The notes beneath the pieces are model-generated. The model had not been told where the DNA came from, made no database searches, and was given only the letters and a program-made list of their open reading frames with translations. A stretch of DNA of 61,910 nucleotides, filler included. It is 5 parts of 5 records of this genome, joined end to end, with 100 filler letters (N's around TTAATTAATTAA, not from the genome) between each part and the next. Parts side by side here need not be neighbours in the genome. Positions count along the whole stretch, not along the records: positions 1 to 8,444 come from DRR378314_2352; 4 more parts are not named here. One strand, written 5' to 3'. Numbering within the stretch: the stretch's first letter is position 1; every line of letters begins with the position of its first letter. Positions 1 to 61,910 of this stretch are shown here, piece after piece. The position numbers and the translations under genes were made by a program.

Positions 1-2070
1 TTCGCTGCGGCAACGCCGACCGAGGCGCGCACGCGATATTTTTGGGAAAGCATTTCCCATTTTCTTTTCTTCCCATGTAGTAGTCCCGTATGTCGCGAAT
101 TGGCAAGAAAGAAATACTCGTGTTGCAAAGTGGAGGAAACGAGCAGCTCTCGTTGCCAGCTAGCCACGCACTGGCAAAAGCGCTCTGCGCTGTCAGGGCT
201 CTTTCAGCAGATGCACGATTTCGTTGGCTGATATGGTTTGTGAGCTCTCTGGAGACCGTCATGTGGGGGGGGTGGAAAGTGTTTACAAGAAACCCTTCTC
301 GTCCGCGTGCGCTTTTCCTCCTTGTGTCGCCACAAGGCGGAACCCAGCCCAGAGTAGTCGTTGTTTTTCTTTTCTCTCTGGGGCTTCGCGGGGTACTGTT
401 TCGACTGACAGCTGCCACGCAGTACCCGCGCCAAGTGCGTTGGCGAAGAGAAGAGCAAAATCGACTCCAGCGGAATTGCTTTACGAAAATAGGAGCAAGT
501 GTGATCTTTGTCGTACCCTTGCAGCAAATTTCTAGAAGAATATCGCAAGATTTTGCCCCAACCGTTGTGCAGTGCTACCAGGTAAGGTGGCCGCTGTCCA
601 CGGTGTCACAATTGTGAGATCAATCCCTGGCGACTCCAGCGTGGGACACGTGGCGTAGTGCTCCAGCTCACCTTGCGTCTTTGACGGTGTCTTGCAGGGA
701 TTCACCGATGAAAAAACTTCATCGGTAAAATTTCATGGCTATCCGATGAATCATGTGCGTAGGGTTATTATTGGAATTGTGCTCGTAGTCGCGATTTTTT
801 TTTGTTTTGGCTCCGAGCACTCGTGCTGCAAGCTCTTGTGCCCAGCGCTGGCACTCTTGCATGACGGTCCGGCACTTAAGGGTGCTCGCAGGTTCGACGC
901 AGCTTCGTTGCCACTCGATCAAGCAGGCATCCTTTCTCCCGCTGGCTCTGGTCGCTCCTTTTATCTCGAATGTCGAATTTCAGTAGAATGTGAATAGTTG
1001 ATTCGCTGAGATTCCTGCATCGATGTGATGTTATCGTGATCTTGGGGAGTACGAGCGTTCGTCCTCTGTGTCTGCAGAAGCACCGCATGCGGCCTGCCGC
1101 ACTCAGGTAGCACGGTGTGCCGCAGTGCGCGGATCCTAGCAGCGTCGCATGCGTGTCTCTTATGTGGCAGGGCTTCCAGTAGAATCTGGATTTCCTATTT
1201 TACCACGCTTGTGCAATGTTAATCCTTTTTCTTATTCCGTACCTCTTCTGTGAAAGGAGCGATGTAGCTTTGCCTCACCTTGCGTTGTGCATTGAACCCG
1301 ATTCTTGTTGCCGGACGCCTCGGTTTCCTGCAATGTCCCGTGGCCGAGCTTGGCAGCAGAGTTACCTTTCTTGGGTTTCCATTTTCAGTTTATCCACTCG
1401 AGCCCACAGGTGGGATAGTACACCGCACAGGACCAGACTTTTGCAACGCACAATTTCCCATGTTGACTCCGCGCCGTGTTGGGGTATCACGGTACAGAGG
1501 CTTGCTCTTCTGTCCGTCCGCTTGGGACGCCAGTTGTGCTAGTTTTTTTTTTCTCGAAGTGCTCACTTGAGAAATACCTTCCTGCGCCGTCTTGGAGGTG
1601 CTCCTCTGTGGAAGGTGCTAACAAACATGCCTGCTGCTCTCTGTTGCCATCTGCCCGTGCACCCAAATTCTGGCGCTCCCTTTCTGCCACCCTTCCAGGA
1701 CTTCACAGCCATCGCCGTCGCAGCAGCGCGTCCTCGCTTGAAGAGAGAAGACAGAGCAGTGCTTCAGACTCTGTTCTACAATACGTACTGGCGTGGTGAC
1801 GTGCATTGGTTTGGCAGTTCAAGTGCGTTTTGCAGGTGATTTGTGCCGAGCAGAAGCACAGCGAGCGATTCAGGGTGCACGCAAGTAGGGTTTTGCGCAG
1901 TTTTCACCAATCTCCGTGTTCCTTTCTTAGGTAGAATTCTGCGGTCACGCAGACGGAGATCATGCAGGTGTAATTTTGGTTGCGAGTCGCCCTCTCCAGT
2001 CCCTGAGGTGATCTCCACTCAGGAAATGGGTTTCCTTGCGCTTTGTTTGTGCAGTGCACCATCGAGCATC

Positions 2071-5000
2071 ATGGGGAAGGGTAAATCCACAACCGCTGCG
2101 GCGACGCAGCTACCAGCAGTCCCCGCTGCTGGCTCTGTGAAACGTGGCAAGTACGGCGCGCTCTACGTCGAGGTGGAGCGGAAGGGTGGAAAGGGCGGGA
2201 AGCGAACCCAATATCTCTCAACAATGAGCGAAGCGAACAGGCGACTGTATTTGGAGCACGGCTTACCCCCTGCGACAGCTCTTACAATCACTGACAAGCG
2301 CCCGTTCAGCCGCAGCAGCGTAACTCTTCAAGTACGAGCTTTTGACGGGCCTGGAGGTGGATTGGTAGTAACAGATGTCGTATCTGTACACAAAAATCCA
2401 TTTCGATCTCGTGCAGAGACTCACAGAGTTACTCCTGGAACGAAGAGCAGAACAAAAGTTTCTCACAAATCGCGCAAGAACATGGGGAGCGCCTCGCGAG
2501 AAGCGCTTGTTGTTGCTGCAGACGAAGTCTTCTCTTCGATCATGAAAGGTGATGCCAAATCTATGCGCGAGTCCCTTGAAGTTGTTTGGAACAACAAGAA
2601 GAGAATTGCCAGTTCGGTTGGTCTTGCGATTGTGGAAGAAGTTTCAAACTTCGCGAAAAAGGGTACCGGGGCGGCTTTGGGAGCGGGGCTCGACCTAGCG
2701 CAGCATGCCTATGACGCCGCGTCGAGTGCGTGGCAGGGCGACACCGCCGCAGCGCGAGACTCTGGTCTCCGTGCCTTGGACAGCTCCATATCCTTGGGAG
2801 CAACGCTTCTATGTGGTGTACCTGTCAGTGTTCACCTGGTAGGCCCTGATGAAGTTTCGCGAGCGAGAGCTCCGAGCTGGCAAGCCGATGACGTGCAGTA
2901 TCTCACGGAACGCCACGCGTCGGTCGCGCTTGGGGTAAAGAGTATTGTCTCTGCAGGAATTGCCGCCCAAACGCACACAAGCACGAAAACAGATAAACAA
3001 GGACTTGCGCAAGAAATTGTCGAGACAATGGAATTCGGGGCTAATGTACAGGTCGGAGAATCTCTGGATGTGTTTGCCGGTCCTGGATATAGCACAACGA
3101 AATCCGTTGAGCGCAACATCAGCGACGAAGGAGTGGTCACTGAGCAGTCCACAGCACGTACTTCATTTTCCTTGAATATTCGCGCTCGAGTAGGAGAGTA
3201 CGAGGTGTCCGCAGATATTGCCTCGCTTGCTCCTCCGATAGCGACAGCAACGACAACAAATACGTCGCAATTTCGTGCAGACGGTCGCCCGTTGGAGGCT
3301 CCCACTACAACGCAGGAAAGCGACAGCTCGGTGCGGACGGACTGGGCGATGCAGCGCAGCTCGGAGAGCGGAAAATGCGAGACCTTTCTCAATCCTCGCA
3401 CTACAGAAACAAAAGTCGAGTACGAAAGCGGCTTCTTTGAAAGAGATCAGTCCGCATCGTGGTCCACTGCACAAGATGGAGTGTACGAGGAGAATGCTAT
3501 TCAGCGCAAAGACGTTGGGACATACACAGATGTGCGTAAACGTACATCGACAAGAACCAACCGCATCACTGGATCTCGTGCTGAAAAAGCTGCCGAATTG
3601 CCGCGCGGGCAGTGCCGAAAGTCGCACGGAACATTTACGCGCCAACACCAGAAATCTTGGGAAAAGCAGGATTCTGCAAAAGGCCGAAGGTTGTCTGCTC
3701 ACACAAGTGGGAGGAGTACAGAGAGAGAAAAGGGGAATTTTACCCATGAGCAGAACAAAGGCAAGCACGTTCGTTTTGAGGAAAGTTCTCAGTATGAGTT
3801 CAGTGCCGAGCAAAGCACACACGGTACCATCAAGAGCCAAAATGGTCGCGGCGTTGGACACTTTGCTGAAAAAGAGACTGTGGATGGAAAAGGAACAAGG
3901 ACTCGGTCCCTGCATCGCGAATCGCGCTGCGAGCCGGAAGCGCAGCGCGGAGAAACGCGAGGCGGAATTCCACCTTCTTCGCAAAAGAAGCCACGGGCGA
4001 CTGTGCACGAAGCTGAGGAAAGCTTCGTTAGTAGTGAGTACACTGAGAGTACTACAGAACGAACTGGTTTTGTAAGTCAAAGAACTGAGAGCCGACAGAA
4101 GGCGATTACCAAGCGGCGGGCGACGACGAGAAGCGGCGAAGATGTCATTGGAGCTCCTGAAGTTGGAAGCCGCACTGTCACGTCACACGCCGAGCACCTG
4201 CTGCAAAGCCGCGAAGTCCACACAGTGCGTGAAGAAGGGCTACTTGCGGTGACAATAAGTTCGACAGTATGCGAAATCGACGAACACGGGAAGACAATTT
4301 CATCGTCAACGTCCAGCGTTGAGCTGTCATCGCACTCAAGAGCTGCTGTGGACAGTGCAAAGTGGGCGCTCGCTGATGGGGCGTTGCAGTTTGCTATAAG
4401 TACTTCTGAAGGAAAGCCCTCGTTACAGCAGATTGCAGAGCAGGCAGGTATCGCTGCTGCTTCTTCAATGACAGTTTCTGTAGTTCAAGATCAACTGCAG
4501 AGCTCGCTGGGCGGCATGGCAGACAAAGCTGCGTCGGGTGCGGTGGCCTCCGCGTTTGCGCTGTTCCAAGGCAACCACAAGCAGGCGGCGCGCGCAGCCG
4601 CCGAGGCAGCAGCGTCGTGCGCAGTATCTGCAATCGTCGAGCAAGCCACAGACAACGCAGTTCCAGTGTCAGTTGGACGCCGGACATCATTTTCTCGTGG
4701 CCGTATCTCTGGATTCTCGCCAAAGATCGAATACAGCGTCGTGAAAACGGATGGCGCGAGTGTTCCGGTGCCCTGTGTTCCTGGTCTCTCGGTCGGCGCT
4801 GGGTACGAGCGCGAGGAAACCGTGTACTACAAGGACGGCCGCCGGATCTCGAAAAAGGCAGAAGGTGTGCAGAAAAATGTCCGATTTCTCTCGATATCAG
4901 CAAGTCTCTCAACGCAACATGGGAGAGAGGTTGCTGACCCGGTCCAACGGAAGGAGGGGGATCTTGTGCACGTTGACACATGGGAGCGCGAGTTTTCGGG

Positions 5001-8000
5001 TCAGCACCACTTCCGTTTCCAGGCAGGCGACCGACAGTTTATGGTCAACATCCTGCCAGCCCGTCAGAGCACGACGTACACCAGTACATTTACAAGGAAA
5101 GCCGATGGCTCACCACTGCAGTACACGCGTGATTATCAGGCACCTGTAAGTAGGCAACCAGTTGACGAGGCGTCGCCCTCGCCTGGGACTGCGGAGAATA
5201 GCGGCGCCCGGTTCAGTCCTCCCGGCGCATGCGAAGCAGTCCACTGCGTCTCCAGCGCCACTGCGGTCGCCGAGCACGTGGACCAAAAGGCTGGACGGGT
5301 TGCCAAGGATATGCTGGATACCGCTATGAACCAAGCAGGGGAAGAAACGTACGTCTGGGGACAAGAGAAGAAATCCAAGGTCACGAAAAAGCATTGGGGC
5401 ATCAGCAAGAAGAGTTCCTCTCAGATGTACGATGAAGGCACCAAGGTGAAGAGGAACACACGCCGCACCGACGCTCAGGATGGCAATTTAGTTACTTCGC
5501 GCGTAGAAGTAAATTCTGAAACGACTGCCTTTAGAGATTTACGACAAGAAGAGCACAAGAAGAGAAAGCTGGGTCGTCGGAAAACGGAGAAAAGAACATA
5601 TGCCCCTGGCGAGCGCCGGACAGACTTGGGTCTCGTGGAAAAGCGTGGTGAGATTACCGAGGTGCAAAGGAATGCGGATGAGTCTCCCCTTTCGGAACGG
5701 ACGGTGAACAAGGAATCGCCCAATGGTGCCAAGGAGACTGTGCGAACAGAATCCGACATGGAGCACATTCGCAAAACTACTACTGTGGAAAGCGTCGAAG
5801 GTGGAGAACTCTCAGCTCCAAAGGTGAACCGTTCAGAGATGCGGGTCGGGTCGTCTGTGGAAAGAGACACGTTTGACGAGGTCTCGCACACAAACTCAGC
5901 TGGAAACTTAGTTACTACTCATCGTACAACTTCACGGTATGGATCATACGTGGATAGTCGTGAAAATGAAGGCGAGTGGAAACGCAAGAATAGCTCAACG
6001 GCTCTCGAAGCATCGCACGTTGTTGAGCGCGAGACGTCGGGAGAGAAAGGGAATTCTCTTCGTTCAGAAACTGTCAAGGATCTGGAAAATGGAACACACG
6101 TTTCTGGAGACGTGCACTTTGAAGAGTATGCGCGTGACCGGACTACTGAAGTGGTTTCAACTCCCGAGGCGCCCAAGAATGGATCATCAAGTTCGAATGC
6201 CTCGAGATTGCAGCACCAAGTGAAGCGCGAAACCGTTTCACATGGAGTTTGGAGCAGCTCGCAAGAGCGCAGTCGATCAGAGAAACAGAATGTCAAATGG
6301 AGAGTGCAGGACGAAACGGGAAAGAGCAACAAAGTTCAAGTGCAGCATCAGCGTATTGAGATTGACCAGGTGGCGGGGACATATTCATCCTCCGTTGGAT
6401 CAGTAACCGGAGCATTCGAGGGTGAAACGCACGAGCAAGCGCTGGCGCGGGGAAAGGAGGTGCATATGGATGAAAGTTCTCTAGCAGAGAATCGTGAAAA
6501 TATTACCTTAAAGTGCACCTCAGAAACAAAGCGCGTTATTGACGAGTACACCGGGGAAAAAGGTGTCGCCATCAGCTCGAAAGAGCTCGATGACAGCACA
6601 AAGAGGCATTGTTATCGAGTGCAAGATATTGAAGACACGACTATTGCACGCCCGCAGAACGGTGCGGAGGCTGAAGCGTCTTCCCACGACGAGAATTCTC
6701 ATCCGAACGCGAAGAAGACAACGCGTACGCGAGTTGAACAAGGTATCGAGGTGCAGATAACGGTGAAGCAGAGTAAGACGAGTTCTGTGAGAAAAGGATT
6801 TCAAGTGCACTCTGAGACGACGCACGTTGAGGAGCATCGTGGGTACGAAATCACGAGCAAGATTGATAAAGGAGCGGGAAGCAGCGCAGCGCTGTCGGAT
6901 TCGCGTGAGACGCGCGCAGAGGCGCATATGCGAGTGCGCGTAACAAAGACTGAGAAGAACGCATTTTTCGTGAAGACTACGTCAGAGACACGCGAGTCAA
7001 CTCGCCTTGACCCTGTAACTGGGAAGGATAGTACAACAACTACAGAAACGCTACCGGATCGAAAGGGGTTTACCGACGGTACTGAGCGTGCTCTGTCTTC
7101 TGCTGCGATGGGAGCTGGCAATCTCGCAGTTCGTTGCATGGACGGCGGCGAGGTTACTGCTACTGATTTGGCAAACGTTGGTGTAGCGGCAGTAGAGTCG
7201 TACGCGCTTGGAACGACTGCGTCTGTAATCGGAGCACAATCGTCTCGTTCCGCGAGCGCTGTTGCTGTTGGTGTGGCGCTTTTCTCTTCCTTCGCTACTG
7301 GTGCAGCCCGACGGAAACTGAACAAGGAAGGACATGGAACAAATCGTCGAGACACTGCTTCATCTATGATTCAGGATGGAATCGAAAAGGTGGGTAACAT
7401 AGCAGCGAACTCTCTTGGAAGCAAACCGGTGAAGGTAGCCGGGGCAGCGGCTGTTGTGATCAGCAAGGCGTGTAGCGCATTTCGCGGTGGCCAAGATTCC
7501 TCGTCCTCTTGTGATGGAAATCTCACCGACGAGAACGGTACATCAACTTCCCATGGTGAAGAAAAGCAGAGCAATTCGCAACGTCTGGTTCATAAATTGA
7601 AAAAGTATGGGTCAGTCATTGCTGATAGTGCAGCAGCTGTGGCTCCATTGGTGCAACAGCGCTTCAAGCGTGGTCCTGGTATTGGGGTGATCACAGCTGC
7701 CATCGATGTTACGAAAGAGGTCGCTGGGGCTATTTCGGATTACAGCACAAAAGACCGTAATGGAATTCGAAAAGTTTCTGGAGAAGAAGCAGTGGAAAGA
7801 TCCGTATCTTCAGCTGTATCCATTGGGGCTACTGCGCTCTGCTGTGGGACAGTTGTAGCAGAGATGGCCAGCAGTACTGCTCTGGCTGTTGGGTGTGTAG
7901 AAGGCGGGCTGGCTGTCGCAGCGGCTGCAACAGTTCTTCCTTGGGTGATCGCTCCCATAGCCGGATACACAGCTCTTAAACTCGTCAAGTGGGGATGGAA

Positions 8001-8394
8001 AAACCTGTTCGGGGATCCAAAAGAGAAGAAAGCGAAAGAAGACCTTAATGTGCTAGTGGAGAAGTACAATATTTCGGACATTAAGAAATGCGACCTTGTC
8101 AGGTTCATGCGCAAGTATATCAGGGATAACAAAATCCATCCCGATAAAGGCGGATCGCATGAGAAGTTCCTTGCGGTGAGCGAAGATTTCGCCCGTATAC
8201 GCGAGCTTTGTGAGCTTCTCCAATATGAAAATGTTCCCAAAGCGGAGAGCTGGTGGTCTTCCTTATCTGACTTATTCCATGGAAAGTCACTTAGTGCGAG
8301 CTTTAAAAAGCTCCTGAACCGCTTCGGCTTTCGGGCAACTCAGAAATCCTCTGTCAGCGACACGAGTGGAACCGCGCTGGTTGCATGCCAGTAG
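2071..8394 (+). CDS. Giant uncharacterised protein (~2107 aa from MGKGKS; frame open from 1843) with C-terminal hydrophobic segments and a J-domain-like HPDKGG motif
   Basis: Stop-free frame of more than 6.3 kb. The ATG at 2071 follows an acceptor-like ctttgtttgtgcag (2041-2054). IHPDKGGSHEKF has its HPD at 8137-8145, preceded by the hydrophobic GGLAVAAAATVLPWVIAPIAGYTAL. The exact start is uncertain. Confidence 0.8.
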   Translation: MGKGKSTTAAATQLPAVPAAGSVKRGKYGALYVEVERKGGKGGKRTQYLSTMSEANRRLYLEHGLPPATALTITDKRPFSRSSVTLQVRAFDGPGGGLVVTDVVSVHKNPFRSRAETHRVTPGTKSRTKVSHKSRKNMGSASREALVVAADEVFSSIMKGDAKSMRESLEVVWNNKKRIASSVGLAIVEEVSNFAKKGTGAALGAGLDLAQHAYDAASSAWQGDTAAARDSGLRALDSSISLGATLLCGVPVSVHLVGPDEVSRARAPSWQADDVQYLTERHASVALGVKSIVSAGIAAQTHTSTKTDKQGLAQEIVETMEFGANVQVGESLDVFAGPGYSTTKSVERNISDEGVVTEQSTARTSFSLNIRARVGEYEVSADIASLAPPIATATTTNTSQFRADGRPLEAPTTTQESDSSVRTDWAMQRSSESGKCETFLNPRTTETKVEYESGFFERDQSASWSTAQDGVYEENAIQRKDVGTYTDVRKRTSTRTNRITGSRAEKAAELPRGQCRKSHGTFTRQHQKSWEKQDSAKGRRLSAHTSGRSTEREKGNFTHEQNKGKHVRFEESSQYEFSAEQSTHGTIKSQNGRGVGHFAEKETVDGKGTRTRSLHRESRCEPEAQRGETRGGIPPSSQKKPRATVHEAEESFVSSEYTESTTERTGFVSQRTESRQKAITKRRATTRSGEDVIGAPEVGSRTVTSHAEHLLQSREVHTVREEGLLAVTISSTVCEIDEHGKTISSSTSSVELSSHSRAAVDSAKWALADGALQFAISTSEGKPSLQQIAEQAGIAAASSMTVSVVQDQLQSSLGGMADKAASGAVASAFALFQGNHKQAARAAAEAAASCAVSAIVEQATDNAVPVSVGRRTSFSRGRISGFSPKIEYSVVKTDGASVPVPCVPGLSVGAGYEREETVYYKDGRRISKKAEGVQKNVRFLSISASLSTQHGREVADPVQRKEGDLVHVDTWEREFSGQHHFRFQAGDRQFMVNILPARQSTTYTSTFTRKADGSPLQYTRDYQAPVSRQPVDEASPSPGTAENSGARFSPPGACEAVHCVSSATAVAEHVDQKAGRVAKDMLDTAMNQAGEETYVWGQEKKSKVTKKHWGISKKSSSQMYDEGTKVKRNTRRTDAQDGNLVTSRVEVNSETTAFRDLRQEEHKKRKLGRRKTEKRTYAPGERRTDLGLVEKRGEITEVQRNADESPLSERTVNKESPNGAKETVRTESDMEHIRKTTTVESVEGGELSAPKVNRSEMRVGSSVERDTFDEVSHTNSAGNLVTTHRTTSRYGSYVDSRENEGEWKRKNSSTALEASHVVERETSGEKGNSLRSETVKDLENGTHVSGDVHFEEYARDRTTEVVSTPEAPKNGSSSSNASRLQHQVKRETVSHGVWSSSQERSRSEKQNVKWRVQDETGKSNKVQVQHQRIEIDQVAGTYSSSVGSVTGAFEGETHEQALARGKEVHMDESSLAENRENITLKCTSETKRVIDEYTGEKGVAISSKELDDSTKRHCYRVQDIEDTTIARPQNGAEAEASSHDENSHPNAKKTTRTRVEQGIEVQITVKQSKTSSVRKGFQVHSETTHVEEHRGYEITSKIDKGAGSSAALSDSRETRAEAHMRVRVTKTEKNAFFVKTTSETRESTRLDPVTGKDSTTTTETLPDRKGFTDGTERALSSAAMGAGNLAVRCMDGGEVTATDLANVGVAAVESYALGTTASVIGAQSSRSASAVAVGVALFSSFATGAARRKLNKEGHGTNRRDTASSMIQDGIEKVGNIAANSLGSKPVKVAGAAAVVISKACSAFRGGQDSSSSCDGNLTDENGTSTSHGEEKQSNSQRLVHKLKKYGSVIADSAAAVAPLVQQRFKRGPGIGVITAAIDVTKEVAGAISDYSTKDRNGIRKVSGEEAVERSVSSAVSIGATALCCGTVVAEMASSTALAVGCVEGGLAVAAAATVLPWVIAPIAGYTALKLVKWGWKNLFGDPKEKKAKEDLNVLVEKYNISDIKKCDLVRFMRKYIRDNKIHPDKGGSHEKFLAVSEDFARIRELCELLQYENVPKAESWWSSLSDLFHGKSLSASFKKLLNRFGFRATQKSSVSDTSGTALVACQ

Positions 8395-8444
8395 CGATCT
8401 AGCAGGCGTATCGATTTTTGCCAGATACAATTACGAACGGGTTC

Positions 8445-8544
8445 NNNNNNNNNNNNNNNNNNNNNNNNNNNNNNNNNNNNNNNNNNNNTTAATTAATTAA
8501 NNNNNNNNNNNNNNNNNNNNNNNNNNNNNNNNNNNNNNNNNNNN
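8445..8544. other. Artificial contig linker (N44-TTAATTAATTAA-N44)
   Basis: Six-frame stop cassette flanked by Ns, identical at four positions. Confidence 0.99.
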
Positions 8545-8580
8545 GAAAACCTGGCGTCCTAACCGATAGACGAAGGGACC
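8545..8580 (-). tRNA. tRNA-Glu(TTC), 5' half only, cut at the anticodon by the contig end
   Basis: Reverse complement GGTCCCTTCGTCTATCGGTTAGGACGCCAGGTTTTC gives the acceptor 5' strand, D-arm and anticodon arm up to TTC. Confidence 0.85.
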
Positions 8581-8658
8581 GCATCGGCTCGAAGACAGGC
8601 GATATAGCTGCTCAATTCTGACTCGTAAAGCGCTTTGGGACGGGTTTCTGCAGATAAA

Positions 8659-10452
8659 TCATACTTCCGCTGCATCGCTGACATCAAGCTGCACCCGTCG
8701 ACGACCATTCCACTCATCCGCCTTCAATTTACCGACCAGATGCAGCCGTGCATTTGGCCGGATAACTTCGCCCAGAGGCTGGTCTGCGCTGCGCCAGGCA
8801 ATGCAATCCAGACGCCCGCTGGCGTCCTCTGCGGTGAACTTCAGATGATTGGCCCCAACCTGGCGGACTCCCGTCACATGTACAGACTGAAGTGCGAACA
8901 CGGGCTCTGGTGAGCCCACGCCAAACGGACCGATACCTGCAATCTGGTCCACCAGATCTGGCGAGGCCGCGCCCGGGGAGAGCACCGCATCCACGGGCAG
9001 CTCCAAAGCGGCGGCACGCTCCGCCGTAAACTGAGCCATGTGAGACACCATCCAGTCATCGAAAGCCGGGATCTGGTCCGGCTCAAGGCTCAGTCCGCCT
9101 GCCATGGCGTGCCCCCCGCCAGAAAGGATCACACCCTCGCGGGCCGCAGCCGAAATGGCGTCTCCAATGTTCACCCCGGTAACGGACCGGCCAGATCCTT
9201 TCGCAACAGGCCCGAGCCCCTGCCCCCAGCCAATGACAATACTCGGCAAATGAAAGCGCTCTTTCAAACGGCCGGCCACGATGCCGATCACGCCCGGATG
9301 CCAGCCCTCCCCGCTGGCGATCAGAATTCCACGGTCCGGATTTTTCTCCAGGGCCTGCTCCGCCTGCGCCGTTGCCTGGTCCAGAATAGCCGCCTCGACG
9401 GCCTTGCGTTCGTCGTTCAGCGCATGCAACCGCTCGGCCAGCGCTATCGCCTCCGTACGATCATCCGTGGCCAGAAGTTTTGCCGCGAGCCAGGGATCCC
9501 CCACTCGCCCACCAGCATTCAGGCGGGGCCCTAGCATAAAGGTTGCATGATAGACGCTGTCGACCTTGCTGATCCCGGACACCTCAGCCAACGCGCGCAG
9601 ACCTTCATTCTGCGCTCGGGAGAGAATGTTGAGACCTTGCCGCACGAACGCGCGATTAACTCCCCGCAATGGGGACATATCGCAAAGCGTACCCAGTGCA
9701 GCGAGGTCCAGAAACGCCATAATGTCCGGCAGCCCCTCAGGCGGCGCAACGCCTCTCTCGCGCGCAAGCCGGTTAAGTGCAGCAACGAACACAAACACAA
9801 CACCCGCTGCCGCCAAATGTCCGCACTCTGACGTACAGTCTGGACGGTTGGGATTGACCAGCGCCGCCGCAGGCGGGTGATGACCCGCCATCAAATGGTG
9901 ATCAATGACGACAATCGGCAGGCCGATCTGCTCTGCCTCTTCAAGCGCGCTGACGGCGGCTGCACCGCAGTCCACCGTGATCACAAGTTCAGCGCCTTTA
10001 TCCTTGAGATGCCTGAAAGCCTCTGGCGATGGACCATAGCCCTCTTCCAGCCGGTCTGGGACATAGAGGCCAAGCTCCTCGCCCCAAGCGCGGAAATAAC
10101 GAGTCAGGATCGCTGAACTGGTGCCGCCATCAACATCATAGTCTGCGAAGACCGTAACGCGTTTCTTCTCAAGGATGGCGTCGAGGACGATCCCTGCGGC
10201 CTTGTCCATGTCGGCGAATCTGGACGGATTGGGAAATGTGTCGCGTAGCGTAGGAGAAAGATAACCCGCAGCGTCTTCGGGCGTGACATCGCGCGCAGCG
10301 AGAAGACGTGCCAGAAGATCAGATCCACCGACGCTCGGCTGCAAACGGCGCACGAGCGCTTCATCAACGGAAGCCAACGTCCAGAAACGGCGCGTGGCCG
10401 AACTCTGAACGTCGAACAGCATATTGTCTTGCTTCAGGGCAGGATCGGCCAT
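8659..10452 (-). CDS. recJ: Single-stranded-DNA exonuclease RecJ
   Basis: DYDVDG, ITVDCG, VIDHH, GPRLNAGGR, GSGRS and GGHAMAGG motifs of the DHH family; 597 aa. Confidence 0.97.
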   Translation of the reverse strand: MADPALKQDNMLFDVQSSATRRFWTLASVDEALVRRLQPSVGGSDLLARLLAARDVTPEDAAGYLSPTLRDTFPNPSRFADMDKAAGIVLDAILEKKRVTVFADYDVDGGTSSAILTRYFRAWGEELGLYVPDRLEEGYGPSPEAFRHLKDKGAELVITVDCGAAAVSALEEAEQIGLPIVVIDHHLMAGHHPPAAALVNPNRPDCTSECGHLAAAGVVFVFVAALNRLARERGVAPPEGLPDIMAFLDLAALGTLCDMSPLRGVNRAFVRQGLNILSRAQNEGLRALAEVSGISKVDSVYHATFMLGPRLNAGGRVGDPWLAAKLLATDDRTEAIALAERLHALNDERKAVEAAILDQATAQAEQALEKNPDRGILIASGEGWHPGVIGIVAGRLKERFHLPSIVIGWGQGLGPVAKGSGRSVTGVNIGDAISAAAREGVILSGGGHAMAGGLSLEPDQIPAFDDWMVSHMAQFTAERAAALELPVDAVLSPGAASPDLVDQIAGIGPFGVGSPEPVFALQSVHVTGVRQVGANHLKFTAEDASGRLDCIAWRSADQPLGEVIRPNARLHLVGKLKADEWNGRRRVQLDVSDAAEV

Positions 10453-10456
10453 GATG

Positions 10457-10480
10457 TCTCCGGGAATCGCTTCCCGGAGA
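10457..10480 (-). promoter_or_regulatory. Perfect 10-bp stem-loop containing the recJ Shine-Dalgarno
   Basis: TCTCCGGGAA-TCGC-TTCCCGGAGA; on the minus strand the 3' arm ends in GGAGA, 4 nt before the recJ ATG. Confidence 0.5.
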
Positions 10481-10517
10481 TTCTAACGCATCTCAGCCCG
10501 GCCTGGAAATGCAGGGA

Positions 10518-11471
10518 TCAGGCGCGATGATCCGAACGCACATAGCGCACCATGCCGTCGGTGGACGTCATGACGAGCGTATGGGTGTGGACGCGGCCAC
10601 CGGCAGACTTCACACCTGTCAGCATGGATCCATCCGTAACGCCTGTCGCACAGAATACTGTGTCACCAGAGGCGAGCTCATTGAGGGAATAGGTCCGGTC
10701 GAAATCTTTGATGCCTGTCCGCTCGGCGCGCTTGCGCTCATCATCATTGCGGAACACGAGACGACCGTACATCTGACCGCCAACACACTTGAGCGCCGCT
10801 GCAGCAAGTACGCCTTCCGGCGCGCCGCCCTGACCGACATAGAGATCGATACCCGTGTGCGAATTCGTCGTCGCGATCACGCCAGCAACGTCGCCATCGG
10901 TGATCAACGCAACACGGGCACCAACTGAGCGAAGGCTTTCAATAATGCCTTCATGGCGCGGGCGATCCAGGACGCAAGCCGTCATCTCGGTGACGTCCAC
11001 GCCCTTATGCTTGGCCAGGGCCTGAATATTCTCTGCAGGCGTGGCATCCAGGCTGATGATACCTTCAGGATATCCCGGCCCAACTGCGATCTTGTCCATA
11101 TAGGTGTCTGGCGCGTAAAGCAGGCCGCCGCGTGGCGCTATGGCCAGAACCGCAAGTGCATTCGACATGGCCTTGGCGGTCAGTGTCGTGCCTTCCAGTG
11201 GGTCGAGCGCAATGTCGATCTCGGCGCCTTTGCCGGTGCCGACTTCTTCACCAATGTATAGCATTGGCGCTTCGTCCCGCTCGCCTTCGCCAATCACGAC
11301 GCGGCCTTGAAAATCCACTTCATTGAACGCGGTGCGCATTGCATCGACGGCGGCGGCGTCGGCTTTTTTCTCATCTCCGCGGCCGACCAGCTTGGCGGCA
11401 GCAATTGCGGCACATTCCGTCACACGGACCATGGAATCTGCGAGGCTGGGCGTCAGAACGCTATTTTTCAT
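10518..11471 (-). CDS. glpX: Fructose-1,6-bisphosphatase class II
   Basis: VIGEGERDEAPMLYIGE, DPLEGT, DGDV, GGAPEGV and ATGVTDG motifs. Confidence 0.97.
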   Translation of the reverse strand: MKNSVLTPSLADSMVRVTECAAIAAAKLVGRGDEKKADAAAVDAMRTAFNEVDFQGRVVIGEGERDEAPMLYIGEEVGTGKGAEIDIALDPLEGTTLTAKAMSNALAVLAIAPRGGLLYAPDTYMDKIAVGPGYPEGIISLDATPAENIQALAKHKGVDVTEMTACVLDRPRHEGIIESLRSVGARVALITDGDVAGVIATTNSHTGIDLYVGQGGAPEGVLAAAALKCVGGQMYGRLVFRNDDERKRAERTGIKDFDRTYSLNELASGDTVFCATGVTDGSMLTGVKSAGGRVHTHTLVMTSTDGMVRYVRSDHRA

Positions 11472-11528
11472 GAATTCTCAATTCTCCGAACGCGCAAAAC
11501 ATAAGGGCTCTACGCCTGATTAAAGCAA

Positions 11529-12812
11529 TTAGCTTGCCGACTCGACCCTGATCAGGCGCGGCGGATCGACAGCAATTGCAAATTTTTCCAGTCGCGCCAA
11601 TGCCGCGTCCATATTTGAACGCTCGCACCGATGTGTGACGATCGCAATCGGGCTGGCACCACTCTCATCCGCTGAGTCCTGCAGCAGTTTGTCCACAGAC
11701 ACGCCTTCCGCTGCCAGCGACTCGGACAGGGCTGCCAGGGCTCCCGGCTTGTCAGCCAGCCTCACTCGCAGGAAGAAGGGCGCAACTTCGTTTTTGCTGC
11801 CGCTTGCAAAAGGCCGGGCAACGTGATGCTCGGCTCGTCCAAAAGCGGGACGGATAGCAGGGCGGAACAGTTTGGCGACATCACCCATTACGGCGCTTGC
11901 TGTTGGTCCCGCACCAGCCCCCGGCCCCGTAAGCGTCACAGCGCCAACAGGGTCACCTTCGATACGCACCGTATTCAGCGATCCATCAACTCTTGCCAAT
12001 GGATGCGCGACAGGCAGCGCCATTGGCTCAACACGGCACACAACTCCTTCGTCGGTCAGCACGCCCTCTGCGATCAGCTTGATGCGCAGGCCCAGCCGGT
12101 CTGCAAGGCGCAGATCCAGCAGCTCCACATTGTCCACGCCAGACACGTCGACTTTCGAGAAATCGAGATCGGCGGAGAACGCGATCGCGGAAAGAATGGC
12201 GGCCTTGTGGGCTGCGTCCATGCCGGACACGTCAAGGGTCGGATCGGCCTCGGCGTAGCCGAGCTTTTGCGCTTCGGCCAGCACTTCGTCATAGGCGCGT
12301 CCAGTCGCCAGCATTTCCGTCGTCAGGAAATTACAGGTGCCGTTCAGAATGCCTGCCACGCGCTTGATTTCGACGCCTGCCAGGCTATCGCGCAGCACGC
12401 GCACTACTGGAATGCCACCTGCCACCGCTGCCTCGAACAACAGGTCAACCTGCTTCTCTTCGGCCAGCTTGGCGAGCGCCATCCCATGCTTGGCGATCAG
12501 CGCCTTGTTGGCCGTAACGACAGGCTTGCCTGCCTTCAAAGCCTCTTCAACCGCGAATTTTGCGGGGCCGTCAGATCCACCAATCAGTTCGACAAACACG
12601 TCGACTTCCGGATCTTCCGCGAGCGTGGCGGCGTCATCGAACCAGCGATACTTGCTGGTGTCGACTGGACGGTTGCGCGACTGGCTGCGCGCACTGACGC
12701 CTGTAATCTCAATCTGACCTGGAATGCGCAGACGCTCCTGCCGCTCAACCAGTTCAATGAGACCACAGCCGACATGACCGAGCCCTGCGATACCTATCCT
12801 CAATGGCGCCAC
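11529..12812 (-). CDS. hom: Homoserine dehydrogenase with C-terminal ACT domain
   Basis: GLGHVG, VTANKA, EAAVAGGIP, GILNGTCN, GYAEADP and GPGAG motifs; GTG start. Confidence 0.96.
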   Translation of the reverse strand: MAPLRIGIAGLGHVGCGLIELVERQERLRIPGQIEITGVSARSQSRNRPVDTSKYRWFDDAATLAEDPEVDVFVELIGGSDGPAKFAVEEALKAGKPVVTANKALIAKHGMALAKLAEEKQVDLLFEAAVAGGIPVVRVLRDSLAGVEIKRVAGILNGTCNFLTTEMLATGRAYDEVLAEAQKLGYAEADPTLDVSGMDAAHKAAILSAIAFSADLDFSKVDVSGVDNVELLDLRLADRLGLRIKLIAEGVLTDEGVVCRVEPMALPVAHPLARVDGSLNTVRIEGDPVGAVTLTGPGAGAGPTASAVMGDVAKLFRPAIRPAFGRAEHHVARPFASGSKNEVAPFFLRVRLADKPGALAALSESLAAEGVSVDKLLQDSADESGASPIAIVTHRCERSNMDAALARLEKFAIAVDPPRLIRVESAS

Positions 12813-12890
12813 GTAAGTGCCCCTTCCTCTTTCAGAGTTACGTCAGGGGCAGCGCATAGCGGGTTTGGGCGAATGCGTCGAGGGTGCGCG

Positions 12891-14099
12891 CTACTCTGCC
12901 GCGGCAGGCTGGATATCCTTGATGCCGCGCGCTTGCAGGAACTTGCGAATGTTGCGCGCTGCCTGGCGAATACGTTGTTCGTTTTCCACCAGTGCAATGC
13001 GGACATGTCCATCCCCCTGCTCACCAAATCCGGCACCTGGCGCCACGGCCACATGTGCCTCATTAATGAGTTGGAGCGAGAACTCCAGACTGCCCATATC
13101 GCGTAACTGTTCGGGTATGGGCGCCCAGGCAAACATTGACGCTTTGGGTGAAGGTATCGGCCAACCGGCCCGCGTGAAGCTCTCGACGAGGACGTCACGA
13201 CGTGCGCGATAGATCTGGCGAAACTCATCGACACAATCCTGCGGACCATCCAGAGCGGCAGCCGCAGCAACCTGAATGGGCGTATATGCGCCGTAGTCGA
13301 GATAGGATTTTACCCGCGCAAGAGCACCGACAAGCTTTTCATTGCCCGCCACGAAACCGATCCGCCAACCGGCCATTGAATAGGTCTTCGACATGGTCGT
13401 GAACTCTACGGCGATGCCCTTTGCACCGTCGACCTGCAGGATCGAGGGCGTGGGTTCATCGAAGTAGATCTCGTTATAGGCAAGATCGGACAAGACGATC
13501 AGGTCATGCTTTCGCGCGAACTTTACCGCCTCCTTGTAGAAGTCCAGATCACAAACTTCAGCGGTCGGGTTCGACGGGAAACACAACACCATCGCCGTCG
13601 GAGGCGGCACACAATACTTCACAGCCTTGCTGAGATTGGACAGATATTGTTCCGGCGTATGCGCCGGTACACTGCGGATGGACGCCCCCGCAATGATGAA
13701 GCCGAACGAATGCAACGGATAGGACGGATCCGGCGACAGGATCACATCACCCGGCGCAGAAATCGCCTGAGCGAGGTTTGCAAAGCCCTCCTTGGAGCCG
13801 AGCGTGACGATCACTTCGCGATCCATATCAAGCGAAACGTCGAAGCGGCGCTGATAGTAGTTTGTAACAGCGCGTCGCAGGCCCTTGATCCCGCGCGACG
13901 CGGAATAGCCATTTACGTCCGGACGGCGCGCCGTCTCGCACAGTTTGTCGACGATATGCTCAGGCGTCGGCATGTCTGGATTGCCCATGCCGAGATCAAT
14001 GATATCCGCGCCCTGCGCGCGAAGCGATGCCTTGGTGCGGTTTACCTGTTCAAAGACGTAAGGCGGAAGTCTGCGGATCTTGTGGAAGTCTGTATTCAT
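12891..14099 (-). CDS. alaC: PLP-dependent class I aminotransferase (AlaC / LL-DAP aminotransferase-like)
   Basis: RLPPYVF, DLGMGNPD, GSKEG, DLAY and SKTYSMAGWRIG; position next to hom; substrate uncertain. Confidence 0.8.
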   Translation of the reverse strand: MNTDFHKIRRLPPYVFEQVNRTKASLRAQGADIIDLGMGNPDMPTPEHIVDKLCETARRPDVNGYSASRGIKGLRRAVTNYYQRRFDVSLDMDREVIVTLGSKEGFANLAQAISAPGDVILSPDPSYPLHSFGFIIAGASIRSVPAHTPEQYLSNLSKAVKYCVPPPTAMVLCFPSNPTAEVCDLDFYKEAVKFARKHDLIVLSDLAYNEIYFDEPTPSILQVDGAKGIAVEFTTMSKTYSMAGWRIGFVAGNEKLVGALARVKSYLDYGAYTPIQVAAAAALDGPQDCVDEFRQIYRARRDVLVESFTRAGWPIPSPKASMFAWAPIPEQLRDMGSLEFSLQLINEAHVAVAPGAGFGEQGDGHVRIALVENEQRIRQAARNIRKFLQARGIKDIQPAAAE

Positions 14100-14533
14100 C
14101 TCTTGGCGGCCCGGAGGCCCCTCGTAACTCGTGGAACATCGAAAGCGGATCGGATGGCCTCGATCTCTTCATCCGTCAGGAATTCAGAGTTGGCCTGAGC
14201 GCCCGCAAATCCGCGCCGGACGGTTTCCCGAAGGTCCTCGATCTCGGCAGCGGTATTTGCGGGCTCAACCGCTCGCGCATTTTCCGCAAAGACCGCTCGC
14301 AATTCTGCGCCGCGGGCTTTTGATGCTTCAAGAGTTTGTCCCGGCGCCTGATTTTCGGCGATAACCGGGACATCAATGATTTTCGGGTAGCCTTCACCAC
14401 GAATTTCAACACGGCGGGCATCATACCATTCCGGTGCCTGATCGATGGCCGTCCGCACCTTCGCGAACGAGCCCGTGCACCCTGCCAAAAGCAGACAGCA
14501 CACGCCTATCAGGGGAATCGCCGTGTTTTTCAT
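14096..14533 (-). CDS. Hypothetical lipoprotein
   Basis: MKNTAIPLIGVCCLLLAGC lipobox-like signal; stop overlaps the start of the aminotransferase. Confidence 0.7.
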   Translation of the reverse strand: MKNTAIPLIGVCCLLLAGCTGSFAKVRTAIDQAPEWYDARRVEIRGEGYPKIIDVPVIAENQAPGQTLEASKARGAELRAVFAENARAVEPANTAAEIEDLRETVRRGFAGAQANSEFLTDEEIEAIRSAFDVPRVTRGLRAAKR

Positions 14534-14605
14534 GGTTAAACTCATTAAATCACAATCATTCAGTAGAATACTTACAGGTGGCTAAACAAGGCGATATTGG
14601 GACGA

Positions 14606-16435
14606 ATGGTCGACCGCAAGGACAATAAAGACAGTCAGCCCCTGCTCACAGAGATTCTGAGCCAGCAAGATCCCGCGCAGATGCAAACCCTGCTGACCAC
14701 GCTGGCGCTGGCGAATACCGAGTCTCATGCGCTGTTGCTAGATGTTCTTTCAGGCTCAGGTCCACTCGGCACCGTTTCCAATGGTGACCCGATGGGCGTG
14801 GGCGAGGCTTTCCGGGCTGTTGGCCAGGGATTTGCCCGCAACCCCGCCGCTCTCATGACAGCCAACATGCAGCTCATGCAAGGCTGGATGGAGCTTTGGC
14901 AGGAAATGGCGCTGGAAGGCATGACCGGGTCAAGCAAGCCGGCACGCGACAAGCGCTTCTCGGACCCTGAATGGGAACGCAATCCCGGTTTCAAGTTTAT
15001 CCGAAAGGCTTACGACCTGAATGCCAAATGGCTGATGGGCCTCGCGGATCACGTGAAGGACGAGATACCGGACAATATTCATCTCCGCGCCAAATTCTTC
15101 AGCCAGCAACTCGCTGACAGCCTTGCCCCGACCAATCACCTCGGCAGCAACCCACAGGCTCTCCGGCGCTTCATTGAAAGTGGCGGTGACAGCATCCTCG
15201 CCGGCATTCGCATGGCGCGCGAAGACGTCAAGAAGGGCAATGGCAAGCTCTACATCACCCAGACCGACGAAACCCCCTTCAAGCTTGGCGACAATATTGC
15301 CACCGCACCCGGCGAAGTCGTCTTTCGGAATGATCTGATCGAGTTGATCCAGTACAAACCGACAGGCGAACAGACCTATGCGCGTCCGCTGCTGATCTTC
15401 CCGCCCTGGATCAACAAATTCTATATTCTCGACCTGCGCGAAGAGAACTCGATGATCCGGTGGCTTCTCGATAAGGGATTGTCGGTTTTTGTCGTCTCAT
15501 GGCGCTCTGCCGACGACGTCACGCGCGACTACACCTGGAATGACTACGTCAAGAACGGCATCTACGCTGCGGTCGAAGCCACGCTTCAGGCAACCGGACA
15601 AAAAGGATTGAACACGGTCGGCTATTGCATCGGCGGCACGCTCCTGTCCTCCGCCCTTGGCCATATGGCGAAAACCGGCGACGACCGGATCAAGTCAGCG
15701 ACGTTCTTTGCCTCCCAGTCCGACTTCAGCCTTGCGGGAGACCTCAAGGTATTCACGGACGACAATGGCCGCGGCTACATCGACTCCATCATAGAAGAGC
15801 ATAATGGCATCATGCCGGGCTCCATGATGTATGAGACCTTTAACTGGCTGCGCCCAATCGATCTGGTCTGGCGATACGTCATTGACCAATACATGCTCGG
15901 CAAGGAACCGCGCCCGTTTGACCTGCTCTACTGGAACGCAGACCAGACAAACATTCCTGGCAAGGTGCACCGAAAATACCTCAAGGATTGCTACGCCAAG
16001 AACAAGCTGGCGCGCGGCAAATTCAAGGTTCTGGGCGAGACGGTCGACCTCAAACAGGTAGATATCCCGATCATGGTTCAGGCCAGCCGCGACGATCACA
16101 TCTGCCCGATGGAAAGCGTGTATCGCACGGCCAAAGTGTTCGGCGGCAAGACACAGTTTATTCTGGCAGCCTCCGGCCATATCGCTGGCGTAGTGAACCA
16201 TCCGGACTCCGGAAAGTACTGCCACTGGACGAACGATTCCGCCCTCCCCGATACCGGAGCGGAATGGCTCGACGGTGCGGAGGAGCATGCCGGCTCCTGG
16301 TGGCCCACCTGGTGGAATTGGCTTCGACCGAAGTCAGGCCGCAAAGTGGTGGCGAAGCAGCCAAAGGACATGGACCTTGGCAGCGCGCCTGGCACATATG
16401 CCAGAGTGCGCCTCGAAGACATCAAGCTGGGTTAG
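14606..16435 (+). CDS. phaC: Class I poly(3-hydroxyalkanoate) synthase
   Basis: DKRF, PPWINKFYILDL, lipase box GYCIGG, DLLYWNAD, DHI, SGHIAG and GSWWP. Confidence 0.97.
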   Translation: MVDRKDNKDSQPLLTEILSQQDPAQMQTLLTTLALANTESHALLLDVLSGSGPLGTVSNGDPMGVGEAFRAVGQGFARNPAALMTANMQLMQGWMELWQEMALEGMTGSSKPARDKRFSDPEWERNPGFKFIRKAYDLNAKWLMGLADHVKDEIPDNIHLRAKFFSQQLADSLAPTNHLGSNPQALRRFIESGGDSILAGIRMAREDVKKGNGKLYITQTDETPFKLGDNIATAPGEVVFRNDLIELIQYKPTGEQTYARPLLIFPPWINKFYILDLREENSMIRWLLDKGLSVFVVSWRSADDVTRDYTWNDYVKNGIYAAVEATLQATGQKGLNTVGYCIGGTLLSSALGHMAKTGDDRIKSATFFASQSDFSLAGDLKVFTDDNGRGYIDSIIEEHNGIMPGSMMYETFNWLRPIDLVWRYVIDQYMLGKEPRPFDLLYWNADQTNIPGKVHRKYLKDCYAKNKLARGKFKVLGETVDLKQVDIPIMVQASRDDHICPMESVYRTAKVFGGKTQFILAASGHIAGVVNHPDSGKYCHWTNDSALPDTGAEWLDGAEEHAGSWWPTWWNWLRPKSGRKVVAKQPKDMDLGSAPGTYARVRLEDIKLG

Positions 16436-16440
16436 TTGGC

Positions 16441-17388
16441 TCAGGCCGAGAGGCCGGCGTCCTCATCCAGTCCCAAAGCGATGTTGAGGTTTTGAACAGC
16501 CGCGCCGGAAGCGCCTTTACCGAGATTGTCGAACCGGGCAACGAGCCGCGCTTCTTCATCTGAACCGAATACGAAAAGATCGATCCGGTTTGTGCCATTG
16601 CAAGCCTCTGGCTCGACCCCCTTCAGCGCGTCACAGTGAGCAATTGCGGCAACATCGACAAAACGCTCGCCAGCATAAGCGGCTGTCAGCGCACTGTGGA
16701 CCTGGGCGCGGGTGGGTTTGCCCGGCAACGCCCAGAGCGGCAGACCGATCTCGACAATCATGCCCTGCGCATAGCGGCCAACGGACGGCATGAAGACGGG
16801 CTTGTTTGCCAGCTTTGAGAACTTCTTCATCTCCGGCGGATGCTTGTGTGCCTGACCCAATGCATAGATCCGGTGATTGTCTTCGGTATAATCCTCAGAC
16901 TGGGCATCCTCGAATTCGGCAATCATCGCCTTGCCGCCACCCGAATAGCCGGACACAGCAGAAACCACGACTGGCCAGGATGCCGGAAGCAGCCCCGCCG
17001 ATACCAAGGGCCTTACCAGAGCGATCACGCCGGTTGGATAGCAGCCCGGATTGGAGATCCGACGAGATGCCTGAATGGCAGCGCGCTGGCCTTTGTCCAT
17101 CTCGGCAAAGCCATAGGTCCAGCCACTCGCGACACGGTGCGCTGTCGAAGCGTCAATGATCACAGTGTTGGGATTGGTTACCAGCGATACCGCAAGCCGC
17201 GCCGCGTCATCCGGCAAGCACAGGATCACCGCATCGGACTCATTCATCAAACGCGCGCGCTCGTCATTGTCCTTGCGTTTTGCGGGGTCGATGGAAACGA
17301 GCTCAATATCGCTTCGCGCGCGGAGGCGCTCGGCAATCTGAAGTCCCGTTGTTCCGGCTTCGCCATCAATGAATACTTTAGGCAGCAT
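16441..17388 (-). CDS. argC: N-acetyl-gamma-glutamyl-phosphate reductase (type 2)
   Basis: KVFIDGEAGTTG, DASTAHR, NPGCYPT, SGYSGGG and DNLGKGASGAAVQN. Confidence 0.96.
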   Translation of the reverse strand: MLPKVFIDGEAGTTGLQIAERLRARSDIELVSIDPAKRKDNDERARLMNESDAVILCLPDDAARLAVSLVTNPNTVIIDASTAHRVASGWTYGFAEMDKGQRAAIQASRRISNPGCYPTGVIALVRPLVSAGLLPASWPVVVSAVSGYSGGGKAMIAEFEDAQSEDYTEDNHRIYALGQAHKHPPEMKKFSKLANKPVFMPSVGRYAQGMIVEIGLPLWALPGKPTRAQVHSALTAAYAGERFVDVAAIAHCDALKGVEPEACNGTNRIDLFVFGSDEEARLVARFDNLGKGASGAAVQNLNIALGLDEDAGLSA

Positions 17389-17413
17389 GGCGGGTTCATC
17401 CCCAATTCTGGAC

Positions 17414-17449
17414 AAAATAAAACGGGCGCTCCGTCTCCGAAGCGCCCGC
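17414..17449 (-). terminator. Intrinsic terminator of rplM-rpsI
   Basis: Minus strand GCGGGCGCTTCG-GAGA-CGGAGCGCCCGT followed by TTTATTTT, just downstream of rpsI. Confidence 0.8.
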
Positions 17450-17475
17450 CTGAATATATGTATTCGGTGTGCGGT

Positions 17476-17961
17476 CTAGCGCTTCGAGAACTGGAAGCTG
17501 CGGCGAGCTTTCGCGCGGCCGTACTTCTTGCGTTCGACAACGCGCGGGTCACGGGTCATGAAGCCGAACGGTTTCAGAACCTTGCGAAGGCCTGGCTCAT
17601 AGTTGACCAGAGCGCGCGACAGGCCGTGACGCACTGCGCCAGCCTGACCGGAAAGGCCGGAACCCTTCACAGTTGCGATCACGTCAAACTCACCTTCGCG
17701 GCCAGCTTCAACCAGCGGCTGGGCAATCACCATGCGCAGCACAGGGCGCGCAAAGTATTGCTCCTGATCGCGACCATTGATCGTGACCTTGCCGGTGCCC
17801 GGCTTGATCCAAACGCGTGCGACAGCCTCTTTCCGGCGACCCGTGCCGTAGGCGCGGCCTTGAGCGTCGATCTTCGGCTCAACCGGGGCTGCCGGAGCTT
17901 CAGCTTCCGTTGCGCCGGACATGGCGCCAAGTTCCTGGAGGGAGTTTGCAGTGTCAGTCAT
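17476..17961 (-). CDS. rpsI: 30S ribosomal protein S9
   Basis: [26 protein letters not shown] and [19 protein letters not shown]. Confidence 0.99.
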
Positions 17962-17966
17962 GTTGA

Positions 17967-18431
17967 TCAGGCCGCCTTGGTGTTCTTGCGGTTCATGGCT
18001 TTGAAGTCGACAGCGTCGGGCTTCTGGGCCTCGTGTGGGTGCTCCGCGCCGCCATATACGTGCAGTTTCGAGAACTGCTTGCGCGCCAGCGGGCTTTCTT
18101 TCGGCATCATGCGCTTCACGGCGAGTTCGATCGCGCGCTCAGGGAAACGGCCGTTGAGAATTTTCTCAGGCGTCGTGGACTTGATACCGCCCGGATAACC
18201 GGTGTGACGGTAGTAGGTCTTGTCGGTCATCTTGCGACCGGTGAATTTCACCTTGTCAGCGTTGATGATGACGACGTGATCGCCCGTATCAATATGAGGT
18301 GTAAAGTCAGCGCGGTGCTTGCCGCGAAGGCGCTTGGCAACATATGAAGCAAGGCGTCCGACGACGACATCGGTCGCGTCGATCACGACCCAGTTGTGCT
18401 CTACGTTGGCTGGTGCGTTATAGGTTTTCAT
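17967..18431 (-). CDS. rplM: 50S ribosomal protein L13
   Basis: [30 protein letters not shown] and HPHEAQKP. Confidence 0.99.
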
Positions 18432-18469
18432 CGCTCTACTAAGAGCCTCTCGCTTTCGGAGTTCATGGA

Positions 18470-19441
18470 ATGCAATTCAAGCGCTGGCGTTTAAGCGCCA
18501 CTTCCCCGGTTGTCAACGCAGGGCTTGGCCTTGCCCTGCTTTTTACAGCAGTTGGTTGCTCAAAGGAAGCTGAAGCCCCGGAGGAACAGGTTGAAAGCCC
18601 CCAAATTGCTGCGGGAGTGGAACTCCCGGCCGTTTGGGCAACGCGCCCATTGGAAGGGAAAGTCAGCGCCGTAGCCTTGTCTGGTGGCCTCGGCGGCCTT
18701 CTCGCTATCGCCTATGAGCGTGGCGGGCTTCAATTGTTCAATATGAACGGCGAAATTCTCGGCGAACCGGCCAATTTCAGGCTGACAGACATCGCCAGCG
18801 GTCAAAGTGCCACACTGGGCGGCAGCACGGTTACGATTTTCCCGGGAATCACCCGCGAAGGACAACTCAAGGCATACCTCTACGGCGAAGGCCTTCTGGC
18901 CCCTGCCCAGGTCGACCTGCCCGTGCCGGATACCAGCTTCGTTGAGGGCGTTTGCTCCGGCCCGATCAGCACAGACGGAATCATGCGTCTCGCCTATTGG
19001 ACCTCCACGAATGACCGCATTCTCCAAACCGGCGTCGTCCGCGAAGAAAATGGTGAGTTCAGCTGGGATGCAGGCGAATCGACCTTCACCGATTTCGGAA
19101 TCACGTCTTGCGCCTATACGAGCGACACGCTGGTCGCTTCGCCTCGGGCGACAAGTGCCGCATCGCTCGCTCGCGGTGATTTCGATGCACTCCTGTCAAT
19201 CGAAGACGGTGCAGGACTGCAGGTGTCGACTGATTTCGGTATGACCAACACTGAAATATCGGTTCGGGACGGAATCACAGTGACCGCACCGGACGCGCCG
19301 GACGCTATGGCCGCGATGGGCACGATGATGACAGGTGGATACCCTGGCGGAGTGATTGTGCTGGCGGGCGAAACCGGCTCAAATCAACATCAGGCGGTAT
19401 TCGTTGACCCTAGCCTGCTGACACTGGAAGACGACCAGTAG
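18470..19441 (+). CDS. Putative lipoprotein, degenerate beta-propeller-phytase-like
   Basis: Lipobox [18 protein letters not shown] and C-terminal DAPDAMAA...GGYPGGVIV recall propeller phytase segments; family call is tentative. Confidence 0.55.
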
Positions 19442-20453
19442 ACCGCCAGACCAGTCGCACAGCTGCAAGTGTGACGATGACGCCAAGCCCCTGATGGACC
19501 AATGCCAGGTTCATCGGGGCGGCATGGACAAGGGTGACGATGCCCCAAACGGCCTGCAGGCTGACAAGGCCGGCGAGCCAAACGAAACCAGTGCGAAACT
19601 CCGTCTTCCGATACGCCCATGCGCTTGCCAGCGCGCCAGCCCAGATCAGGTATGCCAACAAACGGTGGTTGAACTGGGTTGCGGCGCGGCCTTCAAACAG
19701 GCTGCGAATGCCAAGCCCATTCTCGAGATAGTGCGAAGGCACCAACTCTCCTGCCATCAGCGGCCAATCATTATACGAGCGCCCAGCATCCAGACCGGCA
19801 ACCAGCGCGCCCGCCGCCATTTGCAGGAATATGGCGACCAGAAGCGCCAACGAGACGAGCTTTATTGATTGCGATGCGACTGAACGCGCCTTTCCGCCAA
19901 GGTCCAGCCAAAGCCAGGACACGTAGGCAATGATCAACAGGGCCAACATGAAATGCGTCATCAGACGATAGGGCGCGACATCAACGCGGGTAGTCTCACC
20001 GATGCCACTCGCCACCATCCACCAGCCGATGGCCCCCTGAAGTCCGCCAAGCCCGATCAGCGCAACCAGGTGCCAGGTCAGGCGCTTTGTAAGCCAGCCT
20101 CGCACCGCAAAGACGACAAAGCCGCCAACCGCCACCAATCCAATCATGCGTCCGAAGAAGCGATGGCCCCATTCCCACCAGAATATCTTCTGGAACTCGG
20201 CCATGGACATGCCCTTGTTGACCAATTGGTACTCGGTCGTTTCGCGATATTTCGCAAACTCCACCTCCCAGGCTTCAGGAGACATTGGGGGCAAAGCGCC
20301 GCTGACCGGGTTCCATTCCGTAATGGACAGGCCGGAGTCCGTCAGGCGCGTCGCGCCGCCGATCAGGATCATTGCGTAGACCATCAGCCCGACCAGCACG
20401 AGCCAGCGGCGGATCCAGGCGGCAGAAGAACTGGTTTTTGACGTTTCGCTCAT
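19410..20453 (-). CDS. ctaA: Heme A synthase (COX15/CtaA type 2)
   Basis: GGATRLTDSGLSITEW, WWEWGHR, QGAIGWWMVASG, VAGLDAG, QFNHR and HQ. Confidence 0.96.
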   Translation of the reverse strand: MSETSKTSSSAAWIRRWLVLVGLMVYAMILIGGATRLTDSGLSITEWNPVSGALPPMSPEAWEVEFAKYRETTEYQLVNKGMSMAEFQKIFWWEWGHRFFGRMIGLVAVGGFVVFAVRGWLTKRLTWHLVALIGLGGLQGAIGWWMVASGIGETTRVDVAPYRLMTHFMLALLIIAYVSWLWLDLGGKARSVASQSIKLVSLALLVAIFLQMAAGALVAGLDAGRSYNDWPLMAGELVPSHYLENGLGIRSLFEGRAATQFNHRLLAYLIWAGALASAWAYRKTEFRTGFVWLAGLVSLQAVWGIVTLVHAAPMNLALVHQGLGVIVTLAAVRLVWRSTGRLPVSAG

Positions 20454-20526
20454 GCGCGATACATGATCCAAGCAGACGCCCGTGCAAGGGGCGGGAAAGT
20501 CGCATGTGCAGCAGAAAGAGCAATTG

Positions 20527-20742
20527 ATGAGCTATCAGACCCGAAAAATTGTCGCGAGCCTGATCCTGCTCGGCTTCATGGTCTGCTGGATCGTCATGGT
20601 CGGCACGGTTGGACCGATGGTCTCAGCCTGGCCGAAATGGGCCGAACTGCTGTTTTACGTGTTTGCCGGAATTGGCTGGATCATCCCGTTCAAGCCGATC
20701 TTCGCCTGGATGAACCGCAACGCGCCGACCCAGGAAGACTAG
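20527..20742 (+). CDS. Small membrane protein (DUF2842-like)
   Basis: 71 aa with two hydrophobic helices, RK...FYVFAGIGWIIP pattern; divergent from ctaA. Confidence 0.75.
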   Translation: MSYQTRKIVASLILLGFMVCWIVMVGTVGPMVSAWPKWAELLFYVFAGIGWIIPFKPIFAWMNRNAPTQED

Positions 20743-21599
20743 TCTTCCGGCTTGTTTTTCGTCGCTTCCTTCAATCGTGCCAGCAACACAGCCGGATCGT
20801 CCGGCGTGTCCGCCTCATCGGGCTCCGGATAATCATCCTCGTCGAATGTATCATCCTCAATCGCACCAAGCGGCAATTCACCGGCTTCGCCCGAGACATC
20901 AAAATCTTCTTCGTCAGTGTCCGATCTCAAACGCCCCAGCACGGTTTCGCCGCCAATGAGGGTCTGCCCCGGCCAGATCAATTGCCCGACACTGGCAGGA
21001 ACATAGATATCGCACCAACCGCCCAGTCGTCGTTTGCCGAACACGCGGCCAAGACGCAGAATGTCGCCGGTTTCAACTTCGATTTCCTGCCGGGGCCCCA
21101 GTCCGCCCGTCGCGATACGCACGCCAACTTGCTGAGTGCGGCTCTCGAACATGAGGTATGATACCGCCAGGCCATCTGCATCGGGGCGCATGGCAATGGG
21201 TGCCGAATTCTCACCCTCTTCCGTAATCAGGCTTTCCAGACTTCCCGCGATAGGCGCGTAGAGCCGATTGGTCGATGCAGGCGATGAGGATATCCGGATG
21301 CGGGTCGTTTCTGCCCCCGACATGCGCAATTCTCCCGGGGCATCTGTTCGCGTCACGGAGACGACGATGCCATCACACGGCGCGATAATACCGTCTGCGA
21401 GGTCGGGCGCCGTCCGATTGGACCAGCGCGCGGCCAGAAGCGCTGCGATCATCGCAGCAAATCCGACCCAGAAGAGCGGATCCCAGAGCCATCCAAGCAA
21501 GAGCGCTACCAGCAACAGTGCCAGAGCCGCGGCAACGCCTTCCCAATCAAACCCGCCTGTGAACCAGGGTGTGGTCTTGCGCTCGAGGTCTTCGCTCAT
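20739..21599 (-). CDS. Phosphatidylserine decarboxylase homolog lacking the catalytic GS site (pseudoenzyme)
   Basis: Colinear with alphaproteobacterial Psd (LGWLWDPLFWVG, IAPCDG, GQTLIGGETVL), but RRLGGWCDIY replaces IRFGSRVDVY; acidic tail. Confidence 0.75.
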   Translation of the reverse strand: MSEDLERKTTPWFTGGFDWEGVAAALALLLVALLLGWLWDPLFWVGFAAMIAALLAARWSNRTAPDLADGIIAPCDGIVVSVTRTDAPGELRMSGAETTRIRISSSPASTNRLYAPIAGSLESLITEEGENSAPIAMRPDADGLAVSYLMFESRTQQVGVRIATGGLGPRQEIEVETGDILRLGRVFGKRRLGGWCDIYVPASVGQLIWPGQTLIGGETVLGRLRSDTDEEDFDVSGEAGELPLGAIEDDTFDEDDYPEPDEADTPDDPAVLLARLKEATKNKPED

Positions 21600-21614
21600 G
21601 CTCGCTTGCCTTCT

Positions 21615-23459
21615 CTATCCTGTCGTCAGCGCGATTTCCGCGCTCTTGGCCTGCCGTTCCCACATATCAGCATATTTGCCGCCTTTTGACAGCAGGTCTG
21701 CATGTGTCCCGCGCTCGATGACCCGTCCGGCATCAAGAACCAGGATCTCATCTGCGGATTTCACGGTCGACAATCTGTGAGCCACCATCAGTGTGGTACG
21801 CCCCTCTGCGGCCTCATCAAGCGCATCCTGCACGGCGGCTTCCGTCGCGCTGTCGAGCGCCGAGGTTGCTTCATCCAGCACCAGAATTGAGGGATCCGCC
21901 AAGATTACCCGCGCGATACCTACACGCTGCTTCTCGCCGCCTGACAACTTCAGCCCCCGCTCGCCCACACGGGTATTCCAGCCTTCCGGCAAGGATTCGA
22001 TGAAGTCGAGAAGCTGTGCCCGCCGTGCCGCGTCCCGAAGATCCTCGTCTGACGCATCGGGGCGCGCATAGGCGATGTTCGCGCGGACCGTATCGTTGAA
22101 AAGCACCACATCCTGTGGGACCAGCCCCAACGCCTTGCGCAGCGATTCCTGCGTCAGTGACCGCACATCCTGTCCGTCGACCAGAACCCGCCCGTCATCA
22201 ACATCGTAGAAGCGGAACAGAAGCTTCAGCAATGTCGATTTGCCTGCGCCCGATGTCCCGACAAAGGCGATCTTTCGTCCCGGCAAGAGATCAAAGCTAA
22301 CCCCCTGCACGCCCACCGCGCGTCCCTCGTGGTGGAATGCCACATCCCGGAATTCGACGTGTCCCTCCGGTTTGGACAGAGGCATTGCGTCGGGCGCATC
22401 TGCCACCTCTGTTTTCATCGCAAGGAGGCCATAGAGTTTTTCGAGATCGACGGCGCCCTGTTTGATCTCTCGCCACGCCCAACCGAGAATGTTGAGCGGC
22501 GCATAGAGCGACAGAAGCATCAGCATGACAGCGGTAAGATCGCCGACCAGCATGGTGCCCTGAATGACGTTCCAGGCAGACAAGACGAGCACAGCCAGCA
22601 AGCCGCCATTCATGATCAGCGCCTGCGTCGCGTTCAGTAGATACATGGACCGCACGGCGTCGACATAGCGCAGATTATAGGTGCGCATCGCGTCATTGAA
22701 GCGACCAGTTTCGCGCCGCTCCGCCGCAAAGGACTTCACTGTTTCGAAATTGGTCAGAATGTCGACAGATGTCGCGCGGAAATGCGTATCGGCCTCATTC
22801 ATGCGCCGACGCTGGCGGACACGCCATTCAGTGATGATCACTGTGGCGATGACGTAGATGATGATCGTGAAAACCGCGATCAGCGAGAGCCTGTAATCAT
22901 ACGCAACGCCAAGTGCGATGGACGCGAGGATCAGCCTCACAAAAGTCGGGCCGATATTGAAAGCAAGAAAGCGGATCAGATAGTCAATCGCGCTCGCGCC
23001 GCGCTCGATCACACGATTGAGCGCGCCGGTGCGACGGGTCTGGTGAAAGTTGAGCGACAGGGATTGCGCATGTCCGAACGCATCCACGCTGGCAACACGC
23101 TGGGCATCCTGACTGACCGGCGAGAACAGCCAGTCTCGCGCTTGGGGCAGAGCAGCCGCCAGAAACCGCACTCCGATGCCAATTGCCAGCCACACGGCAG
23201 CCGCGCCAAAGGCCGCGGCCTCTCCGCCCTCCGGGACGGCCTTGTTGATGGCGTGCCCCAACAAGAGCGGCGAAACCACTTCCAGCACTGAGGCCGCCAG
23301 CGTCACCAAAATCGCAATCACCATGATCGGACGCCATTTCGACAATTCCGGCCGGACGAGCAGCTTCAGGATGCGCAGGATGGAAACTCCAATCCCGCCA
23401 TCGGCACTTTCAATCTTGTCGGGGTCGGCGGCGGTATGGGGATTCGTCATTCGCCGCAT
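21615..23459 (-). CDS. ABCB-type (Atm1-like) exporter, fused permease/ATPase
   Basis: FHQTRRTG, NFETVKSF, GTSGAGKST, LSGGEKQR, DEATSALD and AHRLST. Confidence 0.93.
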   Translation of the reverse strand: MRRMTNPHTAADPDKIESADGGIGVSILRILKLLVRPELSKWRPIMVIAILVTLAASVLEVVSPLLLGHAINKAVPEGGEAAAFGAAAVWLAIGIGVRFLAAALPQARDWLFSPVSQDAQRVASVDAFGHAQSLSLNFHQTRRTGALNRVIERGASAIDYLIRFLAFNIGPTFVRLILASIALGVAYDYRLSLIAVFTIIIYVIATVIITEWRVRQRRRMNEADTHFRATSVDILTNFETVKSFAAERRETGRFNDAMRTYNLRYVDAVRSMYLLNATQALIMNGGLLAVLVLSAWNVIQGTMLVGDLTAVMLMLLSLYAPLNILGWAWREIKQGAVDLEKLYGLLAMKTEVADAPDAMPLSKPEGHVEFRDVAFHHEGRAVGVQGVSFDLLPGRKIAFVGTSGAGKSTLLKLLFRFYDVDDGRVLVDGQDVRSLTQESLRKALGLVPQDVVLFNDTVRANIAYARPDASDEDLRDAARRAQLLDFIESLPEGWNTRVGERGLKLSGGEKQRVGIARVILADPSILVLDEATSALDSATEAAVQDALDEAAEGRTTLMVAHRLSTVKSADEILVLDAGRVIERGTHADLLSKGGKYADMWERQAKSAEIALTTG

Positions 23460-23602
23460 ATGGGAACAAAAAGGCAGGCGAGCAAACCCTCCTGTGTTGC
23501 GCTATGTCGCGAAACGTTCTGAAATTGTCGCTAATACGCTGAACCGTGGTTTCAGTGGGACATCCATGATCCACGAGACGCACCGATTGAAAGGCCCTAT
23601 GC

Positions 23603-24166
23603 ATGACGAACATCAAGTCCATCTGCGTGTACTGCGGAGCATCCGATGATGTTCAGCCCAGCTATATCAAACTGGCGGAGGAACTCGGCCGGGAACTGGC
23701 AAAGCGGGACATCCGCATGGTTTATGGCGGCGGCGGTGTGGGCCTGATGGGCGCGTGCGCCCGCGCCGCGCACGAATCGGCCGGCGATGTGCTCGGGATC
23801 ATGCCGCGCTTCCTGCTCAGCAAGGAGCGCATCTATGAGGAAGTCGAGCACCGCATCGTCGACGACATGCACACGCGCAAGCAGATGATGTTTGACGAGT
23901 CCGACGCTTTCATCGTGTTGCCGGGCGGCATCGGGACGCTGGAAGAGGCTGTGGAGATCCTGTCCTGGGCCCGTCTCGGCCTGCACGCAAAGCCGATGGC
24001 CTTTCTGGACGAAGACGGATTCTGGTCACCCTTCTTCGAACTGATGGAACACATCATCGACGGCAAGTTCACGCCGGCATCCTTCCGCGCGGCACTGGTT
24101 CACAGCGACACGCCGCAGGATGCCATTCAGGCGCTGATGGACAAGGTCATCGTCCTCGGAGAGTAG
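23603..24166 (+). CDS. LOG-family nucleotide phosphoribohydrolase
   Basis: ICVYCGAS, VYGGGGVGLMG, MHTRKQMM and PGGIGTLEE. Confidence 0.93.
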   Translation: MTNIKSICVYCGASDDVQPSYIKLAEELGRELAKRDIRMVYGGGGVGLMGACARAAHESAGDVLGIMPRFLLSKERIYEEVEHRIVDDMHTRKQMMFDESDAFIVLPGGIGTLEEAVEILSWARLGLHAKPMAFLDEDGFWSPFFELMEHIIDGKFTPASFRAALVHSDTPQDAIQALMDKVIVLGE

Positions 24167-24169
24167 CCT

Positions 24170-25153
24170 CTACCCCTGGAAGCCCGGAACGTCCTCAACC
24201 GGCTTCTTCGTCAGATCCATGCCCAAGGCCAGAACGATGGTCGAGGCGATGAAGATGGACGAATACGTCCCGATCAGGACGCCCCAGATCAGTGCGAAGC
24301 TCATGCCGCGCAGGACTGGCCCGCCAAGGAAGAAGATGGCCAACAGCGCCAGGAGTGTGGTGCCGGAGGTCAGCAAGGTACGCGACAGCGTGCCGTTCAG
24401 GGCGAGGTTGATGACCTCCTTGTCCGGCATCTTCTTGTATTTGCGCTTCTCCTCGCGGACCCGGTCAAACACAACCACCGTGTCGTTCATCGAATAACCG
24501 ATGATTGTCAGAAGCGCGGCGATGGTCGTCAGGTTGAACTCCATCTGCAGGAAAGCAAACACACCAAGCGTGATGATCACATCGTGCGCCAGCGCCGCGA
24601 CGGCACCGACAGAAAACTGCCATTCGAAGCGGAACCAGATATAGATCAGCATCAGGACAAGGGCGGCGACCAGCGCCGTGATCCCGTCGCGGAACAGCTC
24701 TTGAGACACTTTCGGACCGACCGAATCGTTCCGCAGGATCTGCTCATCGGTAATGCCCAGCGCATCCTTCAGCGTGCTGGTAACCAGTTCATTGGTCGCG
24801 CCGGTGGCACGTTCGGCCTGCTCTGCCGGCGGGAGCGCCTGAAATTCGTCTCCGAGCACAGACGCGTCGGCTTCACCATATTTCACAACCACGATGCTGC
24901 GCGCGTCTGTGCCGACGGCGCTGTTCACATCTGCGTTGAGCGGCATGGCCGATCGCACCGCTTCGACGGTGATCGTGTCGGTCTGCTCCAGCTCCATCAC
25001 CGTGCCGCCAGCAAAGTCGACACCGAAATTGAGACCGCGCGTCGCGAGGAAGAAGACAGATGACGCAATCAACAAGGATGAGATCACCGCGCCGATCAGG
25101 CGCGCGCTCATGAAGCTTACATTCGTCTGCTGAGGCCAGAGTTTGAGTAGCAT
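24170..25153 (-). CDS. secF: Protein translocase subunit SecF
   Basis: GLNFGVDFAGG, VGPKVS, HDVII, GYSMNDTVVVFDRVRE and GTYSSIFIA. Confidence 0.97.
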   Translation of the reverse strand: MLLKLWPQQTNVSFMSARLIGAVISSLLIASSVFFLATRGLNFGVDFAGGTVMELEQTDTITVEAVRSAMPLNADVNSAVGTDARSIVVVKYGEADASVLGDEFQALPPAEQAERATGATNELVTSTLKDALGITDEQILRNDSVGPKVSQELFRDGITALVAALVLMLIYIWFRFEWQFSVGAVAALAHDVIITLGVFAFLQMEFNLTTIAALLTIIGYSMNDTVVVFDRVREEKRKYKKMPDKEVINLALNGTLSRTLLTSGTTLLALLAIFFLGGPVLRGMSFALIWGVLIGTYSSIFIASTIVLALGMDLTKKPVEDVPGFQG

Positions 25154-25171
25154 GTCGTGTCTCCTCCGGGC

Positions 25172-26779
25172 CTAAACCGCGAGCTTCTTGGGACGGAACG
25201 TCTTCAGCCACATCACCGTGAACCAGCGAGTGACGACGAAGGCCGTAAACACCGAGGTCACGATACCGATGGCCAGGGTGACGGCGAAGCCTTTCACCGG
25301 TCCCGAACCGAGAAGGTAAAGAATAATGGCCGCGATCAGGGTTGTGACGTTCGCATCGAGAATGGTCGAAAAGGCGCGCTCATAGCCGGCCTGAACGGCT
25401 GTCAGGGGCGAACGCCCATTGCGTTGTTCTTCGCGGATACGTTCAAACACCAGCACGTTGGCGTCGACCGCCATACCGATGGTCAGGATGATGCCTGCGA
25501 TACCCGGCAGGGTCAGCGTCGCGCCGAGCCCAGAGAGCGCCCCAAGGATCAGAACGATGTTTGCCGCCAGGGACCCAACGGCGAAACCGCCCATCAGACC
25601 GTAGGCGATAATCATGAAGATCGCGACAAGCGCGAGGCCGATCATGGAGGCGCGTGTACCTGCACGGATCGAGTCATGGCCCAGCGTGGCGCTGACCGTG
25701 CGCTGATCGAGGAACTGTACCTTGGCCGGCAGTTCACCCGCTTCGATGATGGCCGCCAGATCTTGCGCTTCTTCCTGCGTGAAGTCGCCCGTGATGCGAA
25801 CATTGCCGCCTGGAATTGGCTCATTGATGCGCGGGGCCGACATGATCACATCGTCCAGGACAATGGCAAACAACTTGCCGGAATTGTTGCGGGTCGTATC
25901 GTAGAATTTCCGCGCGCCATTGCTGTTCAGGCGGAAATTGATCTGAGGTCGATTGCCCTCATCAAAGCCCTGGGCCGCGTTGGCAATGTCTGCGCCGGTG
26001 ACTTCAGGAATGTTGCGCACCAGCAGCGGCCCGGTGGTCGGGCCTTCCAGCAGCCGATACCCCGCCCGAGGCACCCCGGCCTGAGCTGACGTAATGGCCG
26101 ACGGGCTGTTGTCGACCAAATTAAAGGTCATCTTGCCATCGCGGCTGAGCAGGTCTTTCAGGCGTTGCGGGTCAGGTTCGCCCGGCGCTTCCAGGATGAT
26201 CCGGTCATTGCCCTGTGGAGTGATTGCGATTTCCGAAACGCCATCCGGATCGACCCGGCGGCGGACGATTGTCATCGTCTTGCCAAGCGCGTCCTTCATC
26301 AGCGCCTCTTCGGACGCTGCAGGCACGGTCACGAGAATGCGGTCCGTCCCCAATGCTTCGATTTCATATGTCTTGGCGCCGCCGATGGCACCTTCGACAT
26401 TGCTGTTCAGTTTGCGGATGCGGCGCAGGGCTTCATCCATCGGGAAATTACCTTCGGCGTCCGGGCGCGTCAGTTTGATTTCCAGCTGGCGACCGCTGAT
26501 CTCCGGCAGGTGTCCAATACGCTCGGACGGCACAACATTGCTGAGCGCGCTGCGCACGTCGCCCGCAAACACTTCCAGCCGGTTCGCAATCACCTCATCC
26601 GGGTTGATCTCCATCATCAGATAGACACCGCCCTGAAGGTCGAGGCCGAGATTGACGCCCTTCTTCGGCATGAAGCCCGGCGCGTTGTCCATATTGGCAA
26701 CGTTTGGCAGGGCCATCACGACGCCCCATGCCAGTGTCAGGAGAACGAGAGCGACTTTCCACGGTGGAAACTGAAGCAT
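25172..26779 (-). CDS. secD: Protein translocase subunit SecD
   Basis: NLGLDLQGG, LTLPGIAGIILTIGMAVDANVLVFERIREE and GPVKGFAVTL. Confidence 0.97.
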   Translation of the reverse strand: MLQFPPWKVALVLLTLAWGVVMALPNVANMDNAPGFMPKKGVNLGLDLQGGVYLMMEINPDEVIANRLEVFAGDVRSALSNVVPSERIGHLPEISGRQLEIKLTRPDAEGNFPMDEALRRIRKLNSNVEGAIGGAKTYEIEALGTDRILVTVPAASEEALMKDALGKTMTIVRRRVDPDGVSEIAITPQGNDRIILEAPGEPDPQRLKDLLSRDGKMTFNLVDNSPSAITSAQAGVPRAGYRLLEGPTTGPLLVRNIPEVTGADIANAAQGFDEGNRPQINFRLNSNGARKFYDTTRNNSGKLFAIVLDDVIMSAPRINEPIPGGNVRITGDFTQEEAQDLAAIIEAGELPAKVQFLDQRTVSATLGHDSIRAGTRASMIGLALVAIFMIIAYGLMGGFAVGSLAANIVLILGALSGLGATLTLPGIAGIILTIGMAVDANVLVFERIREEQRNGRSPLTAVQAGYERAFSTILDANVTTLIAAIILYLLGSGPVKGFAVTLAIGIVTSVFTAFVVTRWFTVMWLKTFRPKKLAV

Positions 26780-26827
26780 GCGGGAATCCTTGTCATGCAG
26801 CGGGCCGGCTTTCGGCCCTGCAAGCGC

Positions 26828-27199
26828 TTAGTCGTTGGCGGCAACCGGCTGATTCTTGCCGCGCACATCAATCACCATCTGCTTGATGATCTGCACGCGC
26901 ACGCCATCGGCCAGCTCAACGGTGATTTCATCATCGCCCGGCTTGGTCACCTTGCCGACGAGGCCACCGGAAGTGACGATTGTATCGCCTTTCTTGATGC
27001 CCTCGATCAGCGCCTTGTGCTTTTTCGCGCGCTGTTGCTGCGGGCGGATCAGCAGGAAGTAGAAGATCAGGATCAGAGGCAGGAACAGCAGAACCTGGCT
27101 CATGATGCTGGGGCCTGCGGCGCTTGGAGCGGCCTGAGCGAAAGCTGGCAGGGTTGCAGCAGCGGCAACTGCAGTCAGCGTGGCAAGTCTGGTCAGCAT
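26828..27199 (-). CDS. yajC: Preprotein translocase subunit YajC
   Basis: IFYFLLIRPQQ and KGDTIVTSGGLVG; GGAG upstream of the ATG at 27199; precedes secD. Confidence 0.95.
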   Translation of the reverse strand: MLTRLATLTAVAAAATLPAFAQAAPSAAGPSIMSQVLLFLPLILIFYFLLIRPQQQRAKKHKALIEGIKKGDTIVTSGGLVGKVTKPGDDEITVELADGVRVQIIKQMVIDVRGKNQPVAAND

Positions 27200-27293
27200 G
27201 TGGTGTTCTCCCGTAGACCCCTGAAAATGTGTTGCTCCTATAGCTGTGGGCAGTTGCATTGGCAAACAAGCCCTGCAGATGAAACAACCGACA

Positions 27294-27947
27294 TCAAAGT
27301 GCGCGGGAACGCCCCTCCACAAGCATGGGCAGGTCGTGGGCAAGGCCAGACCACTTTTCTGTGCCATCTGGCGAAATTCTGGCGATCTGCTGGCGGCCAT
27401 CCTTTACCATCGGCGCGACCACGAATCCCTCCGGATTCAACTGGTCGAACAGGGTCTGCGGCACATGCTGGATCACGGAGGTGAACAGGATGCGATCATA
27501 CGGCCCGCGCTCGGCCCAGCCTTCCAGTCCGTCCCCATGCCGCACGGCCAGATTGTCGAGGCCGAGCTTCACAATCCGCTGGCGGGCATGATCTGTCAGG
27601 CGATTGTAACGCTCCACGCCGAACACGTCCGCAGCAAGATACCCGGCCAAAGCAGCGATATAGCCAGAGCCGACACCGATCAGCAGGACACGCGCCTCTT
27701 TCTGACGCCCCAGCGCGAGCGCCTGGAGCAGCTGGCCGATGGCCGCCGGTCTCGGAATGGTCTGGCCGCACGGAATGGGCAGCGCGCAATCGGCAAAGGC
27801 GAGCTGTTTCAACTCCGGATCATCGACGAAGGCACCGCGGTCAATCGTCTCCATCGCGCCGAGGACCGCGTCATCCGTTACCCCTTCCTGACGGAGACGC
27901 AGGACGAGGCGGGCGGCGCGGAACGGGTCGACGGTCAGTTCTTCCAT
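27294..27947 (-). CDS. pcm: Protein-L-isoaspartate O-methyltransferase (divergent)
   Basis: ALPIPCGQTI, IGVGSGY and GDGLEGWAERGPYDRI; follows surE. Confidence 0.85.
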   Translation of the reverse strand: MEELTVDPFRAARLVLRLRQEGVTDDAVLGAMETIDRGAFVDDPELKQLAFADCALPIPCGQTIPRPAAIGQLLQALALGRQKEARVLLIGVGSGYIAALAGYLAADVFGVERYNRLTDHARQRIVKLGLDNLAVRHGDGLEGWAERGPYDRILFTSVIQHVPQTLFDQLNPEGFVVAPMVKDGRQQIARISPDGTEKWSGLAHDLPMLVEGRSRAL

Positions 27948-28696
27948 GACTCCCGCAGCGTCTGGAGGAACGCGTCGTGCGTCAAGTCCACATGAAGCGG
28001 TGAGATCGAGACATAGCCATCATAGATCGCCCGCAAATCGGTGCCTTCGTCCGGCTTGGACAGCTTTCCCTTATAGCCGATCCAGTAATAATCATTGCCG
28101 CGCAAATCTTCGCGGCGATCTGTATGAATGATGGATTCGTCGCGGAAGCCCTGACGGGTGATCTGGATGCCCTTCACATCATCGGGCTCCACATCCGGGA
28201 AGTTCACATTCATCACGACATCATCCGGCCAGCGCATGTCTATCAGCGGTTTGATCGCCCGGCTGCCCCAGGCGCGGGCCGTATCCCAAGGCAGGGAGCC
28301 GCGCTCACGAAAGCTCTGCGACTGGCTGAGCGCGATGGAGGGAATGCCCAATTGCATACCGAACAGGGCGGCCGCGATGGTGCCGGAAAAGCTGGTGTCT
28401 TCTGCGATGTTCTGGCCGCGATTGACGCCGGACAGCACGAGGTCTGGCTTCTCCGGCATCAGATTCTGAGTTGCCAGCAACACGCAGTCTGACGGTGTGC
28501 CTGCCACAGCCCAGGCCTTCTCGCCCACTTCACGCGTGCGCACAGGATGGGTCAGCGAGATCGCGCGGCCCTTGCCGGATTGTTCCTCCTCCGGCGCGGC
28601 GATCCACACATCATCGGAAATCTCCCGCGCAATATCTTCCAGCACGGCAAGGCCCGGCGCGTTGATGCCATCATCATTGGTCAGGAGGATTCTCAT
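27935..28696 (-). CDS. surE: 5'/3'-nucleotidase SurE
   Basis: MRILLTNDDG, GTPSDCV, SGVNRGQN, SGT and NVNFP. Confidence 0.97.
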   Translation of the reverse strand: MRILLTNDDGINAPGLAVLEDIAREISDDVWIAAPEEEQSGKGRAISLTHPVRTREVGEKAWAVAGTPSDCVLLATQNLMPEKPDLVLSGVNRGQNIAEDTSFSGTIAAALFGMQLGIPSIALSQSQSFRERGSLPWDTARAWGSRAIKPLIDMRWPDDVVMNVNFPDVEPDDVKGIQITRQGFRDESIIHTDRREDLRGNDYYWIGYKGKLSKPDEGTDLRAIYDGYVSISPLHVDLTHDAFLQTLRESWKN

Positions 28697-28718
28697 ACTT
28701 GCCTTGCTCCGCGTTCAA

Positions 28719-28762
28719 TCCTCCCCCCGCTTGCGGGGGAGGTGCCCGAAGGGCGGAGGGGG
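28719..28762. repeat. Alphaproteobacterial GC-rich palindromic intergenic repeat, truncated at the contig end
   Basis: CCTCCCCCCGCTTGCGGGGGAGG hairpin followed by TGCCCGAAGGGCGGAGGGGG; only one copy visible here. Confidence 0.6.
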
Positions 28763-28862
28763 NNNNNNNNNNNNNNNNNNNNNNNNNNNNNNNNNNNNNN
28801 NNNNNNTTAATTAATTAANNNNNNNNNNNNNNNNNNNNNNNNNNNNNNNNNNNNNNNNNNNN
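28763..28862. other. Artificial contig linker
   Basis: N44-TTAATTAATTAA-N44. Confidence 0.99.
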
Positions 28863-28940
28863 TTCGTTCGTTCGTTCGTTCGTTCGTTCGTCCGTTCGTC
28901 CGTTCGTCCGTCCGTCCGTCCGTCCGTTCGTTCGTTCGTT
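28863..28940. repeat. Compound tetranucleotide microsatellite (TTCG)n/(TCCG)n
   Basis: Directly visible tandem units at the contig start. Confidence 0.95.
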
Positions 28941-29468
28941 TGGCACCCGAAGGATAGTGATACGCACCTCGTCGGTTGCCCCCAAGCGGCGCGCGCCGTC
29001 CAGAGCAGTCGCTGCAAGCTCTGCTACCGCTTGCATCCGTGATGCAACGTGGCCATTAGGCAAGCTCCTGTGCACACAGACCTCGATGACGACACAATGT
29101 GATACTCTGCGTGTGCAGTAGCTTGTCTGATGAACGGTATTGCGCGCGCTTGCTGCGTGCACAGTGAAGCAATAGCGCTCGCGTATTCCTTCCGTATGTT
29201 ACGGCGCGCTTTGAAAAGGATTCTGCTGCTTCTACTCGGGAGGGAATGGGACACCTTAGTGGTTGCATACCACTAGCAAAGTGCTCGCGCAAAATGAAGT
29301 ACCTGAGATAACGTCGATATACGAATATCAGCTGTATAAATATGAGCAACTGACACTGTGTTTGTTATTATTAATTTTGCTCATCCGCAACTGGTTCTTT
29401 TTGTGACTTTGCTATTTGATCGTATGCGATGCGCATTTCGCCGCACGAGGTGCTCGTAATGCCGCAGT

Positions 29469-30405
29469 CAATGCCGTCACGTTGCTCTGCTCGGTGCTCG
29501 ACTGTTGCTGGCAGAACGCACCATAGCGCTAGTAATGCATTCATTGATCCCAGAGAATAAGATGATATTCGCTGTCATTCGGTATCCCGTGCGCGCTCCC
29601 GCACGCCAGCGGCTCATATATTCGGCCTCCGCGTGTTCTTTCTCGGACATTGCTTTGCTCGATGATTTCCAGCTAACGCTATTCAAGACCAATCCGCAAC
29701 GAGCAGAGGACCCCATCGCCTTCCGGTTCTGGAACACAACTGCCCAGTCTGGGGATGATTGCATGGAGCATTTCATTGCTCCTCGTAAGTATGTGTGCTA
29801 CAAAAGCAAATACTTGAACCTGTTGATCCAAAGTGCGCGAGCATGCAAGGATGCGCATATCCTCGCACAGGTAGCCGTGAAGCTGAGGCGCGAGCGAGAT
29901 CCGTTAATGGCGGCACGTCGAACGGATTGTCTACTAGCGCTCGTCGAGGTACGTTGTGCCTCGCAGTGTGCATTGGCAGGCCCTCGTCGGCGTGAGCCAC
30001 TGCATGTACTCCGTGCGATCGCTCAGGATCTTGAGTGCAGCTGTGTCTGCCTCTCGTGCTTACAACCTGAAAGTATTTGCACTCGGCAGTCAAAAACGAT
30101 CTCACAATGTCGCTGTTCAACCGAGTCCGCGTTTGATGCGAAAACCGAAAAGCAAACAGACAAAAAAAACACAGCTTATACACGTATTGGGGCCCTCACG
30201 CGTGTGGTTACGCAACGCGTTGCCTGCGTTTTTTTTTCTTCCTTTGTTTATATGTTTTTGTTTGGCCGCTTCCAGGTGTTCAGTGTGGAGATTCGAAGCG
30301 ACGTGGTGACGGCTGGTGGTGAAATGTGCAAGACATTGATCACCTTGGGACGGGATGGGGTGCCCCTGCGACACGTAGAAAGCCATGCAGAAGACGTACT
30401 TGCGG
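29469..30405 (+). CDS. Possible spliced eukaryotic gene of unknown product (exon fragments only)
   Basis: Acceptor/donor-bounded open blocks (cctc|gtaagt ~29785; cacag|gtagcc...cgag|gtacgt ~29870-29948; ttccag|gtgttc...gcg|gtacga ~30275-30403); no recognisable motif; boundaries approximate. Confidence 0.3.
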
Positions 30406-31229
30406 TACGAAACAATGTGCGAGCCCATAGTGCGCCTTCCGCGCAGTGTATCTCACTTGAAGCGGCGGGCATAATGCGACGCGTGCATTGTGGTCCTCGC
30501 ACCTCCGCTGCGTGCAAGTCGCAGCCGCTTCCCGAGTGGCGTGCCCTGCAAACACATCACTGTATCACGCGCAATCCCCATCCCCTCGCTTTATCCATGC
30601 GTATCTGTGCTTCACATACCCAGTGTGTACATGCTTATCGCCATCGGTTGCGCTGTCCTGCGGTGCTCGCTGGCCGTGCAGGACATTGCTACGCGCGCGC
30701 CGCGCCTACAAGCGCAGGTAGCCGAAGCGCGGCGAGCACTTGCGGGGCACCTGGCGAACGCCGCTGGGACGCCACGTAGCAGCGCCCAAACACACGCATT
30801 GCCGAGACGCGTGCGGCTTCGCTTGTCTGCATTGACGCCCGAGGGAGAGAATACGCGCCCATGATGTCGCTTTTGCAACGAACCGAATCGGTAGCCACTC
30901 TCCTTCCTTCCGGTAGGGCGCCGTTGTGTCGATAGGCTGCAGCCTGGCCGGCGCTCTGCGTAGCGCGGTGCGCATGTGTCGCACGGCACTCGGCCTGCCT
31001 TGTGCAGATTGATTCCATGGTGCTTTAGTACGGTACGTGTGGTACAGGCAAGATAATAATAAACTATGCTCCCCTAAACCTGCTGAGCAGCGACGAGTGC
31101 CGTGCTCCTCGGTCCGTGCCGCGGCGTCCTGGCCCGAGATTCTGCAGTCATCGCAATGCAGAACACTATTGGTTTCACGCCTGCGCGAGAACCATACATT
31201 GCATATCCTTACGCGATATAAGCGTGGAC

Positions 31230-34200
31230 TTAGTTTGGCCGCGCTTCGAACGCTGCCACCTCCTGCATCGCGTGGCTGCATAGAGCCAGGACGCGGAAAG
31301 ACCGCCCGAGATTGTCAGGCCCATCGCCCGTGAGCCGCTCACACCCCGATCGAATCCGGGCACGCTGCTCCTCGCGGTCCGCCGCGGCAATAAGCGCGTC
31401 CCGTCGAACGTCGATCCCTGTACAGCAAGAAACAATCACGTAACGAAAGGAGAAACATACCAATCTCCGTCAGGCTTGCAGACCATTGGCTTATGCAACG
31501 ACTGTCTTTCGCTTTTCTGATATGTGTGCACGCGGCCAATGCTCGCGAAGCACTACCGGAGCGCTTACGGTACCAAACGTACTGCATTTTCGCGCGATCG
31601 CTTAAAAAAACGTACAACCCTGATACTGAAACCACCCTACGGGACTCTGTGCACACCGATATGCAAATATAAATGCTGCACTGACGTTGCGTGGAGTCGT
31701 TTTACAAAGAAATCGGCGCCTTGTGCGAGCAAATCGAGTCGTTGTCGCGCAATCAAGACATTGCGGTGGAACGGAGGGTCCCAAACGTACCCATGCGCTG
31801 GAGAAACGCTCGCTGGTCAAGAAGCTCCGGTACCCACACCGAATCGCGGACACCAAGCGCAGCACCGCGCAGCGCAGCGAAATCCACATGTGCACTAATA
31901 TCCGACGTCCCCACTTCGCGTAACAGAGGAGCAGGTGCGTGTCGCCGAATCGCCCGGACGGAGTCTTCGGCAGGTCCGTCTGCGACCACGACAGCGCCCC
32001 CCCCCCCCCAAAAAAAAAAAGAATTTAAATAAACAAAACGCGAGACATCAGAAAACACGCCAAACCGTGGCACCGTTCGCCATACTCTTTGTAAACATGC
32101 AACCGGGCAAACCGTCGCGATGCTATGGCATTTGCTGAAGCGAGGACACTTGACGCAAACGCAGCAAGCGTGTGAGTCGCAAAACAGAAGCGTTCGCATA
32201 CGAGGACACTCCCCGACAAAAGGACGGAATTCGTATCGCTGCCACCCGACCGTGCGCTACTACAAGACACAGGGCACGGCTCCTTTCTCCGCCCTTCCCT
32301 CCTGCGCACTCTGTTGCAGACACAGGAAGCCACCGCATATTCACCTGATTCGCGATTCAACAAAATTTGACTGGAACAGTAAATACAGCTCAAACAGTCA
32401 TAACAAATCGCTTCCATGGCGCGCTGCTGGCAGCAGCGACAACTTCGGCGTACCTTTGCCGTAGTCAATCACTAGACCGGCGCCGCCATGCTGGCCAACC
32501 CTGCGCGCAATGGTCTCCATCAATCCCCTTGGAGAAGACAGATGGGCCAGAGCAAGCAGTAGGAGCAAACTGAGACAGATAACAAAATCACGGAGTTTCA
32601 AAGCAACACGCGCGACACGCAATAAAGTGCCGCATGCCGTGGCTCAGTGCATAGATAGGAGAAACAGACTCGCGCACGTGCAGGCAGGGCCAGGCACGGA
32701 GCTTATCCGAACGGAATGCGTGAACGACGCACCATGACGACGGTGATATTTCGACCATGGCACCGATTTTCTCCGGAAGTGCTCCGCCAGGATATGCAGA
32801 CAGTAGTGCGCTTGCCGGTGTCGCAGAAGGGGCTCGCACAAACGCAAGCTCGCCGCCTTGCGCAGCAATTAGCGTCTCCTCCCATACTGTGCGCCCACGC
32901 GTGAAATGGTGGACTGGGAGGGCATCAAACAGCTCCTAAAGGTTGCGCAGCAAGGACAAACAGTGCACGTGATATTGCGTCGGCAAGTATAATCGAACAA
33001 ACTCCCACAAAGGGTCAACGCCAACTACTTTCACGGCTATGATGATCAGTGGCAGCGGCAGTACCGTGCACTGGCGCCGAAATAGACGCGCCCGATGCGC
33101 ACAGTGAGAGCACGCGCACACAAGCACATGGGGGAGCCCATTTCCCGTTTTGGTTCGCGCCGCTGATACATGTGTCGTAGCGAAGAAAGCTCCCCATATG
33201 CCCTCACCTGCGCCACAAAAAATGTCGGTGCAGAAGGCACATCGTCAAACCGCTCATGCCATGTAACGGTTGCCTTTCTACCGGATCGTAATACAAGATC
33301 CAATGTTGGCTTGCTGGCCCCTTCTGCGCCTGATCCTGTCGACAGCGTGTCACCGCGACCTGTGGCACGGCTTGCCGCCGGCGTGGCGTGCTGCAACAGT
33401 GTCCTCCGCTGAATCTCGCGCAGTGCAGGGCTCGTTTCCACAAGATCGACACGCAATTCGCTCTCTGCAGTATCAGCAACCTACAGTATACATGGAGTCC
33501 AGGATACGCCCAGTAGATGTCAAGGTAGATTCGCGTGGCGCGCCGGGTGGAAGGCCGCCGGCTCCCAAGTCCTCAAAGCTCCGACGTCTCTTGAAGCGCG
33601 TGAACGCGCCTGCTCGCTGAGCACGATTTCAGGAAAGGTTCATCTGAACAACACACGTACATAAGCGTACACACACTCACTCGAATAACGAAGACGCGTT
33701 CCCAGGAATAGCGATCGCAAGTCACGTGGCCTGCGACGCACCTGGTCCAATACGCGCAGCACATCTGCAATCAGCGTACCGCGCCCAGGCCCGATTTCTA
33801 CAAACCGCGCGTCCCGAGGGGAGTCGATTGAGAGCCACGAATGGGCCAGCCAGACTCCCACCAGCTCACCAAACACCTGCAAAATCAAATCATATACCAA
33901 TGCAAAAAGAAAAAATGCAGGGGTTACCGAGCAGAAAAAAGAGGGGGTGGCAGATGCATCGGCAACGCATACACATCCGGATTCGACGCTATCGGGCACA
34001 CTGCACACACCAAGCGAAACATGAGCGCTACGATATATTCCAACAACACGTACACAGATAGGGGCAACGCACGCGCACTATCACTCAACATTTCAGACCA
34101 AGTGCCGCTGGGGATGTACTCACAAAGCTTTGGAAACTGCAGCATTACTACTACGCATATCGCTGGGTTGTACCTCGTCCTAGCAGAGCAACAGCAGCCC

Positions 34201-35050
34201 GCAAACGCCTCGCTATTGAAGCCAACAAAGCGCACCTGGCTGATCTCCGGCGAAGTTACAAAGTCACCCGCACTTCCTGCGCACAGCGTGCGCAAAGAAA
34301 ACCAACAAAGTGAACACCTGCCCTGCACACAGTGCAAGTAAGCCAAAGTGTACACCATCTGCCCTCCGCGCGCGCTAGGTCGAAAGGCGGGAGCACACGT
34401 CAGGACGCAAACATGCAGAGCAGGTGCGGAAAGCAAGCAAAAGCGCGTAGAGCGCCGCGGCAGCTCCCTTCTTTACGCACCGAACACATCCCGCTGCATG
34501 TAATACCCGTGCTCTGGATGCTGGAGCGCCATATTCATAAATTCTGCCATCGAAAGCGGTCCCCGGAAGTTGGCGCGCTCCACCAAAATCGCGTCCAGCG
34601 GACTCGACGCTTTGTCGACAGACAAAGTGCGCATTATCGAACAGTACCAAGGCAAAAAACATAAGACGACTTTGTGATTCGGAACTCACTCGTGTAGCCT
34701 TGACGCTCTCGTGCAAAAAAAAAACTACTGGTCGGTTAATGGAATCGAAAGTGCGGGAAAACAAAGCGAAACTGCAGCGAAAACGCGCACGCAACGAGAA
34801 CCTGCACCACGCTGCCACTACCAGCGCGCTTGCCGTCTGGCGCGTGCAACACACCTCGGCTCGAGCTGCTGGACGGCTCGCTGTCGCGAGCAAGCTCGGG
34901 CCCACGGCGAAGCCCAGAGCGGTCAACGGACACGATTGTTGACGACCGCCGCGATCGGACAAGCTGACGATAGAGTAGAGGCGAGTTTCGCGAGCTACCG
35001 AGCAGATAGCGGGCGCCCATTCGAAGCGAGTGCGGCCTTCGCGCGAGCAT
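31230..35050 (-). CDS. NDUFAF7: Mitochondrial arginine methyltransferase NDUFAF7/MidA, multi-exon
   Basis: Exons in order: Arg-rich presequence + VSVDRSGL; GPLSMAEFMNMALQHPEHGYY; GDFVTSPEISQ; VFGELVGVW...VEIGPGRGTL; LVETSPALREIQ; ELFDALPVH; LVIDYG; GTSDISAHVDF; GIDVR...LGRSFRVL*; junctions checked are GT-AG. Confidence 0.93.
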
Positions 35051-35809
35051 GACTGCTGCACAGCAAACGCGAGGAACTGCGCTCAGCCGAAACGCGCACG
35101 CATAAGCACCATATCAACACACGATACAATAGAATTCAAGATATACGAACCAACGAACAACAGCAACGAAGATAAATTGCATAACATACGATGGATTCTT
35201 CCCAAACTTACGTTCGAGGCTTCACCGCTTTCGCGAACAGAAACGACCGACGACCCGCGCGCCCAAGACGCAAGCGGCGATAGCAAGGAGGTCAACGCGC
35301 AGCGCGGCAGCATACGAGCACAGCTGAAGAACGCGCTAACGAAAAAAAAGCGACAAGTGGGACCAGTCGCGGTTACAATGGGTAACCGTGCAACATTGTT
35401 AATACGCCCATGAAACACTTGTATCATGTCGCGAGTAAGGCCGCCGGTGTTTCTGGCACACGCAGCAAGAGCGCCGCGCGCGTCGTACCTGACCGCCAAT
35501 CCGATACTGCGCAAGGCTGACGGCACCGAGCACCGTGCACTCCATCACGAAGGCGCCTGGAAGTCGGGTTGGCAGAAAAAGAACCCCGAAACGCTAGCAA
35601 CATTCTTTCCTCACCCCCAGAATCCCAACCGAGGATGTTGACCTACCGCAGCGTTGCCCGCGGCGCGCTGCTCGACACTCTGCCCCCGGACGGAGCGAAT
35701 ATACTCGGCGAGAAGGGAGCGCGCGTGTGCGCGCAAGCAGGCCGGAGACAGTCGGCCCTTGGGCTTGACCGCGCAGGCGCCGGCCCGCCTGCTCCGTGCC
35801 TTTGCCAGC

Positions 35810-37095
35810 ATGTCACACCAGAGCTCGCGCCGTCTTTTGAACGAATTTCGTGAAGCGTCTCGCAGTACGGACGACAACGACATTCGGCTTGCTCCGGATG
35901 GGTGCGTTTTTGGTTATCCCTTCGTGCTGGTGCTCCAAGCTCGCCATGGCGCCCCCTCTGCCGCTTCGGCGCAACCCTGTTGCCCATGCTGACGTGCGCG
36001 CACTCTGTACGTTTGCTCCGGATGACACGCTCGCAACTGCCTGCATGCAGAGATAACTTCTATAGCTGGTCTGCGGAATTGCAAGGTATGTTAACTGCAA
36101 TAGATTTGGGAATATGCTTTCCGCAAGCCAGCAAAGTGCTTGCCGCAACGTGGTGGCGCTCGGCGCTTCTCCACGCCGTGCTTGGCGCTGGCTGTTCACG
36201 CGCTCTTTCGTACCGCACACACACGACAGCGGTGGCCCCCTGGCACGGGCGCGCTGCGCGCCCCGCCGCCCCACCAGCCGTGGACCGGGTGCGCGGCCTA
36301 CGCTATTGACCGGCGATTCTTATGATGATTACCCGAGGCATTTGTCTGCATGGGACCTTCACACCCATCTGCTGATAACAACAGATCTATGGATCTCTGA
36401 GGAATCGCCACTTGCCAGAGCCGCGCACTTTTGTCAGCTCGCGCGAGCGTAACAAAAGCTCCCTCGAGGAGCGTGCGCCAACACGTGCTCGCGCTTACCC
36501 GGAGGCCTTTCGCGACGGTCCCGTTGCTGCTTGCGCTTTCAATCGCGTGTGGCAGGTCCTCCGGACTCTCCATACCAAGGTGGCCAGTTCAGGATCGCAA
36601 TCACAGTTCCACCGGAGTACCCGAACGTTCCTCCCTCTGTGCGCTTCGTCACGAAATGCTTTCACCCGAACATTCATTTCGAGGTACGCCCGAGAGACGC
36701 GCACGCCGCCGTCCGCACGCCGCTTCGCACAGCTTGGCCCCCTTTTGTGTTTGCGCTCTCCCCCGCACCTGCGCAGGCGCCGCACAGGGACTTGCTTGGT
36801 TTCGTCCAGAAGCGTATCGAAAGAAATCGCATGCGATAAAAATCTTTGTGACGCCGCTCCGCGTGCCGATCCGCAGAACGGCGAGGTCTGCCTAGACATT
36901 CTCAAGACAACGTGGACCCCGGCGTGGACTTTAATGAGCGTGTGCCGTGCAGTCATTGCCTTACTGTCCTCGCCAGAGGCCGACTCGCCGCTCAACTGCG
37001 ATGCGGGGAACTTACTTCGCTCGGGCGATGAGCGAGGATTTCGCTCCATGGCCAAAATGTATACTGACTTGCACGCACAGAGCGCGGCTTCCTAG
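35810..37095 (+). CDS. PEX4: Peroxisomal ubiquitin-conjugating enzyme PEX4-like E2, about 4 exons
   Basis: SSRRLLNEF; GPPDSPYQGG...FHPNIHF; GEVCLDILKTTWTPAWTL...PEADSPLNCDAGNLLRSGD..GFRSMA, the C-terminal signature of PEX4/UBC21. Confidence 0.88.
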
Positions 37096-37388
37096 CGAAC
37101 GCGTAGGCTCCGCCTCGGGCGTTTGTACGCTGTGTGGTGTTACACGTGCGGATCGCGCAGAGGTCTCGGGGTAGACTTTGCTCTGCTCTTGTTGTACGCT
37201 TCCGAAGAGGCTGAAGCTGGGAAGCCCCAGTGAAACTCGTGCGGCTGAATTCTTTCGTTTCGCAATTGTACCAATGTATTTCTATATGCACCAATAAAGA
37301 GCACCTGTCCTGCTGCTCGCCCTTTTTTTTTTTTCTCGGCGCGTCACTACTGCCCGAGACGAAACCATGCCTCGCAATCAATATCAAG

Positions 37389-40300
37389 TCAAGCAACGAT
37401 CCAAAAGAGCCGCATCGTGCCGTCTGCAGCTCCAGTAGCAAGTGCGTCAAGTTCGACTGTTGCAGCCATGGCCAGAATGGTTGCCGCGTGTGCGAGCACC
37501 TTGTGCTTCGGCTGGAGCTTCGGCAGCTGCGTCTGTCGCCGTCTGGACCATGCGCAGAGATCGCAGTGGCTCAACGACAGGTGGGCGACTATTGCAACAA
37601 TGCGCGCAATCATTCCAAGCGCTCGCCCCATACGCATGCATTTCCACTACACCGCACGAACATACCGAACCGAATGGTATGGATGCAGGGCGTATACACG
37701 GATGCGACCGTCGAATCCGCCTGCGTGGCAAAGTAATAGGCAGGCAAACACAAGAACCGCCTCAGTCGTGGCCGGAGTCGAACAAGAGCTCGGGGCAGTC
37801 GAAATGCAGTTGCATTACCATCCCAAGAGGTACGTACGCTCACAAAGGTGCACACGACATTATGCACAAGCGAAAAGACGCACTCTCCTTGTCTGTACCC
37901 TATGTATCGCCAACATGAGCCTCACGAAATGTCCATGTAAAGCATTGCCACCTTGGAAAAAGCTTCCGGGTGCGCAGTACAGGCACCCTGCCTGTCCGTC
38001 GAATGGCGTATGACAGACGATGACCACACCGCTTGTCTCGAAATCCTAGTTGGGCAGCAAACATAGGGCATGCCACGCACCAGAAATGCGTTGCTATAGC
38101 AAACGTGTGCCACAAAGTGGGCGAAGTCGTGCGCGTACCAGTGATCAGGGTATCAGCAGCGGGCACCTCGAGCGCGCACTGCGCCATTTCGGATGCCGCT
38201 GCTAAAATCGGCGAAACACGCTGATCGAGGAGCACAGCAGCTCCAAGAGGTCGAAACGCCGCCCGAGCAGTAGCACCGTCAGCTGGGTATGCATCGGCGG
38301 CCGAAACAGTAGTATTACTGTCAGTAGTTTACCCGCACACACAAAAAATGCACCCCAGTCGTGTAGAAACATTGACCATGCCCAAATCTGCTCCCACAAG
38401 GCAAAAGCCCGCCGAAATGCAAAACAGCCACGGTCCTCAAGCAGCACGATGATGTGATCACAGAGCGAGAAATCTTTGCAAAATGAATTTCGACTCGTCA
38501 GGAACGCACTACGGCGCATCGAACGAGAGAGTGGGATGGCTTTGCATGCATTTGTTGGCACCATCTCCACGCAAACGCCTTCCGCATCGGGAAATCGCAT
38601 GTCGCCCCCAGTGTACGCTAACAGATCCACGGCCTTCTATGCCACGGTGGCAGCAACAAAGCTGATGAGCGGCATTGACGATGGGGTGACGCTGACGGCG
38701 GGGCATGCTTCCTTGGCGCTCGGCGATGCCGTTCGCCGTGAAGCAAAGGTGCGTAGGCACGGTACGATAGCAACTACTGAAGAGTCTTCCCTCACACTAT
38801 TTCTGTAATATATCAATACAGGGAGTACGAGAGCATTGGTAAAAGGCACTCGCGAGTTGCTAGATCTTGTATGCGAGAAATGAAAACGTGAAAGAAAAAG
38901 GGAGGTTTCTTAAACAAAAAAAAAAAAAAAAAAAACAACGTGGGCGGTCTTGCACAAACGCGGTTCTCTGGCTCAACGACAAACGCAAGCGCTGAAAGAC
39001 ACGTACGAAGACGCTGCGTATTGGAAGGAGATCCGCAGGGTACATTCCATAGCAGTGCTTTGCTGACTCCCCGCAGTAGTACCGTCGTCCCCAGAGGAAG
39101 CATCTCCAGAATTCCGCCAAGCTGTGCACACTGCAAGACATTCACAGCAGTATACATATGCTGTAGCCGTCCTTCATCAAAGTCTACCGTATACGCAAGC
39201 ACGCAGTCATCCTGAAAAATGAAGTCGGGAAAAGTAAACACGAGTGCATCGCCGATACTGATATCAGTACATGCTAGCTACATGTTATGACTAAACTTTT
39301 CGCGCAACCTTCACGGGAGGCGATTGCGGTATAAAATTCGTGTGCAGGAACAAAACATAGCTGCTCGGCCTTTGACCTTCGCGGCGCAACTCGCTGGGCG
39401 CGCACCGCACAGAGTCAGTAAGCTCTCTGTGAATCGACGGAATATCGGAGAAGGGAACTCGGAACGCACCGAGGTTGTAATAACCAACCATACAGCGCCG
39501 TTGATTCGTAAGAGTGCTAACCGCGTAGCTGTGCGAGCACCAATCGAAACCGTCTTCCACGGCTGCACAGACGCCTGGCGTAGGCACTGCGCGCCACGAA
39601 TTCGCCAGAGCACGACACGCGGCGCCCCGGCAGCGCCTGCAACAAGATATGCATCTTCCCGTATCACCGCGACCGCCTGTGCAGGGCCAGTGAGACCATC
39701 AAGCGAGACTGCGCGCAAAGGACCTGCATTGTGTGCACAGGTTGCAGCGCACGCCGAGAGTATAAGGACGCCCCGGCGCACCGCTTATGGCGTCCAGCAA
39801 AATTTCTCTGTAAGCGACGTGGAGCCTGCCACCTGCGTGGCGCCCGGCGATCCACACCCCACGAGGTTGCACTTCCACGGCATGCAACCATGGGCATACC
39901 GGATCGGAGCTGCGAATATATGGTCTGGCACCCTTCCCAGGCACAGTGCCAGCGACGCAAGCGACCGAGCAAGGCACGGCAGTCCTGCAGCACGCGCAAC
40001 ACCGAGCAGGAGCCGGTAACGCACGTGAACAAGTCAGCCCAACACGCGGCGCGACACGTCAGCTTGCTCACGCGCGACCCGAATTCTCGACAGGTTCATT
40101 CAGCCGCAGATCCGTGGAAATTTGTATTGGGTTTGTGCATTCGTGTTATCCGTACCTCAGTTGGCCGGAGGAGAATCTCGTCAGGCTGCAGGCCGCTGTG
40201 CAGCGTGGCATATGCGAGCGCCAGCGGGCGCCAGTGCCGCGGCTGGCCTGCAAGGCGCCGGAGGCGCCGGCACGCTGTGAATCGCAAAACCGCATACTGG

Positions 40301-40539
40301 TGTTAGATAGATCAACGTTCGTGTACACTTAGCGCAGAAAGTGACGGCCTTGACATATTTCCAGTAGATTGGTGGTACAAGCGGGGACACGCAGCGATTG
40401 CGCGGCCACGGTGGCAGGGACGAAATCGCAGGCACGCAACGCAGCACTTACCTGACGAGCACGCAGCAAGCGCTTCTGCCGAGCACTTCGAGAGGATATC
40501 GTCAAGCACTTCGTCGGGCAAATCAAGGAGCGAAAGCAT
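37389..40539 (-). CDS. F-box protein with divergent WD40-like repeats, multi-exon
   Basis: N-terminal LLDLPDEVLDDILS F-box followed by a GTAAGT donor; internal YLVAGAAGAPRVVLWRI; last exon AHAATILAM...LATGAADGTMRLF; joining these into one gene is inferred. Confidence 0.55.
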
Positions 40540-41434
40540 GCATGCTACACACGAACGCGAGCTTTATCAGAAAGAATCACAGGGTGGCCCTCCGGAGGGC
40601 GGAAAACACGCGGGCGAATGCAGTCTGCGCGGCGCGCAGCGGAAGCGTTCCGGCGGCTCGCCGAAGAGCGCAGCACAGGCCGACCGCGCCCAGGCTTGCG
40701 AGGATGCAGCGAGAGATTCGCGGCGGCTCGAGGATCCCTGCTTCCTTGTTTCGCGCAGCGGCTGCTCGTGGACTCTCTCTGCCAATTGGGCCTCGCCATC
40801 CTTGGCCTGCATCTGAGCACTACCCGCAGAAAGGAGCAGAAGAAACATACGCATCACGCATACAAACTCATCGGACGTCGCGAACAGAGTCGCATGTTTG
40901 CTAAGCAACAGCCCTCGAGGATGAAACGACTATATCACCGCGGTAGCGCTTGGCAAGACCGGGAAGTGGCTGCCGAGAGCGCACGAGCGCGAGCGCTGTG
41001 CCTGCGCACAAAGCACGCAAACGCTCGGCTCTATTGGCGCAGCCCGTACACCTCAAACTCAAGACGAATCCGATATGTGCCAGATTACAGCACTCATGCT
41101 GACAGTCGAATGATGCTGCGGACCGGGGCCGATACGGCCCGGACGACGATGCCGCACAACCAGACGGTGAAGCCGCCAGCAAGCCGCAAAAGACACACCT
41201 ATTGCGCGGAGAGTTGGCACGGGGCCGCCGCTGAGCGATTCGCCGTAGATTGCGCGCGCGAGGCACAAGTCTCCGCGTGCCCTTCACCAATGGAAAAGTA
41301 GAACACCTTTCGGTGTGTATGGTTTTCTTCCCTGCACGCACATCTCCACGCGCGCGTCCGCCTCGTATGAAAGAGTACCAAATTTGACGTGCTTCCTTTC
41401 CCAACGCGGAGCGGGGCCGGGCGCGTAGAAAACA

Positions 41435-42355
41435 ATGCCGTCGCCACGCCTAGGCGCGCTACGCATCAGCGCCTTTGATCGCACTTCCACCGAAACTCCC
41501 ACATCGTTCAACTCTGCTACTTCTTCATACTCGACACCGTGGAAACGATGGATCTATCATGCGATCTTCCTCTTCTTCATTCAATCCGGCATGGTACTTC
41601 TTCTCTTCACCATCGTTCCCGTGCAGCACTTGCAAGGCACAGGAATGAGCACACCGCTGTGGCCTAAACAGTTCACCGGGAGCGAGTGCAAGGTGCTTCA
41701 CTACCGTGTAGAGGGTATTCAAAGCCACGGCATGGCGCATTTGTACCAAAACATGGTTTACGAAAATGAAAAGCTTTTCGGCGCGCATGAAGGAGGCTGT
41801 TCAATGTTGATTGACTTCAATGAGAATCAAATCCTAACCTCTCCTGTAGAGGCAGGGTCGAGCGCGTGCAGAGCCATGCAGCTGACGGCGTTCACTTCTG
41901 CGCGTGCACGTTTCCACAGTGCTGAATGGTGGCACCAATTTGCTTTCGAGTTGGACTCGATCGTGGACAGCCTTCAATATCGCTCGCAAGAACAATGTTC
42001 TTCTCCACTGCAGACATGTGATTTTGAGACGAGGCCATCACCGTCACTGTGCAATGTATGGCAGGGGCGAGCGTGCTTTCAAGTGTACACGATGGAACCT
42101 CGCTGCGGAGACGTGGTCGTAGAATGGGAAGCGGGTGGCAACGTACCCTGGAGCGTGGCGATTCATGTCGACACTCCAGTGCTGTACCGTACCATCGAAA
42201 TCCAGACTTTCGCAACCTTTTTTCAGATAAACACAGGACATGCTCCTGGCGAGCGCTCCGTGGTTCCTGTGCTGTCGGAGTCGTGCGTGCAAACGGACCT
42301 TTCCCTGGAGGTGGCCCGACCAAATAACTGTCTCAAGCCGTTCCTGGATCTGTAA
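41435..42355 (+). CDS. Hypothetical Cys-rich membrane-anchored protein (may have further exons)
   Basis: 306-aa ATG ORF with hydrophobic IYHAIFLFFIQSGMVLLLFTIVPV; no recognised family. Confidence 0.45.
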   Translation: MPSPRLGALRISAFDRTSTETPTSFNSATSSYSTPWKRWIYHAIFLFFIQSGMVLLLFTIVPVQHLQGTGMSTPLWPKQFTGSECKVLHYRVEGIQSHGMAHLYQNMVYENEKLFGAHEGGCSMLIDFNENQILTSPVEAGSSACRAMQLTAFTSARARFHSAEWWHQFAFELDSIVDSLQYRSQEQCSSPLQTCDFETRPSPSLCNVWQGRACFQVYTMEPRCGDVVVEWEAGGNVPWSVAIHVDTPVLYRTIEIQTFATFFQINTGHAPGERSVVPVLSESCVQTDLSLEVARPNNCLKPFLDL

Positions 42356-43175
42356 AAATGTGGCGGTCACGGTACACCGAATATGGAATGCGCACGTGTG
42401 GTGCCCAGACGATCGACGGATCAAGGCTTTCACTCTCGAATACGCTACCTCCTTGTGCAGCGAACACATATCGTACTCTGAAATCCGAAAATCGGACGAT
42501 GGAAAGTAAAAGGGGAAGGGTTCGAATGTCCCTTGGCTCTGGCGTCCACCAAACGGCACCAGTTTCCAAGAGCGCCACGCATCTCCTCCTGTATCGCCGA
42601 CAAACGAGTCAAGGCACCTCGTGCATTCGATACCATTCCATACTACCGTAGGTACCATTTGCGAGCACGCAGAGAGAGCAGATACCACACTGCTTATATT
42701 ATCCACGTCTCAAAGAGTGGCACCCCGCAGTTCGAGAGGCGCCCGCTACACGCCGCTCGCAGCGGCTCGCTGATGCAGGCTGCGTTGGAGCCCACTGGCT
42801 ACCGGACAGTGCTAGCGCGCACACGCGGCTATTTGCAGCCCTCCGTGACACGCGCGACAAAAAAAATGTGTGTGCTCTCGAGGTTTCGAGAAGCACCGTT
42901 GCGTAGATTGCAGTGCAGAGCATACATACGCTCGTTATTAGCACTCGCACATGTGCGTGAGCATCAAGGCAAGAAACTCTCTGGCGGTCGTCAATACAAC
43001 CAAACATGTCAACCAGTACTCCCCGCCAATCGGGTACGTACGCGTACCCTCCCGCTACGGTTCAGTGATGAAAAAAGGAAGATCCGCTGTATGCTTACAC
43101 ATTTATATATACACGGTCCTTCGGGAAAAAAATGCGCACTGTGGCAAAGCATGCGCCATGTCTGGCACCTCCCCC

Positions 43176-44207
43176 TTACGCGTCTTTCCCGCGAAGGGCC
43201 AACTTTCCCGCGGAGGACCCTCCCAGCCCCACGACGGCTTCGACGCTGCGCCCCGCGGCGTCACGAATGCTCACATCAGCACCCCTCCTCACGAGCACCG
43301 CCACCAAAGCTGCATACAAATAACACGAACGAAACGAACGCGCGAAAGAGAACATTGAAGAAACAGCGACGTACAGCAGTGCAAGAAGCCGCTGCGGCGG
43401 CGCCTCGTCCACCCTGTACCCGCCATGCGAAACAGTGTCGCTCTCTCCTGGCAAAGCACTGCGCCCTATCGGTTTCGCGAGGGAAATCCATTCACGGCAA
43501 CACGCAACCCGACGGAACACCTCGTCTCGTGTGTCAGATCTCTCCGTTCTCCTTCACATAACGTATGGATGCAGAACAAATAATGCCTTCGCGTGTTTGC
43601 ACAAACACGATTCCAGTCCTCTCCCCCTAGACCCGCAGCATCCACCCCAGTGCTCGCGCGAGTGAACGCACGCGCTGTGCCCGCGGCTTGTGCAACGCAA
43701 GAGAAGACACGCACGCCATGCACCGTACCGTGCAGCTGATTTCTGGCAGCAATATGCGCTGCTGTCGCCAAGTCGCCGTCCTGTGCATTTACAAACTCGC
43801 GCAAACCGCGCTTTCCATCGGCCTTTCCGACTGCGCTGCAGATTTCTTCGATTGCCGACACGGCATGTGTCCCGCCACGAACAGCGATTCGATGAAGACA
43901 TGTTGCGCCCAGACCGTCCCTCGCCGTAGCGCTTGCGCCTTTCATGAGTAGCGCCTGCACAACTTCAATAGGAGCTTGAGCATCGAGTGCAACAAGCAAC
44001 GCAGTTTCGCCAAGCATATTGCATGCGCTAATGGCAGCACCCTTTTCAAGAAGGACACTGCCGCAAAAAACAAAACAAAAATCCCCGGACATCATCAGAA
44101 ACAAAAGCAAAAGGCCATCAGTACGATGGATAGCGTGCATACGGAGAAAAACAAAACACCGTTCGTGCGAAGATTCACATGGAAACGCGGTAGCACACGG
44201 TGAACGC
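43176..44207 (-). CDS. Ankyrin-repeat protein, 5'-truncated, spliced
   Basis: NMLGETALLVA...LLMKGASATARDGLGATCLH, VNAQDGDLATAAHIAA and LVRRGADVSIRDAAGRS. Confidence 0.8.
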
Positions 44208-44307
44208 NNNNNNNNNNNNNNNNNNNNNNNNNNNNNNNNNNNNNNNNNNNNTTAATTAATTAANNNNNNNNNNNNNNNNNNNNNNNNNNNNNNNNNNNNN
44301 NNNNNNN
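44208..44307. other. Artificial contig linker
   Basis: N44-TTAATTAATTAA-N44. Confidence 0.99.
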
Positions 44308-44333
44308 GCCTTCGACCACTCGGCCACGTCTCC
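44308..44333 (-). tRNA. tRNA-Ser-like 5' fragment (anticodon not visible)
   Basis: Reverse complement GGAGACGTGGCCGAGTGGTCGAAGGC matches the acceptor stem and D-arm typical of bacterial tRNA-Ser. Confidence 0.7.
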
Positions 44334-44499
44334 GCTGACCGCTATACAAGGGGCTTTTACCTTTGAACAAGTGCAAAACCGACAGAAACTGAAAAAACCG
44401 TAGCACTTGCGATAAATCTCCGTCCGGCAGGCCGGTCGTAACGTGGTTTCCGAGAGGATCAGCTATTTTCGGGTCAACTGAACATAGTTTACAAATTTC

Positions 44500-44518
44500 T
44501 TGACTGATCGATCAGTTA
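44500..44518 (+). promoter_or_regulatory. Putative TetR operator overlapping a -35-like TTGACT
   Basis: Perfect 14-bp palindrome ACTGATCGATCAGT (44503-44516) about 35 nt upstream of the TetR gene. Confidence 0.65.
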
Positions 44519-44551
44519 GAATTTAGCCTGACAAAAACGGGGGGAATCATT

Positions 44552-45163
44552 TTGGCGGCGGGACAGGATACAAAAGCGCGCGTTTTGGACGCTGCGGAAA
44601 AGAACTTTGCTGCGCTGGGGTTTGCCGGTGCGAGCATGAAGGCAATCGCGCGGGATGCTGAAGTTGCGCAGGGACTGCTGCACTATCACTTCCACACCAA
44701 AGTCGAACTTTACCAAGGGGTCATTGCGCGACGCTCTGCGGCGATCAACGAAGCTCGTTTCTCGCGTTTGGAGCAGGTGGACATGCAGGCACCTGATGCG
44801 GTGGAAAAGGTGTTTGAGGCCTTTCTGGCCCCACCCTTTGATACAGGCGGCGTTGATACGGGGTATCCGCAGATGCTGGCCCGTTTGGTGGTTGGCGACG
44901 ATCTTGACCAGCAATTGGTGCGGGACAATTACGATGCCTGCGCGGAAAAATTCATCGACGCGCTTGCGCAGCTTTTGCCCGACATCGAGCGGTATCAAAT
45001 CGCCCATTCTTACACCACGGCCATCGGCGCAATGATCTCGGCCTTTTCCAATACCAAAAGGGCAGAAAGCCTCGCCAATCTGCCGAATGAACAACACGAA
45101 ACATCTGACGAAACGGTTCAGCGTCTGGTCAGGTTCTGCGCCGCAGGGACACGCGCATTTTGA
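44552..45163 (+). CDS. TetR/AcrR-family transcriptional regulator
   Basis: TKARVLDAAEKNFAALGFAGASMKAIARDAEVAQGLLHYHFHTK helix-turn-helix; TTG start after GGGGGAA. Confidence 0.93.
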   Translation: MAAGQDTKARVLDAAEKNFAALGFAGASMKAIARDAEVAQGLLHYHFHTKVELYQGVIARRSAAINEARFSRLEQVDMQAPDAVEKVFEAFLAPPFDTGGVDTGYPQMLARLVVGDDLDQQLVRDNYDACAEKFIDALAQLLPDIERYQIAHSYTTAIGAMISAFSNTKRAESLANLPNEQHETSDETVQRLVRFCAAGTRAF

Positions 45164-45216
45164 GACGGCCAAACACGGCAGGCCGCGTAATTTCTAATCT
45201 TGGAGGAGAGAAGACA

Positions 45217-46281
45217 ATGAAAACGATTTTGAACCTATCCGCTGTGGCTGGGGTGGTGATGGCGCTACAGGGCACAACGGCGCTTGCCGCTGATTACAGT
45301 GTTACCGCCGCCGCAGGTCACCCGCCGGTGTTCCGCTGGGTGCGTATGTTCCCCGACAGCTTTGGCCCTGCCGTTAACAAACATCTGGCAGGGCAGGGGG
45401 ATACACTGACAATTGACGGCCAATTTGGTGGTGCGATCGCCGGTGTTGGGGAAGAACTTGAAACCGTCGGGGCAGGGCTTGCCGAAATCGGCACCTGCCA
45501 GTCGCTGTTCGATCCGGCCAAGCTCGCCGTTCAGAACGTGACCTATTATACCCCGTTCATCACCGATGACACCAATACCGTCGCCAAAGTTATCAATGAC
45601 ATGCACCGCGACGATCCGCGTATGACAGCAGCCTACGAAGAGAATGATGTGGTATATCTGGGCGCGCCGATCATCATTGACGACTATTTGCTGATGACCA
45701 ACTTTCCGGTCAATTCGGTAGCCGACCTTGAGGGGCGCAAGGTTGCGGCACCGGGTGCGGCGCTGAACTGGTTGTCGGGCACTGGTGCGGTTGGGGTCTC
45801 CGGGAACCTGACCACCTATTATAATGAACTCAAGACCGGTGTATATGACGGCGTTATCGTGTTTGCATCGGCTGCTTTGCCGGGCAAGCTTTACGAGGTT
45901 GCACCCAACATCACCCGTGCAGGGATGGGGGCACAATATGCCGGCGCGATCTGTGCCAATAAGGATTGGTATGATGGCCTGCCAGAGCATGTTCAAGCCG
46001 CTTTGAAAGCGGGCGCAGATGAAGCCATGGAGTGGTATCTGGCGGATCTGAACGCAGCTGTCGAAACCTCCTTTGCCAAGATGCAAGAAGCGGGCGCTAC
46101 CGTTTCTGTCATGCCGCAAGACGCGCGCAAGGCCTGGGCGGATGGGATGGATAACGCTGCCAAATCCTGGGCGGAAGGTCTGGATGGTCAGGGCCTGCCG
46201 GCAACTGCGCTGCTGGGCGACTACATGAACGCCCTGCGGGATGCGGGGGCCATGCCTCTGCGCAACTGGGATCAGGAATAA
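45217..46281 (+). CDS. dctP: TRAP transporter substrate-binding protein (DctP family)
   Basis: Signal peptide, GGAGGAG RBS, PVNSVADLEGRKV and YNELKTGVYDG; followed by small and large permeases. Confidence 0.9.
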   Translation: MKTILNLSAVAGVVMALQGTTALAADYSVTAAAGHPPVFRWVRMFPDSFGPAVNKHLAGQGDTLTIDGQFGGAIAGVGEELETVGAGLAEIGTCQSLFDPAKLAVQNVTYYTPFITDDTNTVAKVINDMHRDDPRMTAAYEENDVVYLGAPIIIDDYLLMTNFPVNSVADLEGRKVAAPGAALNWLSGTGAVGVSGNLTTYYNELKTGVYDGVIVFASAALPGKLYEVAPNITRAGMGAQYAGAICANKDWYDGLPEHVQAALKAGADEAMEWYLADLNAAVETSFAKMQEAGATVSVMPQDARKAWADGMDNAAKSWAEGLDGQGLPATALLGDYMNALRDAGAMPLRNWDQE

Positions 46282-46290
46282 ACTGAAACC

Positions 46291-46854
46291 ATGGGAAACC
46301 AACCCAATATTGAAGCGCTCAACACCGGAGAAATTCCCGGTGTTGGCCGCATCCAGCGGTCCATCCTGTCTGTGACCCGCGCGATGAACATCGTCGGATC
46401 ACTGCTGATTTTCGCGCTTGTTGTGCTGATTGGCATTGACGTGGGCGGCCGCAACCTTTTTGGCATCCCGCTGTCCGGTGTGCCAGAGATGGTCGGGCTC
46501 TCGATCATCGTTATCGTATTCTTACAGGCCCCTCAGGCGCTTCAACTGGGACGTATGACGCGCTCGGATACCGTGCTGAACCTGTTGAGGGACCGCGCAC
46601 CCAAAGCGGCCCGACTGGTCGAAACCCTGTTTGATCTGATGGGCGTTTTTGTCTTTGGGGTCATCATCTATGGCACCTGGCCGATGTTGCAAAAAGCATG
46701 GACCAGAAACGAGTTTGTCGGTGCCGTTGGCGATTTCACGGCACCGGTCTGGCCGGTACGGGTGGCTGTTGTGGTCGGTTCTGCTTTGCTGATGCTCAAC
46801 TTCCTTTTGCATATCGTGAACCGGTGGAAAGGGGCGCGTCATGACACCGTTTGA
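46291..46854 (+). CDS. dctQ: TRAP small permease
   Basis: Four TM helices, DVGGRNLFGIPLSGVPEMV and PVWP. Confidence 0.88.
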   Translation: MGNQPNIEALNTGEIPGVGRIQRSILSVTRAMNIVGSLLIFALVVLIGIDVGGRNLFGIPLSGVPEMVGLSIIVIVFLQAPQALQLGRMTRSDTVLNLLRDRAPKAARLVETLFDLMGVFVFGVIIYGTWPMLQKAWTRNEFVGAVGDFTAPVWPVRVAVVVGSALLMLNFLLHIVNRWKGARHDTV

Positions 46855-48145
46855 TATCGGGCTGATCGCCTTGATTGTGATGGTCTTGCTGGTACTTGCC
46901 GGGCTTTATATTCCGGTCGCTTTGATGATCACCTCATTTGGCGGGGTCTGGGCCATCAAGGGCAACAGCGCGCTGGCGGTCAAACTGATGGCATTGGCGG
47001 CAAATGATGCCATCGCGAATTACTTCTTCGGCATTGTGCCCTTGTTTGTATTGATGGGGTTCATCGTTGCGGAAACGGGAATGGGGCAGGACGCCTATAG
47101 CGTGGCCAATGCGGCGTTCCGACGGATTAAAGGCGGCTTGGGCGTGGGCACGGTTGCAGCCAATGCAATTTTCGCCGCCATCACCGGCATCTCGATTGCC
47201 TCGGCTGCGGTGTTCACCAAAATCGCGGTGCCCGAAATGATCCGCCATGGGTATTCCCCGCGCTTTGCAACTGGGGTTGTGGCGGGCAGCTCGGTGTTGG
47301 GCATGTTGATACCGCCCAGCCTGCTGTTGATCCTATTCGCGATCCTGACAGAACAATCGGTCGGTGACATGTTTGTCGCCGGGGTCATCCCCGGGCTCCT
47401 GCTGGCAACCCTGTTTGTGGTTGGCATTCTGGCGACCGCCTATCTGGCACCGCATCGGCTGGGCAACATCAGCTACGCAGGCGGGGCGGATGAAGGGTTT
47501 GGCACGCTGTTGCGTCAGGGGCTGCCGATTGTTGCGTTGATCGTGATTGTCTTGGGCGGTATCTACACCGGGTTCTTCACCCCGGTAGAGGCCGGGGCCA
47601 TCGGCGCGATTTTCGCCCTGTTGTTCGGTGCGCTTTCGGGCAAGCTTTCATGGCAAAAACTGATCCGCATTCTGATTGATACGGGGCTGGTGACCGCATC
47701 GATTTGCCTGTTGATCATCGCGGCGCAAATCTATTCGCGGATGTTGGCTTTCTCCGGCCTGCCGGCAGGGTTGGCCGAGTTCACATCATCTGCTGACCTT
47801 GGATATTGGGGGCTGATGCTGCTCTATGTCGGGGTGCTGATCTGTATGGGCATGATCCTCGACAGTTCGTCGATCCTGCTGATCATGGTGCCAATCATGA
47901 TGCCGGTGGTGACGCCGATGGACATCAATCTGATCTGGTTTGGCATTGTCACAATCGTGGCGGTCGAGATTGGATTGCTGACGCCCCCCTTCGGCATCTC
48001 GGTTTATGTGATCAAGGCAACGTTGGATGACGACAGTATCTCCCTTGTCGATATCTTCCGCGGGGCGTTTCCCTTTGCTGTCCTGATGATGGTTCTGGTC
48101 GCGCTTCTTCTCTTCTTTCCGGTTTTGGCAACAGGACTTCTGTAA
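46841..48145 (+). CDS. dctM: TRAP large permease
   Basis: VPLFVLMG, LGMLIPPS, GFFTPVEAGA and EIGLLTPPFG. Confidence 0.95.
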   Translation: MTPFDIGLIALIVMVLLVLAGLYIPVALMITSFGGVWAIKGNSALAVKLMALAANDAIANYFFGIVPLFVLMGFIVAETGMGQDAYSVANAAFRRIKGGLGVGTVAANAIFAAITGISIASAAVFTKIAVPEMIRHGYSPRFATGVVAGSSVLGMLIPPSLLLILFAILTEQSVGDMFVAGVIPGLLLATLFVVGILATAYLAPHRLGNISYAGGADEGFGTLLRQGLPIVALIVIVLGGIYTGFFTPVEAGAIGAIFALLFGALSGKLSWQKLIRILIDTGLVTASICLLIIAAQIYSRMLAFSGLPAGLAEFTSSADLGYWGLMLLYVGVLICMGMILDSSSILLIMVPIMMPVVTPMDINLIWFGIVTIVAVEIGLLTPPFGISVYVIKATLDDDSISLVDIFRGAFPFAVLMMVLVALLLFFPVLATGLL

Positions 48146-48927
48146 TGACCCTTTCACGAAAATTCATCGATATCTCTGTCGCCCTGGAAGCGGGCATTCC
48201 GTCCGATCCCCCCATCATGCTGCCGGAAATCGATTACTTCGATCACAGCCAGACCGCAGGCCAGATTGCGGGTTTTTTCCCCGGCCTCAAGGATGACGAT
48301 CTCCCCGGCGGGGAAGGCTGGGCGGTAGAGACATTGCGCATCAGCAGCCACAACGGCACCCATCTTGATGCGCCTTATCACCATCATTCCACCATGAACG
48401 GCGGAGAGCGGGCGATTACCATCGATGAGGTGCCGCTGGAATGGTGCCAGAATCCGGGTGTGAAACTGGACTTTCGGCATCTGCCTGACGGGCATATTGT
48501 GACCCCTGCCGAAGTAGAAGCCGAACTGGCCCGCATCGGGCATGAGCTGCAACCATTTGATATCGTTGTGGTCAACACCTCGGCCGGTGCGAAATACGGG
48601 CAGGACGATTATCTTGATAGCGGCTGTGGCATGGGGCGTGATGCGACGCTTTGGCTGCTGGAACGCGGCGTGCGGATCACGGGCACCGATGCCTGGTCAT
48701 GGGATGCACCATTCTCGATTACCGCCCGGCGTTGGGCCGAAAACCCTGACCCCAGTATCATTTGGGAAGGGCATCGCGCCTCTATCGATATCGGCTATTG
48801 CCACATCGAAAAGCTGTCCAACCTCGAAGCGCTGCCTGCGACAGGTTTCACGATCAGCTGCTTTCCCATCAAACTTAAAAACGGCTCTGCGGGCTTTACC
48901 CGGGCTGTTGCGATCATTGAAGAATAG
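48145..48927 (+). CDS. Cyclase-family (kynurenine formamidase-like) metal hydrolase
   Basis: HNGTHLDAPYH (HxGTHxDxPxH), GTDAWSWD, HIEKL and GFTRAVA. Confidence 0.92.
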   Translation: MTLSRKFIDISVALEAGIPSDPPIMLPEIDYFDHSQTAGQIAGFFPGLKDDDLPGGEGWAVETLRISSHNGTHLDAPYHHHSTMNGGERAITIDEVPLEWCQNPGVKLDFRHLPDGHIVTPAEVEAELARIGHELQPFDIVVVNTSAGAKYGQDDYLDSGCGMGRDATLWLLERGVRITGTDAWSWDAPFSITARRWAENPDPSIIWEGHRASIDIGYCHIEKLSNLEALPATGFTISCFPIKLKNGSAGFTRAVAIIEE

Positions 48928-48936
48928 GACCCGAAT

Positions 48937-49869
48937 ATGGCCCCTCGTAAAGTTATCATCACCTGTGCGGTTACCGGCGCAATCCATACGCCAACCATGT
49001 CGGATGCCTTGCCCTATACGCCAGACGAGATTGCCAAACAGGCGATTGATGCAGCCGAAGCCGGTGCCGCGATTGTCCACCTGCATGCGCGCAATCCAAA
49101 GAACGGATCAATCTCGATTGATCCCAAGGATTTCATGGCCTTTCTGCCGCGCATCAAACAAAGCACGGATGCTGTGGTGAATATTTCTACCGGCGGTTCA
49201 ATGCTGACGCCCATCGAAGACAGGATCGCACCGGCGCGCAGCGCGTCGGCGGAAATGAGTTCGATGAACATGGGGTCGATGAATTTTTCCTTCCATGGGC
49301 TGGCGGACCGCTACAAGGAATTCAAATTCGACTGGGAAGAGGAATATATCCGCAATTCCGAAGGGTTTATTTTCCGCAATTCCTTTGCCGATATCGCACA
49401 GGTGGCGCGCCAGTTGGGCCATGAACATCAGGTGAAGTTTGAGCATGAATGTTATGATGTGGGCCACCTCTATAACCTTAAGTTCTGCCTGGATCAGGGC
49501 ATGTTCAAAGCACCGCTGTTCATCCAGTTTGTGATGGGCATTCTTGGCGGCATCGGTGCCGAGGTCGAAAACCTTGTGTTTATGAAACAGACCGCCGACC
49601 GGCTGTTTGGCGACAGCTACCAATGGTCTGTTCTGGGGGCCGGCAACGCACAGATGAAACTTGCGCCAATCGCTGCCGAAATGGGCGGCAACGTGCGGGT
49701 GGGTCTGGAAGACTCTCTGTTTATCGAACGGGGGAAACTCGCGACCTCAAATGCGCAACAGGTGCGCAAGATCCGCGGCATGCTTGAGGAACGCGGCTAT
49801 GAAATCGCGACACCGACCGAGGCCCGCGAGATGCTGGGCCTCAAGGGCGGCGACAAGGTGGCCTTCTAA
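48937..49869 (+). CDS. Beta-keto acid cleavage enzyme (BKACE/Kce, DUF849)
   Basis: IITCAVTG, AGAAIVHLHAR, STGG, ECYDVGH and GGNVRVGLEDS. Confidence 0.94.
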   Translation: MAPRKVIITCAVTGAIHTPTMSDALPYTPDEIAKQAIDAAEAGAAIVHLHARNPKNGSISIDPKDFMAFLPRIKQSTDAVVNISTGGSMLTPIEDRIAPARSASAEMSSMNMGSMNFSFHGLADRYKEFKFDWEEEYIRNSEGFIFRNSFADIAQVARQLGHEHQVKFEHECYDVGHLYNLKFCLDQGMFKAPLFIQFVMGILGGIGAEVENLVFMKQTADRLFGDSYQWSVLGAGNAQMKLAPIAAEMGGNVRVGLEDSLFIERGKLATSNAQQVRKIRGMLEERGYEIATPTEAREMLGLKGGDKVAF

Positions 49870-50618
49870 TGACAAATCTGGATCTGCACCTCTATCACAG
49901 CCCCTATTCCACGTGTTCACAGAAGGTCCGGCTTTGCCTCTGGGAGAAAAACCTGCCTTTCGAGGTGACCGAAATTCACTTCTGGAAGAACGAGCATCTG
50001 ACGCCGGAGTATCTGGCGCTGAACCCCAATGGCGTGGTGCCGACCTTGCTGCACAAGGGGGAGCCGATCATCGACAGTTCGGTCATCGTGGAATATCTGG
50101 ACGAGGTTTTTCCCGACACACCGATGTCGCCACCCGATGCCATGGGACGTGCGCGGATGCGGGCCTGGATGCGCTATCTCGAAGAGGTGCCGACAACCGC
50201 GATCCGCGTGCCTTCTTTCAACAAGGTCTTTGTGCAGCTTTGGCAGGATAAATCCGACGCCGAAATCGCCGCACAGGCTGATGCCCGTCCACTGCGCAAG
50301 GGCATGTATCAGGAAATGGGGCGACAGGGGTTTGGTGCGGATAAATATGATGACTCGATTGAACGTTTGTCGATGACCATTGATCGCATGGAAAAGGCGT
50401 TGGACAAAAATCAGTGGCTTTGTGGGGATTACATGATGCTGCCGGATATCTGTGTTGTGCCGACGATCGACAGGATGGCGGATATCGGCCTTGCCCATCT
50501 TTGGGACAATGCCCCCAATGTGCGGCGTTGGTGGGCTGCGGTCAAATCACGGCCCAGCTTTGACAAGACCTACTATGAGGGCAGCCGGGTCTCCAGCCGT
50601 TATGCGATAGAGGAATAG
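49869..50618 (+). CDS. Glutathione S-transferase (LigF/PcpC-like branch suspected)
   Basis: LYHSPYSTCSQKVR, LNPNGVVPTL, DSSVIVEYLDE, WLCGD..LPDI; extended C-terminal domain. Confidence 0.9.
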   Translation: MTNLDLHLYHSPYSTCSQKVRLCLWEKNLPFEVTEIHFWKNEHLTPEYLALNPNGVVPTLLHKGEPIIDSSVIVEYLDEVFPDTPMSPPDAMGRARMRAWMRYLEEVPTTAIRVPSFNKVFVQLWQDKSDAEIAAQADARPLRKGMYQEMGRQGFGADKYDDSIERLSMTIDRMEKALDKNQWLCGDYMMLPDICVVPTIDRMADIGLAHLWDNAPNVRRWWAAVKSRPSFDKTYYEGSRVSSRYAIEE

Positions 50619-50621
50619 GCC

Positions 50622-51644
50622 ATGTCCGCGAACCCCATCGACGGCTTTCAGATTGATCCGGCATCCCTGCGATATGTGGGTCAGGACCTACAGCGTCCCG
50701 AGTGTATACTGGCGGAACGTGGCGGGTCACTTTGGTCGGCGGATGCGCGTGGCGGGGTGATGCACATCAGGCCGGACGGGAGCCAATCCCTGATCACGCA
50801 GAACATCAAGGATGACTTCGCAACCTCGAAAAATGAAGCAGACCGTTTCACCCAAGGCACATTGCCCAACGGGCTTGCCTTTGCCCAAAGCGGTGACATT
50901 CTGATCGCAAACTTTGGCACCGACTGCCTTGAAATCATGACGCGCAGTGGTGAAAGCCGGGTCTTGCATGATCAGATCAACGGGCGCGCGATTGGCAAAG
51001 TGAACTTTGTTCTGCGCGACAGCAAAGGGCGAATGTGGCTGACCGTCTCGACAACCATACCCAACTGGATGCAGGCGGTTTCACCCAGTCTTGCGGATGG
51101 TTTTGTGGCGCTGGCGGATGAAAACGGCTTGCGCATCGTGGCAGAAGGGTTTGCCTTCACCAATGAAATCCGCCTCGATGCGAAGGAAGAGTGGCTGTAT
51201 GTCGTGGAAACCACCGGCATGCGCATTACCCGTCTGCGGGTGGCTCCTGATGGCAGCCTGACGGATCGCGAAATCTTCGGGCCGCGAAGCCACGGCAGCT
51301 TTATTGACGGTATCGCCTTTGATTCCTTTGGTAATCTCTGGGGCACCCATATTTTCACGGATCACATTTTTGCCCTGACACCCGAGGGTGATATGCGGAT
51401 TTTGCTGGATGATGATCATGGATCAGCTGAAGGTAAAGCGCTGATGGCAGCATTCAAGCAGGACGCGGTGACCCCGGAATTGCAACTGGCCTGCGGCGGA
51501 GAAATCGCACCGTGGATGGCAAGCGTTACTTTCGGTGGCCCTGACCTTCGGACCGTTTACATCGGCAGCCTGCGTGGCACGTCGATTCCTTACTTCAGAT
51601 CACCGGTTGCCGGTCTGCCTATGGCCCATTGGCACGATGTCTGA
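50622..51644 (+). CDS. SMP-30/gluconolactonase/LRE-family beta-propeller hydrolase
   Basis: RPECIL, PNGLAF, VNFV, FTNEI, DGIAFD and SVTFGGPDLRTVY. Confidence 0.9.
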   Translation: MSANPIDGFQIDPASLRYVGQDLQRPECILAERGGSLWSADARGGVMHIRPDGSQSLITQNIKDDFATSKNEADRFTQGTLPNGLAFAQSGDILIANFGTDCLEIMTRSGESRVLHDQINGRAIGKVNFVLRDSKGRMWLTVSTTIPNWMQAVSPSLADGFVALADENGLRIVAEGFAFTNEIRLDAKEEWLYVVETTGMRITRLRVAPDGSLTDREIFGPRSHGSFIDGIAFDSFGNLWGTHIFTDHIFALTPEGDMRILLDDDHGSAEGKALMAAFKQDAVTPELQLACGGEIAPWMASVTFGGPDLRTVYIGSLRGTSIPYFRSPVAGLPMAHWHDV

Positions 51645-51821
51645 TCGTGATGGCGCGGCAGAGGATTGTCTTTGCCGGGTTGAATACAGCGCGCGGCGGG
51701 GCGGGCTGACCTGGAAAAAAGGCGATAATAGTTGACCCGCACCGTTGTCTGTTTCTAGCTTGTTACAAAGCACGCGTATGTCCGCGCCTGTTGACACAAG
51801 CATTCGACCTTGGGGGTTCAC

Positions 51822-53306
51822 ATGATGCATATTCACAAATCACTTCAATTCACCGCTTTTGCGATGGCGCTTGGCTTCAGTGTAACTGCGGCCCATGCCG
51901 CCGACCTTGTGATCGGTATGCAGCAGGAACCAACGTCACTGGACCCGACATCCGACGCGACAGCCTCCATTGACGGGATGATGACCCAGAACGTCTATGA
52001 ATCGCTGACCATTGTGGCTGAAAACGGCGAAGTGCAGCCAAACCTGGCCACCTCCTGGGAGGTGTCAGAGGATGGGTTGACCTATACCTTTACGCTGACA
52101 GATGCCGCGCAGTTTCATGACGGCACCGCCTTTGATTCCGAAGATGTCCTGTTCTCCTTCAACCGCGCCATGGCCGAGGACAGTGTGAACCCCTCAAAGG
52201 GCATTTTTAAACCCATTGAAAGTGTCACGGCACCTGACGCCCGAACGGTGCAGATCAAGCTCAAGAACAAGGATGCGTTCTTCCTGTTCAACATGGGGCA
52301 GGGCGATAGTGCCATTGTTGCGGCTGAATCGGTGGAGACCAACAACGCCACGCCGGTGGGCACAGGTCCGTTCAAGTTCGACAGCTGGACACGCGGCGAC
52401 CGTTTGACGATGGTCAAAAACCCCGATCACCGCGATGCTGCTTCTGTGGCGCTGGATAAGGTGACCTATCGTTTCATTTCTGACCCTGCGGCAGCCACGG
52501 CTGCGATGATGGCCGAAGAACTGGACGCCTTCCCCGGTTTCCCGGCACCGGAATTGCTGGAACAGTTCGAGGCCGATCCACGGTTCCGCGTGAATCTGGG
52601 CAGCACCGAAGGCGAAGTGATCTTGGCGATGAACAATGCCAAGGCGCCGTTTGACAATATCGAAGTGCGCCGCGCCGTTTCCACAGCCATCAACCGTGAC
52701 GAGATCATCGACGGTGCCATGTATGGCAAGGCGACCCCCATCGGCAGCTTTTACCCGCCCCACGGCAAGGCCTATGTCGACCTGACCGGCGCTTATCCAA
52801 CGGATTCAGCCAAGGCGAAAGAGATGTTTGAAGCGGCTGGCGTTGCAGGCACCACGATGACCCTGCGCGTACCGCCGTTTCCCTATGCGACACGTTCGGC
52901 AGAGATCATTCAGGCACAGCTTGCAGATGCGGGCATTGATGCCAAGGTTGAAAATGTCGAATGGGGCTTCTGGATTGACGAGATCTACAAGAAACAGAAC
53001 TACGACATGACGATCATCGCCCATACCAGCCCCAATGACATGGGCAACTTTGCCCGCGGGCCCAAGTATTTCTACGGCTATGATGATCCGAAAATGACCG
53101 CCCTGTGGGAGAATATTTCCACCGAGGCGGATGCGGACAAGCGCGATATGCTGTTGAAAGAAGGCCAGCAGTATCTGTCCGATCAAGCGGTGCATGGTTT
53201 CCTGTTCCAGCTGCCACTGCTGGGTGTGTTCCGTACCGAGGTGCAGGGATATTGGTCCTCTGCGCCGGTGCTCTACACGCCGTTGAAAGGTGTATCCAAA
53301 GGTTGA
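51822..53306 (+). CDS. ABC transporter substrate-binding protein, family 5 (Dpp/Opp)
   Basis: Signal peptide, EPTSLDP, PNLATSWEVS, FHDG and PVGTGPFKF. Confidence 0.94.
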   Translation: MMHIHKSLQFTAFAMALGFSVTAAHAADLVIGMQQEPTSLDPTSDATASIDGMMTQNVYESLTIVAENGEVQPNLATSWEVSEDGLTYTFTLTDAAQFHDGTAFDSEDVLFSFNRAMAEDSVNPSKGIFKPIESVTAPDARTVQIKLKNKDAFFLFNMGQGDSAIVAAESVETNNATPVGTGPFKFDSWTRGDRLTMVKNPDHRDAASVALDKVTYRFISDPAAATAAMMAEELDAFPGFPAPELLEQFEADPRFRVNLGSTEGEVILAMNNAKAPFDNIEVRRAVSTAINRDEIIDGAMYGKATPIGSFYPPHGKAYVDLTGAYPTDSAKAKEMFEAAGVAGTTMTLRVPPFPYATRSAEIIQAQLADAGIDAKVENVEWGFWIDEIYKKQNYDMTIIAHTSPNDMGNFARGPKYFYGYDDPKMTALWENISTEADADKRDMLLKEGQQYLSDQAVHGFLFQLPLLGVFRTEVQGYWSSAPVLYTPLKGVSKG

Positions 53307-53319
53307 AACACCACCTGAA

Positions 53320-53344
53320 AGCGGAGGGGGCAACCCCTCCCGCT
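53320..53344 (+). other. Intercistronic stem-loop after the SBP gene
   Basis: GCGGAGGGG-GCAA-CCCCTCCCGC with no U-tract; likely an mRNA-stabilising hairpin. Confidence 0.5.
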
Positions 53345-53358
53345 GGGCGATACCTTTT

Positions 53359-54303
53359 ATGAGCTATTTTCTGTTGCGCCGGACAATCGGCTTTCTGGCA
53401 ACGTTGATTGCCGTGTCGATAGTTGTATTTGCGGTGATGAATGTGCTGCCGGGCGATCCGGCGTTGACCATTCTGGGGCTGGACGCAACCGATGATGCAT
53501 TGGCCGCGCTGCGCGAAGACCTGGGTCTGAACGATCCGCTGCTGAGCCGCTATTTCGCTTGGGTGGGCGGGGCGCTTGTCGGCGATTTGGGCATCAGTCA
53601 TTCTTTCCGCGTACCCGTAGCAGAGCTGATCGCAGAACGCCTGCCGATGACCATCTCACTGGCGGTTGCGGGCATGATCGTTACCTTGATGATCGCACTG
53701 AGCGTCGGCATCTATGCGGCGTCCCATCATGGCAAAGCAGGGGATTGGGCGACGATGTTCCTTAGCCAGCTGGGCATCGCGGTACCGGCCTTCTGGCTGT
53801 CGATCCTGCTGGTGCTTTTGTTTGCGGTCAACCTGCGCTGGCTGCCGCCCGGTGGCTTTGCGGGCTGGTCTGATCCGCTGGCCGCAATACGATCATTGAT
53901 CCTGCCAACGGTGGCGCTGGCACTTGTGCAATCTGCGGTACTGGCGCGGGTCACCCGATCCTCTGCACTTGAAGTCATGCGTCAGGATTTCACCCGCACT
54001 GCCCGCGCTTCCGGCCTGTCGCAGCGGCGTATCCTGTGGCGGCATGTGCTGCCCAATGCTCTGGTGCCGATTATCACGATTGTGGGGATGCAGTTTGCTG
54101 CCCTTGTTACCGGTACCATCGTCATCGAAAACGTTTTCTATCTGCCCGGTCTGGGACGGCTGATTTTCCAATCCATTGCCAATCGCGACCTGCCTACCGT
54201 GCAGGCGCTGGTGATGCTCTTTGCGGTCATTGTGGTGACGGCCAACTTTATCGTTGATCTGCTTTATGTGCTGATCGATCCGCGTCTGAAGGCCCGCAAA
54301 TGA
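53359..54303 (+). CDS. ABC permease (DppB-like)
   Basis: LPGDPA, GDLGIS, ERLPMT, PAFW, TARASG and PGLGRL...RDLP. Confidence 0.93.
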   Translation: MSYFLLRRTIGFLATLIAVSIVVFAVMNVLPGDPALTILGLDATDDALAALREDLGLNDPLLSRYFAWVGGALVGDLGISHSFRVPVAELIAERLPMTISLAVAGMIVTLMIALSVGIYAASHHGKAGDWATMFLSQLGIAVPAFWLSILLVLLFAVNLRWLPPGGFAGWSDPLAAIRSLILPTVALALVQSAVLARVTRSSALEVMRQDFTRTARASGLSQRRILWRHVLPNALVPIITIVGMQFAALVTGTIVIENVFYLPGLGRLIFQSIANRDLPTVQALVMLFAVIVVTANFIVDLLYVLIDPRLKARK

Positions 54304-55118
54304 AGCGACTTCCGGCAAATTTCATGATCGGGGCCATTTTGGTCACGCTGGTTGTCGGGGTGGCGGCCCTGTCGCTGATCTGGACCCCACATGACCCAAC
54401 CGATCTGAACATTCGCGGCAAATTTGGTCCGCCTACCAGCGTGAACTGGCTTGGGACCGATCAGCTGGGCCGCGACATCGTCAGCCAGTTGATGGCGGCG
54501 GCGCGCAATTCGATGACTGTTGCCCTTGTTGCGGTGCTGCTGGGGGGATCCATTGGGGTGGCCCTTGGTCTGCTGGCATCAGCGATTGGCGGCTGGGTTG
54601 AGGATATCGTGATGCGGCTGGCCGATCTTGGCTTTGCCTTCCCTGCGCTCTTGTTTGCCATCATGCTGGCAGCGGTCTTTGGTCCCTCACTGACCAATGC
54701 GGTGCTTGCCATTGCTTTTATCAACATCCCGATTTTCGCCCGTGTCGCGCGGGCTTCGGCCAATCAGGTCTGGACCCGCGAATATGTGCTGGCGGCGCGG
54801 GCGGCAGGGATGAACAAGCTGGTCATCACCCGCGATCATATCCTGCCCAATATCGCCGCTGCTGTGATCGTTCAGGCCACCATTGAATTTGCTGTCGCCA
54901 TTCTGGCCGAGGCGGCGCTGTCCTATCTGGGGCTTGGCGCACAGCCGCCTGCCTCAAGCTGGGGGCGGATGTTATCCGAGGCGCAAACGCTGATGTACCT
55001 TGCACCCGAACTGGCGATCTATCCCGGTCTGTGCATTGTGACGGCGGTTTTGGGCTTTGGCCTGCTTGGGGACGGGTTGCGCGACATCACTGATCCGCGA
55101 CTGGCGAGGGCACGCTGA
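54300..55118 (+). CDS. ABC permease (DppC-like)
   Basis: LGTDQLGRD, EYVLAARAAG, HILPN and LSYLGLG...SWGRML. Confidence 0.93.
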   Translation: MKRLPANFMIGAILVTLVVGVAALSLIWTPHDPTDLNIRGKFGPPTSVNWLGTDQLGRDIVSQLMAAARNSMTVALVAVLLGGSIGVALGLLASAIGGWVEDIVMRLADLGFAFPALLFAIMLAAVFGPSLTNAVLAIAFINIPIFARVARASANQVWTREYVLAARAAGMNKLVITRDHILPNIAAAVIVQATIEFAVAILAEAALSYLGLGAQPPASSWGRMLSEAQTLMYLAPELAIYPGLCIVTAVLGFGLLGDGLRDITDPRLARAR

Positions 55119-55119
55119 T

Positions 55120-56082
55120 ATGTTCGAGATGGATCATATGACTGTGCGCTTTCCCAAAGGGGAGGCCCTGCGCGCAGCAAGCATGCGCATTGCACCCGGC
55201 GACCGGATGGGGATTGTCGGTGAAAGTGGTTCTGGCAAATCCCTGTTGGCGGCCTGTCTGATGGGGATGGTGCCGGAAAGTGCAGAGCTAAGCGGCAGCC
55301 TGACCATTGACGGTGCCGATATGACCCATGTGCCAGAGGATATCTGGCAAACCATTCGTGCGCGCCGTGCGGCGATGATATTTCAGGAACCGATGTCGGC
55401 GCTTAACCCCCTGCGCCGTGTCGGTGACACGGTGGCCGAACCCATGCGGGTGCATCTGGGGCTTGGCAAAGCGCAAGCGCGCGCGCGTGTTGTTGAGCTT
55501 TTCGAGGAAGTTGGCATTCCCGATCCCGCCGCACGTCTCAGGATGTTTCCCCACGAGCTGTCCGGTGGCCAGCGGCAACGTGTGTTGATTGCGCTGGCGC
55601 TGGCCTGTGACCCGGAGCTGCTGATTGCCGATGAACCCACCACCGCGCTGGACGCAAATGTCGCGCTCAAGATTACCGATCTGTTGGTGCATCTCAGCCA
55701 GTCGCGCAACATGGCGCTGGTGTTTATCAGTCACGACCTTGCCGCCGTGGCCCGCGCCACCACCGAGATTGCGGTGATGTATGGGGGGGACATTGTTGAA
55801 CGGGGAAAAACCGATGAGGTGCTCAGCAATCCGGTGCATCCCTATACCCGTGGGTTGCTGGCCGCCCGCCCTGATCCGCGCGCCGTTCCGCGTGATGCGG
55901 AAGGCCGTCGTCGTCGCTTGCCAACCATTCCCGGCACGGTGCCGCAGCTCAGGGAACTGCCGCAAGGTTGCCGTTTTGCCGGGCGTTGCGCGCTGGAGCG
56001 CAGCGAATGCGCCACCGTCAAACCCATGCCTGTGAGCCCCCGTGCAGTGACCTGTCATGTGGTGGCGGAGGAAAGCCCATGA
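55120..56082 (+). CDS. ABC ATPase (DppD-like)
   Basis: GESGSGKS, FQEPMSALNP, LSGGQRQR, DEPTTALD, HPYT and GCRFAGRC. Confidence 0.93.
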   Translation: MFEMDHMTVRFPKGEALRAASMRIAPGDRMGIVGESGSGKSLLAACLMGMVPESAELSGSLTIDGADMTHVPEDIWQTIRARRAAMIFQEPMSALNPLRRVGDTVAEPMRVHLGLGKAQARARVVELFEEVGIPDPAARLRMFPHELSGGQRQRVLIALALACDPELLIADEPTTALDANVALKITDLLVHLSQSRNMALVFISHDLAAVARATTEIAVMYGGDIVERGKTDEVLSNPVHPYTRGLLAARPDPRAVPRDAEGRRRRLPTIPGTVPQLRELPQGCRFAGRCALERSECATVKPMPVSPRAVTCHVVAEESP

Positions 56083-56546
56083 CCCTGTTACAGGCACAGG
56101 GGCTGACCCGCCGTTACAAGCTACCCCGTACCACGGTGTTTGGGGCCGCCCCGGTATTGACGGCGGTTGCAGATGTCAGTTTTGACATCACTGCCGGGCA
56201 GACCCTTGGGGTGGTGGGCGAAAGCGGCTCTGGCAAATCCACCCTCGCGAAGATGGCGATGGCGTTTGAAGCGCCGGACGCGGGCCAGATCCTGTTTGAA
56301 GGGCAGGATATTCACGCCCTTGGCGCTGCGGATTTGCGCCGCCTGCGGCCTGATTTCCAGATGATCTTTCAAGACCCGTTCAGTTCGCTTGATCCCCGCC
56401 GCAAGGTTGGCTGGTCCATCGCGGAACCACTGCGTGCCATGGGGCAAACCGCGCCGGACCGCGTGGCCGAGGCCTTTGAACAGGTTGGGTTACACCCGGC
56501 GGACGGCGATAAATATCCGCATGAGTTTTCCGGCGGCCAGCGCCAG
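56079..56546 (+). CDS. ABC ATPase (DppF-like), 3'-truncated by the contig end
   Basis: GESGSGKST, FQDPFSSLDPR and YPHEFSGGQRQ. Confidence 0.9.
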
Positions 56547-56646
56547 NNNNNNNNNNNNNNNNNNNNNNNNNNNNNNNNNNNNNNNNNNNNTTAATTAATT
56601 AANNNNNNNNNNNNNNNNNNNNNNNNNNNNNNNNNNNNNNNNNNNN
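56547..56646. other. Artificial contig linker
   Basis: N44-TTAATTAATTAA-N44. Confidence 0.99.
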
Positions 56647-56796
56647 GGCGCCGATGCGCGTCCGGTTCGCACGTTGTTTCGTTGCGGCGTGAGCGTTCTC
56701 ACCTCCCGCATTAGCGCCCTCGCACCGTGCCTCAACGTCCTGCTTGCGCCCGGCTTGCCCTGGTTTTCATCTCTGTTTGACGTTGTTGGTGTGCAG

Positions 56797-59700
56797 ATAC
56801 CGAGCATACGCTGGCGAATTATCTCGCGCACCTTGGCGCGAGCTTCGAGGTGTACGCCGAGTACCTCGCCAACCTCCCGCTCGCGCTGGAACATCTGAAG
56901 CGGCTGCAGGCGGTGGAGACGTTTGCAAACTTTGAGCAGGCGGCGTCCGGCCACCTCTCCAAGATCGGCTCCGTGCCGCTGGGCAACGTTCTCAAGGTGC
57001 GCCGCCGGTTCTCGCAGGTCGAAGAAGCGCATGTGGGACATGATCGCTTCGCAGCAACGTTTCATCTGCAGGCGAGTCCTTCAGCGGCGCTTTTGTCGCT
57101 GTGTTTTGGTGAGACGGCATCGCAATCTATCACACAAGCAGAGAATAACCTTTGTCTCTTGACGACTGTGTCTTGACGCAGCTGTTGTTTTCATCATGTT
57201 TGCGCTAGTGTTTCGCTTACGTCGTTGTGGCTACTGGGGCACTTGTGCGCTACTTCCCACCAATGCGCCACGAGCTGAAGAGCCGGGTCAACGCGCGATG
57301 AAGCACTAGTATGGAATCCTAGTAATACGGATCGATCAGCAATTGCATCTCATGCCTGTGCTCCGCTCCTCGTCGTCGTGCGTTTGTACGGATTTTTCCT
57401 GTTGGTTGCGCGGGCTGTCTCTTGCAGCTGCCGCACGCGCGCACGATGCAGTACAGCGCTATCACGGAGCGATTGTTGGCGCTGACGCCAGAGTCGCACC
57501 CGGAGCGGAAAGACCTCGAAGTGGCAAACCAGTGCTTTGATGCGGGACGGAAAATGGTCGTCACGAAGCGCACAGAGAGCGACCAGCGGATGAAAGTTCA
57601 TGATTTGGCGCGGTTCATTTTCAGCGCGGAGACCACCGAGGTCGTCGGGTCGGAGGACCGCCGCCTGCTCTACGCGGGGCACCTGCTCAAGAACGAGAAG
57701 AAGCGGCGCCCGCGCCCCGCGTACCTCTTCTCCGACGCCCTGATGCGCGCCAAAATCCACGACAAGCTGAAAGAGAAGGGGCAAAAGTAAGGCTGCGTGG
57801 GCAAAATGACAGGGGTGCCTTCTTGCGCTCGCCGTCGGGCAACGATGCAGCGCTTGTTGTGCGCGACAGAGGGCGAGCGCGAGCAGCTGGAAGCTTGCTT
57901 TTTGCTCCGTTTTACTTCATTTCGAGGAAACAGCACAGCAAGGAATGCTTTTCCTTCCGCAGCCATATCGTGAGGCTCCGGCAGTAGCTTGCCGCGTGTC
58001 CTGGTTTTTCCATCAGGTCGCAGCAGTTGTATATCCTCCCTCCCCTTGAGATATCTCCTTAGCCGCTCTTTCCCGTCCTTTTGTTTTCGCGCGTCTCCGC
58101 AGGTACATCGAGTTCAAGAATTTTATTCCGCTCCGCCGAGCGCGCGTCGTTGCTCTTACGACCGGAAAGGACCCCGGCTTCGAGCTCACGCCGGCCGAAG
58201 GAAAGAAGTGGGTATTTTACTGCGCGAGCGTCGAAGAAAAGGATGCGTGGGTGAATCGCCTGCAGGAGACGATCGTTGCCATTATGAACAAGGACTTTGA
58301 GCGCTCGAAGTACGTTGATGGCGCTGGTTTGTGTATGTGTGCGTGTACATCCGCTTTGCGGGCACGTAGCGTGCACCCCTATATTACAGTCGCCATTCCG
58401 CATGTTCGCGTCCTCGCGCGTCCATGCTGTGGTCTTGGTTAAGCGGGAAGGTATTTTTGCTCCCTTGCGAGGCTGTCTGTACCTGGGCGTGAAAGCGCCC
58501 TGCGGTGCTGTGCCGGTGTTTAGTGACAAGAGCTCGTACCTTTGCGATGCGAGTGCTATCATGGCATGGGTGTGTGCATCCTTATGCGGTTCTGGATGTG
58601 TGTCTGTGGTTCGTGCGCATCGCGTCATGTAGGTCGGGGCAGCCGCACATGGGCGCGCTGAAGGGAATTTCTTTCCACCAGGCAACAGAGGCTGTGCAGC
58701 GCACGATGCGAATCCGCGAGACGCCGATGAATGAGACGCTCACAGCGGCGAGCGGGCGCGAGGTACGGCGTTGGGCACTGCTAGGGCCGCGATTGTTAGC
58801 ATAGCGTCATCTGTCGCGCGGTTGCTTCCCATCGCGTCACTCGCAACGTGAATAAGCTGACGGAGGTGAGCTTGTGCTCTGGATTTTCCTTTCCCATGCA
58901 GTCGACGCATTTGAATCAGAATGTGTTGGATGGCCTGCTCGACGGCGACGATTTGGACGGTGTCCCCGCCTCGCCCACGCCGAAGGACGAGAGCGCGGCG
59001 CCGGGTGGCGCGGCTGCCGCCGCTCCCGCCAAGGCGGAGGCGCCCGCGTCGATGCCGCCGAGCCTGGGCGGGCCGCCCTCGCTTGGCGCAGCGGACTCGG
59101 CGACGGCGCCCGAGAGCGCCGCACCGGCCGCCGCGCCCGCGCCGCAGGAAGCTCCCAAGGAGCCAGCCGCACCAGCCGCGCCCGTGCCTACTGCGGTGGC
59201 CGCGCCCGCGCCCGCGCCTGCCGCGGTGGCTGCGCCCGCGCCTGCTGCGGTGGCTGCGCCCGCTGGAGCGATCGCGGACCGTGGCGCCGCACCAGCCGCT
59301 GCTCCGCGTGCGCAGGCACCATCGGAAGCCAGCCAGACAGCCGCGGCGCCGTCAGCTGCCGCCACAGCGCCGCCGACCCCTGCACTGACCGGCAACGAGG
59401 ACGTGGCGACGCTCTGCGCGCGCGCTCGTCGGCACTACATGGAAGAGAACTACCGCGAGGCGCTCCAGATGTACCAGCTCGCAGTGAACAAAGAGCCAAA
59501 CAACGCCGAGGTGCTGGCGGGCGTTGCGTTTGTGTACCAAGCCAAGAAAAAGTACAACCACGCCATCAATTTCTTCCGCCAGTCGATTGCGATCCAGGGC
59601 CCGGGGAATGCCACGGTGATGCTCGCGCTCGCCTCTGCGCTTGAGGACTCCGGGGACGGCGAGGGCGCACGCGCGATCCGCGCCGAGCTCGCCCGCTCGC

Positions 59701-59939
59701 GCCAGACCGCGAGCGTCCCCGCGCCGGGCGGAAGCGGGTCGGCGTTGTCGCCGCCTCCCGGCGCGGCCGGGCGCGCGCACTCGCACTCGTTCGTCGCGGG
59801 GACGCCCCACGCCGGGCCCGCCGAGGCGCCGCCGCCCGCGCCGGGCGCCGCCTCGGGCCCGCAAATGCGCCGCGCGTCGACGGCGCGCGACCCGAGCGTT
59901 CAGGCAAAGCCTGACTCACTATTTTCGATTACAATGTAA
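56797..59939 (+). CDS. RhoGEF-like DH-PH protein with Ala/Pro linker and TPR repeats, 5'-truncated, spliced
   Basis: Phase-consistent GT-AG exons 56797-56996, 57428-57786, 58103-58309, 58633-58762, 58902-59939. DH: FEVYAEY, LKLPHARTMQY...LLALTPESHPERKDL. PH: YLFSD, SVEEKDAWV. TPR: YREALQMYQLAVNKEPNNAEVL, YNHAINFFRQSIAI. Confidence 0.8.
59193..59265 (+). repeat. Coding minisatellite, about three copies of AVAAPA(PA)
   Basis: gcggtggc(c/t)gcgcccgc units in tandem. Confidence 0.7.
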
Positions 59940-60363
59940 GACGTGCTGGTAGCGACTGCAAATACGAGAGCTCGCCGCGCGCGCGAACGGTGCACGGTGC
60001 CGCCGCGAGCCCCGCTGGCGTATCGTGTGTGCGCACGCGGAACGCGACGAGCGGCGATGCCGCACGGCAGCGCGCTACTACGGTTTGCCTATACCTATTT
60101 TGTTTTCGTCTCCAATCCGAGATCCTTTAATCTACCGCTTAAGTTCCGTTTTTAGTACGAAAGGAATATATGGATCTGCGTTCCACACTGTCGGAGCCAC
60201 CTCGGTGTGCTGCCGTGGACAACCGGGAGCTGCCACGCAGCAGCGAAAGGAGACAGCCCGCTGTGCGTTCCAGGGTACATACATTTCCGCACCGCGCTCT
60301 CACCCTCGCACAGGCGCGCGTGCAACATTCAAACAAGGCAAAATATACGGTACCAATGCGCGT

Positions 60364-61803
60364 TTACACCCAGTTGATAGGAAACTTGGTCACGCGTGGA
60401 TTATCCGCGAGAATGTTTCGCCGCAGTTCCTCAGGACGCTGCACGGGGAAGGACGGCAGCGCGGCAGGATCGCCCGTGAGCTCCGCGCGCACGTGCACAC
60501 TTGCCAAAGCGCGCGAGCGCAAGTTTCCCTCGCGCCGATCATCGCGCCAGCACCAGCAGTGCGATGTGGCAAAAGAGACCCATGATTCATGTCCAGAAAA
60601 GCCGTTCGTCTAAAGTGCAGCGGGGGAAGCGGTCCGACTGGGGCGACTTTGGCGCTGATTGCGCTCTCGCGCGCGTTGCCAGTTGCAAACGAGCGAGCAA
60701 CGCACCGCCGTGGCCGGAGGGTTCTGCGCGAGCTCCGGGTCGGCGTACTCGTTGTTGACATAATAACCCGCGCGGATGAACTCCTGCTGCTTGTATGAGC
60801 ATGTGATCATCACAACTGTCACACCGACAATATCATTGGGTGGAATCTTCGCCGGATCAGGCGCATTCGCCTGCACGGAGGAAGCGAGCGGCATCGACAA
60901 CGGAGGACGCGCGCGTGGTGAGCCTGCGGGCGCTCCGCGGTACGCGCGGTGGTGGCTCGGTGCGCGCGCGCCCGCTCGCCCCACGCGGCGCGCCCCGCGC
61001 TCGCGTCGATGCTCCCCGGCGCGCCCGCTGCAGCGGCGCAAAGCGCGCCGCGGAGCGCGTGCTGTGCCGACGCGCCAGCGCCCCGACAGCGCGGCGGCGG
61101 GACGCGGAGGAGCTCGTCGGAGCACCGTGCACGCGCGGCGCTCTCTCGCGCGAGCAATTCTTCAACACGGCTTCCGTCCCTTTTTCGCGCACCTGAAAAA
61201 CGAATTTATTAACGCCGACAGGAACAGGGCCGACGAGTACCGAGTCGAGCACTTGGTCGTAGCTTTCGTCCTCGGCGGACCCGACGTAGATGATTTTCCA
61301 CTCCAGGTCTACGGCAGCGCAGCAGAGAAGGCGCAGGTGGACAGACAGGTCGCCTTTGCCTTAGCACAAACCGGGCGCAATACAGAACAAAGCAACAGTG
61401 CACGAGAACGGAGCGCGCTGCGCAGTGCATATCGACGTGCCCACCGAAATAGGACTGAATCATAATATACAGTACAACGTTGCCGCGTGCATAGGTAGCC
61501 TTGCCAGCGGGGCGACGCACAATCTCGGCGAACGGGAACCACAGCAGCGGGGCGCGCTCTGCCCCGTGCGGTTCGGAGCGCACTGCGCCGCCGCTGCCAC
61601 AGAGCGCGCCACTCGCGCGCTCCGTCCGCCGTTTGCGCCTTGCTCGCGCGCACGGCGCAGCTCGCCACTCCGGAAACCGCCTGCATTCCCGCACCTTCCG
61701 GCAGTTCTGCGAGACACTCGAACGAAATCTCGAACTGAAAAGGATTTGTAAACGGACTCGGGTTGTCCAGAACCTCGACATTTGTGACGTTCACGAGCGC
61801 CAT
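60364..61803 (-). CDS. ASF1: Histone chaperone ASF1, 4 exons, about 154 aa
   Basis: Exons 61695-61803, 61193-61308, 60706-60870, 60364-60438: [75 protein letters not shown]. Confidence 0.96.
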
Positions 61804-61910
61804 GGCTGCTCACAAGTTGCGCGAGCTTTTGTTGGGAAACGAAACCGCAAAAGGTAGAGGAAAGCAGTCGTGCCGGGGATGCGCACGCGCGCAAACGCGA
61901 ACGATGCGCA

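Follow-up and report, generated by a model that had tools for sequence, protein, structure and literature searches.

The window analysed here is a stretch of 61,910 nt in which separate contigs have been joined, and the first of these (contig 1, positions 1-8444) carries one gene, which encodes a giant protein ending in a J domain. Contig 1 is followed by an artificial contig spacer of 100 nt, N44-TTAATTAATTAA-N44 (8445..8544, no strand), which is not biology and sets the limit of the locus; further copies of this spacer lie at 28763, 44208 and 56547. Because the spacer joins separate contigs artificially, recJ and glpX are not true neighbours of the giant-protein gene; the flanking bacterial genes belong to other contigs, across the 100-nt spacers.

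On the + strand, an open frame of 2183 codons extends over 1843-8394, with a chance probability of ~5e-45 given the base composition of the contig. The spliced mRNA has an in-frame TGA, and the first ATG to follow it in frame, 42 nt downstream, is at 2071. The coding sequence (2071..8394, +; 2107 codons plus TAG) lies wholly in exon 3 (2055 to beyond 8444), a single coding exon of 6.3 kb with a product of 2107 aa; the reading frame proposed at first pass was thus recovered at the same coordinates, now with a start codon taken from the spliced mRNA. Upstream are two 5'UTR exons on the + strand. Exon 1 (318..581) is covered by contig records 1 (318-582) and 3 (553-577) of run X1, its 5' limit being simply the first base that the run's contigs cover, and exon 2 (1699..1822) is covered by record 4, which aligns on 1695-1822 and then on 2055-8444. 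Intron 1 (582..1698, +; GTAAGG...TTCCAG) corresponds to a GT..AG joint skipping 1117 nt, spanned by a 55-nt contig that joins 577 to 1695; the joint, given as 577>1695 'cut +4', is read as 581>1699, with GT at 582-583. Intron 2 (1823..2054, +; GTGCGT...GTGCAG; 232 nt) corresponds to the joint 1822>2055 in record 4, a 6518-nt contig of depth 95.4, again with GT..AG ends and with 128 nt on the shorter side, and an ATG at ~2026 is not the start codon because it is inside this intron. The depth of the unspliced contig is 8.2. Since both GT..AG introns are removed in these contigs, this is a transcribed eukaryotic nuclear gene, and the transcription on which the first-pass reading had been made to depend is borne out by run X1, the sole public run holding the gene, whose RNA label is a guess. 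Contig 1 is, as part of the explanation that we favour as a whole, probably nuclear DNA of a single-celled eukaryote.

The protein is rich in S (11.5 %), A (10.2 %), T (8.5 %), V (8.4 %), E (8.3 %), G (7.9 %), R (7.4 %) and K (6.5 %), with polar blocks whose mean hydropathy is as low as -1.66, in keeping with its earlier description as mostly polar S/T/E/K/R sequence; the C-terminal Ala/Gly/Val-rich stretch, WKNLFGDPKE and IHPDKGGSHEKF are likewise all found in the translation. Pfam gave no family at E<=0.1 for the whole 2107-aa protein, and the hydropathy profile showed no hydrophobic N-terminus, so that the earlier statement that there was no signal peptide or enzyme motif stands for the Pfam search and, as to the signal peptide, as far as hydropathy alone can tell. 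The 'non-globular N-terminus' is not borne out, since AlphaFold2 (AF2) predicts folded helical and long-stranded beta domains (pLDDT 75-98, residues 730-1230). In the body, a module that pairs an Ala/Gly-rich helical bundle with a long-stranded beta domain occurs twice, accompanied by further long beta hairpins. The N-terminal module (aa 135-440; 2473..3390, +), common to relatives P0006 and P0023, holds Ala/Gly helices, GVPVSV and a beta region ending in FRADGRPL, and hhalign relates it to the core module as a diverged duplicate (score 41.8, E 3.3e-5, 208 columns; maximum score of 20 column-shuffled controls, 17.2). The core module comprises a helical bundle (aa 754-860; 4330..4650, +; Ala/Gly/Ser 49 %; maximum 19-mer Kyte-Doolittle (KD) hydropathy 1.07) and a beta domain of ten long strands (aa 867-1022; 4669..5136, +) bearing the family's most conserved motifs, TWEREFSGQ, GDRQ, LPA.xS and RKADGSPL. 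A second conserved beta patch (aa 1073-1229; 5287..5757, +; AF2 pLDDT about 87-96) has a helix, then hairpins with strands of up to 27 residues and RNADESPL at its end, and is followed by a polar T/E/R/K/S-rich region (aa 1230-1660; 5758..7050, +; mean KD hydropathy -1.07, DEKR 31 %) that can be aligned along the family and through which the beta meander may run on. Next comes a C-terminal Ala/Gly-rich helical region (7051..7779, +; maximum 19-mer KD hydropathy 1.62) with a conserved LS.G..RG start, into which a PDZ domain is inserted in relatives P0002 and P0005.

Directly before the J domain is a hydrophobic helical hairpin (aa 1904-1941 and 1947-1980; 7780..8010, +). In AF2 of a 249-aa piece, its helices fall at 46-83 and 89-122 with low confidence (pLDDT 41-82), and hydrophobic 19-mers with KD hydropathy of 1.72 and 1.79-1.93 are at nt about 7804-7960; just two segments elsewhere reach 1.6, the first within the N-terminal module, the second within the C-terminal Ala/Gly helices. 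Across the family, the hairpin's maximum 19-mer value is 1.79-2.11 in all eight full-length rows, and a value of at least 1.73 is located 45-85 aa ahead of HPD in 13 of 14 rows. In most rows the first helix has the lower hydropathy of the two (1.06-1.81), and the second bears a conserved P..AP. What had been annotated as a hydrophobic region is, by AF2 and by hydropathy across the family rows, a conserved hydrophobic helical pair.

The J domain itself (8017..8277, +; four helices) starts 10-15 residues after the pair, and its HPD (8137-8145; aa 2023-2025) is invariant in the eight rows of the full-length alignment and in the 14 rows of the other. Within the 249-aa piece, AF2 gives the J region four helices (pLDDT 89-97), and HPD falls in the loop that links helix II (151-161) to helix III (172-191); the model superposes on Tim14 with an rmsd of 2.3 A over 58 of 71 residues (22 % identity). 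The assignment is transitive, because the protein's own sequence has no match to Pfam DnaJ (PF00226) even at E<=10, and in the PDB its sole J-domain match is SV40 large T (1gh6_A) at E 0.73. The Pfam check proposed at first pass came out divided: the own copy went unmatched, and 11 of the 16 relatives scanned matched at E<=0.01, with two of the 16 (28.0 and 28.1 bits) above the gathering score of 27.8 bits. When the profile of alignment A2, which includes the protein, was run against the PDB, 60 distinct sequences were found at E<=0.1, every match listed being a J-domain protein and Sis1 the best (E 2.2e-8), and the protein's J region scores 69.7 bits against a family J-region HMM built without it. 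Based on this transitive profile evidence, the C-terminal J domain is genuine.

Nor is the protein an 'orphan', as it had been called. An exhaustive HMMER search of 1.84 billion representatives found 21 relatives at E<=1e-3 (eight at <=1e-10 and two at <=1e-30), spread over at least four eukaryotic supergroups. The named relatives, all of them eukaryotic, come from Chromera velia, Chlorarachnion reptans, Paulinella micropora, the chrysophyte Pedospumella and the choanoflagellates Helgoeca nana and Salpingoeca urceolata, giving a distribution over alveolates, rhizarians, stramenopiles and choanoflagellates; no viral relatives were found. Most full-length relatives have 1800-2050 aa. The named ones are uncharacterised, with source names that read 'J domain-containing' or are lacking, as for Cvel_715 of Chromera velia (UniRef100_A0A0G4GQL7, 'J domain-containing protein', 1784 aa). 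Cvel_715 and the Helgoeca, Chlorarachnion, Salpingoeca and Pedospumella proteins (E 1.3e-33 to 3.1e-4, 26-32 % identity) are homologous to the giant protein from the core module to the J domain, polar region included, and the Helgoeca and Chlorarachnion proteins additionally have its N-terminal 400 aa. The family alignment is collinear over its full length, with 23 invariant columns, HPD among them, and the protein has every element by which the family is recognized, i.e., the core module (TWER.FSGQ / GDRQ / LPAW.S / R.DG.PL), the second beta patch, the Ala/Gly helices, the hydrophobic pair and the C-terminal J domain. The heads differ, with a lipase in Salpingoeca and Pedospumella, a PT-TG/HNH-like head in P0008 and something else in Chromera. 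The family is so far unnamed and apparently undescribed; in agreement with the first-pass annotation, searches of Pfam and the literature found no characterised family with a matching architecture. Overall, the J domain, the hydrophobic pair and the lack of a characterised family survive from that annotation, and the orphan status and non-globular N-terminus do not.

The best reading of these data is that the protein is a giant class-C (type III) J-domain protein, known in kind but new in architecture, and we think it probable that it is anchored by its hairpin and brings cytosolic Hsp70 to a membrane-bound scaffold. The helical pair would enter a cellular membrane as a hairpin from the cytosolic side, which would leave the J domain as well as the huge body in the cytosol; the lack of a hydrophobic N-terminus and the PDZ inserts of P0002 and P0005 were counted for the cytosolic side. 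At the membrane surface, the J domain may dock cytosolic Hsp70 and trigger its ATPase, with Hsp70 then acting on a binding partner of the body or on the body itself, in the latter case to assemble, take apart or remodel a beta-rich scaffold bound to the membrane. The N-terminal end would be the family's exchangeable working end, occupied by a second core-module copy here and by a class-3 lipase or a pre-toxin-TG/HNH-like domain in paralogues. Given the weaker first helix, the protein may instead cross the membrane once, which would put the body on one side and the J domain on the other.

Among known systems, Pam18/Tim14 also has its J domain directly after a membrane segment; Pam18 carries HPDKGGS, as does the giant protein, and DNAJC15/19 are likewise membrane-anchored class-C J-proteins. 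However, Pam18 is a small mitochondrial protein of about 170 aa in full, with one TM helix (a 71-residue chain in 2guz), vs 2107 aa with a giant body here, and the A2 profile is far nearer to Sis1 and DNAJA1 (2e-8 to 5e-7) than to Tim14. An import-motor J-protein of the Pam18/Tim14 type was considered and rejected on the Tim14 E value of 0.09 vs 2e-8 for Sis1 and on the length; the family alignment shows no common presequence. Sacsin and RME-8/DNAJC13, likewise of very large size, each use one J domain to recruit Hsp70 to an extensive scaffold, but they are not among the 21 HMMER relatives, have no Pfam domains in common with the protein and, to our knowledge, have no hydrophobic hairpin adjoining a C-terminal J domain. 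Polyomavirus T antigens have HPDKGG in common with it, and their J domains appear in the A2 profile search (1faf_A 6.6e-4, 1gh6_A 0.027, 2pf4_E 0.071); these matches are much weaker than those to DnaJ/Sis1, and no other T-antigen region is present. J-domain proteins set where and on what Hsp70 works and, as far as we know, nearly every new J-protein architecture has led to a new Hsp70 task. The present family unites a J domain by a membrane anchor with a 1,900-residue, mostly-beta body, exchangeable enzymatic heads and a patchy distribution, and thereby offers a defined, conserved and expressed target for asking what Hsp70 does at that membrane. It also raises questions about giant, highly polar, beta-rich (possibly rod-like) protist proteins and about eukaryotes' own modular effector scaffolds.

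The strongest rival, although an unlikely one, sees the protein as a conflict or effector protein akin to polymorphic toxins. The constant part, made up of helical bundle plus barrel-like modules, a beta rod, the hairpin and the J domain, would serve for delivery or membrane insertion, offering exchangeable N-terminal heads (lipase, nuclease and others) to a target membrane or cell, with Hsp70 unfolding, translocating or assembling it. Indeed, the body is conserved while the heads vary, and two subfamily-B relatives have a pre-toxin-TG/HNH-like or a lipase head. Pfam PT-TG is above its gathering score in P0008 and P0027 (33.7 vs 23.5), with HNH matched faintly after it (E 0.13), and Lipase_3 is above its gathering score in P0007 (25.6 vs 22) and weak in P0020 and P0051. 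The gene tree, moreover, departs from the species tree, with the two choanoflagellate proteins in different groups, and the two core domains find their best structural counterparts among membrane proteins, namely TIM22/TIM23 chains and OmpA-type 8-stranded barrels. However, no enzymatic head is recognisable in the protein itself or its subgroup (P0002, Chromera, Helgoeca and Chlorarachnion), and Pfam found no PT-TG domain in the protein, the mark taken for a polymorphic toxin being PT-TG with a toxin domain after it. Bacterial polymorphic toxins have PT-TG before a variable C-terminal toxin, whereas the variable part is N-terminal here, and hydropathy of the N-terminus indicates no signal peptide. 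Membrane insertion of the core modules is also doubtful, because the highest 19-mer KD hydropathy in the core helices is just 0.92-1.32, the core beta domain being polar; of the marks of Tim17/Tim22/Tim23 (PRAT) proteins, neither the Pfam Tim17 signature nor the four hydrophobic TM helices were found. Rather improbable, too, is a self-contained eukaryotic device for membrane insertion or translocation, whose Tim17-like bundle and OmpA-like barrel modules would pass from soluble to membrane-embedded, whose cis J domain would harness cytosolic Hsp70 as motor or unfoldase, and whose heads (lipase, PT-TG/HNH nuclease or duplicated module) would be payloads; if true, it would amount to a counterpart of polymorphic toxin/effector systems in protists, patchily spread among eukaryotes by gene transfer.

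We give a similarly slim chance to a membrane tether or bulk-lipid-handling protein, with its hairpin in one membrane, its beta-rich body bridging to another membrane or a lipid droplet and its J domain regulating attachment. Paralogues have lipase heads, the prolines (P..AP) in the hydrophobic helix are reminiscent of monotopic hairpins of lipid-droplet proteins, and the top Foldseek matches of the core model, non-significant ones, were microsomal triglyceride transfer protein (E 3e-3) and vitellogenin (E 3.4e-3); yet TM-scores were <=0.14, with nothing at E<=1e-3, and Pfam gave no Chorein_N or other lipid-transfer match. A hydrophobic lipid groove fits ill with the beta regions, for few parts of the protein are more polar (mean KD hydropathy -0.3 to -1.07, DEKR up to 33 %). 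Finally, the idea that the gene is bacterial and encodes an effector secreted by the alphaproteobacterium that owns recJ, glpX and hom, which are alongside in the window, is supported solely by that apparent adjacency; it has next to no chance and is refuted as far as the data go, by the 100-nt artificial spacer between the contigs, the two spliceosomal-type introns removed in the run X1 contigs, the lack of a match in 61 related bacterial genomes, G001 or the prokaryote genome collection, the eukaryotic nature of all named relatives, and GC (0.529 vs 0.594). As eukaryotic and bacterial contigs are glued together in the window, gene-neighbourhood reasoning across its spacers would mislead. Contig 3 of the window has a UQ_con gene split between two frames, an observation that was counted for eukaryotic origin.

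The giant gene of contig 1 is a transcribed eukaryotic gene, and its product, a member of a conserved family, joins folded and duplicated helical and beta modules to a hydrophobic pair with an adjacent J domain. The best explanation of this protein is probably that of a hairpin-anchored giant J-protein that would recruit cytosolic Hsp70 at a membrane. On the plus strand, the open frame extends from 1843 to 8394 (2183 codons; chance, given the base composition of the contig, about 5e-45), and the largest rival frame within the region has 305 codons. Every sampled word of the gene is contained in X1, a public sequencing run kept as contigs whose RNA label is a guess; X2, a run carrying the same species label, has next to none of them. 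One X1 contig of 6518 nt, at a depth of 95.4, covers 1695-1822 and resumes at 2055-8444, and another of 55 nt links 577 to 1695; both joints on contig 1 have GT..AG ends, and no base differences were seen. The sequence places intron 1 at 582-1698 (+, GTAAGG..CCAG) and intron 2 at 1823-2054 (+, GTGCGT..GCAG), and an unspliced X1 contig covers 553-1724 at a depth of 8.2. An ATG near 2026 lies inside intron 2, and the spliced RNA carries an in-frame TGA 42 nt upstream of the ATG at 2071; removal of intron 2 together with this stop therefore gives a coding sequence of 2071-8394 and a protein of 2107 aa, the model that the first-pass annotation had drawn. That annotation had also proposed RNA coverage as a check, and spliced X1 contigs do match the gene. 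Since the splicing is of the spliceosomal type, the giant gene is a transcribed eukaryotic nuclear gene, as seen in a single run with a guessed RNA label. Splicing of intron 2, which joins 1821-1822 to 2055-2056, also makes an upstream ATG at the exon junction; its 28-codon frame is out of frame and overlaps the main start. At the other end, two short X1 contigs overlap contig 1 over its final 30 bases (8415-8444), one extending past 8444 and the other diverging with 27 unlike bases, which indicates that the 3'UTR continues beyond contig 1 and that the assembly graph has a branch point here.

At the C-terminus of the giant protein, a J domain is established, as judged from sequence, by transitive homology. 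Taken alone, the protein has no Pfam DnaJ match even at E<=10, and its only J-type match in PDB is SV40 large T at E 0.73. Of the 16 relatives scanned, 11 match Pfam DnaJ at E<=0.01, and two of these exceed the gathering score. A profile of 14 aligned C-termini (A2), the giant protein included, matches 60 different sequences in PDB at E<=0.1; among the matches listed, all are J-domain proteins, including Sis1 (2.2e-8), DNAJA1 (5e-7), Escherichia coli DnaJ (1e-5), the T antigens (7e-4 to 0.07), Sec63 (9e-3) and Tim14 (0.09). Against a family J-region HMM built without it, the giant protein scores 69.7 bits. HPD is invariant in all 14 rows of A2. The AF2 model from this alignment has four helices (pLDDT 89-97), and HPD sits in the loop that joins helices two and three. 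The J domain proposed in the first-pass annotation stands on the profile, the HMM score and the invariant motif, albeit with no Pfam DnaJ match of the protein's own; its sequence has diverged and carries two extra residues ahead of HPD. In the ESM Atlas, the nearest cluster to the C-terminus, one with DnaJ, scores 0.81 and is a lead only.

The same annotation had called the protein an orphan, a description overturned by an exhaustive phmmer search of residues 984-2183 of the 2183-codon frame (908-2107 counted from ATG 2071) against 1.84 billion cluster representatives, which returned 21 relatives at E<=1e-3, eight at <=1e-10 and two at <=1e-30. They include Chromera velia Cvel_715 (1784 aa, annotated as 'J domain-containing protein'), proteins of Chlorarachnion reptans (1982 aa), Helgoeca nana (2051 aa), Salpingoeca urceolata (1906 aa), Pedospumella encystans and P. 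elongata (1842 and 1835 aa) and a fragment from Paulinella micropora; the others are metagenome or Logan proteins. The closest, P0002, is 1277 aa long and shares 32% identity (E 8.6e-78). For eight long members, of which seven are full-length and P0002 is shorter at the N-terminus, the alignment is collinear and has 23 invariant columns. Word-indexed protein searches with residues 1900-2183, residues 78-1000 and a profile of the core-only alignment (A4) found nothing, blanks that reflect the index only, since relatives exist; BFVD, a set of predicted viral structures, gave no match. The true relatives are uncharacterised proteins only, and no description of the family was found in literature listings and abstract openings, a coverage that leaves subscription journals outside; within those listings, the architecture is without a described counterpart.

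The family varies at its N-terminal end, which may be an exchangeable functional end. A class-3 lipase domain heads the Salpingoeca and Pedospumella proteins (25.6 bits, gathering score 22; the Pedospumella match is weaker), and in two other relatives, P0008 and P0027, a pre-toxin-TG domain (33.7 bits, gathering score 23.5) comes first and then a faint HNH match (E 0.13). With such heads in the family, the giant protein might be read as an effector device, a reading that is unlikely; Pfam on pieces of the giant protein itself gave nothing below E 0.1. Lower again in probability is a role as a tether or in lipid handling. The hairpin-anchored J-protein remains the preferred reading. In an unrooted FastTree of eight members, to be read with long-branch and composition warnings, the giant protein with P0002, and Chromera with Helgoeca and Chlorarachnion as (Chromera, (Helgoeca, Chlorarachnion)), stand apart from the enzyme-headed trio. 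The two choanoflagellates fall in separate groups, a split that points to old paralogy or gene transfer. A PDZ insert lies in the C-terminal helical region of P0002 (residues 779-837) and of another relative, P0005 (residues 108-164), at E 3e-5 to 8e-4, slightly below Pfam gathering scores; the giant protein is without it. Residues 8-26 of the Chlorarachnion protein show a faint match (E 0.065) to PBCV_basic_adap, the PBCV-specific basic adaptor domain of chloroviruses, at the motif G.KGG.Y...G.K.YL, which is also N-terminal in the giant protein (window about 2131-2250) and in Helgoeca; the giant protein itself has no Pfam match to this domain.

Between these ends, the body consists of predicted folded modules. 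The AF2 model of residues 730-1230, built with 13 rows of the family (mean pLDDT 79.1, pTM 0.63), has an Ala/Gly-rich bundle of three helices (model residues 25-131) and ten long strands (138-293; pLDDT 84-98); beyond a disordered linker come one helix and a set of hairpins whose strands reach 27 residues (361-500; pLDDT about 90). The structural resemblance of these core domains to TIM22/TIM23 chains and OmpA-type barrels falls under the caution line that the tool sets for helical bundles and has no sequence support in Pfam or in a PDB profile search with A4 (best E 1.2). Foldseek against PDB returned no match at E<=1e-3 for either model, and the ESM Atlas no usable match for the core. With a maximum KD hydropathy of 0.92-1.32 in the helices and a mean of -0.3 to -0.7 in the beta domain, the core segments are, by composition, too polar for classical membrane spans. 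A diverged duplicate of the core module occupies aa 135-440 and is common to the Helgoeca and Chlorarachnion proteins; hhalign pairs it with the core at a score of 41.8 (E 3.3e-5, 208 collinear columns; 20 column-shuffled controls <=17.2). The duplication is seen only with hhalign profiles, self-BLAST finding no internal repeat. Between the C-terminal Ala/Gly helices and those of the core, no similarity was seen (best E 0.35). Each beta module is closed by [RK]x[AD]DGxP[LF], at aa 404, 1012 and 1203. Because of its composition (mean KD -1.07, 31% charged) and the adjacent hairpins, aa 1230-1660 may continue as a solvent-exposed beta meander. The polar S/T/E/K/R blocks, the Ala/Gly/Val-rich hydrophobic end, WKNLFGDPKE and IHPDKGGSHEKF, all described at first pass, are present in the sequence.

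Before the J domain, AF2 predicts two long helices, aa 1904-1941 and 1947-1980 (pLDDT 41-82). The maximum 19-mer hydropathy of the pair is 1.79-2.11 in all eight full-length members, and the 19-mer of highest hydropathy (KD >= 1.73), usually with a P..AP motif within it, lies 45-85 residues upstream of HPD in 13 of 14 rows; the partner helix is weaker (1.06-1.81). The simplest reading is a hairpin that would leave body and J domain on the same side, as the N-terminus has no signal-like segment; the alternative, a single-pass anchor, would place them on opposite sides. In the hairpin arrangement, the pair would insert from the cytosol, the J domain would recruit and activate cytosolic Hsp70 at that membrane, and Hsp70 may work on clients bound by the body or on the body's own assembly. 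Among class-C J-proteins, the giant protein resembles the membrane-tethered type, with Pam18-like geometry but outside the Pam18 family; it is comparable in size to sacsin and RME-8 but belongs to neither family.

The five contigs are unrelated and glued by artificial, identical 100-nt spacers (N44-TTAATTAATTAA-N44, at 8445-8544, 28763-28862, 44208-44307 and 56547-56646), so that neighbourhood arguments across spacers are void; their GC contents are, in order, 0.529, 0.594, 0.561, 0.574 and 0.627. The giant gene is alone on contig 1 (1-8444, GC 0.529), and a bacterial origin for it, with no match in the nearest bacterial reference genome (G001) or 61 relatives of that genome, deserves almost no credence. 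A search of a genome contig collection with the core gave 31 pattern matches, none confirmed, and a viral scan with one pattern gave no match. Contig 2 (8545-28762) is bacterial, carries recJ, glpX, hom, phaC and secDF and is only 64-70% identical to G001, and contig 4 (44308-56546), with TRAP and ABC transporter parts, is 99% identical to G001:C1:584361-596598 over all 12,239 bases; the difference in identity implies at least two different bacteria. Contig 3 (28863-44207) is eukaryotic: its ubiquitin-conjugating-enzyme gene lies in two frames, which match UQ_con profile positions 26-76 and 75-139, and is interrupted by an intron that falls between about 36677 and 36865; an ankyrin-repeat frame occupies 43469-44206 on the minus strand. 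With bacterial and eukaryotic contigs in one window, the assembly combines DNA of one eukaryote with that of two or more bacteria. Neither a tRNA (ARAGORN) nor an Rfam family was found in the window. The first 36 bases of contig 2 (8545-8580), beside recJ, resemble by eye the 5' half of a minus-strand tRNA gene cut by the contig end, where ARAGORN calls nothing, and are 92-94% identical in five of five genus genomes searched. Long ORFs are few on contig 3, its A>T skew is strong, and its end at 28863-28940 is a (TTCG/TCCG)n simple repeat.
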